A stretch of 64,000 bases of DNA from a virus, in the IMG/VR virus record IMGVR_UViG_3300005805_000050, positions 1 to 64,000 of that record; one strand, 5' to 3'. Within the stretch, counting starts at the first letter, position 1. Each line of letters opens with the position of its first letter. The notes under the pieces are model-generated. The model was not told the DNA's origin. It saw only the letters and a program-made list of their open reading frames with translations, and made no database searches. A program made the position numbers and the translations under genes. This document shows positions 1 through 64,000 of the stretch, piece by piece.

Positions 1-2
1 TG

Positions 3-698
3 GCCGACGTAGCACGCGGCGATGGCGCTGACTACTCTGCTTTTCACGTTATAGACATAGAAACTGTAACGCAAGTCGCAGAGTTCAAAGCACAAATCGA
101 TACGCGTGAATTTGCCAACGTGCTACTATCTTGCGCTAACGAATACAACCAAGCACTGTTAGTCGTAGAAAACGCAAATATCGGTTGGGACGTGCTTCAA
201 ACTCTTATAGAGCGAGGATATCCCAACATACACTACAGTCATAGAATGGAGACCGACAGTAGTTTTGAGAAGTACATAGATAGATTTGATAGAAACTCGG
301 GCATGGTTCCGGGATTCACTATGACTCACAAATCCAGACCACTGGTCATAGAAAGGCTTAGAGATTTCATGGAAAACAAGATATGTACTATAAGATCCAT
401 TCGACTTCTTGAAGAAGTTAGAGTCTTTATATGGAAGAATGGAAAGCAACAGGCGATGCAAGGATACAACGACGACTTAGTTATATCTTTCGCTACAGCG
501 ATGTATTTGAGAGAGACGTCTCTTCGATTTAGAAAGACAATGGACAATCTTACAGCGGCGTCATTAAACAGTTTTAGCAAGACAAATGCACCGCAAACTA
601 CATATTTAAGTACATATACCAACCAAAATAATCCTTGGGTCATGAACTATTATTCGGGAGACAGGGAACAAAAAGAAGATTTAACGTGGCTAATATAA
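3..698 (+). CDS. terL: Terminase large subunit, C-terminal nuclease domain (5' partial, T4 gp17-like)
   Basis: The frame is open from base 3 (ADVARGDGADYSAFHVID...VVENANIGW...QGYNDDLVIS), showing RNase H-like terminase acidic motifs. It lies directly upstream of the portal. The ORF-track start at 120 is internal. Confidence 0.9.
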   Translation, partial: ADVARGDGADYSAFHVIDIETVTQVAEFKAQIDTREFANVLLSCANEYNQALLVVENANIGWDVLQTLIERGYPNIHYSHRMETDSSFEKYIDRFDRNSGMVPGFTMTHKSRPLVIERLRDFMENKICTIRSIRLLEEVRVFIWKNGKQQAMQGYNDDLVISFATAMYLRETSLRFRKTMDNLTAASLNSFSKTNAPQTTYLSTYTNQNNPWVMNYYSGDREQKEDLTWLI

Positions 699-704
699 CA
701 CAAA

Positions 705-2636
705 ATGGCGGAGAATAACAAAACACAAACAAATCTATTCGGGGCTTTACGTAGACTATTTTCTACTGATGTCATCATTAGAAACGAAGGCGGAGGAATG
801 GTCAAAGTTATTGACACCGAACGCGTACAAAACAGCGGTATTATACAGAATAACAGTCTAATAGATAGATTTAACAAAGTATACACTACTTCAACAGCCT
901 ACGGTGTAAACCTAAACTTAGCTCAAAACTACCAAACAGCACGTGTACAGATCTACGCTGACTATGACGCCATGGACACAGACGCTATAGTTGCTTCAGC
1001 GTTAGATATTATAGCAGACGAATGCACTTTGAAAAACGAACAGGGAGAAGTATTGCAAATAAAATCCTCTGATGAGAACATTCAAAAACTGTTGTACAAC
1101 CTATTCTACTCAGTGTTGAACATAGAATTTACGCTGTGGTCTTGGATAAGAAACATGTGTAAATACGGAGATTTTTACCTGAAACTAGAGATCGCGGAGA
1201 AGTACGGCGTGTATAATGTCATACCATTCTCAGCTTATAATATAGTTAGACAAGAAGGATACAACAGGGAAAATCCTCAAGAGGTAAGATTCAAATACGA
1301 CCCCAACGCGGCTCTTGCTTCGAGCACCTACGCATACACATCTGCGTACAATAATCAAGATGTCGGCATATATTTTGAAAACTACGAAATGGCCCACTTC
1401 AGATTATCTGGAGATGTTAACTATTTGCCTTACGGCCGTTCATACTTAGAACCCGCTAGAAAACTATTCAAACAGTACACTCTTATAGAAGATGCGATGC
1501 TCATTCACAGAATAGTGAGAGCGCCCGAACGCAGAGTGTTTTATGTGAACGTAGGAGCTATACCTCCCGGGGAAGTTGAAAACTTCATGCAGAGAATGAT
1601 TTCTAAGATGAAGAAGACTCCTCTTGTTGATCCTCAAACCGGACAATATAACCTAAAATACAACGTACAAAACATGCTAGAAGACTACTTTATCCCTGTC
1701 AGGGGTAATGATCAGTCTACAAGAATAGACACAGCAAAAGGTCTAGAATACAACGGCATCGAAGACGTGCAGTACTTCAGGGAAAAACTGTTCGCTGCGC
1801 TGAAGATACCCAAAGCGTTCATGGGCTACGAAAAAGACTTAACTGGTAAGGCAACTTTAGCCGCAGAAGACATTCGTTTTGCTAGAACAGTTGAAAGAAT
1901 TCAGAGAATCATAGTGTCCGAGTTAACTAAGGTAGCTCTAATACATCTGTATGCTCACGGATACACCAACGAATCAGCCGCGAACTTCACATTATCGCTT
2001 ACCAACCCTTCTATCATATACGATCAAGAACGCATCGCGCTCTTCAAAGAGAAGATCGATCTTGCTAATCAAGCAATGGAAGCTAAATTACTGCCTAAAG
2101 ACTTCATCTACGACAAGATATTCCACTTCTCTGAGGACCAATACGCAGAGATGGATCAACAGATAGTAGAAGATCAAAAGAAGAACTTTAGATACAAGCA
2201 AATATCAGAAGAGGGCAACGATCCTGCGGAAACAGGTCAAGCTTTCGGTACTCCACACCAGTTAGCAGGACTTTATGGAGGTAAGGGCGACATGACCTTA
2301 GATATTCCAACAGGCTACGATGAAAATAAGCCAGAAGAAGAGTACGAGACTCCTGGAAGGCCTCAAAAGTATAAATCTAGTAAGGGCACAGATAAAGCGC
2401 CTTTTGGTAGAGACCCTATGGGAAGATACGACATGAAATCAAAAGCCGAAACAGGGGAAGATAAAGTTAAGCCCGAATATAGAGCTTCGTCTCTGGCGCT
2501 GGAGAATACTGCACAAGAATTGCTAAAAAACAAATCCATATTAGACAATTTCAATAAAAAAGCCAATAGAAAAGTAAAGCTATTTGAGCAATCAGACGTA
2601 TTGAATGAGGACAACATCCTAGATGATCAGGCGTAA
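705..2636 (+). CDS. Portal protein (T4 gp20-like)
   Basis: Motifs ALDIIADECT, YGRSYLEPARK, EDAMLIHRIVRAPERRVFYVNVG, EDYFIPVRG, YFREKLFAALKIPKAF are typical of T4-like portals. Confidence 0.95.
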   Translation: MAENNKTQTNLFGALRRLFSTDVIIRNEGGGMVKVIDTERVQNSGIIQNNSLIDRFNKVYTTSTAYGVNLNLAQNYQTARVQIYADYDAMDTDAIVASALDIIADECTLKNEQGEVLQIKSSDENIQKLLYNLFYSVLNIEFTLWSWIRNMCKYGDFYLKLEIAEKYGVYNVIPFSAYNIVRQEGYNRENPQEVRFKYDPNAALASSTYAYTSAYNNQDVGIYFENYEMAHFRLSGDVNYLPYGRSYLEPARKLFKQYTLIEDAMLIHRIVRAPERRVFYVNVGAIPPGEVENFMQRMISKMKKTPLVDPQTGQYNLKYNVQNMLEDYFIPVRGNDQSTRIDTAKGLEYNGIEDVQYFREKLFAALKIPKAFMGYEKDLTGKATLAAEDIRFARTVERIQRIIVSELTKVALIHLYAHGYTNESAANFTLSLTNPSIIYDQERIALFKEKIDLANQAMEAKLLPKDFIYDKIFHFSEDQYAEMDQQIVEDQKKNFRYKQISEEGNDPAETGQAFGTPHQLAGLYGGKGDMTLDIPTGYDENKPEEEYETPGRPQKYKSSKGTDKAPFGRDPMGRYDMKSKAETGEDKVKPEYRASSLALENTAQELLKNKSILDNFNKKANRKVKLFEQSDVLNEDNILDDQA

Positions 2637-2644
2637 AAAACCAT

Positions 2645-2652
2645 ATATTTAT
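2645..2652 (+). promoter_or_regulatory. ATATTTAT motif (putative late promoter)
   Basis: Intergenic, 17 nt before ATG 2670. Confidence 0.65.
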
Positions 2653-2669
2653 AGATAGATTTTATCAAC

Positions 2670-3539
2670 ATGGCAATAAAACACAGTAAGTATCGCAATA
2701 CAGCTATTCTATTTGAATTGCTAGTCAGACAGACTACAGCTGATTTGCTTCAAAACAAAGACTCTAAAGCTGTCAAGATACTCAAAAAACATTTCACTAA
2801 TACTGAATTAGGTAGAGAATACGCTTTATATAGTTCCTTCAACACTGTTGGAAAGCTGTCTGAGACGAAGGCTGAGATGTTCATAAACACCGTGTTAGAT
2901 CAAAGGCGTAAGTTAAGCGAAGAAAAACTCAAGAGAGAGAAGTATAATCTCATAAAAGAGATTAAAAACACCTATAACATAGAGAACTTCTTCAGAGCCA
3001 AGATTGACAATTACAAGACGTATGCTTCCGTGTACACTTTATTTGAAGCTCAAAGAAGTAAGGCTTACGTAGATAGCAAACAACTTCTATTGAACAAGAT
3101 AAACATACTTGAACACATAACCGATGGAAAGATCATCGATCAGCCTGCATCAGCGACCATGGTAGAAGAGTTCATGAAGGAAGACAGAGAGATTAGATTA
3201 TTGGCATACAAACTCGTTGTTGAGAAGTTCAATACCAAATACGCAAGTCTATCCAATAAACAGAAAGAAGTACTTAAAGAGTACATTAACAACATATCTG
3301 AGACCGAGGTGTTGAAGTCCTACATCAATAAGACTATAGGAGAAATCAAAACAGATCTAAATAGCATTAAGAATAACATAAAAGATCCCGTTGTAAAGAT
3401 AAAGCTCAACGAGACCATCAAGTTACTCAATCCAATAAAGACAAATCAATTTGTAAAAGACGAAACTATCACTAGCGTATTGCAATATCTAGAATTGGTT
3501 GATGAACTTAAAAGAGTAGCCGATGAAAAATCAAAATAG
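2670..3539 (+). CDS. Putative prohead core / head assembly protein
   Basis: 289-aa helical protein between portal and protease, preceded by ATATTTAT. Function is inferred from position only. Confidence 0.5.
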   Translation: MAIKHSKYRNTAILFELLVRQTTADLLQNKDSKAVKILKKHFTNTELGREYALYSSFNTVGKLSETKAEMFINTVLDQRRKLSEEKLKREKYNLIKEIKNTYNIENFFRAKIDNYKTYASVYTLFEAQRSKAYVDSKQLLLNKINILEHITDGKIIDQPASATMVEEFMKEDREIRLLAYKLVVEKFNTKYASLSNKQKEVLKEYINNISETEVLKSYINKTIGEIKTDLNSIKNNIKDPVVKIKLNETIKLLNPIKTNQFVKDETITSVLQYLELVDELKRVADEKSK

Positions 3540-4944
3540 ACCGTTCAACAACCAATTTGCTACTCTAAGACTCAGAGAAGAGGTCATTGATGAGATGTCA
3601 GTGACAGGAGCAGGAGAAGCAACTCTACCCAGATGGACCGGTCCCAAGAAAAAAACTAATGAGACAATTAAGAGCGTTGACGGAAAATACGCCGTTTATC
3701 CTAAAAAGGGCGGAAAACGACTAGGTACGCACGATACAAAAGAGAAAGCTCAGAAGCAATTAGCGGCTATTGAGATTAGCAAATCTAAGAATGAAGCTTT
3801 AATTCCTAAAGATTGGAAAGCGGCGCCTTCTATACCTAATCGTCCATCCAAAGGAGGATTCATTTACAAGAAACTATTTGAGAATATGACAATGTCCGAC
3901 GTAGAACTCGATTACCCTGAGTTCTACCCTGAGTTCATATCTATTATTGAGAAGGTCGCCGATTACCTTGGCACAGACATCCAAGAATTTCAAAGTGCAC
4001 AGTACAAAGTAGGGGACGAATACATAGAGATCTTCATGCCGCAAAGCGAAAAGACTATAATGATAGACATGCTTCCCGGCGGAAAACTGAGGGTCAATAC
4101 CAGCGGCCCAGTTTCAAGCATGCAAACGGTCATAGACGAAGAAGAAAAACTTCCTGAAGAAGGAGCTGAAATAAAGGTAACTAAGAAGGGAAGTCCAAAA
4201 GACGGACAACTGGGTAAGATCGTTTCTATAACAGAACCTGGCGCATACAACGTTAGTTTCAATGGAACTATAATGACGTTTCAAGAAACAGATTTTGTTG
4301 TAACCAAGAGCGCAGAAGAACAAGCTGCTGCAGCTGATTCAAAATCTAGCGAAGACTCCGAAGAAACAGATACAGAGGCGGGTGGAGAGAGCGCGCCTGA
4401 AGGCGGCGAAGAGGATACCGGCGATAGTGAAGATTCTAGCTCTAGTGAAGAATTAAAAGAGTATCTAAAAGAGAACTATTCTCGTTTCAAAAAAGAAACT
4501 CGCACACGGACCAACGAACAACAACTTCACGCGGCAATGCGTTTGGCAGAGAAAAAGATTCATGAAGCCAATAGGATACTTGAGTACACTTCGAAACTGA
4601 GAGGCGAACTCAATGAGACAAAAGCAAACAAAAACACACAAAAACTCATGGAGAAAATAAAGAAGGGCATCGCTGAGGCCTATGGAAAAATGAAAAACAT
4701 GGGAGCGGTGCCAATGAAAAAGCAAGACTTCTTCGGCATGGCAAAACAGGATTTCGATGCCCTAATTGCGGCCTCAGATAGAAAGAGGTATAGACCCTCG
4801 CCAGATAAAATCGCGCTTGTAAAAACTAAATTTCCCAAAATTTCTGACCAAGAGGCTGAAATAGCCCTGAAATTATTGAACTCACCCGCGCAAGACACAT
4901 TTACCAGATACGACGTTATGGATTATTTACAAAAATACAGGTAA
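3523..4944 (+). CDS. Modular head-associated / internal protein
   Basis: Patchwork of modules: GKYAVYPKKGGKRLGTHDTKEKAQKQLAAIE (seen in phage head genes), an SH3/KOW-like barrel, an acidic linker and a coiled coil. Many [LI]-x-E sites. Confidence 0.55.
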   Translation: MKNQNRPFNNQFATLRLREEVIDEMSVTGAGEATLPRWTGPKKKTNETIKSVDGKYAVYPKKGGKRLGTHDTKEKAQKQLAAIEISKSKNEALIPKDWKAAPSIPNRPSKGGFIYKKLFENMTMSDVELDYPEFYPEFISIIEKVADYLGTDIQEFQSAQYKVGDEYIEIFMPQSEKTIMIDMLPGGKLRVNTSGPVSSMQTVIDEEEKLPEEGAEIKVTKKGSPKDGQLGKIVSITEPGAYNVSFNGTIMTFQETDFVVTKSAEEQAAAADSKSSEDSEETDTEAGGESAPEGGEEDTGDSEDSSSSEELKEYLKENYSRFKKETRTRTNEQQLHAAMRLAEKKIHEANRILEYTSKLRGELNETKANKNTQKLMEKIKKGIAEAYGKMKNMGAVPMKKQDFFGMAKQDFDALIAASDRKRYRPSPDKIALVKTKFPKISDQEAEIALKLLNSPAQDTFTRYDVMDYLQKYR

Positions 4945-4947
4945 CAA

Positions 4948-5088
4948 ATGGCAAAGACCAAAACCAATAAAAAGGCCGGAATGAACGTCGGCAAGATCAG
5001 CTTCGGTAAACGCCGCGAAGGGGTTGCAAAGAAAAACTGGGGCCCTAAAGAGGAGAGACCCAAAAAATATAGAGGACAAGGCAGGTAA
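4948..5088 (+). CDS. Small basic protein, 46 aa, ending KKYRGQGR (not in ORF track)
   Basis: ATG 4948 to TAA 5088 fills the intergenic gap exactly: MAKTKTNKKAGMNVGKISFGKRREGVAKKNWGPKEERPKKYRGQGR. Confidence 0.75.
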   Translation: MAKTKTNKKAGMNVGKISFGKRREGVAKKNWGPKEERPKKYRGQGR

Positions 5089-5091
5089 CAG

Positions 5092-5099
5092 ATATTTAT
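5092..5099 (+). promoter_or_regulatory. ATATTTAT motif (putative late promoter)
   Basis: Intergenic, 7 nt before ATG 5107. Confidence 0.65.
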
Positions 5100-5106
5100 A
5101 GAATAT

Positions 5107-6105
5107 ATGAAAAACATAACAAACCTATATAGGCAACTGAACGAGGGAAAAATCTCCAAAGATTTCTTCATGAAGACAGCAAGGATGCAGTTTCCCCAAT
5201 TCATTAGTCCAGTGACTTCTTACAGAGACGCGGTAAACATACTTAGCGGTAAGAGACTTATCGAGGCGCAAACACTCGACACTCACCAAATGATAGATCG
5301 ATTGAATCCTTATCACTTTAGAAAAGGCGTTCAAAAAGAGCTGCAAAAGATTTCTCATCCAACTAGGGAAGACATAGAGCGGGTGAATGCTAAAGTAGCA
5401 AAGCGACTCATGAAAGATCCTATGGCCTACGAAGATCAAATCTTTCACAATGCAAAGGACGTAGCGAAGAGGGACGACAAATTACAAACAACAGAGGTAA
5501 AAGCCGGAAGCCAGACTACGGACAAAAATAACGCCATGAAGGCGAAGAAAAAACTGGAGTCGGCGAATACTAGAGCCTCTAAAAAAGAGAATAGAAAGGG
5601 TAAACCAAAGGGCGTTAAAGTCATGACGTACAAAGCTAAGACGGCTCCTGGAATATCTCAAACCATGCCTGCTACTGGAAAAGAAACCGTGTTGAAAGAG
5701 AACATGTATCACGAATGGCACGTCAATAGGGAAGTAAATACTCCAAAAGGACCAGGTAGCATTAAAGAAATTCATGGTGGTACGTTAACAGTAGAGCTGA
5801 AAGACGGTAGTCTAGCAGAATACCAGATGAACGTAATTGAAAAATACACAAAAGAGGGCATGCAACCCAATGTAAATAACGAACCCAAAAAGGATAACAA
5901 AACTTCTAAACTTAAGGAAGTCACAAACAAACTTAAAGAGTTTGTGAAGAAACTCAAAGAAGTGGCCGTAATATCAGCAGACGATGAAGAAACAGGCCAA
6001 GAAACTATTATTGGAACCGCCCCAAACAAAGCAAAGGCCGCTGCGCAAGTTAACGCTTATAAAAAACAAGGCGTTCGTACTGTAAAATCAAAGGTCTTAA
6101 GATAA
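5107..6105 (+). CDS. Head-associated / internal protein
   Basis: Lys-rich, with repeated LNE/LKE sites and an SH3-like module. Its stop overlaps the protease start (TAATG). ATATTTAT lies upstream. Confidence 0.55.
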   Translation: MKNITNLYRQLNEGKISKDFFMKTARMQFPQFISPVTSYRDAVNILSGKRLIEAQTLDTHQMIDRLNPYHFRKGVQKELQKISHPTREDIERVNAKVAKRLMKDPMAYEDQIFHNAKDVAKRDDKLQTTEVKAGSQTTDKNNAMKAKKKLESANTRASKKENRKGKPKGVKVMTYKAKTAPGISQTMPATGKETVLKENMYHEWHVNREVNTPKGPGSIKEIHGGTLTVELKDGSLAEYQMNVIEKYTKEGMQPNVNNEPKKDNKTSKLKEVTNKLKEFVKKLKEVAVISADDEETGQETIIGTAPNKAKAAAQVNAYKKQGVRTVKSKVLR

Positions 6106-6731
6106 TGTCAAAGGAACTTCTCATAGAATACTCCATATTCAAACCCCAAATCGGATTACACGAGGGGGTTAGAAGTTCTAATGGCAATATGGTCGTTAGC
6201 GGACAGGTGCAAGCGTGCGATAAACCTAACGCAAATAAGCGCATTTACCCGTACGACACTCTAAAGAAACAAGTAGATCTATATCTAGAAGGTCCCATAA
6301 GAGAGAATAGAGCACTAGGAGAACTCGATCACCCCGAATCATCAGTCATCAACCTCAAGAACGTTTCTCACTGCATTAAGAAACTGTGGTGGGACGGTAA
6401 AGATTTGTACGGTACTGTAGAGATACTTCCAACCCCATCGGGAAACATACTCAAGCAACTCTTTCAAAACAACATCACTGTAGGTATATCATCAAGAGCC
6501 ATGGGAAGCACAAGCCCCATAGGTGAAGGTCTTGTTAAAGTGGAAGAAGACCTTGAGATAGTGTGTTGGGACTTTGTATCACAACCTTCTACATTTGGAG
6601 CTTACATGAAACCAATAGGGGGTTTGAGAGAATCTTACGAATACAACGCAGGTTACAACAAATACGGAAAAGCCAACGAACTCATGAGAGACATCATATG
6701 CGAAATGTCCGGGGTGTGTTGCGTAAAATAA
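6105..6731 (+). CDS. Prohead protease (T4 gp21-like)
   Basis: NANKRIYP, ALGELDHP (catalytic His), VGISSRAMGS (catalytic Ser), WDFVSQPST. Confidence 0.95.
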   Translation: MSKELLIEYSIFKPQIGLHEGVRSSNGNMVVSGQVQACDKPNANKRIYPYDTLKKQVDLYLEGPIRENRALGELDHPESSVINLKNVSHCIKKLWWDGKDLYGTVEILPTPSGNILKQLFQNNITVGISSRAMGSTSPIGEGLVKVEEDLEIVCWDFVSQPSTFGAYMKPIGGLRESYEYNAGYNKYGKANELMRDIICEMSGVCCVK

Positions 6732-6732
6732 C

Positions 6733-6740
6733 ATATTTAT
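6733..6740 (+). promoter_or_regulatory. ATATTTAT motif (putative late promoter)
   Basis: Intergenic, before ATG 6762. Confidence 0.65.
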
Positions 6741-6761
6741 AGAAAAACAAACTGAAAAGCG

Positions 6762-7706
6762 ATGAAAAACAGATTGGATGAAATTAAAAGGATGCAAAAA
6801 TTGGCTGGACTAAGTTCGGACACTACGAAACTATTTTTAGAATCCATTACAGTTGAAGACGTGTTGAGTGAGGCTGAGGTAGATGATAAGCTGAAGACTG
6901 CTGCGCAAGACGCAATGGCAAAGGGCAAAGAAGAGTTGAATAAGCTTGTAAATAGCATGCTTATTAACAAAAAAGATTCTCTTAAAAACGTAAAAAGTAA
7001 AGAGTTCGAAAAACTGAATGTTAATCCTACATCGGGTGATACTTCTGCCGCAGGCGATGAACAACCTAAGAATGCAGGAGCTGAACAACCTAAGAAAGAG
7101 GGTGTCATAAAGGAAGAGGGAGTTAGTATAGCTCTAATAATAAGTATATTGTTAGCCACACCTACACTTATAATGATGGTAGCGAAAGTCGCTAGAGTGA
7201 TAAAAAATGGTGCTAGGAGCATTACCGATAAATTAGGATTTACGAAGAAAAAAACAGACGAAGAGAGACTAAAGGACAATCAAAAAATAATAAATAATAT
7301 ATACAAGTTTGGAAAGGCGTGGGAAAAAGTCTATTTGAAGATAATCATTGCGGGTGTAAAGGCGAGTGGTTACGGTGAAGATTATTGGATGAAAGAAGAA
7401 GTAAAAAACGGTAAAACAGTAAAGGTGTTGGATAAACAAAGATTGGTCGCCGTGGCAAAACACATATATGCATTGGTTTTAGCTGTAGCCGCAATGTTCT
7501 CCGTATACGGAGGATTTACCTCAGCGATCCAAGGGCACATAGCTGTGGCCGCAGCTGAAACAGGCGTAGTAGCTATAAAAGGCGCTGACCTAAAACACTT
7601 ACACCATCAAGTGAAAGGCCAATTAGGAGGTGAACTTGACGCATCTCCCGCGCCGGTTAGCAAAGCCCCGGAGTATCCAGGCGCAGGAGTAGGAGGCCTC
7701 GCATAA
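6762..7706 (+). CDS. Hypothetical protein with hydrophobic helices, possible packaged internal/ejection protein
   Basis: Lies between protease and scaffold. N-terminal EIKRMQKLAGL; hydrophobic stretches SIALIISILLATPTLIMMV and IYALVLAVAAMFSVYGG. Confidence 0.5.
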   Translation: MKNRLDEIKRMQKLAGLSSDTTKLFLESITVEDVLSEAEVDDKLKTAAQDAMAKGKEELNKLVNSMLINKKDSLKNVKSKEFEKLNVNPTSGDTSAAGDEQPKNAGAEQPKKEGVIKEEGVSIALIISILLATPTLIMMVAKVARVIKNGARSITDKLGFTKKKTDEERLKDNQKIINNIYKFGKAWEKVYLKIIIAGVKASGYGEDYWMKEEVKNGKTVKVLDKQRLVAVAKHIYALVLAVAAMFSVYGGFTSAIQGHIAVAAAETGVVAIKGADLKHLHHQVKGQLGGELDASPAPVSKAPEYPGAGVGGLA

Positions 7707-7779
7707 TCTGAAAGATTTCGATAAACGTCTTTCGCACTCAAAATTTTAAGTGTTACCTTAGCTTTTTATATAAGCGTAC

Positions 7780-7787
7780 ATATTTAT
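7780..7787 (+). promoter_or_regulatory. ATATTTAT motif (putative late promoter of scaffold-MCP operon)
   Basis: 90 nt before ATG 7878, followed by a structured leader. Confidence 0.65.
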
Positions 7788-7861
7788 GGTTAAATGCGCG
7801 GTCTCTATTGCCGCGCTATACATTATTTAACCTCATATTGCCCCAAATTCTAATGGGCAAT
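7788..7861 (+). promoter_or_regulatory. Two-hairpin 5' leader of scaffold/MCP operon
   Basis: GGTTAAAT(7788-95)/ATTTAACC(7825-32) encloses GCGCGG(7796-7801)/CCGCGC(7811-16); ATTGCCC(7837-43)/GGGCAAT(7855-61). Confidence 0.6.
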
Positions 7862-7877
7862 TAAAATCAAAAGAAAG

Positions 7878-9194
7878 ATGGACAAAAGCATCTACAAAGA
7901 AGCGATTCTTGACGCTAAAGCCATTCGTGCCAGTGCAATTGCAAACGCTAAAGCGACACTGCAAGAGGCAATTGAGCCGAAGATTCAAGAAATGATGCGT
8001 CTTAGACTTTCCGAAGAACTCGAAGAGGAGCTCGAAGAGGGCAACTACGAAGAGGGAATGAAACACGGAGAGATGGAAGAAGACGCTGTAACCGAGGCCT
8101 CTTTAGACGAAATCCTTGCTGAGCTCGATTCAATGGAAGAGGGCAAGAAGGAGGAAATGGAAGAGGGCAAAGACGAAGAAGTTGTGAAAGAAGCCGAAGA
8201 CGACGAAGCCGAAGGCGAAGACACCGAATCTGACGAAGAGGGTGGTGAAGACGAAGAAGGCGGAGAAGACGAAGGCGGCGAAGAAGGTGACGACGAAATC
8301 ACCGATGACACCGAAGTCATGGAACTTACCGTTGGAGAACTCAAAGACATGCTGCAATCGGTAATGGCCGGTGGTGAGCAGGGCGAAGAGGATCTCGAAG
8401 CTAACGTTGACATGGGCGGTGAAGAAGGTGGCGAAGAAGGCGGTGAAGAAGGCGGCGAAGAGGGCGAAGAGCAGGTTGACGAAATCTCTCTCGACGAAAT
8501 TCTCGCAGAACTAGAAGAAGATGGCGGTACCGGTTTAACAGATCCTCAAGACACAATGTCTGAAAAGAAAGAGGAGATGGAAGAAGGTAAAGGCCACTCT
8601 GGCGGAGTTTACACCAAAGGCGTTAAAGGCGTGAAAGAAGCTAAGAAGGACAAACCCGAAGACAAAGTCGAAGAGGGTAAAGGCCACTCTGGCGGAGTTT
8701 ACACCAAAGGCGTTAAAGGCGTGAAAGAAGCTAAGAACGGCGGCCTCAAAAAAGAGAATCCAGCCGCTCTAGCTATGGCGCCTGAAATCATGGCCGCGCA
8801 AGCTGTTAGTGATAAGATGAGCGAAGAAAAAATCGATGAGTTGAAAGACGAACTCGAGGAAGCTAAGAGAACCATTGGAGCTCTTAGAGAAAACATGCAG
8901 GAGATAAATCTTCTGAATGCTAAGCTTCTCTACATGAACAAAATCTTCAAAGCCAAGTCGCTGAACGAATCCGAGAAAGTCAAAGTCATCAAAGCTTTCG
9001 ATCGCGCTATCTCTGTAAGAGAGGTCAAAAACACTTACGAAACATTAAAGGAATCTCTGAGCGTTAGAAAATCTACCATCAAAGAATCTATTGGTTTTGC
9101 TTCAAAGCCGATCGGTGCCGCGCAAGGAAAAGGTAACATCGTTGAATCTAACGATTTCGTTTCCCGCTGGCAGAAGATCGCTGGTATTAAGTAA
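7878..9194 (+). CDS. Prohead scaffolding protein (gp22-like)
   Basis: Very acidic coiled-coil protein directly upstream of the MCP. N-terminus EAILDAKAIRASA, C-terminus EINLLNAKLLY...RWQKIAGIK. Confidence 0.85.
   Translation: MDKSIYKEAILDAKAIRASAIANAKATLQEAIEPKIQEMMRLRLSEELEEELEEGNYEEGMKHGEMEEDAVTEASLDEILAELDSMEEGKKEEMEEGKDEEVVKEAEDDEAEGEDTESDEEGGEDEEGGEDEGGEEGDDEITDDTEVMELTVGELKDMLQSVMAGGEQGEEDLEANVDMGGEEGGEEGGEEGGEEGEEQVDEISLDEILAELEEDGGTGLTDPQDTMSEKKEEMEEGKGHSGGVYTKGVKGVKEAKKDKPEDKVEEGKGHSGGVYTKGVKGVKEAKNGGLKKENPAALAMAPEIMAAQAVSDKMSEEKIDELKDELEEAKRTIGALRENMQEINLLNAKLLYMNKIFKAKSLNESEKVKVIKAFDRAISVREVKNTYETLKESLSVRKSTIKESIGFASKPIGAAQGKGNIVESNDFVSRWQKIAGIK
8586..8737 (+). repeat. 62-bp exact direct repeat in scaffold gene (8586-8647 and 8676-8737)
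   Basis: Encodes GKGHSGGVYTKGVKGVKEAK twice, at 90-nt spacing. Confidence 0.9.
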
Positions 9195-9220
9195 TAATAA
9201 CCAAAACAACAAACAAAACA

Positions 9221-10900
9221 ATGGCAAATTTAGTTCAAAACTTACTTTCCGAGTCTGCGAACACTGCCTTTGCTGATCAACAGGGCGTCGCAACCCGTTT
9301 AGCAAAGAAGTGGCAGAAGTCCGGATTACTAGAAGGCCTACAAGACTACGATAAGACCGGCATGGCCGTTCTTCTCGAGAACCAAGCTAAACAGCTTGTT
9401 GTAGAATCTTCTCAAACCAACGGTGGTCTTAACACCGGTGGCTCAACCTTTACTCCTGGCACTGGCGAACAGTGGGCAGGTGTAGCTCTTCCGCTCGTGC
9501 GCAAGATCCTGGGTCAAATAGCTGCAAAAGAGTTCGTTAGCGTTCAGCCGATGAACCTTCCTGCAGGCTTAGTGTTCTATTTGGATTTCCAATACGGAGC
9601 AAATAAGACCCCTTTTGCAGACGGCAATTCCTTATACGGTACGCCTTCTGCTAACTTCGGTAACCAAGCAGCTGGTGCCCTCTACGGCGCTGGTCGTTTC
9701 GGCTACTCCCTGAACCAGTTCAGTGCTTCCGTATCTGCGTCTATCGCAGCTTCCGGTTCCGCAACTTGGGCTCAAGTAAACTTCGATACCGCTTATTCTT
9801 CATCCGCAATTGCTGGTGCAATCTCCAGAGTTCAGGTTCCTACCTCCTCTCTGTCTGCTTCCATCAACGAATACGGTGTTAGAAGCTTTATCTTAGCTTC
9901 CGGTTCAACAGTAACAGCCGCTGACAACTTACAGCAGTTTACAGAACTTTCTGCAAGCGCAGGTGGCACATACGTAGTATTCTACCTCAACAAGAGAGTT
10001 GCTCCTTTCGCTGCTCCTGCAGGTACCGCATCTTACGATGTGTACTTCAGCAAAGCTACTGATTTCAACACTCGTGGTGATTTCGAAGACCGTACTGGCA
10101 ATCCTTCTGTACCGAACTCGCTTTCCGCTACATCTATCGTTATCCCAGAGATTAACGTTCAGATGAAGTCTCAGACCGTGTCTGCAAAGACTCGTAAGCT
10201 GAAGGCTCAGTGGACTCCTGAATTCGCTCAGGACCTGAATGCATACCACTCTCTCGACGCAGAAGCCGAATTGACTGGCATCCTTTCCGAGCACATCTCT
10301 CTTGAGATCGACCTCGAAGTGCTTGACATGTTGATTTCTCAGGCTCCTACAGTTGAATACTGGTCTGCTACAGTTGGTAAGCAAATCAACGCCGGCGCAA
10401 CTGGCTTTGATACCAACACAGCTGGTGTATACTACACTCAGATGACATGGTTCCAGACTCTGGGTATCAAACTGCAGAAAGTTTCCAACATCATCCACCA
10501 GCGTACGCTGCGTGGCGGTGCTAACTTCATGGTTGTATCTCCTACCGTTGCAACTATCCTCGAGTCCATCCCTGGATTCGCTGCTGATAGCGACGGCGCA
10601 GCAGACAACATGAAGTATGCTTTCGGTGTACAGAAGATTGGTGCTCTTAACAGCCGCTACAAAGTTTACAAAAACCCTTACATGACTGAGAACGTAATCC
10701 TTCTTGGTCTCAAGGGCTCTGCATTCCTTGAGTGCGGCGCGGTTTACTCACCTTATGTACCGCTCATCATGACGCCTCTGGTGTACGATCCTAATACCTT
10801 CACGCCTCGTAAAGGTATCATGACTCGCTACGCCATGACAATGCTGCGTCCTGAGTTCTACGGTTTAGTACTGGTATCAGACCTGACAACAGCTCTCTAA
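9221..10900 (+). CDS. Major capsid protein (T4 gp23-like)
   Basis: KWQKSGLLEG, EFVSVQPMNLPAGLVFYLDF, KTRKLKAQWTPEFAQDLNAYHSLDAEAELT, PYVPL, FTPRKGIMTRYA. Strongly optimised codons; terminator follows. Confidence 0.97.
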   Translation: MANLVQNLLSESANTAFADQQGVATRLAKKWQKSGLLEGLQDYDKTGMAVLLENQAKQLVVESSQTNGGLNTGGSTFTPGTGEQWAGVALPLVRKILGQIAAKEFVSVQPMNLPAGLVFYLDFQYGANKTPFADGNSLYGTPSANFGNQAAGALYGAGRFGYSLNQFSASVSASIAASGSATWAQVNFDTAYSSSAIAGAISRVQVPTSSLSASINEYGVRSFILASGSTVTAADNLQQFTELSASAGGTYVVFYLNKRVAPFAAPAGTASYDVYFSKATDFNTRGDFEDRTGNPSVPNSLSATSIVIPEINVQMKSQTVSAKTRKLKAQWTPEFAQDLNAYHSLDAEAELTGILSEHISLEIDLEVLDMLISQAPTVEYWSATVGKQINAGATGFDTNTAGVYYTQMTWFQTLGIKLQKVSNIIHQRTLRGGANFMVVSPTVATILESIPGFAADSDGAADNMKYAFGVQKIGALNSRYKVYKNPYMTENVILLGLKGSAFLECGAVYSPYVPLIMTPLVYDPNTFTPRKGIMTRYAMTMLRPEFYGLVLVSDLTTAL

Positions 10901-10920
10901 CCAAGTCTCTAGACTAAAAT

Positions 10921-10949
10921 AAAAAGCCCGCCCGTAAGCGGGCTTTTTT
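10921..10949 (+). terminator. Intrinsic terminator after major capsid gene
   Basis: AAAAAGCCCGC-ccgtaa-GCGGGCTTTTTT. Confidence 0.9.
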
Positions 10950-10965
10950 ATTGTCCCTACTGAAC

Positions 10966-10973
10966 ATATTTAT
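10966..10973 (+). promoter_or_regulatory. ATATTTAT motif (putative late promoter)
   Basis: Just after the MCP terminator, before GTG 10990. Confidence 0.7.
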
Positions 10974-10989
10974 ATCAAAACGAAATAGC

Positions 10990-12156
10990 GTGGCAAATCC
11001 GGCAATATACGATGGCACTCCAATACCAATATCGGGATCAACCCCATTTGGATTCTACGACAATGATTCTACATTCCAAGCCGATGGACCAAAAGTAGCT
11101 AATTACATAGCCAGAAAATTGGGATACGGAGTCATGGACGTTGAATTGGATGATCTAAACATCTATGCGTGTTTTGAAGAATCCGTATCGATATACTCAG
11201 AAGAACTTTATCAATTAAAGATAAAGGACAATTACATAAACTTAGAAGGTTCAGCTACGTCTTCACTATTGAACAACACAGTAGTTAGTCCAAATCTAAC
11301 GAACGTCATAAGCATATCAGACACCTACGGCACTATGGCAGGTGTAGGAGGAACAGTAGAGTGGTATAGCGGATCCTTACAACTACTGCCAGACGTACAA
11401 GTCTACGACATGCAACAGTGGGCAATAGAATCTGCGAGCTTGAGCCCTTCCGATAGAATTGTAATAAAACGCATATTCTACGAGTCAAACCCCGCAATAA
11501 ACCAATACTACGATCCATACATAGGCGGTTCAATAAACTACCAAGGAGCAACGGAAAATTTTGGATGGGCATCTTATTCCCCCGGTCTGAATTTCGTACT
11601 GTTCCCAGTTTATTGGGACATTCAGAGGATTCAAGAGATAGAAATGTCCAACGCTGTTAGAAGATCTGCATTTACTTTCGAACTCATAAATAACAAACTT
11701 AGAATATTTCCAAGACCGCAAAATTCTGGATATGTTCTGTGGTTCCAATATTCAAAGCTTAGCGAACAATCAAGCGCGGCGTCTGCAAGTTTTTACGGAA
11801 ACAATCAAGGGCTAATAAGCAATCCTTCGAATGTTCCCTATGGAACCATAACCTATTCCCAAATAAACCATCCAGGAAGACAGTGGATTTACGAATACAC
11901 GTTAGCTCTAGCTATGGAATTGCTTGGATTGATAAGAGGAAAATATGGATCTATCCCCATCCCTGGAGCAGAGGTTTCTTTGAACGGAGCAGATTTAATT
12001 AGTAGCGGTAAGGAAAGACAAGCTTCTCTTAGAGAAAAACTAAGACAAGATTTTGAAGACATGAGTAGAAAAGCCCAATTGGAAAGAAAACAAACGGAAA
12101 ATCAGGCACTCAATGATACTTTAGGTAATATACCCCTTGTAATTTACATAGGATAA
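10990..12156 (+). CDS. Neck / head-tail adaptor protein (gp13-like)
   Basis: ARKLGYGVMDVELDD, WIYEYTLALAMELLGLIRGKY, VSLNGADL. The probable start is GTG 10990, because the ORF-track start at 10951 overlaps the terminator tail and lies upstream of the ATATTTAT motif. Confidence 0.75.
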   Translation: MANPAIYDGTPIPISGSTPFGFYDNDSTFQADGPKVANYIARKLGYGVMDVELDDLNIYACFEESVSIYSEELYQLKIKDNYINLEGSATSSLLNNTVVSPNLTNVISISDTYGTMAGVGGTVEWYSGSLQLLPDVQVYDMQQWAIESASLSPSDRIVIKRIFYESNPAINQYYDPYIGGSINYQGATENFGWASYSPGLNFVLFPVYWDIQRIQEIEMSNAVRRSAFTFELINNKLRIFPRPQNSGYVLWFQYSKLSEQSSAASASFYGNNQGLISNPSNVPYGTITYSQINHPGRQWIYEYTLALAMELLGLIRGKYGSIPIPGAEVSLNGADLISSGKERQASLREKLRQDFEDMSRKAQLERKQTENQALNDTLGNIPLVIYIG

Positions 12157-12157
12157 T

Positions 12158-12649
12158 ATGGCACTATTTGGATCAAACAGAGACATATCAACTTTTCGAG
12201 GCATAACTAGAGAGCTGTTAGAGAACATCATATCTCAAAACTGTGGATACTACAAGTTAAAACTAAGCGATAGTAAGATCAACGTATACGGAGAAGCTCC
12301 GCAAAAGTATTTCATAGGTCCAGTCCTATTAACTTGCATGATAGAAAGAGGAGATTTTAGCACAGAACGAATAGATTTTGGTCCTGAAACAAAGAGATCA
12401 AACGTGTTTAGGTTTCTAAAGTATCATTTAGAGCAAGCAAACGTAGTACCCGAAGTTGGAGACGTAGTGATGTATAACGAAGACTATTACGAAGTCGATA
12501 ACGTAAATGAGAACCAGCTAATAGTGGGTAAAGATAATACTTATGCGTACGAAGACGGCCTAGAAAACTTTGGAAATTCTTATTCAATAATACTGCAAAC
12601 TCACCTCACGAATCCGGAAAGTTTAGGCATAACTCAAGCTAGATTGTAA
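12158..12649 (+). CDS. Neck / head closure protein (gp14-like)
   Basis: Position after gp13-like gene; NVYGEA, PEVGDVVMYNEDYYEVDNV. Confidence 0.65.
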   Translation: MALFGSNRDISTFRGITRELLENIISQNCGYYKLKLSDSKINVYGEAPQKYFIGPVLLTCMIERGDFSTERIDFGPETKRSNVFRFLKYHLEQANVVPEVGDVVMYNEDYYEVDNVNENQLIVGKDNTYAYEDGLENFGNSYSIILQTHLTNPESLGITQARL

Positions 12650-12650
12650 A

Positions 12651-13925
12651 ATGGCACAAAAGACTAGACCTCGGAACAGACAGGAGTTTATGAGTAAGCT
12701 CAATGAGCCTTACGAATTAGCCAATTATCCCAATCCAAATGAAGTGTATACGGAACCTAAAAGGGCCGGAATGCCTGAAGTGGACCGTTCAAAACAAATA
12801 TCTTCTAGAAAGGATGCTGACACGAGCTTCAAAGTAGGAATACAAGACATCGATGAAGCCGTTATGTACTACTTTAATAACGTACTAAATCTCTCTGTGG
12901 TACAAAACGGTACCGCCGTGAAGGTTCCAATACTATACGGTAATCAAGAAAACTGGAAGAGCGTTCAGCTGGACGGATATTACAGGGACAAAGAAGCCAA
13001 ATTGATGGCTCCTCTTATAATGTTTAAGCGAGATTCTGTCACACAAAACAGGAATTTAGGCAATAAACTAGACGGCAATCACGTTCAAAACCTACAGTAT
13101 TTTGAAAAAAAATATTCTAAGAAGAATTACTACAGCAATTTTAATGTTCTAACAAACAGATCTCCCGAGAAAGAATACAAGGTTTCGGTGACCCCCGATT
13201 ACGTGACGGTGACCTATTCTTGTATGATGTGGACGACCTATATGGAACAAATGGATAATCTTATAGAGGCCATCAACTTCGCATCCAGGAGTTATTGGGG
13301 AGATCCCAATCGTTACCAATTCTATAGCTCTATAGAAAGCTTTACTGATGCGACTGAATACACCCAGGGAGACAATAGATTCGTAAAAACTAGCTTCAGT
13401 ATAACTATCAATGCGTACTTGATACCTGATAGTATAAACAAATACATAGCGAACGCAAACAAAGTATTCGGTCTATCAAGATTGATATTCGGTTTAGAGG
13501 CCACAAATAGTCCGCTAGAAACATTTACGTCCTCCAAAAAGACATCTAAAAAACCTCTTGGCTCTGTAGTAGCCTCAGATTCTACAAATGTGAATATAGT
13601 AAACAACGTATCAACGTCTGCCACCGTATTGAGTTATGTGGCTACAAACATTACAAAAAAGGCCACGTCGATCCCTGCACCTCACATCGCAAGATTCGCT
13701 GGCGCCGCAATACTTCAACCTCCGGATGGATCTGGATTACCTGCTACTACAGTGTACAATTTCAATTTCTTTATAAATGGACAATACATTCCGTCCTCTC
13801 AAATCACGTTGATAAATAACGGATCTGGGATAGATGCGGTATTTAACATAAACGAAAACACCGGAGGCCTAGGCTATAGATTAGAATCGACAGACGAAGT
13901 TATTGGAGTAGGAAAATGGGAATAA
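12651..13925 (+). CDS. Tail terminator / sheath stabiliser (gp15-like) with C-terminal extension
   Basis: IDEAVMYYF, KVPILYGNQENW, PDYVTVTYSCMMWT; position after the neck genes. Confidence 0.65.
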   Translation: MAQKTRPRNRQEFMSKLNEPYELANYPNPNEVYTEPKRAGMPEVDRSKQISSRKDADTSFKVGIQDIDEAVMYYFNNVLNLSVVQNGTAVKVPILYGNQENWKSVQLDGYYRDKEAKLMAPLIMFKRDSVTQNRNLGNKLDGNHVQNLQYFEKKYSKKNYYSNFNVLTNRSPEKEYKVSVTPDYVTVTYSCMMWTTYMEQMDNLIEAINFASRSYWGDPNRYQFYSSIESFTDATEYTQGDNRFVKTSFSITINAYLIPDSINKYIANANKVFGLSRLIFGLEATNSPLETFTSSKKTSKKPLGSVVASDSTNVNIVNNVSTSATVLSYVATNITKKATSIPAPHIARFAGAAILQPPDGSGLPATTVYNFNFFINGQYIPSSQITLINNGSGIDAVFNINENTGGLGYRLESTDEVIGVGKWE

Positions 13926-13926
13926 T

Positions 13927-14154
13927 ATGTCAAGATTAAAACTAAAACAAATACTGTCCAATTTGCAATACAACGCAAACACTAACCAGCTTATAGTGAG
14001 TGGTAGTGATAACGACCAACAACCCAATTTAATAATTAGTGGATCTGTGTACGTAGTGTCTACTAATACTGCAACTGGATCCGTAACAATAGAAGGCATA
14101 GATAATTTTGGTGATTCTGGAAGCTTCTACTCGGTTGATTTGGGAGAATACTAA
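13927..14154 (+). CDS. Small putative virion protein with SGS/TGS motifs
   Basis: 75 aa, tightly coupled to the upstream gene; four [ST]GS motifs. Confidence 0.55.
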   Translation: MSRLKLKQILSNLQYNANTNQLIVSGSDNDQQPNLIISGSVYVVSTNTATGSVTIEGIDNFGDSGSFYSVDLGEY

Positions 14155-14166
14155 TAAAAAATACAT

Positions 14167-14808
14167 ATGACACTAATCGATTTTTGGAATTATCACGACC
14201 CGCTTAACACATATCCAACAGATAAAGCGCGGGTGCACGACTACATACAGTTTAGCTATAGCCCAAAATTTAGTCACTTACAAAACGAACCCATAAAAAT
14301 ACTAGAAATTGGAGTGTTGCAGCTCCATTCGATGAGATTATGGAGAGATTATTTTGTAAATGCTGAAATATTTGGAATGGATAATAACAACGAAGAGGGA
14401 TTGTCCGATTCCCAGATGGAAAAATTCAGTGACTATAATTCGCAAATAAAGTATAGTGACGATTTAGTGCTCGGTACCCGAATATACTTGTGCAATGCAT
14501 ATTCTCAACCGGCATTAGATCTATTTGCAAACGATTACTTTGATTTCATAATAGACGATGGATGTCACGATTTGTGGGCTAACTTGTATACAGCAGAACA
14601 TTGGTTACAGAAAGTAAAACCTGGAGGCTACTTAATCATAGAAGACATACAAGATTTTAGCACCAATCACCTAACATTAGAAAAATTGAACGATGAAATG
14701 TGTTTAGAAAAATATGTTTTGGATAGGAGAGATTACCCTAACGCCACAAATAGAGTTCCGGGATCTTACAGGTGGGATAATGTTTTGATAGAGGCCAAGA
14801 GAAAGTAG
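14167..14808 (+). CDS. Class I SAM-dependent methyltransferase, sugar O-methyltransferase (MycE-like) type
   Basis: TDK..HDY, KILEIGV, FDFIIDDGCH, KPGGYLIIED. Confidence 0.75.
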   Translation: MTLIDFWNYHDPLNTYPTDKARVHDYIQFSYSPKFSHLQNEPIKILEIGVLQLHSMRLWRDYFVNAEIFGMDNNNEEGLSDSQMEKFSDYNSQIKYSDDLVLGTRIYLCNAYSQPALDLFANDYFDFIIDDGCHDLWANLYTAEHWLQKVKPGGYLIIEDIQDFSTNHLTLEKLNDEMCLEKYVLDRRDYPNATNRVPGSYRWDNVLIEAKRK

Positions 14809-14825
14809 GTTTACAATAAGCGGTC

Positions 14826-14833
14826 ATATTTAT
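14826..14833 (+). promoter_or_regulatory. ATATTTAT motif (putative late promoter)
   Basis: Intergenic, before fibre gene 14887. Confidence 0.65.
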
Positions 14834-14886
14834 TAGTGGCTATATAGCTGCTGTATTTTTAGTACATACTAATTGAGTGCTGACAT

Positions 14887-17800
14887 ATGTCAAATCAATA
14901 TTTGAAATTACGCAGGAGCTCTGTTCCTGGTAAAATACCGACCGTAGACGCCCTAGACTTTGGGGAGATAGCGCTCAACACGTATGACGGATTCGCCTTC
15001 ATGAAGAAGTCGGGATCCTACGGAGAAGAAATTGTACAAATAGGAGGCGTAGCTTCTAACGTAGGCAGCTTTACGGGATCCTTCTCTGGATCTATAGTAG
15101 GATCTGGAAATTTTACGGGTTCTTTTACAGGATCATTTACGGGATCTCTACTCGGATCGGCATCATACGCGCTTAGTTCGTCTAACGCGTTAACAGCGTC
15201 ATATGCCCTAAACGCAGGAGTAGCGAGCTCATTTCCATTTACGGGCTCAGCAAGAATCACCGGTTCTTTAGATCTCACCGGATCGATACTAGTCACTCAA
15301 TCTTATATATCCACCGTAGATTGGATCGATTTCACTGTTCAACCTGGCAACCCTCCGTTTTTGGAAGGTAGAGTCCACTGGACAGATGTATCAAAAACTC
15401 TGGAGTTGGACACCGATGTCAATAACTTCTCTATACCCGTGGGCCATGCTAGTGTGCTTAGAGGTAGAAACACCAACTCGTTTACTCTCACCAAGGGCAC
15501 GGTAGTATACATAAACGGCAACTCGGGTCAGTTTCCCACTCTTGCAACGGCAAGCTGGGAGAACGACCCAAATTCTGCTTACACCATAGGCATCGTAGCG
15601 CAGGACATAAACACCAACCAGTACGGCTACGCTGTAACCGACGGGGAGATTAGGGGCATAAACACCAACGCGTACGCTCCATCTACCCTATTGTACCTCT
15701 CTGCATCGGGACAATACACGGACCAAGTACCTGTAGCGCCTCTCCACACTGTTAGGTTGGGACAAGTGGTAGTGCAGTCCACCGACGGAATCATACAGGT
15801 AAAGATCGACAACGGCTACGAGCTCAACGAACTACACGACGTGCTCGCACAGACCACTTTCACGGGAGATTTATTAGTGAGAAGCGGAAGTTTGTGGATC
15901 AACTCTAAGCAGTTAACAGGATCTTATGGTTTAACAGGAAGTTTATCAATATCAGGATCAGGCATAATAGGAACTTCTAGTTTCGCTACCTCTGCGTCTT
16001 ACGCATTTAGCTCGTCGTATTCACTCAGCGCCTCATACGCCCAATCATCTTCCCACGCGATAACTTCCTCTTACGCTGTATCGGCTTCTAACTCATTAAC
16101 AGCCTCTTACAGCATAACGTCTTCGTACTCTGTAAGCTCATCATATTCAATATCGTCTTCCTTTGCTATTACTTCTTCATACGGAGTAACTGCATCTTAT
16201 TCGATAAGTTCTTCAAACGCTGTAACGTCCTCTTTTGCTACAAACGCATTAACTGCTTCTTACGTAAATCCTTTATCACAAAGCGTATTGATAACAGGAT
16301 CTTTAATCGTAACAGGCAGTGTAAGTACAAATTTTGGTTTCACTGGCAGTTTATTAGGTACGGCGTCATATGTAACTGGATCCATACACACTTCAACTAA
16401 TCCTGCGCTCAGCGCATCTTATGCATTAACATCGTCTTACTCAATAAGCTCATCTTATGCCGTAACTTCCTCAGCGGCCATTAGCTCATCTTATTCATTA
16501 ACTTCATCTTTTGTAGCTAATGCATTAACAGCGTCATACGTAAATCCTCTAAATCAAGGTACGGTGACTGTAAGCGGAAGTTTACAAGTGACTGGTAGCG
16601 CTAGTTTTACAGGATCTGTGAGTGTTACAGGAGGAGGATTTACAGGAAGTTTGTTTGGCACAGCATCATACGTAACGGGTTCTATACACACTTCTGCGAA
16701 TCCTGCGCTCAGCGCGTCGTATGCACTAACAGCGTCTTATGCCCAAAGCGCATCATACACAATATCGTCTTCTAATAGTTTAACTTCGTCGTATTCGATA
16801 TCTTCTTCTGCGGCGATTACATCTTCATATGCCTTAACGTCTTCATTCGTAGTTAATGCATTAACTGCATCCTATGTAAATCCTCTAAATCAAGGTGTTG
16901 TAACTGTAAGTGGAAGTTTACAAGTGACCGGTAGTGCTGGTTTTACAGGATCTGTGAACGTTGTAAACGGCGGATTTACAGGTAGCTTATTTGGTACAGC
17001 TTCGTATGTAACGGGTTCTATACACACTTCTACCAATCCTGCGCTTAGCGCGTCGTATGCTTTAACATCTTCTTACGCAGTAAGCGCGTCTTATGCTCTT
17101 ACATCTTCGTATTCGATATCATCATCGTATACACTAAGTGGATCTTATGCGTTGAGTTCCTCATACGCGTTTACGTCCTCTTACTCAATCACGTCTTCGT
17201 TAGCAACTTCAGCTTCATACGCAGCGACTGCATCGTTCTTAAATAGTTTAAGTCAAAGTTTAGTAATAACAGGATCTTTAATAGTTAGTGGATCTCCAAA
17301 TCCTGAGATACGCATAATAGGAGAAACCGAATTTACTGGATCTGTGAAATCCTTGAATGGATACACAGGATCACTATTTGGTACGGCGTCGTACGTAACG
17401 GGATCAATATTTACATCAACAAATCCTGCGCTATCCTCATCTTATGCATTAACAGCATCTTACGGGATATCATCGTCTTATGCACTTAGTTCTTCGTATG
17501 CACTTACTTCCTCTTATGGAATTACATCTTCGTACGGAATCACATCGTCCTATTCGATAAGTTCATCGTATTCGTTTAGTGGATCTTATGCTGTTACGGC
17601 ATCATACGCTCTTAACGGAGGAGGATCTTCTACGATAACCGTAGCTGATGAAGGAGACGCGAAAGGAACAGCCACATTTATAAATTTCGTAGGTTCGGGA
17701 GTAACAGCTACCGTATCCTCAAATACAGCATCCATCAATATCGACGGTGCTGGAGGGTCAGCTTTCCCCTACACAGGTTCCGCTAGAATTACTGGATCTC

Positions 17801-18657
17801 TAGATATCACTGGATCTTTGTATGTTAGTGGAACACTGTACGGCGATGGCAGTGGATTAACCAATCTAGGATTTGGAAACACACGTAAACTAATACAATC
17901 TGTAGCTGCAAATACGTGGTCATTTGCTCACAACATGGCTGAGCAGTATCCCGCGGTGACAGTATACGACAATAACAATAATGTAGTAGTTCCAGGTAAA
18001 ATTGAAGCTGTAGACTCTAATAACATAAAAGTCTATTTTGATAATGCCCAAGCAGGAACTCTAGTAACAGTTGTAGGAGGAAGAGTAGAAACAGGCAGCG
18101 TAGCGAAATATGTACAATCTAGTCCTTCGACTCTTTGGACATTCAATCACAATCTCGGAGAGAGGTACGCTATAATAAATGTGTTCAATGACACTGGAGA
18201 TGTAGTCATTCCTGGTAGAATAGAGACCGTAGACACTAATACTGCAAAAATACACTTTGACATAGCCCAGACAGGAACAGCCGCGGCTCACGTCGGTGGT
18301 ACAGCGTTAACCGCGTCTTTTGCAAACACGATTGTTGTAGGATCTACTTTATTAGAAACACAACAAAATAGCGATGTAGATACTGGAACTGAAATAGTGG
18401 CTACCGTTTATACTGGATCTTATGGAGCTGCGTTCTTTGACTATTACGTAAACGACGGCAGTAATTATCGTGCAGGTACAGTAATATCTACATGGAATAC
18501 ACTGGGAACAGCGACATATGTGGACAACTCAACAAACGATATTGGAAACACGGATGGAGTGATATTTATTGTAGATATCAATGGAGATACCGCAAGACTA
18601 AAAGCCACCGTAGACAGCAACAACTGGAACATAAAAACATTCGTAAGAGCAATATAG
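14887..18657 (+). CDS. Long tail fibre-like protein with Ser-rich repeats
   Basis: N-terminus LKLRRSSVPGKIP...GEIALNTYDG resembles the T4 gp37-type fibre N-terminus. Central xSSSYA and TGS repeats; two tandem W.F.HN...Y..V.V..D modules; C-terminal beta domain. Confidence 0.75.
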   Translation: MSNQYLKLRRSSVPGKIPTVDALDFGEIALNTYDGFAFMKKSGSYGEEIVQIGGVASNVGSFTGSFSGSIVGSGNFTGSFTGSFTGSLLGSASYALSSSNALTASYALNAGVASSFPFTGSARITGSLDLTGSILVTQSYISTVDWIDFTVQPGNPPFLEGRVHWTDVSKTLELDTDVNNFSIPVGHASVLRGRNTNSFTLTKGTVVYINGNSGQFPTLATASWENDPNSAYTIGIVAQDINTNQYGYAVTDGEIRGINTNAYAPSTLLYLSASGQYTDQVPVAPLHTVRLGQVVVQSTDGIIQVKIDNGYELNELHDVLAQTTFTGDLLVRSGSLWINSKQLTGSYGLTGSLSISGSGIIGTSSFATSASYAFSSSYSLSASYAQSSSHAITSSYAVSASNSLTASYSITSSYSVSSSYSISSSFAITSSYGVTASYSISSSNAVTSSFATNALTASYVNPLSQSVLITGSLIVTGSVSTNFGFTGSLLGTASYVTGSIHTSTNPALSASYALTSSYSISSSYAVTSSAAISSSYSLTSSFVANALTASYVNPLNQGTVTVSGSLQVTGSASFTGSVSVTGGGFTGSLFGTASYVTGSIHTSANPALSASYALTASYAQSASYTISSSNSLTSSYSISSSAAITSSYALTSSFVVNALTASYVNPLNQGVVTVSGSLQVTGSAGFTGSVNVVNGGFTGSLFGTASYVTGSIHTSTNPALSASYALTSSYAVSASYALTSSYSISSSYTLSGSYALSSSYAFTSSYSITSSLATSASYAATASFLNSLSQSLVITGSLIVSGSPNPEIRIIGETEFTGSVKSLNGYTGSLFGTASYVTGSIFTSTNPALSSSYALTASYGISSSYALSSSYALTSSYGITSSYGITSSYSISSSYSFSGSYAVTASYALNGGGSSTITVADEGDAKGTATFINFVGSGVTATVSSNTASINIDGAGGSAFPYTGSARITGSLDITGSLYVSGTLYGDGSGLTNLGFGNTRKLIQSVAANTWSFAHNMAEQYPAVTVYDNNNNVVVPGKIEAVDSNNIKVYFDNAQAGTLVTVVGGRVETGSVAKYVQSSPSTLWTFNHNLGERYAIINVFNDTGDVVIPGRIETVDTNTAKIHFDIAQTGTAAAHVGGTALTASFANTIVVGSTLLETQQNSDVDTGTEIVATVYTGSYGAAFFDYYVNDGSNYRAGTVISTWNTLGTATYVDNSTNDIGNTDGVIFIVDINGDTARLKATVDSNNWNIKTFVRAI
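15975..17612 (+). repeat. xSSSYA hexapeptide arrays with higher-order units
   Basis: The unit G[FY]TGSL[LF]GTASYVTGSI.TS.NPALS.SYALT starts at about 16336, 16636, 16972 and 17359. Confidence 0.85.
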
Positions 18658-18658
18658 C

Positions 18659-20101
18659 ATGAAAATATTTGATCCAAAACTGACAGGCAGCATAGAATTC
18701 CAATCCCCAGTGATTGGTAACGGTATCACATCTAGTCTATACGGTACGGCCTCATGGGCAACTAACGTAGTTAACGGAGGGGGCATTATTGGAGGAGAAG
18801 CTAATTACATAACCAGATGGGTAGATTCTACAACTCTTACCACAAGTTCCCTATACGAAAATATAGGAGAGAACGGTATAGCTATAGGGACTACGACATT
18901 TGATCCCATAAATCCAGAGACACTATTAGTATCAGGCTCAGGCATAAATGTTATAAGCGGTAAAGTTAATATAGATAACTACACACAGTTAAACATTAAC
19001 AACACAAACGCAGGCACAAATGCGTCATCTGACCTGGTTGCAACTAACGATACTGGAAATGAAGGCGGAAACTACGTTGATCTTGGCATAAACGGAAGTA
19101 ATTTTGCGGGCCTCATAGGAGGACCCAATGATGCGTACCTCTATCACACTGGCTCTGAATTTTTGATAGGCAACCAAACCCGCGGAGTAGATGCAAATTT
19201 GAAATTTTTCGCAGGAAATGATGGCACTGTATTTCCTCTGATAGTAACAGGATCCAACGCTTTCATAACAGGTTCAATATTTGGATCGTCTAGTTACTCC
19301 ACTACATCATCGTTCACAACTACCGCCTCGTACGCTATTACTGCCTCACACTCAGTATCATCCAGCTATTCATTAACGTCTAGTTTTTCTGTAACAGCAA
19401 GTTATGTCACCGGGTCTATATACCAACAAGGAAATTTAGCTAGATCTGCGTCCTTCGCAATAACATCTAGCAACTCAATATCCTCGTCTTACGCAATAAC
19501 CTCTTCATTTGCTATTACAGCTAGTAATTCAATATCATCGTCTTTTGCTTCGACTTCGTCATTCTTAAACGCCCTCTCTCAAAGTTTATTGATTACCGGA
19601 TCTTTGATAATGACAGGCAGCATAAGAAGTAGTCAAGGATTTACAGGTAGTTTATTTGGCACGGCCTCTTACACCACAGGATCCATATACGTGGCTGGTA
19701 ATTTAGCGACTTCGGCGTCTTTTGCTGTGACATCAAGTTACACCACAGGATCCATATACGTTGCTGGTAATTTAGTGACTTCGGCGTCTTTTGCTGTGAC
19801 ATCAAGTAACGCTATAAGTTCTTCATTTTCTACCACGTCCTCTTATGCATTTAGTCAAAATAAAACAAAAGTAGGATCCGTTGTAAACACGTCGTTTGCA
19901 GGAAACCCAAGAAAAGCCACAGTAACATTTACAACGGCTTTTGCTGATACGAATTACGCTATCACGGTGACAGGGGAAGATAGTAGAGCTTGGTCTGTAG
20001 AAAGTAAACTAGCGGGAAGCTTTGTGATAAACGCGAACTCTAACACAGCTCTAGCAGGTACCACGTATTGGATGGCGTCATCTTACGGAGAAACAGTTTA
20101 A
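18659..20101 (+). CDS. Tail fibre / virion appendage protein
   Basis: TGS and xSSSYA repeats, a ~160-aa module shared with 20125..23076, and a C-terminal ATVTFTTAFADTNYAITVT beta domain typical of fibre ends. Confidence 0.65.
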   Translation: MKIFDPKLTGSIEFQSPVIGNGITSSLYGTASWATNVVNGGGIIGGEANYITRWVDSTTLTTSSLYENIGENGIAIGTTTFDPINPETLLVSGSGINVISGKVNIDNYTQLNINNTNAGTNASSDLVATNDTGNEGGNYVDLGINGSNFAGLIGGPNDAYLYHTGSEFLIGNQTRGVDANLKFFAGNDGTVFPLIVTGSNAFITGSIFGSSSYSTTSSFTTTASYAITASHSVSSSYSLTSSFSVTASYVTGSIYQQGNLARSASFAITSSNSISSSYAITSSFAITASNSISSSFASTSSFLNALSQSLLITGSLIMTGSIRSSQGFTGSLFGTASYTTGSIYVAGNLATSASFAVTSSYTTGSIYVAGNLVTSASFAVTSSNAISSSFSTTSSYAFSQNKTKVGSVVNTSFAGNPRKATVTFTTAFADTNYAITVTGEDSRAWSVESKLAGSFVINANSNTALAGTTYWMASSYGETV

Positions 20102-20111
20102 TACAAAAATC

Positions 20112-20119
20112 ATATTTAT
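20112..20119 (+). promoter_or_regulatory. ATATTTAT motif (putative late promoter)
   Basis: 5 nt before ATG 20125. Confidence 0.65.
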
Positions 20120-20124
20120 AATAT

Positions 20125-23076
20125 ATGCCAACATTTTACGTAAGCAGCGGAAGTATAGATAAACTTGAAGTATCAAGCAGTCTAGTTGTATCCGGATCCC
20201 TAATAATATCGGGAAGTCTAACTACACAGGGAGGATACACAGGATCTTTTCAAGTCTCTGGATCCGCAATAATTTCTGGCTCTACAAGTCTTAACGGATA
20301 TCTACAGCTCGATCCCACAAAAGATCCGGGTACATCTAACTTAAGCTCATCATTCTTTTTTGTATCCTCTTCAGCTGATAACAACGAGTTTAATTTACAC
20401 TATAGAAATAATGGCGCTCTGTGGGAGATGCACTGGTTGGAAGAACAAACAGGAACTGGATTGGTTTGGGGAGGAGACGTGACCTTTACTGGAAGCATAC
20501 TAGACACACCTCCCAAAGCCACAGAGATAAGAATATCCCCAGGGGCGGGATTGATAGTTAATTACAATGCTAGCACCTCATCTCACGGAGACACAACGGC
20601 CACTTACGTACAGTTTGGTCCTATAACGCAAAGTCTAAAGACTGATATAGAATCATCTCAGGTTGTATACTTGTTAATAGACGAAAACGGAAATTTAGTT
20701 AGACAAACGACTGTATATACTCCTGAGCAATTCACCACAAAGTTTCCGTTAGGCTACATATTTGCATTGACCACAGATAATATAAGTTCGTACGCTGACT
20801 CTAGAGTTACAACTTACGGTCAGGTAGATCAACAAACTCAATTTTTACGGGCGTTCGGCCCTCTAAAATTGAGTGGAATGGATATCACCGCCCAACCTAG
20901 CAGTCTAAAGATAGATATCGCCGCTGGTAGAGCTTTTAGACACGGAGGATTTTACAAACAGGATCCTCAAAATCCTTCCACTTACGATTCCTCTGTGATA
21001 TACACAGGAAGTTTAGTTAGGGTATACAGAGACCCAGGAGTTGTCGGAGGTTTTAGAGCGGCTACTAATGCAGGTTTACCGTATACAGACATAGATCCCA
21101 CCAAATACGACGATGGCAGTGGCACACTACAAACAGTAGGAGCAAGCGAGTGGACAATTCAACGTGTATTCCAAGGCGTAGTAAACGGAATATCCTACGT
21201 ATATTACGGCCAAAGTGTATATTCAAGTCTCGCTCTTGCCTTGGGAGCGATAACTACTGATAATTTCCAAGAATCCCCCACCAGTATACTGTCTTTGCCC
21301 TTTATAGGATACATAGTCTGTAGAGGTAACACGACCGATTTGTCGGATACAAACGATAACCGGATCATAAACTCAGGTCTTTTTAGAAACACCGCAGGCG
21401 CTTCCGGTGGAGGAGGAGCAGCTGCTCAAGCACTAGATGACCTTTCGGACGTAACGATAACCGGAGTTCAAAATGGTCAAGCGCTAGTATACAACACCGG
21501 ATTGTGGATAAATGGAAACCCAGCTACTGCATCTTACGTAACTGGATCGGTGTTCACAAGCACAAATCCGGCTTTGAGTGCTTCTTACGCTTTAACTTCC
21601 TCCAATTCTTTAACCGCGTCTTATGCGCTGAATGCAGGTTCCTCTACGGCTCTCACTATAGCCGAAGAGGGAAATTCCCTTGGAACAGCGGAGTTTATCA
21701 ATTTCATTGGATTAGGAGTCACTGCTACAGTATCTTCTAATACGGCATCCATCAATATACCGGGTGGATCCGGAGAAGCATTTCCCTATAGCGGTTCAGC
21801 AAGAATAACGGGTTCTTTAGGTGTAACAGGATCGATACAGGGGGACGACGGATTAAAAGTGCTATCCGTTACAGCGTCTTTTGTATCGGCTTCTTCGATG
21901 ACTGGTAGTCTATTCGGCACCGCGTCTTACGTTACAGGATCGATATTTACCGACGGTAACCTGGCTCTCTCTGCTTCATTTGCCGTATCAGCAGCATACG
22001 CACCGGGTGGAGCAGGCCTCAGCGGAGGACAAGACAAATACATCGCTCGTTGGGACAGCACGACTTCAATCACAACCAGTTCGCTTTACGAAGGAGATAA
22101 CAAGAATATCGGAGTAAATGTTACAGCGTTCAACGTCACGAATCCCGAGGCGCTAAGGGTTTCTGGATCCACAATCAACGTCATAAGTGGAGAGTCGAAC
22201 ATAGACACGTACACGCAGCTCAACATAGTAAACAAGAGCACCGGTACAAACGCCTCTTCCGACATCGTGGCCACCAACAACACAGGAAACGAGACCGGTA
22301 ACTACGTTGACCTTGGCATCAACGGCAGCAATTACGCAGCAGCATTCGTAGGAGTGGCCAACGAAGCCTACCTGTACAACACAGGTTCCAACTTTTTGAT
22401 AGGAAACATCACAACGGGACCCAACGCGAACCTCAAACTTTTCGCCGGCAACAACGCCACTGTCTTCCCGATTGTCGTCACGGGCTCTAATGCTATAATA
22501 ACAGGGTCCGTTACAGGATCGTTTAAGGGAAATCTCGCTGATCTCACGCAACACCTTAAAATAACCGGATCGTTGATTGTAACAGGATCGAACGGAGCGT
22601 CAGAATTCACTGTTGTAGGACAGAGCATATTCTCTGGTTCGGTAGTAATAGAATCTCCGCTACCATCAGAATTGGATTTTAGAGTTGTAGGCGGAACTCA
22701 AATCACAGGATCTCTCATAGTTTCAGGATCTAATGGAGCAGGAATATTCTCTAAGGGCGCAACTATTGCTGATCTAACTAATACATTCACGATCACAGGA
22801 TCTTATCACGTTTGGAGAGCCCCTTATTCTGCATCTGTAGTCGCTCTTTACGCGTTCAAGTCCGGAAGTAACAACGTACAAGTAAACGCTAGAAGAAGTG
22901 GATCAGCGGCTACACAACACTTAGCTACTAATTTAACCGTGACAAACGATAATCAATGGACATCTGGCGGTACTGTACAAAACGTAAACTATGCTCCCGG
23001 CGATGGCCTAGAAATAATCATATCAGGTAGTACACAGTATCAAGTGTCAGTACAAGTAGATTTCATAAAGAAATAG
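20125..23076 (+). CDS. Tail fibre / virion appendage protein
   Basis: Dense [ST]GS motifs, an LDDLSDVTITGVQNGQALVYN repeat typical of fibres, and modules shared with both upstream fibre genes. Confidence 0.65.
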   Translation: MPTFYVSSGSIDKLEVSSSLVVSGSLIISGSLTTQGGYTGSFQVSGSAIISGSTSLNGYLQLDPTKDPGTSNLSSSFFFVSSSADNNEFNLHYRNNGALWEMHWLEEQTGTGLVWGGDVTFTGSILDTPPKATEIRISPGAGLIVNYNASTSSHGDTTATYVQFGPITQSLKTDIESSQVVYLLIDENGNLVRQTTVYTPEQFTTKFPLGYIFALTTDNISSYADSRVTTYGQVDQQTQFLRAFGPLKLSGMDITAQPSSLKIDIAAGRAFRHGGFYKQDPQNPSTYDSSVIYTGSLVRVYRDPGVVGGFRAATNAGLPYTDIDPTKYDDGSGTLQTVGASEWTIQRVFQGVVNGISYVYYGQSVYSSLALALGAITTDNFQESPTSILSLPFIGYIVCRGNTTDLSDTNDNRIINSGLFRNTAGASGGGGAAAQALDDLSDVTITGVQNGQALVYNTGLWINGNPATASYVTGSVFTSTNPALSASYALTSSNSLTASYALNAGSSTALTIAEEGNSLGTAEFINFIGLGVTATVSSNTASINIPGGSGEAFPYSGSARITGSLGVTGSIQGDDGLKVLSVTASFVSASSMTGSLFGTASYVTGSIFTDGNLALSASFAVSAAYAPGGAGLSGGQDKYIARWDSTTSITTSSLYEGDNKNIGVNVTAFNVTNPEALRVSGSTINVISGESNIDTYTQLNIVNKSTGTNASSDIVATNNTGNETGNYVDLGINGSNYAAAFVGVANEAYLYNTGSNFLIGNITTGPNANLKLFAGNNATVFPIVVTGSNAIITGSVTGSFKGNLADLTQHLKITGSLIVTGSNGASEFTVVGQSIFSGSVVIESPLPSELDFRVVGGTQITGSLIVSGSNGAGIFSKGATIADLTNTFTITGSYHVWRAPYSASVVALYAFKSGSNNVQVNARRSGSAATQHLATNLTVTNDNQWTSGGTVQNVNYAPGDGLEIIISGSTQYQVSVQVDFIKK

Positions 23077-23077
23077 T

Positions 23078-23845
23078 ATGGCATTAGTTTCACAATCGTT
23101 TTCAACTGTAGGTACATCGTCTTTTTACGTTCCTGAGGGCGTAAAATATGTTCAAGTTAGAGCTTGGGGCGCAGGAGGCGGTGGAGGTGGAAAAACGAAC
23201 ACCAACGGAACTGCCGGAGGTGGCGGGGGCGGCGCATACGTTTCGGGCGCGCTGAACGTTTTTCCTGGTCAAATACTTTCTATAGTTGTCGGAGCCGCGG
23301 GCACCGCAGGTCCCGCTTCAGACACTTCCGGTGGCCCAGGAGGATTCTCGTATGTGACCTCATCCGCGGATCCTAATATATTTGTTAGAGCGGATCACGG
23401 TGAACCTGGAGGAGGTGGAGCAACTGGCGTAGGAGGTCCCGGAGGAGCAGGATCGGTGTGTCTGACAGGAAGCGCTGAGGTCGGAGGATTCGCATTTAAT
23501 GGAGGATCAGGATCTGTTGGCTCTGCAGCTACAACTGGCTCAGGTGGAGGAGGAGGAGCGGGTACTAGAGGTCAAGGTACTAGAGGCACGGGCTCATTAG
23601 AAGGATCTGGAAGCGTGGATTACGGGGGTAACGGAGGCCGCGGAGCATCTAACGCAGCAGGTGGTGCAGCAAGAACAACATCTGGATCTTTTAACGTATA
23701 CGGTGGTGGTGGAGCGGGTGGTTCTAGATCTGCCGGCGGCGCCAAGGCAGGTGGAGCTGGAAGACAAGGATACGTTGAAATTTATTACACGACATTAGAT
23801 ACTCAACCCGTATTTATACCATGGATTGACGACGAAGAATACTAA
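23078..23845 (+). CDS. Glycine-rich (polyglycine II type) fibre-tip / adhesin-like protein
   Basis: FYVPEGVKYVQVRAWGAGGGGG, repeated GGGG/GGAG motifs, ending GYVEIYY. Confidence 0.7.
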   Translation: MALVSQSFSTVGTSSFYVPEGVKYVQVRAWGAGGGGGGKTNTNGTAGGGGGGAYVSGALNVFPGQILSIVVGAAGTAGPASDTSGGPGGFSYVTSSADPNIFVRADHGEPGGGGATGVGGPGGAGSVCLTGSAEVGGFAFNGGSGSVGSAATTGSGGGGGAGTRGQGTRGTGSLEGSGSVDYGGNGGRGASNAAGGAARTTSGSFNVYGGGGAGGSRSAGGAKAGGAGRQGYVEIYYTTLDTQPVFIPWIDDEEY

Positions 23846-23887
23846 TAGAGGTTATTTACTTTTGGAGAGTGAAAAAAGTAAAACAAC

Positions 23888-24337
23888 ATGGCAAACGAAT
23901 TCATAGCAAGGAACGGAATAATAGCTAGAAGCAATTCCGTAATCACAGGATCCCTATCGGTGAGCTCGTCTCTGGCAATAGGCAACATACAACCATCAGC
24001 AACTATAGGCAGATTGGACGCATCGAATGACATCGTAGCATTCAATAGCTCAGACATAAGATTCAAAACGAACATAAAACCCATAGAAAATGCTCTTGAA
24101 AAAGTGGAGAGCATAAACGGAGTAGAGTTTGATTGGATACCTGATCCTATAAATCACGGATACGAGGGACACGACATAGGTGTCATAGCTCAGGAAGTAG
24201 AAAAGGTGGTTCCTGAATTGGTTAGAACTAGAAGCACGGGATACAAAGCCGTCAAATACGACAAGTTAGTAGCTGTACTTATAGAAGCAATCAAAGAACT
24301 AAAGAAAGAGATCGATAATCTGAAGAAAGGGAAGTAA
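23888..24337 (+). CDS. Mini-fibre with peptidase S74 intramolecular chaperone domain
   Basis: SSDIRFKTNIKPIENALEKVESINGVEFDW, HDIGVIAQEVEKVVPELV, AVKYDKLVAVLIEAIKEL plus a terminal coiled coil. Confidence 0.9.
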   Translation: MANEFIARNGIIARSNSVITGSLSVSSSLAIGNIQPSATIGRLDASNDIVAFNSSDIRFKTNIKPIENALEKVESINGVEFDWIPDPINHGYEGHDIGVIAQEVEKVVPELVRTRSTGYKAVKYDKLVAVLIEAIKELKKEIDNLKKGK

Positions 24338-24339
24338 TC

Positions 24340-27300
24340 ATGCCGATACCCGCTTCAGGTCCTATATCGATGAGTATGATGAATACGGAGTTGGGTTTGA
24401 TACCCAATGCTCCGGTATCCATACTCGCTGGAGGTATAGTGCCTATACAGGGATCTTTATTTTGGTTGGGAGGACAAAGCGGCAGTTTGAATCAAACCGC
24501 CCCTCACGCATTTAGCGAATGGTATAATTACGCGCCTAATAATTCTCCTACTCCTACGCCTTCTTACACTCCTACACTGAGCGTAACTGCTACAATAGGC
24601 GCAACTCCCACAAGGACTCCAACAATAACTGTAACTTCTACGGTGTCTGTGACGCCTACAATAACAGTCACTTCAACGACATCTGTTACCGCAACGATCA
24701 GCGTTACACCAACACGAACCATATCAGTGACTTCGACGCCTACAATAAGCGTGACGTCTACTATAAGTGCTACGCCTACGTCTACTATTAGCGTTACTCC
24801 AACCCGTACTATAAGCGTAACTTCTACAATAAGTCAAACTGCAACTATTAGCGTAACTCCGACTTCTACGATAAGTGTTACGCCCACTAGAACCATATCT
24901 GTAACGCCCACTATAAGTGTCACACCCACAATCACTGTATCTGCGACAGCTACTATATCAATAACCCCGACATTCAACAATTCGGTCACAGCGACTGTAT
25001 CTGTTACGCCTACAATATCTGTTACACCCACACGAACCATAAGCGTAACAGCAACTACATCCGTTACGCCTACTATTAGCGTTACTTCCACTATAAGTGT
25101 TACTCCTACGGTTAGTATTACATCTACTATTTCTGTAACTCCTACTATCACTGTAACCGCAACAGTATCAAATACGGCCACTATCAGTGTTACTCCAACA
25201 ATATCAAATACAGCAACTGTAAGCGTTACTCCCACAAGAACTATTAGTGTCACTCCTACTCAAACCATAAGCGTTACTCCTACAATAACTGTCACATCGA
25301 GCATTTCAGTTACTCCAACTATAAGTGTGACCTCCACAGTATCAGTAACTGCAACCATTAGTGTTACAGCGACAATATCTGTGACGCCAACTTCTACTAT
25401 CAGCGTAACTCCTACATCCACGATAAGTGTCACTCCGACAATAACTGTAACTTCTACGGTATCTGTAACGCCTACTATTAGCGTTACTTCTACCATCAGT
25501 GTCACTCCTACGATCAGCGTTACATCCACTATAAGTGTTACTCCTACAGCTACAATAAGTGTAACGCCTACTAGAACAATTAGCGTTACTCCTACAATAA
25601 CAGTAACTTCTACGATAAGTGTTACCCCAACAGTATCTGTAACTCCTACAATCACTACATCTGCAACAGCCACTATATCAGTAACGCCCTCATTCGTTAA
25701 TTCAGTCACAGCGACTGTATCTGTTACGCCTACAATATCTGTTACACCTACTCAAACTGTGAGCGTTACGCCCACAATAACCGTAACATCTACAGTCTCA
25801 GTTACGCCTACAATAAGTGTTACATCTACTATATCAGTTACTGCTACAATAAGCGCAACAGCGACAATATCAGTAACTCCCACAAGAACTAATAGTGTCA
25901 CTCCCACATCGACAATTAGTGTCACTCCTACAATTAGTGCAACATCAACCGTATCTGTAACTCCGACGATAAGCGTTACTCCCACTGTATCTGTTACTTC
26001 CACAATTAGTTCTACCGCAACTGTAAGCGTTACGCCCACTTCAACTATAAGTGTAACACCAACTTCTACGATATCCGTCACGCCCACTATTAGTGTAACT
26101 CCGACTTCAACAATAAGTGTAACTCCGACTTCAACAATAAGTGTAACTCCGACCGTAAGCGTTACTTCAACCGTATCAGTTACACCCACTTTAAGTGTTA
26201 CATCCACAATTAGCGTTACTGCCACGGCTTCTGTTACTCCAACGATCAGTGTAACCCCAACGCAAACAATCAGTGTAACTCCGACTTCTACAATCAGTGT
26301 AACGCCTACTATTAGTTCCACGCCAACAATAAGCGTAACTCCGACAATTACAGTTACCTCCACAGTATCCGTTACTTCTACTATAAGTGTAACTGCGACT
26401 ATTAGTGTAACTCCTACATCGACAATATCAGTTACTCCCACAAGAACTATCAGTGTTACGCCGACAATAAGTTCTACAGCGACGATATCTGTTACACCCA
26501 CATTAAGCGTTACATCAACTATAAGTGTTACTCCCACGATCAGCGTTACATCGACTATAAGCGTTACTCCTACAGCTACAATATCAGTTACTCCTACAAG
26601 AACTATATCGGTAACACCTACCATAAGTTCAACAGCTACAATAAGTGTAACTCCGACCATCAGTTCTACAGCCACTATTAGTGTTACTCCCACCATATCA
26701 ACAACGGCAACTATAAGTGTTACTCCAACTAGTACTATTAGCGTAACGCCCACTAGGACAATCAGCGTTACGGCAACCATAAGCAATACTCCAACAATTA
26801 GTGTTACACCGACCATAAGCGTTACTCCAACCATCAGCGTTACATCTACCATATCAGTAACAGCAACAATCAGCGTAACGCCAACACAAACAATCAGTGT
26901 GACTCCCACTAGCACTGTGTCGGTTACATCAACAATCAGTGTGACTCCCACAATAAGCTCCACTGCAACTATAAGCGTGACTCCCACGATTAGTGCTACA
27001 TCGACGATCAGTGTAACACCGACCTCTACAATATCTGTAACTCCAACTTCGACAATAAGCGTTACTCCCACCCGTACGATATCAGTTACCCCTACAATCA
27101 GTTTTACGGCCACTATCAGTGTGACTCCTACCATAAGTTCTACAGCCACCATCAGCGTGACTCCTACTATATCTGTTACGGCTACTTCGACAATCAGCGT
27201 AACGCCAACCAAAACCATAAGTGTAACACCTACAATAACTGTTACTTCGACCATAAGTGTTACTCCAACAGTGTCTGTTACTTCCACCATAAGCGTTACT

Positions 27301-30300
27301 GCTACTATTAGTGTTACTCCTACTCGCACTATATCAGTTACTCCTACGCAAACCATTAGTGTAACAGCAACTATATCAGTTACTCCGACCATCAGTTCTA
27401 CAGCCACCATCAGCGTTACACCCACTATCTCCTCTACTCCTACAATATCAGTAACAGCAACTATAAGTGTAACACCAACTTCAACTATTAGCGTTACGCC
27501 CACTAATACAATCAGCGTTACACCTACTATATCCGTCACCTCTACAATTAGTGTAACGCCCACAATAACTGTTACTTCGACAATATCCGTAACTCCTACA
27601 ATTAGTGTTACGTCCACCATAAGTGTTACTCCCACCCAAACCATTAGTGTTACGCCTACAAGCACCATATCCGTAACACCTACAGTTAGTGTGACTCCTA
27701 CCATAAGTTCTACAGCTACTATATCTGTAACGCCAACAATTTCTTTAACGCCTACAATAACTGTTACTTCCACCGTAAGCGAAACTCCCACAGCTACAAT
27801 ATCAGTGACGCCTACGGTATCTGAGACGGCAACGGTAAGCGTGACTCCAACAGTTTCAGAAACCGCTACTGTGAGTGTGACCCCTACCGTGAGCGTTACT
27901 GCTACTATAAGTGAAACTCCAACCCCTACAATATCTGTAACGCCTACGATAAGTCCTACTAGAACTACGACAGTTAGCATTACTCCTACGATATCTACAA
28001 CTCCACAAGTGCCAGCAGTGTTGTTCGATGCATCTACCCAATCAACGCGTACAGCGACAACCGATCCATACTCTTTCTCTCACACTCCAGGAACCGATCC
28101 TAATGGTATATTGTTGTTCGCGATAAACTACACTACGGCGACGGATCAAATATCTACCGTCGATTATGGAGGCGTAGCTCTCACAAAAATCACAGGAAGC
28201 GTAGATACCACTGGAGAACCATTTAATACTTCCGTCTGGTTTGTAGGTTCTCAAGTACCGGTGGGAACTCAAAACATGAACATAGACTTTACCACTGCAA
28301 CTAACGATGATTATTGGTTTGTAGCAGCGACAGTTTATTCTAATAACGGATACGATATAGCGGTATACGATAGCGCATCAATTAGTAATGACGTAGCGAA
28401 CCCACAAGACACACTAACAACAGGAGGAAACAACTGTTTAGCATTCTGCGCAATAGCATCAGGCCTGGCTGCCCCGGGCAACTTAACTATATTGGCAAAC
28501 ATGACAGCTGATGAGTCTATTGACCTTGGCGCTGAGGTAGCAAGGGTGGATAGACAGACTACCGCATCTACCTCTAACTTTACCATAGGTTACACCGCAG
28601 CGATCGATGACGTAGCATTTGTAGCGTTGAACCTGTATCCAGTAGTTCCTCCTACACCGACTCCTTCACCAAGCATATCTGTAACTCCTACGATATCAAG
28701 AACGGCTACTATATCCGTTACTCCAACGGTGTCCGTCACTTCTACAATTTCAGTAACAGCTACAATATCCGTAACGGCTACGATAAGTGTCACTCCTACA
28801 ACAACCATAAGCGTCACCCCTACTCAAACAATAAGTGTAACACAGACAATCAGCGTTACTCCAACAATATCAGTCACTCCCACTATTACTGTCACCTCTA
28901 CTATTAGTGTAACTCCGACAATAAGTGTTACTCCAACCTTATCAGTAACTCCCACAATATCGGTTACTCAGACAATATCAGTTACCCCTACGAGAACTAT
29001 AACAGTAACGTCAACGATATCAGTTACACCCACAATAAGCGTCACCCCCACTCAAACAATATCTGTTACTCCTACTAGAACTATAAGTGTAACGTCAACT
29101 ATATCAGTAACTCCAACTTCCACAATAAGCGTAACTCCTACGAGAACTATAAGCGTAACACCTACAATAACTGTTACATCTACGGTATCTGTCACTCCTA
29201 CTATATCCTCAACTCCTACGATATCAGCAACTCCTACCGTAAGCGTTACGCCTACTATAACTGTTACTTCGACTATTAGCGTTACGCCGACTCAAACGAT
29301 AAGCGTAACACCCACTAGAACCATTTCTGTTACATCCACAATAAGTGTGACACCTACAGTGTCTATAACTCCCACTATAACAGTAACGTCAACGATAAGC
29401 GTTACTCCAACAATATCTTCAACGCCTACAATAACTGTTACTTCGACTATAAGCGTTACTCCGACAATAAGCGTCACAGCCACAATATCTGTAACTCCTA
29501 CACAGACCATCAGCGTTACCCCCACAAGAACGATATCAGTTACTTCTACCGTATCAGTTACTCCCACAATAACTGTAACTTCTACTATAAGCGTTACTCC
29601 TACTGTTAGTGTGACATCCACTATATCTGTAACACCCACCCAAACTATTAGCGTAACCCCCACAAGAACGATCAGTGTTACTTCAACAATCAGCGTAACG
29701 CCTACTTCAACCATAAGTGTTACACCAACTAGAACTATAAGCGTAACTCCGACGATATCTTCAACTCCTACCATAACAGTAACAGCAACAATATCTTCAA
29801 CGCCTACAATAAGTGTAACACCTACAATTAGTTCTACGGCTACAATCAGCGTTACTCCAACAATATCTTCAACGCCTACAATAACTGTTACTTCGACTAT
29901 AAGCGTTACTCCGACTCAAACTATAAGTGTAACTTCAACAATTAGCGTTACTCCAACTAGAACCATAAGCGTTACTCCTACGCAGACTATATCAGTAACT
30001 CCAACGATAAGTGTAACTTCAACAATCAGCGCTACTCCTACGCCGACTATTAGTGTGACATCTACAATCAGCGCCACTCCTACACCGACTATAAGTGTCA
30101 CTTCGACGATATCAGTTACGCCTACTAGAACTATAAGTGTCACTTCGACGATATCAGTTACGCCTACTAGAACTATAAGTGTCACTTCCACAATCAGTGT
30201 TACGCCTACTTCAACCATAAGTGTTACACCAACTATAACTATTAGTGTGACATCTACAATATCAGTAACTCCGACTTCTACGATAAGTGTTACACCAACT

Positions 30301-37529: not shown

Positions 37530-39149
37530 ATGGCAACAATATCGTTTTACGGATCTCATAATGCGGCGTATGTAGTAGAGTCAGGGGGCAAAATCTTACT
37601 CGTATTAGAAGCTGAACGTTTCCTGAATTACAAGAATTCGGGCATCGCTCAGTATATGTGTCCGAAATCTACTGAAATTCTGTTTTTAGCGGAGTATATT
37701 CCTAGGTGGATAATGAGGAAACTGAATATCGACGAATTTGAGACTTGTTACTTTTCGAACACCGACGTCATAATGGATGAAAACAGGTTTAATCTACAAA
37801 AGACTATACCAGCAAAAAAATACGTTCAGTGTTTACACCACGAATCCCACGCAGGTGGATCATTTTATCAATCTTCCTTCAAAGAAGCCCTAATATTTTC
37901 ATTTGATGGAGGAGGAAACGATGGAAAGTTTTGTGTATACACGTGTAAGAGAGGCGAGTCTCCAAAACTACTAGAACAAGTACTAAATCCAAAATACAAC
38001 AATCCCCATATTCATTATGATCTAGGATTTCCGTATATGATATTCGCTCATTTCCTAAAAGACATAAAACAAGAGGATTTGGGTATGGGAAATTTAGTAT
38101 ATCCTGGAAAGTTGATGGGCTTATCGTCTTACGGAAACGTGATAGAAGAGTGGTTGCCGCACTTCATAGAATTCTACAAAGACAGTCCAGAGGGTTCTAA
38201 TTATTTGGAAAAAATAACAGCACTAGGAAATAAAATAGACGTTACCTTTGATGCTTCTAACAGGTTAGATGGACAACTAGCTTATGATATAGCCGCTACA
38301 AATCAAAGAGCATTTGAAGATTGCTTTTTAGAGATAGCAAAACCATACATGGAAAAATATCCTAACCTGCCTCTGTGTATCACCGGCGGATGTGGCTTAA
38401 ATATACTATTGAACACCAGATTAGTAAACGAATTCAATAAAGAGGTTCACGTAGGACCAGATCCAAACGATTGCGGTATAGCTTTAGGAATGATGCTAAA
38501 CAGCTTAAAGCCAAATGAAGCATACGATAGCACGTATTCAGGCACAAATCTATTAGATATAGACAGTTTAGGTACATACATACAAAATAGTGCGTTTTAC
38601 ACCAAAACTAGACGTGTTAATATTGAAAAACTTGCTAAAGACATAGAATCAGGTAAGATTATAGGTGTTGCTCGAGATCGCGCAGAACACGGACCTAGGG
38701 CTTTAGGAAATAGAAGCATAATATGTAATCCAATAATATCTAACATGAAAGAGGTGTTAAACGATAAGGTTAAGCACCGAGAGTGGTATAGACCTTTCGC
38801 GCCTGTGGTTAGATTAGAGGATGTAAATAAGTATTTCGAATGGAATAAAGAATCCAAGTGGATGAGTTTTTGTCCACAAGTTAAGGAAGAGTGGAAACTA
38901 AAACTACCATCGATAACGCATGTTGACGGCACAGCAAGGGTGCAAACAGTCACTAAAGAGCAGAACCCGTGGTTGTATGAACTATTGACCGAATTTGAAA
39001 AGCTCACAGGCGTGGGAGTATTATTGAATACATCGTTTAACGTAGACGGAAAACCCATATTGTCTACAATAAAAGACGCTTTCACTATACTAGAAAAAAC
39101 TCAATTAGACGGCTTAGTTATAGAAGAATATTACATAAAGAAAAATTGA
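37530..39149 (+). CDS. O-carbamoyltransferase (NodU/CmcH/TobZ family)
   Basis: SHNAA, EAERF, HHESHA, FDGGGND, GKLMGLSSYG, GGCGLN, PNDCGIALG, EHGPRALGNRSI, KHREWYRPFAP, HVDGTARVQTV, LLNTSFN. Confidence 0.95.
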   Translation: MATISFYGSHNAAYVVESGGKILLVLEAERFLNYKNSGIAQYMCPKSTEILFLAEYIPRWIMRKLNIDEFETCYFSNTDVIMDENRFNLQKTIPAKKYVQCLHHESHAGGSFYQSSFKEALIFSFDGGGNDGKFCVYTCKRGESPKLLEQVLNPKYNNPHIHYDLGFPYMIFAHFLKDIKQEDLGMGNLVYPGKLMGLSSYGNVIEEWLPHFIEFYKDSPEGSNYLEKITALGNKIDVTFDASNRLDGQLAYDIAATNQRAFEDCFLEIAKPYMEKYPNLPLCITGGCGLNILLNTRLVNEFNKEVHVGPDPNDCGIALGMMLNSLKPNEAYDSTYSGTNLLDIDSLGTYIQNSAFYTKTRRVNIEKLAKDIESGKIIGVARDRAEHGPRALGNRSIICNPIISNMKEVLNDKVKHREWYRPFAPVVRLEDVNKYFEWNKESKWMSFCPQVKEEWKLKLPSITHVDGTARVQTVTKEQNPWLYELLTEFEKLTGVGVLLNTSFNVDGKPILSTIKDAFTILEKTQLDGLVIEEYYIKKN

Positions 39150-39150
39150 T

Positions 39151-40962
39151 ATGGCGGATTTAGAAAACATGGATGAAATCTTAAACCTATTGAAGGACCT
39201 GTCCAAAGAAAATTTGGATAGTGTTTTAAGTATGGCTAGATCTCTAAAGAAAAACAAAATGGAAATACAAAACAAGGAACTAACTCTAGTTACGGGATTG
39301 TGGAACATCAATAGACCAGGCCGTGATTTTTCTCACTACATAGAACACTTCAAAAAGTTCTTAGAGATACCTGTCAACATGTTTATATACATACCAAAGG
39401 AATACGAATATTTGGTGTGGGAAAAGAGAGATAGAGAAACCACATATGTAAAAAATTACGAACTACAAGACATAAAATCCTTATACGCTCCGTTCTGGGA
39501 CAAGACTCAGGCAATAAGAACAAATCACGAGTGGTTAAATCAAACCGGGGAGCAAGGTTGGTTAAAGGCTTCTCCACAGGCGGCTTTAGAGTGGTACAAT
39601 CCTATAGTGCAGTCTAAGATGTTTATGCTTAGCGACGCATCCATATGGGATCCGTTCTCCAGTGAGTATTTCTTGTGGTTAGATGCGGGAATTACTAATA
39701 CCGTGTGGGAAAACTATTTCATAAAAGATAGAGTTCTAGACAAGATCAATAAGCATTTGGACACGTTTCTATTCTTATCGTATCCTTATGAAACTAAAGA
39801 TGAGATTCATGGATTTAGAAAATCCGAAATGGATAGAATGTCTGGTAGAGATGTAAAATACGTTTGTAGAGGAGGACTTTTTGGAGGGAGAAAATCTCTT
39901 ATAAGGGATGCAAACGCAGAGTATTACGCTTTACTAGATTCCTCAATATCTAGAGGATTCATGGGAACAGAAGAGAGCATATTCAGCATAATGTCGTATT
40001 TGAACCCCTATAACTATAGGAGATACGAGTTGGATGCTAATGGGCTTATTGTCAAGTATATTCAGAACTTATTACAAGACACCGCAGAACTGTGTCCAAA
40101 ACCAGAACAGAATTATAAAATCAAAAATAACAATCCGCAAATAGCTGGACTCAAAACGTCTTTATACATGCTGACGTTTAATTTTCCTGAACAGGTGGAA
40201 TACACGCTTAATACATTTATGCAAAATTCTGCGGATTGGCTGGGAAAAACCAGGAAGATACTGATAGACAATTCTACTAACGATGAAGCTAGAATTAAAA
40301 ATCGAGAGATTGCCGATAAGTGGGGATTTGAACACATAATAAGAAACGAAAACACTGGCATAAATGGAGGCAGACTATTCGCAGCAGAACACTTCGATGC
40401 CTCCGACTCAGACTACTACTTCTTCTTCGAAGACGACATGGGATTACATCCTAACACCGAAGTGGGATATTGTAGAAACGGTTTTAGAAAGTATGTACCA
40501 AATCTGTACGATAATTTGCATAAGATTATGGTAAGAGAGGGATTTGACTTTCTAAAATTCTCATTTACAGAGGTGTACATGGACAATCACATACAAGTAT
40601 CCTGGTATAACGTGCCTCAAACTGTTAGAACAAGAGATTTCCCAGACTACGATAAGTTACCAATTACGGGCATGGATCCTAATACTCCAAGAACCAAGTT
40701 TGAAAACATAGACGTATTTGATGGATTAGCATACATAACAGGAAATGTGTACTATGCAAACTGGCCAACTATAGTTAGTCGAGAAGGCAACAAAAAGATG
40801 TTCTTGACGACCAAGTGGGAAAAACCTTACGAACAAACTTGGATGTCCTATATGTATCAACAGTACTTAGAAGGAAAAATAAAACCAGCTGTACTCCTAG
40901 CCTCGCCAGTAAATCATAATAGAATATCGCATTACAAACCAGAAGATAGACGAGAGAATTGA
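39151..40962 (+). CDS. HtrL/YibB-like domain fused to a GT-A (GT2-like) domain
   Basis: LTLVTGLWNINR, VQSKMFML, FLWLDAGI, CRGGLFGG, MGTEES; C-terminal LIDNSTN, INGGRLFAAEHF, YYFFFEDDM. Confidence 0.6.
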   Translation: MADLENMDEILNLLKDLSKENLDSVLSMARSLKKNKMEIQNKELTLVTGLWNINRPGRDFSHYIEHFKKFLEIPVNMFIYIPKEYEYLVWEKRDRETTYVKNYELQDIKSLYAPFWDKTQAIRTNHEWLNQTGEQGWLKASPQAALEWYNPIVQSKMFMLSDASIWDPFSSEYFLWLDAGITNTVWENYFIKDRVLDKINKHLDTFLFLSYPYETKDEIHGFRKSEMDRMSGRDVKYVCRGGLFGGRKSLIRDANAEYYALLDSSISRGFMGTEESIFSIMSYLNPYNYRRYELDANGLIVKYIQNLLQDTAELCPKPEQNYKIKNNNPQIAGLKTSLYMLTFNFPEQVEYTLNTFMQNSADWLGKTRKILIDNSTNDEARIKNREIADKWGFEHIIRNENTGINGGRLFAAEHFDASDSDYYFFFEDDMGLHPNTEVGYCRNGFRKYVPNLYDNLHKIMVREGFDFLKFSFTEVYMDNHIQVSWYNVPQTVRTRDFPDYDKLPITGMDPNTPRTKFENIDVFDGLAYITGNVYYANWPTIVSREGNKKMFLTTKWEKPYEQTWMSYMYQQYLEGKIKPAVLLASPVNHNRISHYKPEDRREN

Positions 40963-40979
40963 TTTTGCTAGACTGATCG

Positions 40980-40987
40980 ATATTTAT
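40980..40987 (+). promoter_or_regulatory. ATATTTAT motif (putative late promoter)
   Basis: Intergenic, before ATG 41002. Confidence 0.65.
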
Positions 40988-41001
40988 AAACAAAACACGC
41001 T

Positions 41002-41283
41002 ATGGGATTCATATTCTTTACCGTCTTAGCGATATTCCTCGTAATTGCGGGGGTGTCCTACATATTCTACGTGAGTGACAAGAAAAAAGACGTGGAAATT
41101 CCTCCTGTGTTTGAAAATCCCATCATCATAGATCCTATCATAGAACCTTCACCTAAAGTAGAAACTAAGAAGATAATAGAAACTGTCGGCCTTCTTACTC
41201 AAGAGGATGTCATTGAATTAAAGAAGACGAAACCTGTAAGAAGAAAATCGGCGCCGAAAAAAACATCGAGAAAAAGAAAATAA
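41002..41283 (+). CDS. Small membrane-anchored protein with basic C-terminal tail
   Basis: N-terminal hydrophobic helix; ends KKTKPVRRKSAPKKTSRKRK; ATATTTAT upstream. Confidence 0.6.
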   Translation: MGFIFFTVLAIFLVIAGVSYIFYVSDKKKDVEIPPVFENPIIIDPIIEPSPKVETKKIIETVGLLTQEDVIELKKTKPVRRKSAPKKTSRKRK

Positions 41284-41289
41284 TAAGAA

Positions 41290-41538
41290 ATGTCAGAAGA
41301 GAAAAAAAGGTTATCTGATCACGAGTTACAGCTTGTAAATCTAATCAGACAAGATAGTCTGGAAGTTGCGTCAAGTCTTGGACAGTTGCAATACCAATAC
41401 ACTATAATCGAAGACCAGATTCAAAAACTAAAGAAGCAAGTTATAGACATTAAGACCAGAGAGTCCTCTCTATTAAAAGAATTACAGGATAAGTATGGAA
41501 ACGTTACGATAAATATTGAAACTGGAGAAATCGAATAG
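41290..41538 (+). CDS. Small coiled-coil hypothetical protein
   Basis: 82 aa heptad pattern ending KYGNVTINIETGEIE. Confidence 0.6.
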   Translation: MSEEKKRLSDHELQLVNLIRQDSLEVASSLGQLQYQYTIIEDQIQKLKKQVIDIKTRESSLLKELQDKYGNVTINIETGEIE

Positions 41539-41559
41539 TTTGTTTTGACCGAAAATAAC

Positions 41560-41567
41560 ATATTTAT
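41560..41567 (+). promoter_or_regulatory. ATATTTAT motif (putative late promoter)
   Basis: Before the sheath gene. Confidence 0.65.
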
Positions 41568-41591
41568 TGCTAGAATAAACTATACACACAG

Positions 41592-43385
41592 ATGGCTTCA
41601 GAAACCTTGATTTCACCCGGCGTTTTTCTACAAGAAAACGATTTATCACAAATAACACAAGGACCTATAGAGGTCGGTGCCGCACTTATCGGTCCGACTG
41701 TCTCTGGTCCAATAACTATTCCCACCGTAGTAACGAGCTATTCGCAGTATAAGTCGATCTTCGGATCTACTTTCATATCTGGAGGCACCTCTCTAGAATA
41801 TCTTACTAGCGTAGCGGCTCTAAACTACTTTGAACAGGGAGGATCATCACTGTTAGTAACTAGAGTTGCCTCTGGATCTTACACATACGCAACATCTTCG
41901 GTGTTTGCGCAGGATGGTACAACTGAGGTGTTTAGACTTGAGACTCTAACGCCTGGTACCATTATGAATAACGCCGCACCCGGCGGAGCTGTAATCAGCG
42001 GATCCCTACCTAGCGGATCCAACGTAAACATCAGATATGAAATCGTCGCATCTAATACAGGATCAGGACTATTCTCATTGATCATAAGAAGGGGCGATGA
42101 CAGCACAGCTAATCCTACGGTATTAGAGACTTGGACTAACTTGTCGTTGGATCCTAACGAACCCAACTACGTTGCTTTTGTTCTAGGCGACCAATCTCGC
42201 AATGCGCAAGCAGACGAAAACGGTAGCTATTACGTACAAACTACAGGTTCTTACACCAATAACAGCAAATACGTTAGAGTATCAAACGTATACGTTACTA
42301 CTCCTAACTTCTTCAATAACAACGGAATCGCTAAGGCTTCATACACGGCTTCAATACCTTTACTAGGATCTGGATCTAAGCACGGAGCTTTTGGTGGTGC
42401 TCAAGGCGCTCTATACGGAGGTCAATTGGCCGATGGTACTACCACCGCCCCGTTGAATATGTGTGAGGCCATACCGAACACAACCTCTAACACAGTCGCA
42501 GAAAACATACAGGGTATTGTGGCAATCGAGGCATCTGGAATGAGTTCTTATGACATAGCAATAAACATGCTATCAAACAGAGACGCATATAGATACAATG
42601 TACTTTACGCGCCTGGACTAACGTCTCAGAACTCTCCTTCCCAAATAACTAACATACTCCAAACTGCATCAAACAGGGGAGACGCCATCGCGGTAGTAGA
42701 CATGGTTGGATATGCTCAAAGCAAGACACAAGCAGTCACGCAAGCAAACAACTACGATAACTCCTACGGCGCAACATACTGGCCCTGGGTACAAATCAGA
42801 AGCCGTGAGACAGGTAAGATTAACTTCATACCTCCGTCTACAATTATACCGGCTATATATGAGTATAACGATAAGGTGTCCGCAGAGTGGTTCGCTCCCG
42901 CCGGTCTTAATAGAGGAGCTCTCGCAACTGTATTACAACCCGAGCGTAGAGTTAGCGTCACAGACAGAAACTTCTTGTATCAAGGCAAAGTGAATCCGAT
43001 AGCGGTATTCCCCGGAGTTGGTACAGTTGTATACGGTCAGAAGACTTTACAAACCAAAGCCTCTGCTCTAGATAGAGTGAACGTTCGCAGGCTGCTCATA
43101 TCTCTTAAGAACTATATAGGTCAAATTGGAGAATCTCTGGTATTCGAACCCAATACGCAAATCACGCGCAACAAGTTCCTTAACCAGGTTAATCCTTATC
43201 TAGAGTACGTTCAACAGCGTCAAGGTCTGTACGCCTTCCAAGTAACAATGGATGAAACTAACAACACGCCTGACGTAATCGATAGAAACCAACTGGTTGG
43301 TACGATATACTTACAGCCTACAAAAGCTGCCGAATTTATCTACCTGAACTTCAATGTTCTGCCCACTGGCGCCACCTTCTCCTAA
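41592..43385 (+). CDS. Tail sheath protein (gp18-like)
   Basis: ISPGVFLQEND, WFAPAGLNRG, YGQKTLQ, LDRVNVRRLLI, FEPN, IYLQPTKAAEFIYLNF. Confidence 0.95.
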   Translation: MASETLISPGVFLQENDLSQITQGPIEVGAALIGPTVSGPITIPTVVTSYSQYKSIFGSTFISGGTSLEYLTSVAALNYFEQGGSSLLVTRVASGSYTYATSSVFAQDGTTEVFRLETLTPGTIMNNAAPGGAVISGSLPSGSNVNIRYEIVASNTGSGLFSLIIRRGDDSTANPTVLETWTNLSLDPNEPNYVAFVLGDQSRNAQADENGSYYVQTTGSYTNNSKYVRVSNVYVTTPNFFNNNGIAKASYTASIPLLGSGSKHGAFGGAQGALYGGQLADGTTTAPLNMCEAIPNTTSNTVAENIQGIVAIEASGMSSYDIAINMLSNRDAYRYNVLYAPGLTSQNSPSQITNILQTASNRGDAIAVVDMVGYAQSKTQAVTQANNYDNSYGATYWPWVQIRSRETGKINFIPPSTIIPAIYEYNDKVSAEWFAPAGLNRGALATVLQPERRVSVTDRNFLYQGKVNPIAVFPGVGTVVYGQKTLQTKASALDRVNVRRLLISLKNYIGQIGESLVFEPNTQITRNKFLNQVNPYLEYVQQRQGLYAFQVTMDETNNTPDVIDRNQLVGTIYLQPTKAAEFIYLNFNVLPTGATFS

Positions 43386-43405
43386 TACTATAAACAAACG
43401 ATAAG

Positions 43406-43546
43406 ATGAAAAAAATTAGTAACATCAATGACAATACAGTATTAAGGGTGAGAATTCCCAAAGCTCTTTACGAAAGCATTAAGAAAAAGCTCGCTCTAAA
43501 AGAAGGTAAGGTTGGCAAAAAGGTTGATAAAAAGAAGTTGAAATAA
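43406..43546 (+). CDS. Small basic protein, 46 aa, with ribbon-helix-helix-like segment (not in ORF track)
   Basis: MKKISNINDNTVLRVRIPKALYESIKKKLALKEGKVGKKVDKKKLK fills the sheath-tube gap. Confidence 0.6.
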   Translation: MKKISNINDNTVLRVRIPKALYESIKKKLALKEGKVGKKVDKKKLK

Positions 43547-43561
43547 GAAAGAGGTTTACGC

Positions 43562-43569
43562 ATATTTAT
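43562..43569 (+). promoter_or_regulatory. ATATTTAT motif (putative late promoter)
   Basis: Before the tube gene. Confidence 0.65.
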
Positions 43570-43595
43570 AACTGAAAACATAAACTTGAAATAAA

Positions 43596-44081
43596 ATGCC
43601 AGTATTAGATCCCTCAGAAATAATGTTTACCGCGTTCGAACCGATTGTTCAGAACCGGTTCGTATTCTACATCGATGGTATCCCTTCCTTCATTATAAAG
43701 AAAGCTGATGCTCCAGGCGTAGAACAGGGGGAAATCAAGATCGACCACATCAACGTGTATCGTAAGATCAAAGGCAAAGCGATGTGGAGAGATTTAGCCC
43801 TTTCACTGTACAACCCCGTAACTCCTTCCGGCCAACAGGCTGTGATGGAATGGGTGCGCTTACATCACGAATCAGTAACAGGCCGCGATGGTTACTCAGA
43901 CTTCTATAAGAAGGACTGCAGCATGAATATCCTCGGTCCTGTCGGTGATATAGTATCCGAGTGGATCATCAAAGGCGCTTTCATCAAGACTACCAACTTC
44001 GGTAGCTACGATTGGTCCAACACAGAAGCTTCCGTTCTGGAATTGACTCTTGGCATGGACTACTGCATACTGAACTTCTAA
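43596..44081 (+). CDS. Tail tube protein (gp19-like)
   Basis: FEPIVQNRF, WVRLHHESVTGRDGYSDFYKKD, EWIIKGAF, LTLGMDYCILNF. Confidence 0.9.
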   Translation: MPVLDPSEIMFTAFEPIVQNRFVFYIDGIPSFIIKKADAPGVEQGEIKIDHINVYRKIKGKAMWRDLALSLYNPVTPSGQQAVMEWVRLHHESVTGRDGYSDFYKKDCSMNILGPVGDIVSEWIIKGAFIKTTNFGSYDWSNTEASVLELTLGMDYCILNF

Positions 44082-44102
44082 TCATAACACGATTAAAAAG
44101 AG

Positions 44103-44132
44103 AAGCCCCGCAAAAAACGGGGCTTTTTTATT
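44103..44132 (+). terminator. Intrinsic terminator after tail tube gene
   Basis: AAGCCCCG-caaaaaa-CGGGGCTT followed by a T run. Confidence 0.88.
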
Positions 44133-44153
44133 GCGCAAAAAGGTAATACGCCT

Positions 44154-44166
44154 ATATTTATAAATA
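44154..44166 (+). promoter_or_regulatory. ATATTTAT motif overlapping palindrome TATTTATAAATA
   Basis: After the tube terminator, before the gp26-like gene; also contains the T4-type TATAAATA. Confidence 0.65.
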
Positions 44167-44178
44167 AACAAACAATTT

Positions 44179-44943
44179 ATGTCAACAACAAAGTTTACGG
44201 TACCTACAGAGATCATAGATCTGCCCTCAAAAGGCAAATTATACCCCAAAACTAACAACCTAAGTTCTGGATCGGTCGAAATGAAATACATGACCGCTAG
44301 AGAAGAAGACATCTTAACTAATGTAAACCTCCTGCGTCAAGGCATAGCGCTGGAGAAGACATTGAAGGCGTTGATTAGATCTGATATCAATTATGATGAG
44401 CTGCTCATAGGAGACAGGAATGCGCTTCTGGTGGCAGCTAGAATTCTCGCTTACGGAAAAGATTACAATTTCAAACTAGAAAATCCTTCTACTAGAGAAG
44501 AAGAGAACGTGAAATTGGATCTTTCTTCGCTAAAGTACAAGGAGTTAGATTTTGATAAACTAACGGACCTTAACGAGTTTGTATTTGAACTTCCTTACAC
44601 TAAGAACCAAGTCACATACAAAATACTAACAGTGGCCGACGATAAGCAAATGGATCTTGAGATGAAAAATCTAAAGAAGACCCTAAACACAGAAGTTGGT
44701 GCTACGTCTACAAAACTAAAGTATCAAATCACCTCTGTAAACGGAGATAGAACCGTAAAAGCTATTAGAGAGTTCGTAGACGGTGGATACCTCTTGTCCA
44801 GAGACGCAATTGCGCTGAGGCAAGACATATTCAAGAATACGCCCGATATCGACCTAAAAACCACTGTGGTGTTTAAGGACGGAACAGAGCAAGAGATGGA
44901 CATTCCAATAACAGCTCAGTTCTTCTTCCCAGGCAACGAATAA
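44179..44943 (+). CDS. Baseplate hub assembly / tail chaperone protein (gp26-like)
   Basis: PTEIIDLPSKGKLYP, EMKYMTAREEDILT, GDRNALLVAARILAYG, ending QFFFP. Confidence 0.75.
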   Translation: MSTTKFTVPTEIIDLPSKGKLYPKTNNLSSGSVEMKYMTAREEDILTNVNLLRQGIALEKTLKALIRSDINYDELLIGDRNALLVAARILAYGKDYNFKLENPSTREEENVKLDLSSLKYKELDFDKLTDLNEFVFELPYTKNQVTYKILTVADDKQMDLEMKNLKKTLNTEVGATSTKLKYQITSVNGDRTVKAIREFVDGGYLLSRDAIALRQDIFKNTPDIDLKTTVVFKDGTEQEMDIPITAQFFFPGNE

Positions 44944-44949
44944 CTACAC

Positions 44950-45294
44950 ATGAAGGGGTTTTATTACGAAACCTCTCCCCTGTTTCCAGGACCGGAATAC
45001 AGATCTTCATTCATGACCGAGTGCTTTGAATTGGTATACCACGGTCAGGGAGGTTTTACTTGGTCTGAGGTGTGGAATATGCCTGTTCCTCACCGAAGAT
45101 TCAACATTAAAAAGATACAGGAATTCTTAGAGATGAAGGCAGAGGCGCAAAACAAGTCTCAGCAACAAGTAACTGCGAAAAGTGATTTCTCTAAAATGGT
45201 TCCCCCTGAGGTGAGAAAAATAGCACAGAACCGCCCACAAGACCAACAATATATAACAAAGGCGAATAGCAGTAAGTCGGCCAAAAAGCCATAA
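44950..45294 (+). CDS. Baseplate hub assembly catalyst (gp51-like)
   Basis: LVYHGQGGFTWSEVWNMPV; lies between the gp26-like gene and the tape measure. Confidence 0.6.
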   Translation: MKGFYYETSPLFPGPEYRSSFMTECFELVYHGQGGFTWSEVWNMPVPHRRFNIKKIQEFLEMKAEAQNKSQQQVTAKSDFSKMVPPEVRKIAQNRPQDQQYITKANSSKSAKKP

Positions 45295-45300
45295 GGGTCC

Positions 45301-45308
45301 ATATTTAT
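45301..45308 (+). promoter_or_regulatory. ATATTTAT motif (putative late promoter)
   Basis: Before the tape measure gene. Confidence 0.65.
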
Positions 45309-45328
45309 CTTTATAAAACAGACTAGAA

Positions 45329-48300
45329 GTGGCAGAAAATACGCAAAACCCAGGAGCACCACAGCAGCCAACACCCCAACCGGCGCCTGCTCCGCCACCG
45401 CGAGTTGACCGCGCTGCAGAAAGAGCGTCTGATAGAGATACTCTTGCGTTTTTGAGTCGAAGATTGGGATTAGAACGAGATTTCCATGATGAGCTAAAAT
45501 ATAGTTTGAAGGATTTAGAGAAACAACTTCAAACGATAGATAAGCAAAACTCAAGGTTAGAGACGCAATATAGGAACACCATAAATATCAAAGATATAAA
45601 TGGTGAGATAAGAAAACTAGAACAGGATCAATATCTTGTTAGAGAGAAGAGAAAAGATATAGAGTATGAATTGGGTCCACTCCGTTTACAGAACGCTCAG
45701 TTCGAAATAAAGAGGGAGAAAGAGCTTCAAGACACAAAATTAAAAGCCGAAAGTCAATATAGACAGGCTGAGGGCAATCTAGCAACCTTCAAATCCCAGC
45801 AACTGGCAGTAATGACGGAACAGGAATTCCAGAATTTACAGAGCATTGCTGTAGAAAGACAGAAACTAAATCAAGAAATACAAGCAGCAGAACAAGACAG
45901 AATACAACAAATTGAAGCCGCAGAGAAACGAAGAATTACGTCCGTATCTCTATTAGAAAAAGAAATCTCAGACAGCAAAAGAAACCTAGAATCAAGTTTC
46001 GCAAAGGACAGGGAAGTCATGGAAAATGACTTCGCTACAAAAGCTCAAAGTATTCAAGCTAAAATCGGAGAGAAACAACAGGAGATTTCAAAAATAAGTG
46101 CTCAACAGACAATATCGGAAAACGATAAGATAAAGCTCGCGCAGCTGCAAAACGATTTAGCCGTACAGCAAGAGGAACAAAAAAATTTACAGGCTACCAA
46201 GGATTACGAGCTCGGATTCCTGGAAACCATGAGGACCTCCCAGTTAGATGACTTAAATAAAATTCATCAACAGAAAATAAACCAAATAAACGATGCTGCT
46301 ACCTTAGAGAAAGGGGCTGTTGAAAAAATGGCCAAAGAACGTACAGCATCCGCGGAAGTGGGTTTACAAAAAATAGGTCCAGAGACTGACACAGAGAAAG
46401 AGCTCGCGAACTTAATGAAGTCATCAGAACAGAAGAGGGCGCAGTATGATTTAAGCTCACAGGAGTTAGAAGCGCAACGTGAAAGCATGTCTGAAGACTC
46501 ATTGCAGCTTAGAATATTAGAACAGCAAGAGAAAGTACAAGAAAAACAAGCCAAACATCTAGAAAAGAAGTTAGAATTAGAACACAAAGTCAATCAAAAT
46601 TTGGGATTGACAGGCCACGCTATGCAAAAGATGGCAGATAAACTGGGAATGGGAGAGGGCGTATATAATGCCATGACTACAAAAGCCCGTGAATTGACTG
46701 AAAACGAAAAGAAAAGGTCAGATCTACAGTCGCAATTGAGTAAAGCACAAGCCGCAGGAGATAAACAAAAGGCCGCAGAATTGGGCAGTCAACTTTCAGC
46801 CATGGGCAAAGCTCCAAGTTTAATGGCAAAAAGATTCCAAGTGATGGGAGCGGGCGCAAAAGAGGTGGGATCCAATCTCAAAGACATGTGGAAAGATCCG
46901 CTTGGAAAGTTGATGATATTCAAAAGCCTCGGTAAAAACATCTACAGTATGGTCTTAGCTCCTGTTGGAAACGCAATAGGTGCTATATACCATGAAGCAG
47001 GAAAAATGGTGAAGGGCCTGTCTAAGCACTCTTCCAATGTTATGGGTGACATCGCGGGTCAAGTCAATGGAATCGTATCAAAGATACCTATCATAGGAGG
47101 TATGATGGCTGGTATAATCGATGGATTTGCCGCATTCATGGATTTGTTGATAGGGGTAGAGGATCACATAGTTAAACAGGGAAGATCGATAGGTCTTTCA
47201 GCAGAACAGGGAATGGCGCTGAACAAGCAATTCTCTGAGTTGTCTATGAAATCCGGAAGCTTGATGATGAATTCCGATCAATACCTAAAATCTTTAGTCG
47301 AAATAAACAAAGAACTGGGGGTTACAGTTCAATTATCAGCACAGGATTTAGAGACTCATCACAAACTAACTGAGCTCGCCGGACTTGATGTTGCTACGAG
47401 TACCAAACTAGTTACATTAGGAAAAATACAGGGTACAAACGCCGCGTCGGTCACAAAAAGCATATTGGGTCAAGTAGCTGCGTTGAAAAATGTTACAGGA
47501 ATTCAGATGAATTACCAACAGGTGTTGGCAGAAGTGACCAAATTGAACGGCGTTCTAGGTCTAGAATTCCAAAAACACCCAGACAAAATAACAGCTGCAG
47601 TCATACAGACTAAAGCATTAGGTTTAGAACTTTCTAAAGTGGAAGGAATGGCCTCCAGTTTCTTAGACTTCCAAAGCAGCATATCAAAAGAATTTGAAGC
47701 GCAGCTTCTCACAGGTAAGAATATAAATCTATCAAAGGTTCGTGAGTTGATGTTGAACAACGACATCGCAGGCGCTGCCGCAGAAATTGCAAAACAAGCC
47801 GGTTCCGCAGAAGATTTCTTGAAAATGAATAGATTGGCTCAGGATTCCTTTGCTGAGGCGATGGGAACTTCTAGGGACGAACTTGCTAACATGCTTAGGG
47901 ATCAAGAGCAGATGGCGGCATTTGCGGCTAAAGATAAAAAAGATCTTCAAGAGAAGGTCATGCTCATGAAACAACAGGGTAAAGAAGCAGAAGCCATAGC
48001 AAAACTAGGCAGCGAAGAAGCTTACAACTCCATAGTCAATACGAGTATGCAAGAGAAGCTAGTTTCTCTAATGGATAAAGTCAAACAGACTATGGTAGAT
48101 ATGCTCGTGAATAGTGGAGTAATAGAGAAAGTGCAAGGTCTGTTAAAGAAATTAGAGGATCCTAACACCATACGTGAGATAGTTTTCAAAGTTAGAGACG
48201 TGTTCACACAAGTAGCCCAAATGATGTTAGAAATAACTGGGGGCATAATGAAGGCGTTAAATTACTTCAATCTTATAGATACTAAAGTTGTAGCATCGTT

Positions 48301-48709
48301 CGAAAGAACTAAAGAGAGCATGTTGGCTGGTATGGCTACAATGGGATCAAGCATGATAGGCGCTCAAAGCATGGATGCAGGACAACTTGCAAGGTCACGT
48401 GGAATGAGCGAAGACCAGGTTGCAGCAGCTACTAATACTCCTAAAAAAGAAAAAGGCGGTCCTATACAACAAACAGGCGTATATACAGTCGGTGCTGGGG
48501 AGTACGTGTTAAGTAAAAATGTGGTGGATGCTATAAAGAGTGATAAGGTAGTTACTGAAACGCCAAACAGTCAAGCAGGTACTGCAAAGAATGTCACAAA
48601 TCACTTCACACTAATGCTGCCTGATATGAGAGTGTTAGCAAAGGGTTCTAATACGGTGAACCAAGCCGAGTCAAACATCGATTACAATCCAATAATGATG
48701 ACCGCATAA
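45329..48709 (+). CDS. Tape measure protein
   Basis: 1126-aa helical protein with a GTG start, coiled coils, central hydrophobic helices and an FEAQLLTGKNINL motif; follows the tube and chaperone genes. Confidence 0.85.
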   Translation: MAENTQNPGAPQQPTPQPAPAPPPRVDRAAERASDRDTLAFLSRRLGLERDFHDELKYSLKDLEKQLQTIDKQNSRLETQYRNTINIKDINGEIRKLEQDQYLVREKRKDIEYELGPLRLQNAQFEIKREKELQDTKLKAESQYRQAEGNLATFKSQQLAVMTEQEFQNLQSIAVERQKLNQEIQAAEQDRIQQIEAAEKRRITSVSLLEKEISDSKRNLESSFAKDREVMENDFATKAQSIQAKIGEKQQEISKISAQQTISENDKIKLAQLQNDLAVQQEEQKNLQATKDYELGFLETMRTSQLDDLNKIHQQKINQINDAATLEKGAVEKMAKERTASAEVGLQKIGPETDTEKELANLMKSSEQKRAQYDLSSQELEAQRESMSEDSLQLRILEQQEKVQEKQAKHLEKKLELEHKVNQNLGLTGHAMQKMADKLGMGEGVYNAMTTKARELTENEKKRSDLQSQLSKAQAAGDKQKAAELGSQLSAMGKAPSLMAKRFQVMGAGAKEVGSNLKDMWKDPLGKLMIFKSLGKNIYSMVLAPVGNAIGAIYHEAGKMVKGLSKHSSNVMGDIAGQVNGIVSKIPIIGGMMAGIIDGFAAFMDLLIGVEDHIVKQGRSIGLSAEQGMALNKQFSELSMKSGSLMMNSDQYLKSLVEINKELGVTVQLSAQDLETHHKLTELAGLDVATSTKLVTLGKIQGTNAASVTKSILGQVAALKNVTGIQMNYQQVLAEVTKLNGVLGLEFQKHPDKITAAVIQTKALGLELSKVEGMASSFLDFQSSISKEFEAQLLTGKNINLSKVRELMLNNDIAGAAAEIAKQAGSAEDFLKMNRLAQDSFAEAMGTSRDELANMLRDQEQMAAFAAKDKKDLQEKVMLMKQQGKEAEAIAKLGSEEAYNSIVNTSMQEKLVSLMDKVKQTMVDMLVNSGVIEKVQGLLKKLEDPNTIREIVFKVRDVFTQVAQMMLEITGGIMKALNYFNLIDTKVVASFERTKESMLAGMATMGSSMIGAQSMDAGQLARSRGMSEDQVAAATNTPKKEKGGPIQQTGVYTVGAGEYVLSKNVVDAIKSDKVVTETPNSQAGTAKNVTNHFTLMLPDMRVLAKGSNTVNQAESNIDYNPIMMTA

Positions 48710-48712
48710 TAT

Positions 48713-51064
48713 ATGTTAGCAGGATCAGAAAGTACTAGTTTATTCAGTAGGTGGGAAGAAGCTGCCCGCGGCACAAGTCCATTTAGATCGGGTTCGGTAG
48801 AATTTGATTTATCTACTTTTTTACAAGCGAAAGGATACAGAGCTAAACCACTAGCTGATTGGAAAACCGATCTTCGATATTTGAAATTTGGATTAGATCG
48901 TCCCGAAGGCGGATCTTCTCCTGAACCTTATGCAACATTCCCCACTCCCGGACCATATCCTAAGAAGATAGGTAGAATACCTGGCACGCTGAATGTAAAT
49001 ACGTTATTAGTTCCTTTAGATAGAGTGTTTGAAGAAAACTTTTTATCTGGGTACACATCAAACTTCAATTTACCTACAGCGATCATAAATCTATACAACG
49101 CTAACAAATCCCTAGATTATCCAATCAGAGGAGGAGGAACGTTTGATACAGGATTTCAAACTACTACGCTAGCGGGTCAAGTAGACAAGAGGAGAATACA
49201 ACAGTTTCTAAAGAACAATCCAAAAGGAGAAGCGTTCGTAAGAAAACAGAAATCGCTACAGTTCTCCAATCCCTTGATAGAAACAGGGGAAGGATTAGAG
49301 GTGCCTGAAGGCGCTTTTAGCTTCAACAATCTGATTTGGAACGGACAACCGGCCTACAAAAGAAACACGCGTGTCTACAATCCAGCAAACACCATTGCTC
49401 AAGTAGCAGGATCAGGCACCGGATTACATGCTGTTAGATCAGGATTTTCTCCCTTCGACGCATCAGATAATTACTACGCTAAGACAGTAGGAAAACAAAT
49501 GCTTCTCGATCCTAATACTTCCGTGAGCACGAATAGACTATTGATATTGCAACAACTAAAATTGACTAACAATGCTCCTATAGTCAATTTGATGAGAGTA
49601 AGCGGACTCGGATCAGACATTGCAAGTCAATTTCAGGGTTTGAACACTGCGTTGGCTTCGACTAGAACAGCGGCAGATTTAGGATTATCGATGAATTCGT
49701 TTCTGATACAGAGTTATCTTGGAGGACCTAACTCTGCTTACGGTATAGGATTTACAACCACGCGTAGAGTTGTTGATACGTCACCAAAAATAGATAACAC
49801 CCAATCAAATAACTCTACGTTTGAACGATTGACAAACAAGCTCGCTGAAGGGGTAAATAGGGTTAGAACAGGTATTGCTATGACCTACGAAGCAATATCT
49901 AAACAAAACATAAACGCAACGAACTCCCCTAATACGGAAATCAGATCTAGAAAAATACAAGATTTCATATTAGCAAATAGTGGAATAGACTTAAATAGCG
50001 CAAAAATACAAGACAGAGAAACTTTATATTACGGTCCAAAACAATTATTTGGTCTTGAAGATAGAATCTCTGCTAAGTCTGCTATACCATACGCCGCTGG
50101 TGAAAACCCCTGGCAACAAACTGACGACCGAGAAAGACTATCAGATCCAGATCTAATAAACTTTGGATTCGAATGTCTTAATAATAACATAGGAGAGCAA
50201 AATACATTCATACAGTTTAGAGCGTATCTTTCTAACGGATTTACTGATAATCACACGGCCAATTGGACCAGTTTTAAGTATGCCGGCCGTGGGGAAAGCT
50301 TCTATACGTATCAAGGCTTTGAAAGAGCAATCAGCTTTGGATTTAGATTGTTAGTAGAGAATAGCGCATATTTGAAGGAAGCTTATAGAAAGCTAAATTA
50401 TCTAGTGTCTCAAACGTATCCCGACTATTCACCGTACACCGGAATAATGAGAGGATCAGTAGTAAGATTGACCATGGGAGATTACTTCTATAGATTGCCA
50501 GGAGTCATAGAAAGCGTACAGATAACAGCTAGAAATGATGCTAGTTGGGATATTAACGAATACGGATATTCGGCCCAACTGCCGCAATTCTTAGAGGTAT
50601 CAGTTACTTTCAAACCTATAATGGATGAATTACCTCAAAAATCTGACATAATAAATCCTAACGCTATGATTATAGCTGGAGGAATAGAGAACGATATGCC
50701 GTATGGACAAGATGAATTGGGCGATGCTTCCGCAGAAATAGAAGAGGAGATATTTGTAGACATCTCAGAAGATAGCGGACCAGGATTCCCCGGTGTAGAA
50801 GATTTAGAAGATCGATTCGATCCAAAAAGAGCTAGACAAGAAAAGAGGTTTTATAACAAACAGCAAAGAGACTTTGCAAGAAACATAAGAGAGGGAAAAA
50901 GAGCCGCTAATAGAGATCAAAGAGTCGCAAACAGGCTTTCTCGCCGCGGAGAGAGATTTGATAGGAAAAATAGTAAAGCGTACGAACAAGAAAATGCCGC
51001 GCTAAGAAATGAAGGCCTAGATCCATTTATAATGGATCCTAAAGGCGGAGGAATGGGCCTATAA
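48713..51064 (+). CDS. Baseplate / tail-tube initiator protein (gp48/gp54-like)
   Basis: FIQFRAYL, FTDNHTANW...YAGRGESFYTYQGFERAISFGF, VVRLTMGDY; follows the tape measure. Confidence 0.6.
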   Translation: MLAGSESTSLFSRWEEAARGTSPFRSGSVEFDLSTFLQAKGYRAKPLADWKTDLRYLKFGLDRPEGGSSPEPYATFPTPGPYPKKIGRIPGTLNVNTLLVPLDRVFEENFLSGYTSNFNLPTAIINLYNANKSLDYPIRGGGTFDTGFQTTTLAGQVDKRRIQQFLKNNPKGEAFVRKQKSLQFSNPLIETGEGLEVPEGAFSFNNLIWNGQPAYKRNTRVYNPANTIAQVAGSGTGLHAVRSGFSPFDASDNYYAKTVGKQMLLDPNTSVSTNRLLILQQLKLTNNAPIVNLMRVSGLGSDIASQFQGLNTALASTRTAADLGLSMNSFLIQSYLGGPNSAYGIGFTTTRRVVDTSPKIDNTQSNNSTFERLTNKLAEGVNRVRTGIAMTYEAISKQNINATNSPNTEIRSRKIQDFILANSGIDLNSAKIQDRETLYYGPKQLFGLEDRISAKSAIPYAAGENPWQQTDDRERLSDPDLINFGFECLNNNIGEQNTFIQFRAYLSNGFTDNHTANWTSFKYAGRGESFYTYQGFERAISFGFRLLVENSAYLKEAYRKLNYLVSQTYPDYSPYTGIMRGSVVRLTMGDYFYRLPGVIESVQITARNDASWDINEYGYSAQLPQFLEVSVTFKPIMDELPQKSDIINPNAMIIAGGIENDMPYGQDELGDASAEIEEEIFVDISEDSGPGFPGVEDLEDRFDPKRARQEKRFYNKQQRDFARNIREGKRAANRDQRVANRLSRRGERFDRKNSKAYEQENAALRNEGLDPFIMDPKGGGMGL

Positions 51065-51076
51065 ACAAACACTTTT

Positions 51077-51400
51077 ATGCCGTATAGATACGATATAGTA
51101 GATAAGACTAAAGTAGAGAACACAAAGTCCGAAAATTTCGGAGAGAATTACTACATAACAAACACCTATCCTGAAATACCCATTCGGGCTGACGATAACT
51201 ACGTTATAACAACCATAGGTGATCGTTTAGATCTTATTGCCCACGATTTTTACGGAGACGTTGGATTGTGGTGGATAATAGCATCGGCCAACTCCCTGCC
51301 CGGAGATTCATTGTTCCCTCCCATAGGAACGCAATTGAGAATTCCTATCAACCCCATGGAAGCATACAATCAATATAAATCATTCAATAAAAACCGTTAA
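51077..51400 (+). CDS. LysM-like baseplate wedge protein (gp53/P2 gpX-like)
   Basis: GDRLDLIAHDFYGDVGLWWIIASAN...GTQLRIP. Confidence 0.85.
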   Translation: MPYRYDIVDKTKVENTKSENFGENYYITNTYPEIPIRADDNYVITTIGDRLDLIAHDFYGDVGLWWIIASANSLPGDSLFPPIGTQLRIPINPMEAYNQYKSFNKNR

Positions 51401-51402
51401 CG

Positions 51403-54400
51403 ATGTCTTGGACCGCCCTAAATAGTGTTATAGGCGTACCTATACGAGATTACGTAAAGAGACAGCTAAAGACCCGCGTAGAGACAACAATCAAGTCGAT
51501 TAGGGGCGAAGATACGGTAAAATATTTCGCAAATAAATCTAGTTGGGTAAGATTAGTTTCATCGGTAGATCTTATGAAAACTTACAACGTGCCAGGATTG
51601 AGAGGCTACGAAGGCTCGTATTTAGCTAAAGATTTCGTACTTCACGGTGGAACTAGTAAATACAATTTCGCTTACAGTATAGACAATAGCAACACAAACG
51701 ATGGCCCAAGACTGGAAGAGTCTTTCACTGGCTACAAACTGAGGTCTGGATTCTCTGAAACCTACGGAATGTTGGGCCCTGAAGAAGTAAAAAATTACGG
51801 ATACGTTCCAATGCCTGGTATAACAAGCGTACAGATAGCCCAACAAGGTAGACTGGGATCGCTAAAGCAGGCCACAGTGCAATTTAGAGTAAACAGCAAG
51901 CAACAACTTGATATCATAGACGCGTTATACTTTAGGCCCGGATTTTCTGCACTGTTGGAGTGGGGAAACACAATGTACTTCGACAACGAGGGAAACCTAA
52001 AATCTTCGGAAGATTACACAATCGATCCATTCGCATCTAACTACGACGTAGACACATTGAGATCCCAGATCGTAGAGAACAACATAATGTCCAATGGAAA
52101 TTACGACGCCCTAATAGGAGTCATAACGCAATATAATTTCAGTTTTCAAGCGAACTCTGGATACAATTGTACGCTAACGATCGTGGGATTGGGAATATTG
52201 GGAGAGAGCATTCGAATGAACAATGCGGCGGGAATGTACCCAGACATATTGGAATCGAACGCCAATATTTTAGCTGAACTTAAAAAGAGGCTAGAAAACA
52301 AAAAGAGGGCTGAATTGGTGGCAGCAGAATTAGAAAAGGTTGGAGATTTTGGTACTACAGTACAAGTTAAAAACTTGATCAATAACACCACAAAACTTAC
52401 AGGTGTTAATGAAGTGGTACGAAAAAACAACTCTTTTGTAGCTGAGTTATCTGATTACATTGTTAAATACAAAAATAATGAGTATTTAATTATTCAAAGA
52501 GTAGGTAGCGCTAATGCTAATAATGATCAAATTATATTGCCTATACCGGCTCTATCAACAGAAGAAGCCGTAGGACAGGAATTACAATCCGCTGTAATAT
52601 CTATTGACAATCTAACAGGAGTTAATCTGAGTGCCACCGGTAACTCCGTTGATAAAGTGGTAGAAGAAATTACAAGAAATGGTCCAGACAGTGTAAATCC
52701 CGGCCTTGCAACATCAGCTCAGTATAAACTTCAAAGAACCGCCGTGTCCGTCCCAGGACCGTTTACGAATAATACGCTTGATTACTTCATTACAAAAGGA
52801 TTGGGAGGAAACGGTTTTTATTACTATGGAAGTAGAGGATTGTACGCTTCGAATGTTACTGATTCGGAAATTAACAAAGATTATAACGGCGTCCCCGGGC
52901 CCGTAAACGCGTCAGCAGCTGTAGAATGCGATTTTTATAAATTTAGAGCGCAATTAAATTATCAAATAGAGGGCGATCCCACTTACTATATAAGAATAAC
53001 AAGCTCTCCCATTGAAAACGTTGATTCCAGCACAGGATATAGTCAACCTAATCAAATCATAAGATTTCCCAACCTCCAATCGAAAGAATTTTATGGACCA
53101 AAGCCAAATCCCACAATTATTCAAAATGTTGGATCAGATAACATCGAAAACACGTCTTATCCTGTAATATTAAAACAAAAACAAAATAAGTCTCCGTTGT
53201 ATGTCAGTCCTAAAGACGGCGTGGACGAATTCGAGATAGACGGGACAGCCTTAACAAATAAAATATTCAAAGAGGTGTTAACGGGGGGAGCCCAAGGAAC
53301 ACTACAAGTAATTCGTTCCGTGGGAAAAACAGCCAAAGACTCTAGACTCGTATTTAGGATTAAAGGCGTAAAAATACCTTTACAGGATTTATATAGCACG
53401 CATCAAAAAAGCAGAGGCCTAAGTACTGAATTCTCAGTATCTGAGAACGGAGGGGTGACCAATTATAAGTATTTTGTTGGTAAACCGTACATGTATGTAG
53501 ACATTGAATTCAACGATAGTGCTCTCATAACGAGAACGACGCCTCCAACAAATGAATTAGCTACAGATCTAGGAGTAAGTCAATTAACACTAGTGTCGAA
53601 TCTAGATGACGAAAAAAAGTTACAAGATGCCGCCACAAAAGAAGCCAAAGCCTCCGCCGAGAAGAAAGTACCGCCGGTAAACGTTAGCGAAATAACAAAG
53701 TCAGAGGCTTCCAGGTACAGCTCTCACATAGAGCTGATGTTGAGATCCATCCAGCTTTACTCCTACGCGTCCATAGTACAAACTTACAAAGACGCGGCGC
53801 AGGGTGTCATTAACAATATGATCTCCACGAAATTCTTATCGAAACAACATCAAAAGTTTTTGTATAGGCTGTTCTCTAACGGAGCTTTAGAGAGATTGAG
53901 AGGGAGCGTAGCTGACATAAACAAGGACGCTGAAGCGTACAAAAAAATGTTCGCTGCTCCGAAATTTGATAGCTACGATGATTTTAAGAAAGATCCAAGC
54001 AACAAATACTTGTTAGAATCCTATTTTGGTTTTTGTAAGGCACTCATGGCGAAACCTACAAAAAACCAATACGAAGAGTATGTGGCTGGAGAGTTGAAAG
54101 ACATAGAGATAGATTACGCGTCTCTTCTACAAAGCATAGTAATACCGTACAACCAAAGTCAAGGAATGTCTAGTGACTCTGCGGCTTTACCGTATCCGTG
54201 TTACATGCCTTTCGGATTTTTCATGTGCTTGATTAACCACGTCTGTTTGCTCTACGAAAACAAACAAAAAGAGAAAAACAAACCGCTTGTATACGTGGAC
54301 TTCAATCCACAGACAAACGTTTGTATGAAGCTTCCAAGCACCGTTTCTACGAATCCTTACATGTTCATGGTGCCTTTTGAGGGCACAAATGCAGATTATA

Positions 54401-55950
54401 GGAAGATATTCGACAGCAGCATATTGAACCAAGCCGGAACTTTTTTCAAACCTAAAGTAGATGAAAACGATAAAGAAGAAGCCGCGGTACCGTTGCATGA
54501 CTTTGAAAAGAAGAATAAGATATCTCAAAACCTCATAGCAGAAAAACTGGGTTTTATGGATAACGTGGGCCAAGGGGGAAATTATCGGGGAAAAATAATG
54601 AACGTTTTGGTCAACATTGATTATTTATTGCGTGTACTGAAGAGTAAGATATCCCAAAACGAAACTAATACGTTGGTGTTAAAGGGCACTTTAGAACAGA
54701 TAGTTTCTGACATGAACAAAACTCTAGGTAACGTTAATTTTTATAGAGTAGCATACAGCGATGAATCGAACTGCTTCTACATATCGGATGACCAAAGAGT
54801 GCCCACAAAAACGGTAAAAGGTACGGACGATACAGAAACTTTCTATACTTTTCCCATATACGGTAAGCACAGTCTATGTGAAAGTTTCGACATAAAGACT
54901 GAGATAAATAATCGTTTGGGCAATCTCATAGCCATTTCAGCGAACTCTACTATAGAAACTCAAGCCACTGCAGGTAAAGATGCGACAGCGTTTGGACAAG
55001 CGAGCGTAGGAATGTTCAAAGACAGGTACAAAAACGAAATACACTCCGTAAACGACATAAAAACAGAAAACAAAAATAAAGGAGACACCAAAGAAGAGAA
55101 GAAGAATATTCAAAACGCCACAATCAACGCTGCGATACAATTCAATGCGGCGATGGAAGCTTTTTACTCTGGTGATTTTGGAAAAAACAATAGCGCAATA
55201 GCAACGGAAGAAAAAGCAGAACAAGCCACAAACTACTTGATAGACGGTTTAGCGAAGGTCAAAGCAAATGACGAAGTAAGCAAATCCTCAGCTATGATAC
55301 CGATAAACATATCTTTCACCATGGATGGAATATCTGGCTTATCAATGGGTTCTGCGTTTCTTGTAGATGAACAGGTATTACCGTATTCTTACAATAGACC
55401 CATGGGAGACAGAAAGCCGGGTTTCATAGTGACAGGCACTGATCATGCTTTAGACGGCAACAGGTGGAAAACAACAGTTAAGGGTAGCATGATGTATTTA
55501 AGCGAAATTTATCCTGATACAAAAGCCGAGGTACAGGGCGAGAAGGCGGCGCAAAGCGAGGGACCTGGAAAAAAAGAGCCACCCTATCCAAACCGATTCG
55601 ACCTAGGAGTAAATCCCGAGGTGACAAAATTAGAAAAAGATCTTAAAGCCATTTATAAAGATAGAGTTAACACTGTTGGAATTTGGGGAGATTCTAGTCA
55701 CCAACAAAGACGGAGCGATCACAATGAAGGAAACGCTCTCGATACGAGTATAATATCTCCTACAGGGGTTGTTGATACTGCTTTAGGAAACGAAATCGCT
55801 CAAAAAATAATAAACGAAGCCGACAAACGCAGCGTAACGTACATCATATTTAACAAACGTGAATGGACACGCAAAAGGGGTTGGCACCCGTATACAGGAG
55901 ATAATCCTCATGTAACACACGTTCACACAAGCTTCAAGAGAAACACATAA
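51403..55950 (+). CDS. Large baseplate hub protein with C-terminal M15-like (LAS) peptidase domain
   Basis: N-terminal PMPGITSV...LYFRPGFSALLEWG and late PINISFTMDGISG hub motifs; C-terminal SDHNEGNALD...HVTHVHTSF. Confidence 0.7.
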   Translation: MSWTALNSVIGVPIRDYVKRQLKTRVETTIKSIRGEDTVKYFANKSSWVRLVSSVDLMKTYNVPGLRGYEGSYLAKDFVLHGGTSKYNFAYSIDNSNTNDGPRLEESFTGYKLRSGFSETYGMLGPEEVKNYGYVPMPGITSVQIAQQGRLGSLKQATVQFRVNSKQQLDIIDALYFRPGFSALLEWGNTMYFDNEGNLKSSEDYTIDPFASNYDVDTLRSQIVENNIMSNGNYDALIGVITQYNFSFQANSGYNCTLTIVGLGILGESIRMNNAAGMYPDILESNANILAELKKRLENKKRAELVAAELEKVGDFGTTVQVKNLINNTTKLTGVNEVVRKNNSFVAELSDYIVKYKNNEYLIIQRVGSANANNDQIILPIPALSTEEAVGQELQSAVISIDNLTGVNLSATGNSVDKVVEEITRNGPDSVNPGLATSAQYKLQRTAVSVPGPFTNNTLDYFITKGLGGNGFYYYGSRGLYASNVTDSEINKDYNGVPGPVNASAAVECDFYKFRAQLNYQIEGDPTYYIRITSSPIENVDSSTGYSQPNQIIRFPNLQSKEFYGPKPNPTIIQNVGSDNIENTSYPVILKQKQNKSPLYVSPKDGVDEFEIDGTALTNKIFKEVLTGGAQGTLQVIRSVGKTAKDSRLVFRIKGVKIPLQDLYSTHQKSRGLSTEFSVSENGGVTNYKYFVGKPYMYVDIEFNDSALITRTTPPTNELATDLGVSQLTLVSNLDDEKKLQDAATKEAKASAEKKVPPVNVSEITKSEASRYSSHIELMLRSIQLYSYASIVQTYKDAAQGVINNMISTKFLSKQHQKFLYRLFSNGALERLRGSVADINKDAEAYKKMFAAPKFDSYDDFKKDPSNKYLLESYFGFCKALMAKPTKNQYEEYVAGELKDIEIDYASLLQSIVIPYNQSQGMSSDSAALPYPCYMPFGFFMCLINHVCLLYENKQKEKNKPLVYVDFNPQTNVCMKLPSTVSTNPYMFMVPFEGTNADYRKIFDSSILNQAGTFFKPKVDENDKEEAAVPLHDFEKKNKISQNLIAEKLGFMDNVGQGGNYRGKIMNVLVNIDYLLRVLKSKISQNETNTLVLKGTLEQIVSDMNKTLGNVNFYRVAYSDESNCFYISDDQRVPTKTVKGTDDTETFYTFPIYGKHSLCESFDIKTEINNRLGNLIAISANSTIETQATAGKDATAFGQASVGMFKDRYKNEIHSVNDIKTENKNKGDTKEEKKNIQNATINAAIQFNAAMEAFYSGDFGKNNSAIATEEKAEQATNYLIDGLAKVKANDEVSKSSAMIPINISFTMDGISGLSMGSAFLVDEQVLPYSYNRPMGDRKPGFIVTGTDHALDGNRWKTTVKGSMMYLSEIYPDTKAEVQGEKAAQSEGPGKKEPPYPNRFDLGVNPEVTKLEKDLKAIYKDRVNTVGIWGDSSHQQRRSDHNEGNALDTSIISPTGVVDTALGNEIAQKIINEADKRSVTYIIFNKREWTRKRGWHPYTGDNPHVTHVHTSFKRNT

Positions 55951-55952
55951 AC

Positions 55953-56753
55953 ATGTTTAGATACTATCCTACATTCACAATAAAGCAGAACCTAATCACT
56001 CGACCCGGGGAATTTCTTGTTAACGGCGCCCCGTACAACGGATTGTATTACGAGACATTCGACGGACAGTATTACAGCGGAGCAAATCCCGCCGAAGGAC
56101 CTAACGAAAAACTCACTCGTCTCAATACGGGAGATGGATCACAAACATCCGCAGAGTACCTACAAATGCAAGATAGTACTAGCATGCAAAATGCGACTAG
56201 TTACACGCAAGGAGATAAACTATTGTACGAAGGATCTCCTTACACTGGCGCGTATTACGAAGACGCCAACGGCAAATACCGCACTATGGATGGAAAAGAA
56301 CTAGAACTAGCGAATCCAGCGGAAAAGGCCCAAAAAGAAGCAAACAAATTTAATACTCTCGCGAACATAGAAAAAAGAAATTCGCTTGGATTCACCGGCC
56401 AACCCACTTCTTATCAACCTAGACCCCTCGATGAAGATTTTTTGAAGGGATTTTTTACCCGATACTTCGTAAAAAAAATCAACGAACGAGGATACGTAGT
56501 AGAGATATCGGAGGAAGAATACGCTGCCATAAACAATGGCACTGTAAAATACGACGTGAGCTACTATCAAACAACAAAACTAGTCTGGAAACTTACGGGA
56601 CCGTTGGAAACCCAGAGACTTTCGCAGTACGATATCAGAGCAGGCATAATAGACACGAACAAGAGAAACGTTGAGAACTTGAACAAAACGTTTATTGGTA
56701 TTAAAACATTTATAGGAGACGAGTACGCTAAATTTGCTGTACCAAATAAATAG
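55953..56753 (+). CDS. Hypothetical baseplate-associated protein
   Basis: Internal repeat G.PY.G.YYE...G.Y; FTRYFVKKIN; coupled to the hub gene. Confidence 0.55.
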   Translation: MFRYYPTFTIKQNLITRPGEFLVNGAPYNGLYYETFDGQYYSGANPAEGPNEKLTRLNTGDGSQTSAEYLQMQDSTSMQNATSYTQGDKLLYEGSPYTGAYYEDANGKYRTMDGKELELANPAEKAQKEANKFNTLANIEKRNSLGFTGQPTSYQPRPLDEDFLKGFFTRYFVKKINERGYVVEISEEEYAAINNGTVKYDVSYYQTTKLVWKLTGPLETQRLSQYDIRAGIIDTNKRNVENLNKTFIGIKTFIGDEYAKFAVPNK

Positions 56754-56802
56754 AATGTCCTAGCTACGGGTATTTTCGTATATTGCGTAAAAGGTTTTGA
56801 CA

Positions 56803-58095
56803 ATGCATTTCTTAATAGAAAACAGTACACAGTTTGAAAAACTAACACCACAAAACGAGTGTTTTGTACAGGTGGTGCCCCTGAGTTACGCTTATCACCC
56901 CAAGTTGACATCTATCTCTGTGATTTACTACAGAAGCATAGACAAGGGTTATATATTCAGCATAAAACACTCTGAGACAGAATCATTAGAGCTTCAATCG
57001 GTGTTGGACTTCATATCTAAGCACGACAAAGTTTTTGTACTTGACAAAAAATTCCATTCTTACTTCTTGAATCCTAAAAATCTGGTTGATGTGTTCTTCT
57101 GCTTGAAAGAAAATTCAAACCGAGTAGATTTCAAAACTTCAATACAGTTGGAGTACGAACTGAAATACTTCGACAGATCCGATACAAACGCGCTGATTCC
57201 CGTTGGCAAGCACTACGAACACCTCGAGAATGTTTTCGAATACTATAAAGGTAACTTTTTTAAGTGTGAAAATTGGGAGGATTTGAGTAACGTCATAGAC
57301 TCTTACTTCTACGTAGAGAATAATTCCATAGGCGTCAATGAATCGTTCTTCGATGTGTACACAGTGAACAATAAGAAACACTCTTACGACGGTAAGGGCT
57401 TGTATACGCACTACAACATGTACAACCAAACTGGTAGACCCACTAACACTTTCAACGGGGTGAACTTTGTGGCAATACCTAAGGACGAAGAACACAGGAG
57501 TTGCATAATTCCCCAAAACGAATACTTTGTTGAATACGATTTTGACGGTTATCATGTTAGACTCATAGCAAATAAGTTGGGCGTGAAACTGCCCGAAACT
57601 TCCATTCACGAGTACTTGGGAAAACAGTACTTCAATAAAGAGAAATTGACCGAAGAGGACTACAAAGCTTCAAAAACAATAACCTTCAGACAACTTTATG
57701 GAGGCGTCATGGAAGAATACAGTCACATAGATCTATTCAAAAAGATGGGACAATTCATAAAAGATCTGTGGGAATCTTATGACAACAACAAATTCATCAA
57801 GCTTCCCACGGGATCTACTCTGTACTACAATAAAGAGATGACACCGTTAAAGGTCTTCAATTACTACGTACAGAACATGGAGACCAAAAACAACTCTGAC
57901 CGGGTAAAACTAGTTAGAGAGATATTGAAGGGAAAGAAGACAAAACTCGTACTCATAACGTACGATGCGTTCCTGTTCGACTTCGATTGTGCAGATGGCA
58001 AGGACCTTCTACTCTCTATAAAATCTGCCTTAGAGACCGGTGGTTACCCTACTAAGCACAAATACGGAAAAAACTACTTTTTACAACAATCTTAA
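56803..58095 (+). CDS. Compact family A DNA polymerase
   Basis: TGRP, motif A YDFDGYHVRL, motif B SKTITFRQLYGG, motif C LITYDAFLFD. ATG 56803 is preferred over TTG 56797. Confidence 0.8.
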   Translation: MHFLIENSTQFEKLTPQNECFVQVVPLSYAYHPKLTSISVIYYRSIDKGYIFSIKHSETESLELQSVLDFISKHDKVFVLDKKFHSYFLNPKNLVDVFFCLKENSNRVDFKTSIQLEYELKYFDRSDTNALIPVGKHYEHLENVFEYYKGNFFKCENWEDLSNVIDSYFYVENNSIGVNESFFDVYTVNNKKHSYDGKGLYTHYNMYNQTGRPTNTFNGVNFVAIPKDEEHRSCIIPQNEYFVEYDFDGYHVRLIANKLGVKLPETSIHEYLGKQYFNKEKLTEEDYKASKTITFRQLYGGVMEEYSHIDLFKKMGQFIKDLWESYDNNKFIKLPTGSTLYYNKEMTPLKVFNYYVQNMETKNNSDRVKLVREILKGKKTKLVLITYDAFLFDFDCADGKDLLLSIKSALETGGYPTKHKYGKNYFLQQS

Positions 58096-58096
58096 T

Positions 58097-58104
58097 ATAT
58101 TTAT
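58097..58104 (+). promoter_or_regulatory. ATATTTAT motif (putative late promoter)
   Basis: 5 nt before ATG 58110. Confidence 0.6.
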
Positions 58105-58109
58105 AGGTA

Positions 58110-58541
58110 ATGGTTGCGGAATTTGAAAACATAGAATTGACACAAGAGATGTTAAAAAATAAACTATTCTGTACCTTTACCACAGAAGAAAAGTTAGAAG
58201 AGCTTATAGAGAGCATAGGTAAAGAGTACAAGGTTCTCTACAACAAGATATTCGTCCTGTCCTCGCCGGACTCTAAAGAGTTACTGTGCACATACAATAT
58301 AGATACAGAGAATTCACAGCCCAGGATAATGAAGAATACGATCCTGGTTCATCGAAAGAAGGACACTAATACATTGTACACAATAAATTCTCTCAACGCC
58401 CTGATCATGGAGTTGAACGGAGGAGTGCTTGACACTAAGTACGCCATAAATTGGGAGGATTACAAGAATTCCATTCTGCTGGTACAGGACTCGAAATTTA
58501 GAAAGCTCAATACGCAAGTAAAGAAAATTGTGAACTTGTAA
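58110..58541 (+). CDS. Hypothetical protein
   Basis: 143 aa (KLFCTFT, LVHRKKDTNTLYTINSLN); preceded by ATATTTAT. Confidence 0.7.
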   Translation: MVAEFENIELTQEMLKNKLFCTFTTEEKLEELIESIGKEYKVLYNKIFVLSSPDSKELLCTYNIDTENSQPRIMKNTILVHRKKDTNTLYTINSLNALIMELNGGVLDTKYAINWEDYKNSILLVQDSKFRKLNTQVKKIVNL

Positions 58542-58602
58542 GATAAATTTACATGTTCGAACATAAAAGGTTATATTCACTTAATTAAAACACGTTACGA
58601 CT

Positions 58603-59385
58603 ATGGACATTTCCCAGTTACGGAGCAGACTTGCATCCCTGCAGAATCCGAAAGGTTCTCAAAAAGGCGAGTTAAAGAAAACCCTATGGTCACCTACCGT
58701 AGGTAAACATTCGGTGCGCTTGGTTCCTTCCGCGTACAACAAATCGAATCCATTCAAGGAACTCTATTTCCACTACGAATTCGGCAAAACGATGATCGCT
58801 CTCACCAACTTCGGTGAAAAAGATCCCATCGTTGAGTTCGCTCAAGGCTTGCGTAAGTCCTCCAACAAAGAGGATTGGCAATTGGCTAAGAAGCTCGAGC
58901 CGAAGATGAGAATTTTCGCTCCTGTAATTGTACGTGGCGAAGAAGAGAAAGGCGTTCTTTTATGGGGATTCGGTAAGCAAATCTACATGGATCTGCTGTC
59001 GATCGCGGAAGACGAAGACGTAGGCGACTACACCGATCCTCTGCAAGGTCGCGATATTACCATCGAGACTCTTGACAAATCGAGCACCGGTCTGACTTAC
59101 GATAAGTCTACCGTTCGCATTCGCACAAAAGTCACTCCGCTTTCTGAGAGCGGTGACCAGATCAAAAAGTGGTTGACGGAACAACCCGATCCCACTACGC
59201 AGTTCAAACGCTACTCTTACGATGAGATGAAAGCTGCACTGCTCGCTTACTTGAATCCTGAGAACGAGGCCGAGGTGGCAGCAGCCACTCCTGCACCGCC
59301 CGAGGAATCAAAGCCGCAGAAGTTCAGTCTGAGCACAACGCCCGCTGAAACTAACAAAAAAATAGACGATCTGTTTGACTTCTAA
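58603..59385 (+). CDS. Single-stranded DNA-binding protein (T4 gp32-like)
   Basis: PFKELYFHY, GVLLWGFGKQIY, DYTDPLQGRDI, acidic/aromatic C-terminus IDDLFDF; terminator follows. Confidence 0.8.
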   Translation: MDISQLRSRLASLQNPKGSQKGELKKTLWSPTVGKHSVRLVPSAYNKSNPFKELYFHYEFGKTMIALTNFGEKDPIVEFAQGLRKSSNKEDWQLAKKLEPKMRIFAPVIVRGEEEKGVLLWGFGKQIYMDLLSIAEDEDVGDYTDPLQGRDITIETLDKSSTGLTYDKSTVRIRTKVTPLSESGDQIKKWLTEQPDPTTQFKRYSYDEMKAALLAYLNPENEAEVAAATPAPPEESKPQKFSLSTTPAETNKKIDDLFDF

Positions 59386-59387
59386 TC

Positions 59388-59410
59388 AAAGCCCCGAAAG
59401 GGGCTTTTTT
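59388..59410 (+). terminator. Intrinsic terminator after gp32-like gene
   Basis: AAAGCCCC-gaaa-GGGGCTTT followed by TTT. Confidence 0.9.
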
Positions 59411-59417
59411 AACACTT

Positions 59418-60503
59418 ATGGCAAAAAAAGCAAGCTTAAATGACGCTGTGTCCGCAGCAGTAAAGGACAAATCGCAATTCAACCTTGATAACTTCAAGAA
59501 GGGTAAGAATCTAAACACAGTATCCGTAAAATTCAAGGATCAACGGTGGATTACCTTATCGAAAGCTTTTCAAGACACATTGCAAATCCCTGGAATTCCC
59601 ATGGGACATATCACGCTCCTACGCGGTCACTCTGATACTGGCAAAACCACTGCTATGTTGGAAGCCGCAATTCAGTGCCAAAAGGCCGGAGTTCTACCCA
59701 TTCTGATAATCACAGAGATGAAGTGGTCGTGGGAACACGCAAAGGAAATGGGACTTCAATTTGAAGAAGTGCCTGATACCGATACAGGCGAGATCATAGA
59801 CTACAAAGGGTTCTTCCTCTACATCGATAGGGAAAAACTCAATTGCATAGAAGACGTTAGCGCTTTCATCATGGATATTCTTGACGAACAGAAGCGCGGT
59901 AATCTTCCTTACGATCTGTGTTTCTTCTGGGATTCGGTTGGATCCATACCATGTAGATTGTCCATAGAATCGAATAAGAACAACAACGAGTGGAACGCAG
60001 GCGCAATGTCGCAGCAGTTCGGTAACTTCGTAAACCAGAAGATTGTGATGTCAAGGAAAGAAAGCTCTCCTTACACTAATACGTTTGTGGCTGTGAACAA
60101 AGTTTGGGTAGCAAAACCCGAAACTATCATGAGTCAGCCTAAGATGAAGAACAAAGGTGGAGACACAATGTTCTTTGACTCCTCGCTAGTCATCACGTTC
60201 GGAAATGTTACAAACTCAGGCACAAGCAAACTCAAGGCCACAAAGGGTGGAAAAGAGATTGAGTTCGCTAAGCGGACTAAAGTAAGTTGCGATAAGAATC
60301 ACGTGACTGGAGTTACTGGAGTTGGAAGAATAATCGTCACCGTACACGGCTTCATTCCAGAGGAAAAGAAAGCATTGGAAGATTACAAGAAGGCATACTC
60401 ACACCAGTGGTTAAAAGTGTTAGGATCTAAAGACTTTGAAGTTATCGAAGAAGAGGATACTTCACAAGCAGCAGACATATTTGACAATTCAGAAAACGAC
60501 TAA
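59418..60503 (+). CDS. uvsX: RecA/UvsX-like recombinase
   Basis: Walker A GHSDTGKT, Walker B LCFFWDS, KGGDTMFFDSSL. Confidence 0.85.
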   Translation: MAKKASLNDAVSAAVKDKSQFNLDNFKKGKNLNTVSVKFKDQRWITLSKAFQDTLQIPGIPMGHITLLRGHSDTGKTTAMLEAAIQCQKAGVLPILIITEMKWSWEHAKEMGLQFEEVPDTDTGEIIDYKGFFLYIDREKLNCIEDVSAFIMDILDEQKRGNLPYDLCFFWDSVGSIPCRLSIESNKNNNEWNAGAMSQQFGNFVNQKIVMSRKESSPYTNTFVAVNKVWVAKPETIMSQPKMKNKGGDTMFFDSSLVITFGNVTNSGTSKLKATKGGKEIEFAKRTKVSCDKNHVTGVTGVGRIIVTVHGFIPEEKKALEDYKKAYSHQWLKVLGSKDFEVIEEEDTSQAADIFDNSEND

Positions 60504-61528
60504 TGACTCCCGAACAGAAGAAGATATTCGACTCCCTGTCGTCTAAAGAAGTTCCTGAAGAAAAGTTGTCTTTACACAGCCGGGTTCTCATAGTGGATTC
60601 TTTGAATACATTCATGAGGGCCTTCGCTGTGATAAGGCACGTGAATCACAATCTAACTCCCATCGGGGGTTTGACAGGATTTCTTAGATCTATGGCTTAC
60701 GCTATAAATCTAGTAAGACCCACAAGAGTGATAGCAGTGTTTGACGGTCAAGGATCGTCGACGAATAAGAGGTACATATACCCAGAGTACAAAGCAAATA
60801 GACATCTCCGCCGCATAACAAACTGGGACCATTTCGAAAGTCAAGAGGCCGAATCAGAGGCGATAATCAATCAAGTGGTAAGACTCGTAGAGTATCTAAA
60901 GTGTTTACCTGTGGACATGATTACTATAGATAAGATCGAAGCAGATGATGTTATAGGATACATGGCTCAGAGAGTTGGACAAGATACAACGATTATGTCA
61001 AGTGATAGGGATTACCTACAGCTAGTAAGCGACAGAGTCACTGTGTTTTCTCCTACGAAAAAGAAATTTTACACACCTAAGATGGTGCTGGAAGAATATG
61101 GAGTCACGCCAGAAAATTTCCTAATACAGAAGATGCTGCTAGGAGATTCAGGCGACAACGTACCAGGAGTTCAGGGACTTGGACCAAAAACACTAATAAA
61201 AGAATTCCCAGAATTGGGAGGTAAAGATCGAGTTTCGTTAAACGAGATCCTTACAAAGTGTAAAGAGGGAAAGAAAAAGGTGCACGGATCCATTAGAAAC
61301 TTTGAACGTCAACTCGAAGTAAACAAGCTTCTAATGGACCTAGAAAATCCTAACATACCCGAAGAAGGAATAAAAGAGATAGAATCTTGCATACTCGAAC
61401 CGTATAAGCAGTTTAATTCGCTGGAATTTGTCAGATTGTATAACGAAGATGATTTAGGAAACAGCATTCCAAACGTACAGAACTGGCTCTTCAATCATTT
61501 TCACACACTATCAAAATATAAAGAATGA
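60503..61528 (+). CDS. 5'-3' exonuclease / flap endonuclease (T4 RNase H-like)
   Basis: VLIVDSLN, VFDG, YPEYKANR, IEADDVIG, SSDRDYLQL, GDSGDNVPGVQGLGPKT. Confidence 0.9.
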   Translation: MTPEQKKIFDSLSSKEVPEEKLSLHSRVLIVDSLNTFMRAFAVIRHVNHNLTPIGGLTGFLRSMAYAINLVRPTRVIAVFDGQGSSTNKRYIYPEYKANRHLRRITNWDHFESQEAESEAIINQVVRLVEYLKCLPVDMITIDKIEADDVIGYMAQRVGQDTTIMSSDRDYLQLVSDRVTVFSPTKKKFYTPKMVLEEYGVTPENFLIQKMLLGDSGDNVPGVQGLGPKTLIKEFPELGGKDRVSLNEILTKCKEGKKKVHGSIRNFERQLEVNKLLMDLENPNIPEEGIKEIESCILEPYKQFNSLEFVRLYNEDDLGNSIPNVQNWLFNHFHTLSKYKE

Positions 61529-62901
61529 GTACACTAAACACGTTACAACAGTACGGGGTTTCGTTTCAACTAAAGGTTTTGTCGTCGCTGCTCAAGCACA
61601 AAGAGTTTCTACACAACATCTACGATATCCTGAATCCAGACGAATTTGATAATCCGTCTCACAAGTGGATTGTCAAAGAAACTTTGAAATACTATTCAAA
61701 GTACCACACCAATCCCACTCCAGAGTATCTCTCTGTTGAGGTCAAGAAGATCGATAACGATGTTCTTAAGGTCAGCGTAGCTGAACAATTGAAGGAAGCT
61801 CTTAAAGCCATCAACGAAGATCGAGAGTACGTTGAAACAGAGTTTGCAAACTTCTGTAGAAATCAACAACTCAAAAAAGCTTTGATGTCCTCTGTAGAGC
61901 TACTCACAAAGGGTCAATACGACGACATCAGATCCATCATCGACACAGCTCTAAAAGCTGGTCAAAGTAGAGACATCGGTCACGAATACGAGAAAGACGT
62001 AGAGACTCGATACAGAGCCGAAGAGAGGAAGGCAGTTCCAACTGTGTGGCCCCACATCAACGAACTTCTCATGGGAGGTTTGGGCGCAGGAGACCTTGGA
62101 ATGGTCTTAGGTTCCCCAGGCGGTGGCAAATCATGGTTCCTCATAAACCTAGGTGCCGCAGCGGTAAAAGCTGGATACAACGTGTGTCACTATACGCTAG
62201 AGCTTTCGCAAGACTATGTTGGTAAGAGATACGATTCCACTCTCACGGGCATAGAATTTCAAAGGATTCACTTGCACAGGGACGAGATTGAGAAAGCCAT
62301 AAATGCGCTACCTGGAAAACTCATAATCAAAGAATACCCCATGGGTAAGACAACACCGTCTACCATTGAGACTCACATACAGAAGTGCGAGACCATGGGC
62401 TTCAAACCTGATTTGGTGATCATAGACTACGTAGACCTGTTGAGATCCAAGATGCGCTCCACAGAACGAAAGGATGAGATCGATGATGTATACACCTCCA
62501 TAAAAGGACTCGCCAGACAGATCAAAACACCTATATGGACCGTATCTCAGGTGAACAGAATGGGATCCAAAGATGACATCATTGAAGCTGACAAAATTGC
62601 AGGATCTTATGACAAGATCATGATCGCAGACTTCGCCATGTCGCTCTCCAGAAAAAGGTCTGACAAATTAAATGGTACTGCGAGAATACATGTCATAAAG
62701 AACAGGTTTGGTGCAGATGGCATGACATTTGGAGCTATGATAAATACATCAAATGGTCACATAGATATCAGCAATTCACAGATAGACGACTCCGAATTGC
62801 AGGTTGAGGACAATCCAGTAAGAGCTATGCAGAATAGAATACAGCTGGGTGGAGAAGAAAAGAAGTACTTAGCGAATAAATTCTTTGAATTAGGATTGTA
62901 A
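61525..62901 (+). CDS. dnaB: Replicative DnaB-like helicase (gp41-like)
   Basis: Walker A GSPGGGKS, YTLELS, LVIIDYVDLL, WTVSQVNR, KNRFG. Confidence 0.9.
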   Translation: MSTLNTLQQYGVSFQLKVLSSLLKHKEFLHNIYDILNPDEFDNPSHKWIVKETLKYYSKYHTNPTPEYLSVEVKKIDNDVLKVSVAEQLKEALKAINEDREYVETEFANFCRNQQLKKALMSSVELLTKGQYDDIRSIIDTALKAGQSRDIGHEYEKDVETRYRAEERKAVPTVWPHINELLMGGLGAGDLGMVLGSPGGGKSWFLINLGAAAVKAGYNVCHYTLELSQDYVGKRYDSTLTGIEFQRIHLHRDEIEKAINALPGKLIIKEYPMGKTTPSTIETHIQKCETMGFKPDLVIIDYVDLLRSKMRSTERKDEIDDVYTSIKGLARQIKTPIWTVSQVNRMGSKDDIIEADKIAGSYDKIMIADFAMSLSRKRSDKLNGTARIHVIKNRFGADGMTFGAMINTSNGHIDISNSQIDDSELQVEDNPVRAMQNRIQLGGEEKKYLANKFFELGL

Positions 62902-62916
62902 AGAACCAAAAGTTAG

Positions 62917-62924
62917 ATATTTAT
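62917..62924 (+). promoter_or_regulatory. ATATTTAT motif (putative late promoter)
   Basis: Between the helicase and the small ORF 62945. Confidence 0.6.
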
Positions 62925-62944
62925 AACTACAAAAACGATTGATT

Positions 62945-63166
62945 ATGCCAAGCATCTTTCAAAAATACGAAGCAGCACCAAAAGGTGACAACTTTAGAAG
63001 ACCCGACAACTACGATGATTCGTATATCGATAGGTCTTTTGTAGAAGCTGCCGCCGCAGCCAGTTCAAACAAGGTGGTAAACCTTCAAGCGTTCTTTCAA
63101 TCTACGAATAAGCAAACTTACGTAGAAAGTAAGAACACGAATCCTGGTAGCGTACCTCAGGGCTAA
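62945..63166 (+). CDS. Small hypothetical protein
   Basis: MPSIFQKYE...; ATG 62945 is preferred over TTG 62939; ATATTTAT upstream. Confidence 0.6.
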   Translation: MPSIFQKYEAAPKGDNFRRPDNYDDSYIDRSFVEAAAAASSNKVVNLQAFFQSTNKQTYVESKNTNPGSVPQG

Positions 63167-63281
63167 TCAAACCAATCTAATCGTTATCTAATTTTTTAGA
63201 CGCTAAGTCTAAGGGTCAAGAAAACTGTCAAAAAAACTAAAAACGTAAGAAATTACGAAGAAAATTATAGGCTATATACAT

Positions 63282-64000
63282 ATGAGTAAGTTATTCACAA
63301 AAAGGGTTAACATTCTTCCTTACGATTACCCATCGTTACTTAAATACAAAGACGCCATAAGGCACTCATATTGGATAGACACCGAGTACAATTTCACCAC
63401 GGACATCAATGACTTCCACGTAAACATCACAGAAAACGAGAGGGATGTCATTAAAAAGACCATGCTTGCCATCGCCCAGATCGAGGTCAACGTCAAGACC
63501 TTTTGGGCTGACATGTACAAGCGCATGCCCATAACGGAGATCGGAGACGTTGGCATGACCTTCGCAGAGTCCGAAGTTCGCCACAAGGACGCTTACGCCA
63601 GATTGATACGCATTCTGGGTTTGGAAGACGAGTTCAAAAACGTAGTAGAAATACCGGCAATAAAAGACCGTATCAAATATCTCAGCAAGTACCTAGATGG
63701 TACTCGCAGTACAGATAATAAAATGTATACCAAATCGGTACTGCTCTTCTCTTTATTCATCGAGCACGTGTCGCTGTTCTCACAGTTCCTCATCATGATG
63801 TCGTTCAACAAGGACCGCAACGTTTTCAAGGGCATATCGAACGTTGTCGAAGCCACGTCAAAGGAGGAAGACATCCACGGAAACTTCGGAGCGGAGATCA
63901 TCAACATCATCAAGCAGGAAAACCCCGAGTGGTTCGATTCAGAATTTGAAGCGCTGATCGATTCTGCGTGCAACAAAGCGTACAAAGCAGAGTGCAAGAT
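63282..64000 (+). CDS. nrdB: Ribonucleotide reductase class I beta subunit, class Id-type signature (3' partial, not in ORF track)
   Basis: MSKLFTKRVNILPYDYP...AIRHSYW...IAQIEVNVKTFW...ESEVRHKDAY...FIEHVSLFSQF...KEEDIH; open to the window end. Confidence 0.93.
   Translation, partial: MSKLFTKRVNILPYDYPSLLKYKDAIRHSYWIDTEYNFTTDINDFHVNITENERDVIKKTMLAIAQIEVNVKTFWADMYKRMPITEIGDVGMTFAESEVRHKDAYARLIRILGLEDEFKNVVEIPAIKDRIKYLSKYLDGTRSTDNKMYTKSVLLFSLFIEHVSLFSQFLIMMSFNKDRNVFKGISNVVEATSKEEDIHGNFGAEIINIIKQENPEWFDSEFEALIDSACNKAYKAECK

What the first reader, a model, noticed from the sequence alone, without database searches (positions are those of the whole stretch)
24340..40962. Candidate phage-encoded mucin plus its own O-glycosylation assembly line
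Seen: a 2184-aa ORF that is mostly TPTISV-type repeats is followed directly by eight tightly packed or overlapping genes with glycan-enzyme motifs (2 GT60-like, 2 GT90/CgeB-like, a DxD GT, a PLOD-like GT, a carbamoyltransferase, HtrL-GT). The block sits between fibre genes and the tail sheath, behind the same ATATTTAT motif as structural genes. Known: GT60 enzymes put alpha-GlcNAc on Thr in Thr/Pro-rich mucin repeats (Trypanosoma cruzi OGNT, Dictyostelium Gnt2 on PTVT repeats). Virion glycosylation by phage GTs is described in some mycobacteriophages and giant viruses. Inference: this phage builds a heavily O-glycosylated mucin-like appendage or virion glycocalyx in the host cytoplasm (initiate, extend, then carbamoylate/methylate). 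It could serve adhesion, shielding or capsule penetration. I do not know a described phage system with this pairing.
Basis: partly seen in the sequence, partly recalled or inferred. Interest (0 to 1): 0.9.

Follow-up and report, generated by a model that had tools for sequence, protein, structure and literature searches.

The report
Phage sugar-coating kit beside threonine-repeat fibre
An uncultured freshwater T4-like phage encodes a 2,184-residue fibre-like protein in which every second residue of its long stalks is threonine or serine, directly followed by eight soluble sugar-adding and sugar-modifying enzymes; repeat and enzymes go together across phages and bacteria, so the phage very probably sugar-coats its own appendage, though no sugar has been measured.

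Summary
ORF 24340-30894 has two (X-[T/S])n tracts totalling 1,776 residues. The alternate position is T or S at 570/573 and 315/315 sites. Eight tightly packed genes for soluble proteins follow:
- two GT60 (PF11397; E 3e-72 and 4e-49)
- two GT-B paralogs
- a GT8-like GT-A
- a PLOD-GT-like protein (lead only)
- a NodU-type carbamoyltransferase
- an HtrL/GT2 fusion

- 52 of 86 GT60 phage loci carry such a repeat ORF, against 1 of 79 sheath-matched loci without GT60.
- In 34 of 81 loci the repeat ORF lies immediately upstream of GT60.
- Among larger records the split is 15/16 against 0/19.
- In GT60-less relatives, the ortholog of this protein's N-terminal module sits in the same slot with no repeats and no cassette.
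- 22 of 80 bacterial GT60 loci show the same pairing.

The only cultured phages with this enzyme include XacN1. Its virions have Schiff-positive bands of unknown identity (PMC5852040).

Most likely this is late, cytoplasmic mucin-type O-glycosylation of the phage's own fibre. The sugar, the sites and virion incorporation are inferred. "Methylate" is unsupported within the block. I found no published description. This scan has noted the same pairing on at least 20 other genomes.

The parts
20125..23076 (+). 983-aa fibre-type protein, first gene behind the ATATTTAT site at 20112
   Evidence: No PHROG hit. It has homologs in the fibre region of relatives L006, L010 and L008. Motif position.
23078..23845 (+). 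255-aa protein with a tail-fibre-assembly / minor-tail-like domain
   Evidence: phrog_863 E 1.2e-8. In relative L035 the same domain is fused to a Thr/Ser repeat protein.
23888..24337 (+). 149-aa stand-alone homolog of the C-terminal domain of long tail fibre / baseplate wedge proteins
   Evidence: 43 PHROG families, best phrog_8215 at E 4.6e-45. Homologs lie just upstream of the N-module repeat protein in L009 and L011.
24340..24564 (+). N-terminal module of the repeat protein (aa 1-75, motif PASGxISMS..ELG....SEWYNY)
   Evidence: An HMM of this module finds orthologs directly upstream of the sheath in GT60-less relatives L132, L137, L139, L147 and L170, and in L006, L009 and L011. No Pfam or PHROG hit.
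24565..28002 (+). Repeat tract 1 (aa 76-1221): (X-[T/S])n built of VTPTIS / VTSTIS / VTPTRTIS units
   Evidence: The alternate position is T or S at 570/573 sites. The DNA repeats are degenerate.
28003..28653 (+). Central globular domain (aa 1222-1439)
   Evidence: phrog_2106 minor tail protein, E 1.3e-5. Conserved in L006. No Pfam hit.
28654..30543 (+). Repeat tract 2 (aa 1440-2068)
   Evidence: The alternate position is T or S at 315/315 sites.
30544..30894 (+). Cys-containing C-terminal tip domain, weakly PKD-like
   Evidence: PF22352 E 2.5e-4, below the family cut-off. The tips of close relatives L006 and L005 look different by eye; no alignment was run.
30943..30950 (+). ATATTTAT motif 28 nt before GT60-A, the same motif as before the sheath, tube and fibre genes
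   Evidence: 18 sites against 5.3 expected; 0 of 100 shuffles reach 18.
30978..32234 (+). GT60-A, soluble polypeptide-GlcNAc-transferase-family enzyme with an extra C-terminal domain of about 110 aa
   Evidence: PF11397 E 2.8e-72, phrog_24687 E 1.7e-142. QLDSHHRF is invariant. No hydrophobic segment.
32227..33495 (+). GT60-B, old paralog (38% identical to A) and a separate orthologous lineage
   Evidence: PF11397 E 4e-49. 58-64% identical to the B copies of distant loci. B is present where the repeats are Ser-rich.
33492..34469 (+). GT-B fold glycosyltransferase (u3)
   Evidence: AF2 pLDDT 86.8. Foldseek top matches are SdgB, POGLUT1/2 and A075L at E 7e-5 to 1e-3. VIA Z 12-14 to many GT-B enzymes.
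34474..35499 (+). Paralog of u3 (u4), GT-B by homology
   Evidence: 47% identical to u3 in A3. It hits the same relatives.
35501..36670 (+). GT-A fold, GT8-like retaining-type glycosyltransferase (u5), DSD motif
   Evidence: AF2 pLDDT 84.3. Foldseek matches are XXYLT1, glycogenin, LARGE1 and UGGT at E about 1e-4. D118 and D120 are invariant.
36674..37525 (+). PLOD-GT-like GT-A protein (u6), with conserved LDGxD and DDQ motifs
   Evidence: Atlas: 27 of 30 feature hits carry PF25342, score 0.97, TM 0.56-0.63. Invariant residues. This is a lead, not confirmed by my own model.
37530..39149 (+). NodU/CmcH-type O-carbamoyltransferase
   Evidence: PF16861 E 3e-65, PF02543 E 4e-24, phrog_1601 E 5e-122. 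Below the NodU equivalog cut-off.
39151..40962 (+). 603-aa two-domain protein, HtrL_YibB-like N-half plus weak GT2 C-half; third core gene of the cassette
   Evidence: PF09612 E 1.1e-7; PF00535 E 7.7e-4, below cut-off. 48-62% identical homologs in all 8 first relatives.

Best explanation
This is a late-expressed cassette in which the phage makes a very long fibre-like protein and sugar-coats it in the host cytoplasm before assembly. The protein has a conserved N-terminal module (probably the virion attachment end), two stalks in which T/S alternates with V/I/P, a central tail-protein-like domain and a variable tip. The two soluble GT60 enzymes start the glycans on the stalk hydroxyls. By family this is probably alpha-GlcNAc from UDP-GlcNAc, with copy A mainly on Thr and copy B mainly on Ser. 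The conserved HtrL/GT2 protein and a strain-variable set of further transferases (two GT-B, one GT8-like, one PLOD-like) extend the glycans. The NodU-type enzyme O-carbamoylates a sugar hydroxyl. The expected product is an extended, stiff, protease-resistant, glycan-coated stalk. If fully stretched, 1,776 residues would span roughly 0.4-0.6 micrometres (my estimate), holding the central and tip domains far from the particle. Shown: gene content, folds, solubility, operon layout, and co-occurrence and adjacency of enzyme and repeat. Inferred: the sugar, the sites, the order of steps, virion incorporation and the biological role.
For: 1. Family: both genes score 244 and 168 bits on PF11397 against a cut-off of 21. 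The DxH-type motif QLDSHHRF is invariant in 17 sequences. GT60 is the protist polypeptide alpha-GlcNAc-transferase family that starts mucin-type glycans on Ser/Thr-rich domains (PMC8724618; T. cruzi Thr-GlcNAc, PMC3769586).
2. Substrate-like neighbour: the tracts have strict T/S parity, and the gene lies 83 nt upstream of GT60-A.
3. Co-occurrence: 52/86 GT60 loci against 1/79 sheath-matched GT60-less loci carry a parity-tract ORF (Fisher p 1e-18). Among larger records the split is 15/16 against 0/19. In 34/81 loci the repeat ORF is immediately upstream and codirectional.
4. Natural with/without comparison: in L132, L137, L139 and L147 the N-module ortholog sits in the same slot with no repeat and no cassette. 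In L170 it has a poly-Thr linker and a different glyco-cassette: GT4, FkbM methyltransferase, sulfotransferase and APS kinase.
5. The same pairing occurs in 22/80 bacterial GT60 loci, several of them directly adjacent.
6. All eight enzymes lack hydrophobic segments. The cassette carries the same upstream motif as structural genes.
7. XacN1 carries a 41.6%-identical homolog next to a carbamoyltransferase. It has TPT-type tracts in ORF180, ORF190 and ORF384 and Schiff-positive virion bands.
8. B-copy loci have Ser fractions of 0.18-0.61 at the hydroxyl positions, against 0-0.28 in A-only loci (Mann-Whitney p 3e-9).
Against: No glycan, glycopeptide or enzyme activity has been measured for any member. 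34 of 86 GT60 loci show no repeat ORF within 10 kb, and one complete GT60-positive genome (G031) shows none at all at the threshold used. In XacN1 the GT60 gene sits near DNA polymerase and RNase H, not beside a repeat protein, and the stained XacN1 bands were not identified. The control records are smaller and less complete than the positive ones, and loci are not phylogenetically independent, so the p-values overstate the evidence. The Ser/B-copy link may only separate two clades. Virion membership rests on gene position and weak domain hits (phrog_2106 E 1e-5; PKD below cut-off). A divergent thymidylate-synthase-family gene elsewhere in the genome leaves base hypermodification possible. The window's copies have not been compared directly with a characterised GT60 sequence or structure.
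Confidence: 0.75

Rival explanations
1. The cassette hypermodifies phage DNA: it glycosylates and carbamoylates a hydroxymethylated base. The repeat protein is an unrelated neighbour.
For: A divergent thymidylate-synthase-family gene, far below ThyA cut-offs, lies at G000 75990-76547. T4 alpha-glucosyltransferase appears among the GT-B fold matches of u3. In XacN1 the GT60 and carbamoyltransferase genes lie near DNA polymerase and RNase H. An earlier scan note states, unchecked by me, that phage NodU-like enzymes can carbamoylate hydroxymethyl bases.
Against: Characterised GT60 enzymes act on polypeptides. The cassette sits in the late structural module behind the structural-gene motif. It tracks T/S-repeat proteins in phages and in bacterial chromosomes, which a DNA role does not explain. 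The T4 alpha-GT match is one of hundreds of generic GT-B matches.
Confidence: 0.06
2. The enzymes act on a non-protein glycan, remodelling host LPS, capsule or EPS, or making a free polysaccharide. The T/S tracts are plain unglycosylated PT-type linkers.
For: HtrL/YibB is named after a gene of the E. coli LPS-core region (family name only). NodU-type enzymes carbamoylate oligosaccharides. GT4-, GT8- and GT2-like folds are typical of polysaccharide synthesis. PT linkers exist without known glycosylation.
Against: None of the eight proteins has a membrane segment, and no flippase, polymerase or lipid-carrier gene is in the block. Late expression in a lytic T4-like phage gives little time for envelope remodelling. 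The repeat tract disappears from the orthologous protein exactly where the cassette is absent.
Confidence: 0.08
3. The cassette glycosylates other virion proteins such as capsid, tube or fibres, as in mycobacteriophages, and not mainly the giant repeat protein.
For: Mycobacteriophage glycans sit on C-termini of capsid and tail-tube subunits (as summarised in PMC12619734). 34/86 GT60 loci have no repeat ORF nearby. Many neighbouring fibre proteins are moderately Ser/Thr-rich.
Against: The strong adjacency and co-occurrence with parity tracts are not predicted by this reading. GT60 acceptors known so far are Thr/Ser-rich mucin-type domains or Skp1 hydroxyproline. The two readings are not exclusive.
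Confidence: 0.07

Closest known systems
Protist CAZy GT60 / Pfam PF11397 polypeptide alpha-GlcNAc-transferases (Trypanosoma cruzi mucin initiation; Dictyostelium enzymes)
   Same: Clear sequence membership. The conserved DxH-type motif is present. The presumed acceptor is a Thr-rich mucin-like repeat, as for T. cruzi mucins (PMC3769586).
   Different: The enzymes are encoded by a bacteriophage. They are soluble with no membrane anchor, so they act in a bacterial cytoplasm and not in a Golgi. They carry an extra conserved C-terminal domain of about 110 aa of unknown fold. They occur as two old paralogs. Activity is untested.
Serine-rich-repeat adhesins with GtfA/GtfB, and SD-repeat proteins with SdgA/SdgB, of Gram-positive bacteria (from my own knowledge; the SdgB structures appear)
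   Same: A very long protein has a hydroxyl residue at every second position. It is glycosylated in the cytoplasm by dedicated transferases encoded nearby (next to it for SRR proteins), starting with GlcNAc and then extended, and forms a surface fibril or stalk. SdgB is the top Foldseek match of u3.
   Different: The initiating enzyme here is GT60 (GT-A class), not a GT4 GT-B enzyme. The repeats are Thr-dominated with V/I/P partners. There is no accessory Sec system. The carrier is a phage, not a cell wall.
Mycobacteriophage virion glycosylation (Freeman et al. 2023, as cited in PMC12619734)
   Same: Phage-encoded glycosyltransferases modify the phage's own structural proteins in the host cytoplasm.
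   Different: There the glycans sit on C-termini of capsid and tail-tube subunits. Here the likely target is a dedicated repeat stalk of up to 1,776 residues. The enzyme families differ (GT60, carbamoyltransferase). I could not read the primary paper.
Xanthomonas jumbo phage XacN1 (PMC5852040)
   Same: It carries a 41.6%-identical GT60 homolog (ORF334) followed by a carbamoyltransferase, several proteins with TPT-type tracts and Schiff-positive virion bands.
   Different: It has a single GT60 copy that is not adjacent to the repeat proteins and lies near replication genes. The stained bands were not identified, and the authors did not link them to repeat tracts.
Chlorovirus PBCV-1 capsid glycosylation by virus-encoded cytoplasmic transferases (A075L structures)
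   Same: Virus-encoded soluble glycosyltransferases build an atypical glycan on a virion protein independently of host machinery. A075L is among the fold matches of u3.
   Different: That is a eukaryotic virus with N-linked glycans on the capsid protein, and no repeat stalk and no GT60 initiator is involved.

Membership tests
CAZy GT60 / Pfam PF11397 | Sequence match above the family's curated cut-off | tested here: met
   244.6 and 168.4 bits against a cut-off of 21. Confirmed on the genome.
CAZy GT60 / Pfam PF11397 | Conserved metal-binding DxH-type motif of the GT27/GT60 type | tested here: met
   Q91-L-D93-S-H95-H-R-F is invariant in all 17 A and B copies. Assigning it to the catalytic site rests on my knowledge of the family.
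CAZy GT60 / Pfam PF11397 | GT-A fold of the catalytic domain | not tested
A sequence search of the PDB found no solved relative.
CAZy GT60 / Pfam PF11397 | Transfers GlcNAc from UDP-GlcNAc to a protein Thr/Ser (or Hyp) hydroxyl | not testable with these tools
   Needs an enzyme assay or mass spectrometry.
CAZy GT60, Golgi mucin-type subgroup | Type II membrane anchor (from my own knowledge) | tested here: not met
   Maximum 19-residue hydropathy is 0.62 and 0.76, and the Rossmann-type start is at residue 4. The topology is cytoplasmic, like the Skp1-modifying subgroup.
CAZy GT60, Skp1-hydroxyproline subgroup | A prolyl 4-hydroxylase that creates the acceptor | tested here: inconclusive
   PF13640 was not found in the 122-kb record, which is only about 75% complete.
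NodU/CmcH O-carbamoyltransferases | Both the N- and C-terminal carbamoyltransferase domains above cut-off | tested here: met
   PF02543 86 bits (cut-off 24) and PF16861 219 bits (cut-off 27). It is not a NodU equivalog: 164 bits against 1000.
   POGLUT1/2 are among the top matches but are tied with GT4 and other GT-B families at Z 12-14. No Pfam hit.
GT8-like retaining GT-A (gene 35501) | GT-A fold with a DxD motif, nearest to GT8/GT24 structures | tested here: met
   Model pLDDT 84. XXYLT1, glycogenin, LARGE1 and UGGT at E 1e-4 to 1e-3, with TM only 0.2-0.47. D118-S-D120 is invariant. No Pfam hit.
PLOD glycosyltransferase domain PF25342 (gene 36674) | Match to the family model | tested here: inconclusive
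   No Pfam hit at E up to 10. Atlas neighbours carry PF25342 (27/30; TM 0.56-0.63).
Phage DNA glycosylation / base hypermodification systems | A hydroxymethylase that supplies the acceptor base, and location in the early or replication module | tested here: inconclusive
   A TS-family homolog is present, but its type is undetermined. The cassette itself lies in the late structural module.
Serine-rich-repeat / SD-repeat glycoprotein systems (functional analogy) | Dipeptide-periodic hydroxyl repeat with adjacent dedicated transferases | tested here: met
Serine-rich-repeat / SD-repeat glycoprotein systems (functional analogy) | GT4-type initiating enzyme (GtfA or SdgB) and accessory Sec export | tested here: not met
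   The conserved initiator candidates are GT60. No secretion genes are in the block. It therefore works like these systems but is not a member.

The most novel reading that the evidence does not exclude
GT60 enzymes define an undescribed, widespread prokaryotic and phage form of mucin-type O-glycosylation. It is soluble and cytoplasmic. It targets (X-Thr/Ser)n stalks of phage fibres and bacterial surface or secreted proteins, possibly including a T6SS VgrG tail. Two paralogs divide labour between Thr and Ser. In this phage the result would be a carbamoylated glycan brush on a tether several hundred nanometres long.
Probability: 0.5. Interest if true: 0.85.

Novelty: new variant of a known kind. 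Interest (0 to 1): 0.78.

Why it matters
Virion glycosylation by phage enzymes is experimentally described in few phage groups. GT60 is treated in the papers I read as a protist family (PMC8724618). Here the family turns up in at least 588 viral contigs and 307 bacterial contigs. In many of the loci examined it lies next to proteins that look like ready-made mucin-type acceptors (52/86 phage and 22/80 bacterial).

If confirmed, three things follow. It adds a third route, beside the GtfA/SdgB systems and the periplasmic oligosaccharyltransferases, by which prokaryotes make densely O-glycosylated proteins. It gives freshwater phages a glycan coat that could affect adsorption, stickiness to particles or mucus, protease resistance and grazing. 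It also offers soluble enzymes for making mucin-like glycoproteins in E. coli.

The hypothesis is directly testable with a peptide, two enzymes and a mass spectrometer. XacN1 provides a cultured model.

Tried and rejected
- Megablast of the cassette against cultured phages found no match. Only four jumbo Xanthomonas/Stenotrophomonas phages carry a protein-level GT60 homolog.
- Sequence searches of the PDB with GT60-A, the GT60 profile and profiles of u3, u5 and u6 gave nothing usable.
- Pfam at E up to 10 gave nothing for u3-u6 or for the N-module and central domain of the repeat protein.
The shortened one worked but printed a very long list.
- The Freeman 2023 paper is not held, and one paper search failed on syntax.
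- No tRNA genes lie in the window, so there is no phage tRNA-Thr supply here.
- No prolyl hydroxylase (PF13640) is in the incomplete genome, so I did not pursue a hydroxyproline-linked reading.
- No RNA holder was listed among the sequencing runs. The DNA is held mostly by lake or freshwater metagenomes; the top holder is labelled soil and one low-share holder marine.
- I rejected the idea that the long reverse-strand ORFs inside the repeat (for example 25752-27980, 742 aa) are genes. They follow from the repeat's composition.
- I did not run a complex prediction because the report claims no protein-protein binding.

Full report
**What the window is.** The window is the first 64 kb of a 122-kb IMG/VR viral contig, about 75% complete. 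A longer 177-kb assembly of the same phage exists. Its DNA is held mostly by runs labelled lake-water or freshwater metagenome, though the top holder is labelled soil and one low-share holder marine. The tail sheath is 48% identical to those of Flavobacterium phage immuto and Microcystis phage Mel-JY01. Sheath, tube and hub genes follow the block, and fibre-type genes precede it. This is therefore an uncultured T4-like myovirus.

**The observation.** ORF 24340-30894 is open for 2184 codons. A script places an N-terminal module at residues 1-75, repeat tract 1 at 76-1221, a globular domain at 1222-1439, repeat tract 2 at 1440-2068 and a Cys-containing C-domain at 2069-2184.
- Within the tracts every second residue is Thr or Ser: 570 of 573 positions in tract 1 and 315 of 315 in tract 2.
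- The partner position holds V, I, P, S, A, R or Q.
- Nearly all units have even length (6, 8, 12, 14; one 5 and one 31 among about 220).
- The DNA repeats are only 60-88% alike, apart from one short 100% array, and all Thr and Ser codons are used.

The periodicity is thus maintained at the protein level. The long reverse-strand ORFs inside the tract are a by-product of composition.

**The eight downstream genes.** They are separated by -8 to +4 nt, and none has a hydrophobic segment.
- Two are clear PF11397/GT60 members (E 2.8e-72 and 4e-49).
- One has both carbamoyltransferase domains.
- One combines HtrL_YibB with a sub-threshold GT2 match.
- The other four have no Pfam or PHROG hit, even at E 10, and belong to orphan metagenomic families.
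  - Genes 33492 and 34474 are paralogs. A confident model (pLDDT 86.8) has a GT-B fold. SdgB, POGLUT1/2 and chlorovirus A075L lead the Foldseek list, but many GT-B families tie at Z 12-14.
  - Gene 35501 (pLDDT 84.3) is a GT-A protein nearest to GT8/GT24 enzymes, with an invariant DSD motif.
  - Gene 36674 is PLOD-GT-like by the Atlas only.
- The motif ATATTTAT is enriched: 18 sites against 5.3 expected, 16 on the + strand. It sits before many + strand genes, among them fibre, sheath and tube, and also before GT60-A at 30943. None sits directly before 24340, which begins 2 nt after the preceding gene's stop.
- There is no methyltransferase in the block.

**Do enzyme and repeat go together?** A GT60 profile (A1) finds at least 588 viral contigs. 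I defined a parity tract as at least 14 of 15 alternate positions being S or T in a 30-residue window.
- 52 of the 86 fetched loci carry such an ORF within 10 kb.
- In 34 of the 81 loci with an upstream neighbour, that neighbour is the repeat ORF.
- As a control I fetched 80 loci around relatives of the sheath. 79 of them lack every gene of the cassette, and only one of those has a parity ORF (Fisher p 1e-18).
- Of 19 larger control records (25-103 kb, 0.86 Mb in total), none has PF11397 and none matches a 200-residue piece of the repeat. Among large GT60-positive records (105-233 kb, 2.6 Mb in total), 15 of 16 match, usually in several ORFs.

The positive records are larger, and loci are not independent. 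The p-values are therefore too optimistic, but the contrast is large.

**A cleaner natural comparison.** An HMM of the N-terminal module finds orthologs just upstream of the sheath in GT60-less relatives.
- In L132, L137, L139 and L147 the module is followed directly by a globular domain. There is no repeat and no room for a cassette.
- In L170 the protein has a 22-residue poly-Thr linker. The slot before the sheath holds a different cassette: GT4, FkbM methyltransferase, sulfotransferase, APS kinase and a cytidylyltransferase-like gene.
- In L009 and L011, whose GT60 is only 48% identical, a short version of the same protein (N-module, TPSVTPS repeats, Cys domain) sits immediately before the GT60 pair.

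The hydroxyl-rich stalk thus appears in this protein where, and only where, a glyco-cassette sits next to it.

**Core and variable parts.** GT60-A, GT60-B and the HtrL/GT2 protein are in all eight first relatives. The carbamoyltransferase is in five of nine. u3/u4 are patchy, u6 is only in L006, and u5 is in none. The close relative L005 goes straight from GT60-B to the carbamoyltransferase. This pattern is what one expects of a conserved initiation and first-extension core with strain-variable outer sugars.

A and B are separate orthologous lineages. 41 loci have A and B, and 43 have A alone. The Ser share of the hydroxyl positions is 0.18-0.61 with B and 0-0.28 without it. This fits a Thr/Ser division of labour, as an earlier scan note proposed, but it may only reflect two clades.

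**Beyond this phage group.**
- GT60-like genes with the same full-length architecture occur in at least 307 bacterial contigs from many phyla.
- 22 of 80 such loci have parity ORFs. Several are directly adjacent (Gemmatimonas, Saprospiraceae, Vicinamibacterales). One is a Ralstonia VgrG with a (PT)n tail.
- Among cultured phages only four jumbo Xanthomonas/Stenotrophomonas phages have a homolog.
- In XacN1 the homolog is followed by a carbamoyltransferase but lies near replication genes.
- XacN1 has TPT-type tracts in ORF180, ORF190 and ORF384.
- Its authors saw Schiff-positive virion bands and suggested that ORF328 and ORF334 make them. The bands were not identified.

**Mechanism.** GT60 is the protist family that starts mucin-type glycans with alpha-GlcNAc on Ser/Thr-rich domains (PMC8724618; PMC3769586). 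The phage enzymes are soluble, so they would act in the bacterial cytoplasm late in infection. The other transferases would then extend the glycans, and a sugar would be O-carbamoylated.

Functionally the closest parallels are the serine-rich-repeat and SD-repeat glycoproteins of Gram-positive bacteria. Those proteins also have a hydroxyl residue at every second position and dedicated cytoplasmic transferases. This parallel rests on my own knowledge, but SdgB is the top fold match of u3.

That the product is a virion fibre rests on four points:
- the operon position;
- the central domain's match to a minor-tail family (E 1.3e-5);
- the fusion of a neighbouring fibre-assembly-like domain to a repeat stalk in L035;
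- tip domains that look different among close relatives, judged by eye without an alignment.

I rate the core claim, that the cassette glycosylates the phage's own repeat protein(s), at 0.75. I rate GlcNAc as the first sugar at about 0.6, and virion incorporation at about 0.7.

**Rivals.** DNA hypermodification is not excluded, because a divergent TS-family gene exists. It does not explain the tie to repeat proteins in phages and bacterial chromosomes, nor the late structural setting. Host-envelope or free-polysaccharide synthesis lacks any membrane, flippase or polymerase component. Glycosylation of capsid or tube instead of, or as well as, the stalk remains possible.

**Novelty.** Full-text searches found no description of GT60 in phages or of a phage mucin-like protein with its own glycosylation genes. 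This scan has noted the same pairing on at least 20 other genomes. My tests agree with those notes but are not independent proof.

Noticed in passing
window 41002-41283 and 41290-41538: Two small ORFs lie between the cassette and the sheath, each behind or near an ATATTTAT site. The first (93 aa) starts with a strongly hydrophobic segment (hydropathy 2.62), so it is a small membrane protein. The second (82 aa) gives only weak coiled-coil-type Pfam hits.
   Followed up: partly
window 14167-14808: A 213-aa methyltransferase-like gene (phrog_21658, E 2e-13) sits inside the structural module. It is the only candidate for the 'methylate' step, but it lies 16 kb upstream of the cassette.
   Followed up: no
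window 23888-24337: A stand-alone 149-aa protein matches the C-terminal about 100 residues of long-tail-fibre or baseplate-wedge proteins from 43 PHROG families. It ends 2 nt before the repeat ORF starts.
   Followed up: partly
G000 75990-76547 (outside the window; L183 1423-2058): A 211-aa thymidylate-synthase-family protein scores far below all ThyA equivalog cut-offs. It could be a dCMP or dUMP hydroxymethylase, so the phage may also modify its DNA.
   Followed up: partly
L170 44-6883: A GT60-less relative has the N-module protein with a 22-residue poly-Thr linker. It is followed by a different cassette (GT4, FkbM methyltransferase, sulfotransferase, APS kinase, cytidylyltransferase-like), which suggests sulfated glycans on the same fibre slot.
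   Followed up: partly
L263 10270-13131 (-), Ralstonia sp. 25C chromosome: A type VI secretion VgrG spike protein with a C-terminal (PT)n tail of about 120 residues lies about 1 kb from a GT60-like gene.
   Followed up: no
XacN1 AP018399.1: ORF180 (89435-93214), ORF190 (99915-100556), ORF384 (272200-280671): The cultured jumbo phage with a GT60 homolog has several multi-domain proteins whose domains are joined by TPT-type parity linkers. They are candidates for its unidentified Schiff-positive virion bands.
   Followed up: partly
L005-L090: The second GT60 copy (B lineage) is present in loci whose repeats have 18-61% Ser at the hydroxyl positions. It is absent where Ser is 0-28%. This is confounded by clade structure.
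   Followed up: yes
G020 (= record of L005) 120-126 kb and contig ends: The complete 183-kb close relative has further Thr/Ser-repeat ORFs (1194, 595, 324 and 318 aa) far from the cassette. Its homolog of the giant ORF is split across the ends of the permuted contig.
   Followed up: no
window 14887-18657: A 1256-aa structural-module ORF has a short Ser-X tract (16081-16160). Its C-terminal region matches virion structural protein families and, at residues 1073-1132, an HNH-endonuclease-annotated PHROG.
   Followed up: no
PHROG phrog_15511: Positions about 200-300 of this unknown-function phage family match the Thr/Pro/Ser repeat of ten different repeat ORFs. Cultured-phage proteins with such tracts therefore already sit in PHROGs unannotated.
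   Followed up: no
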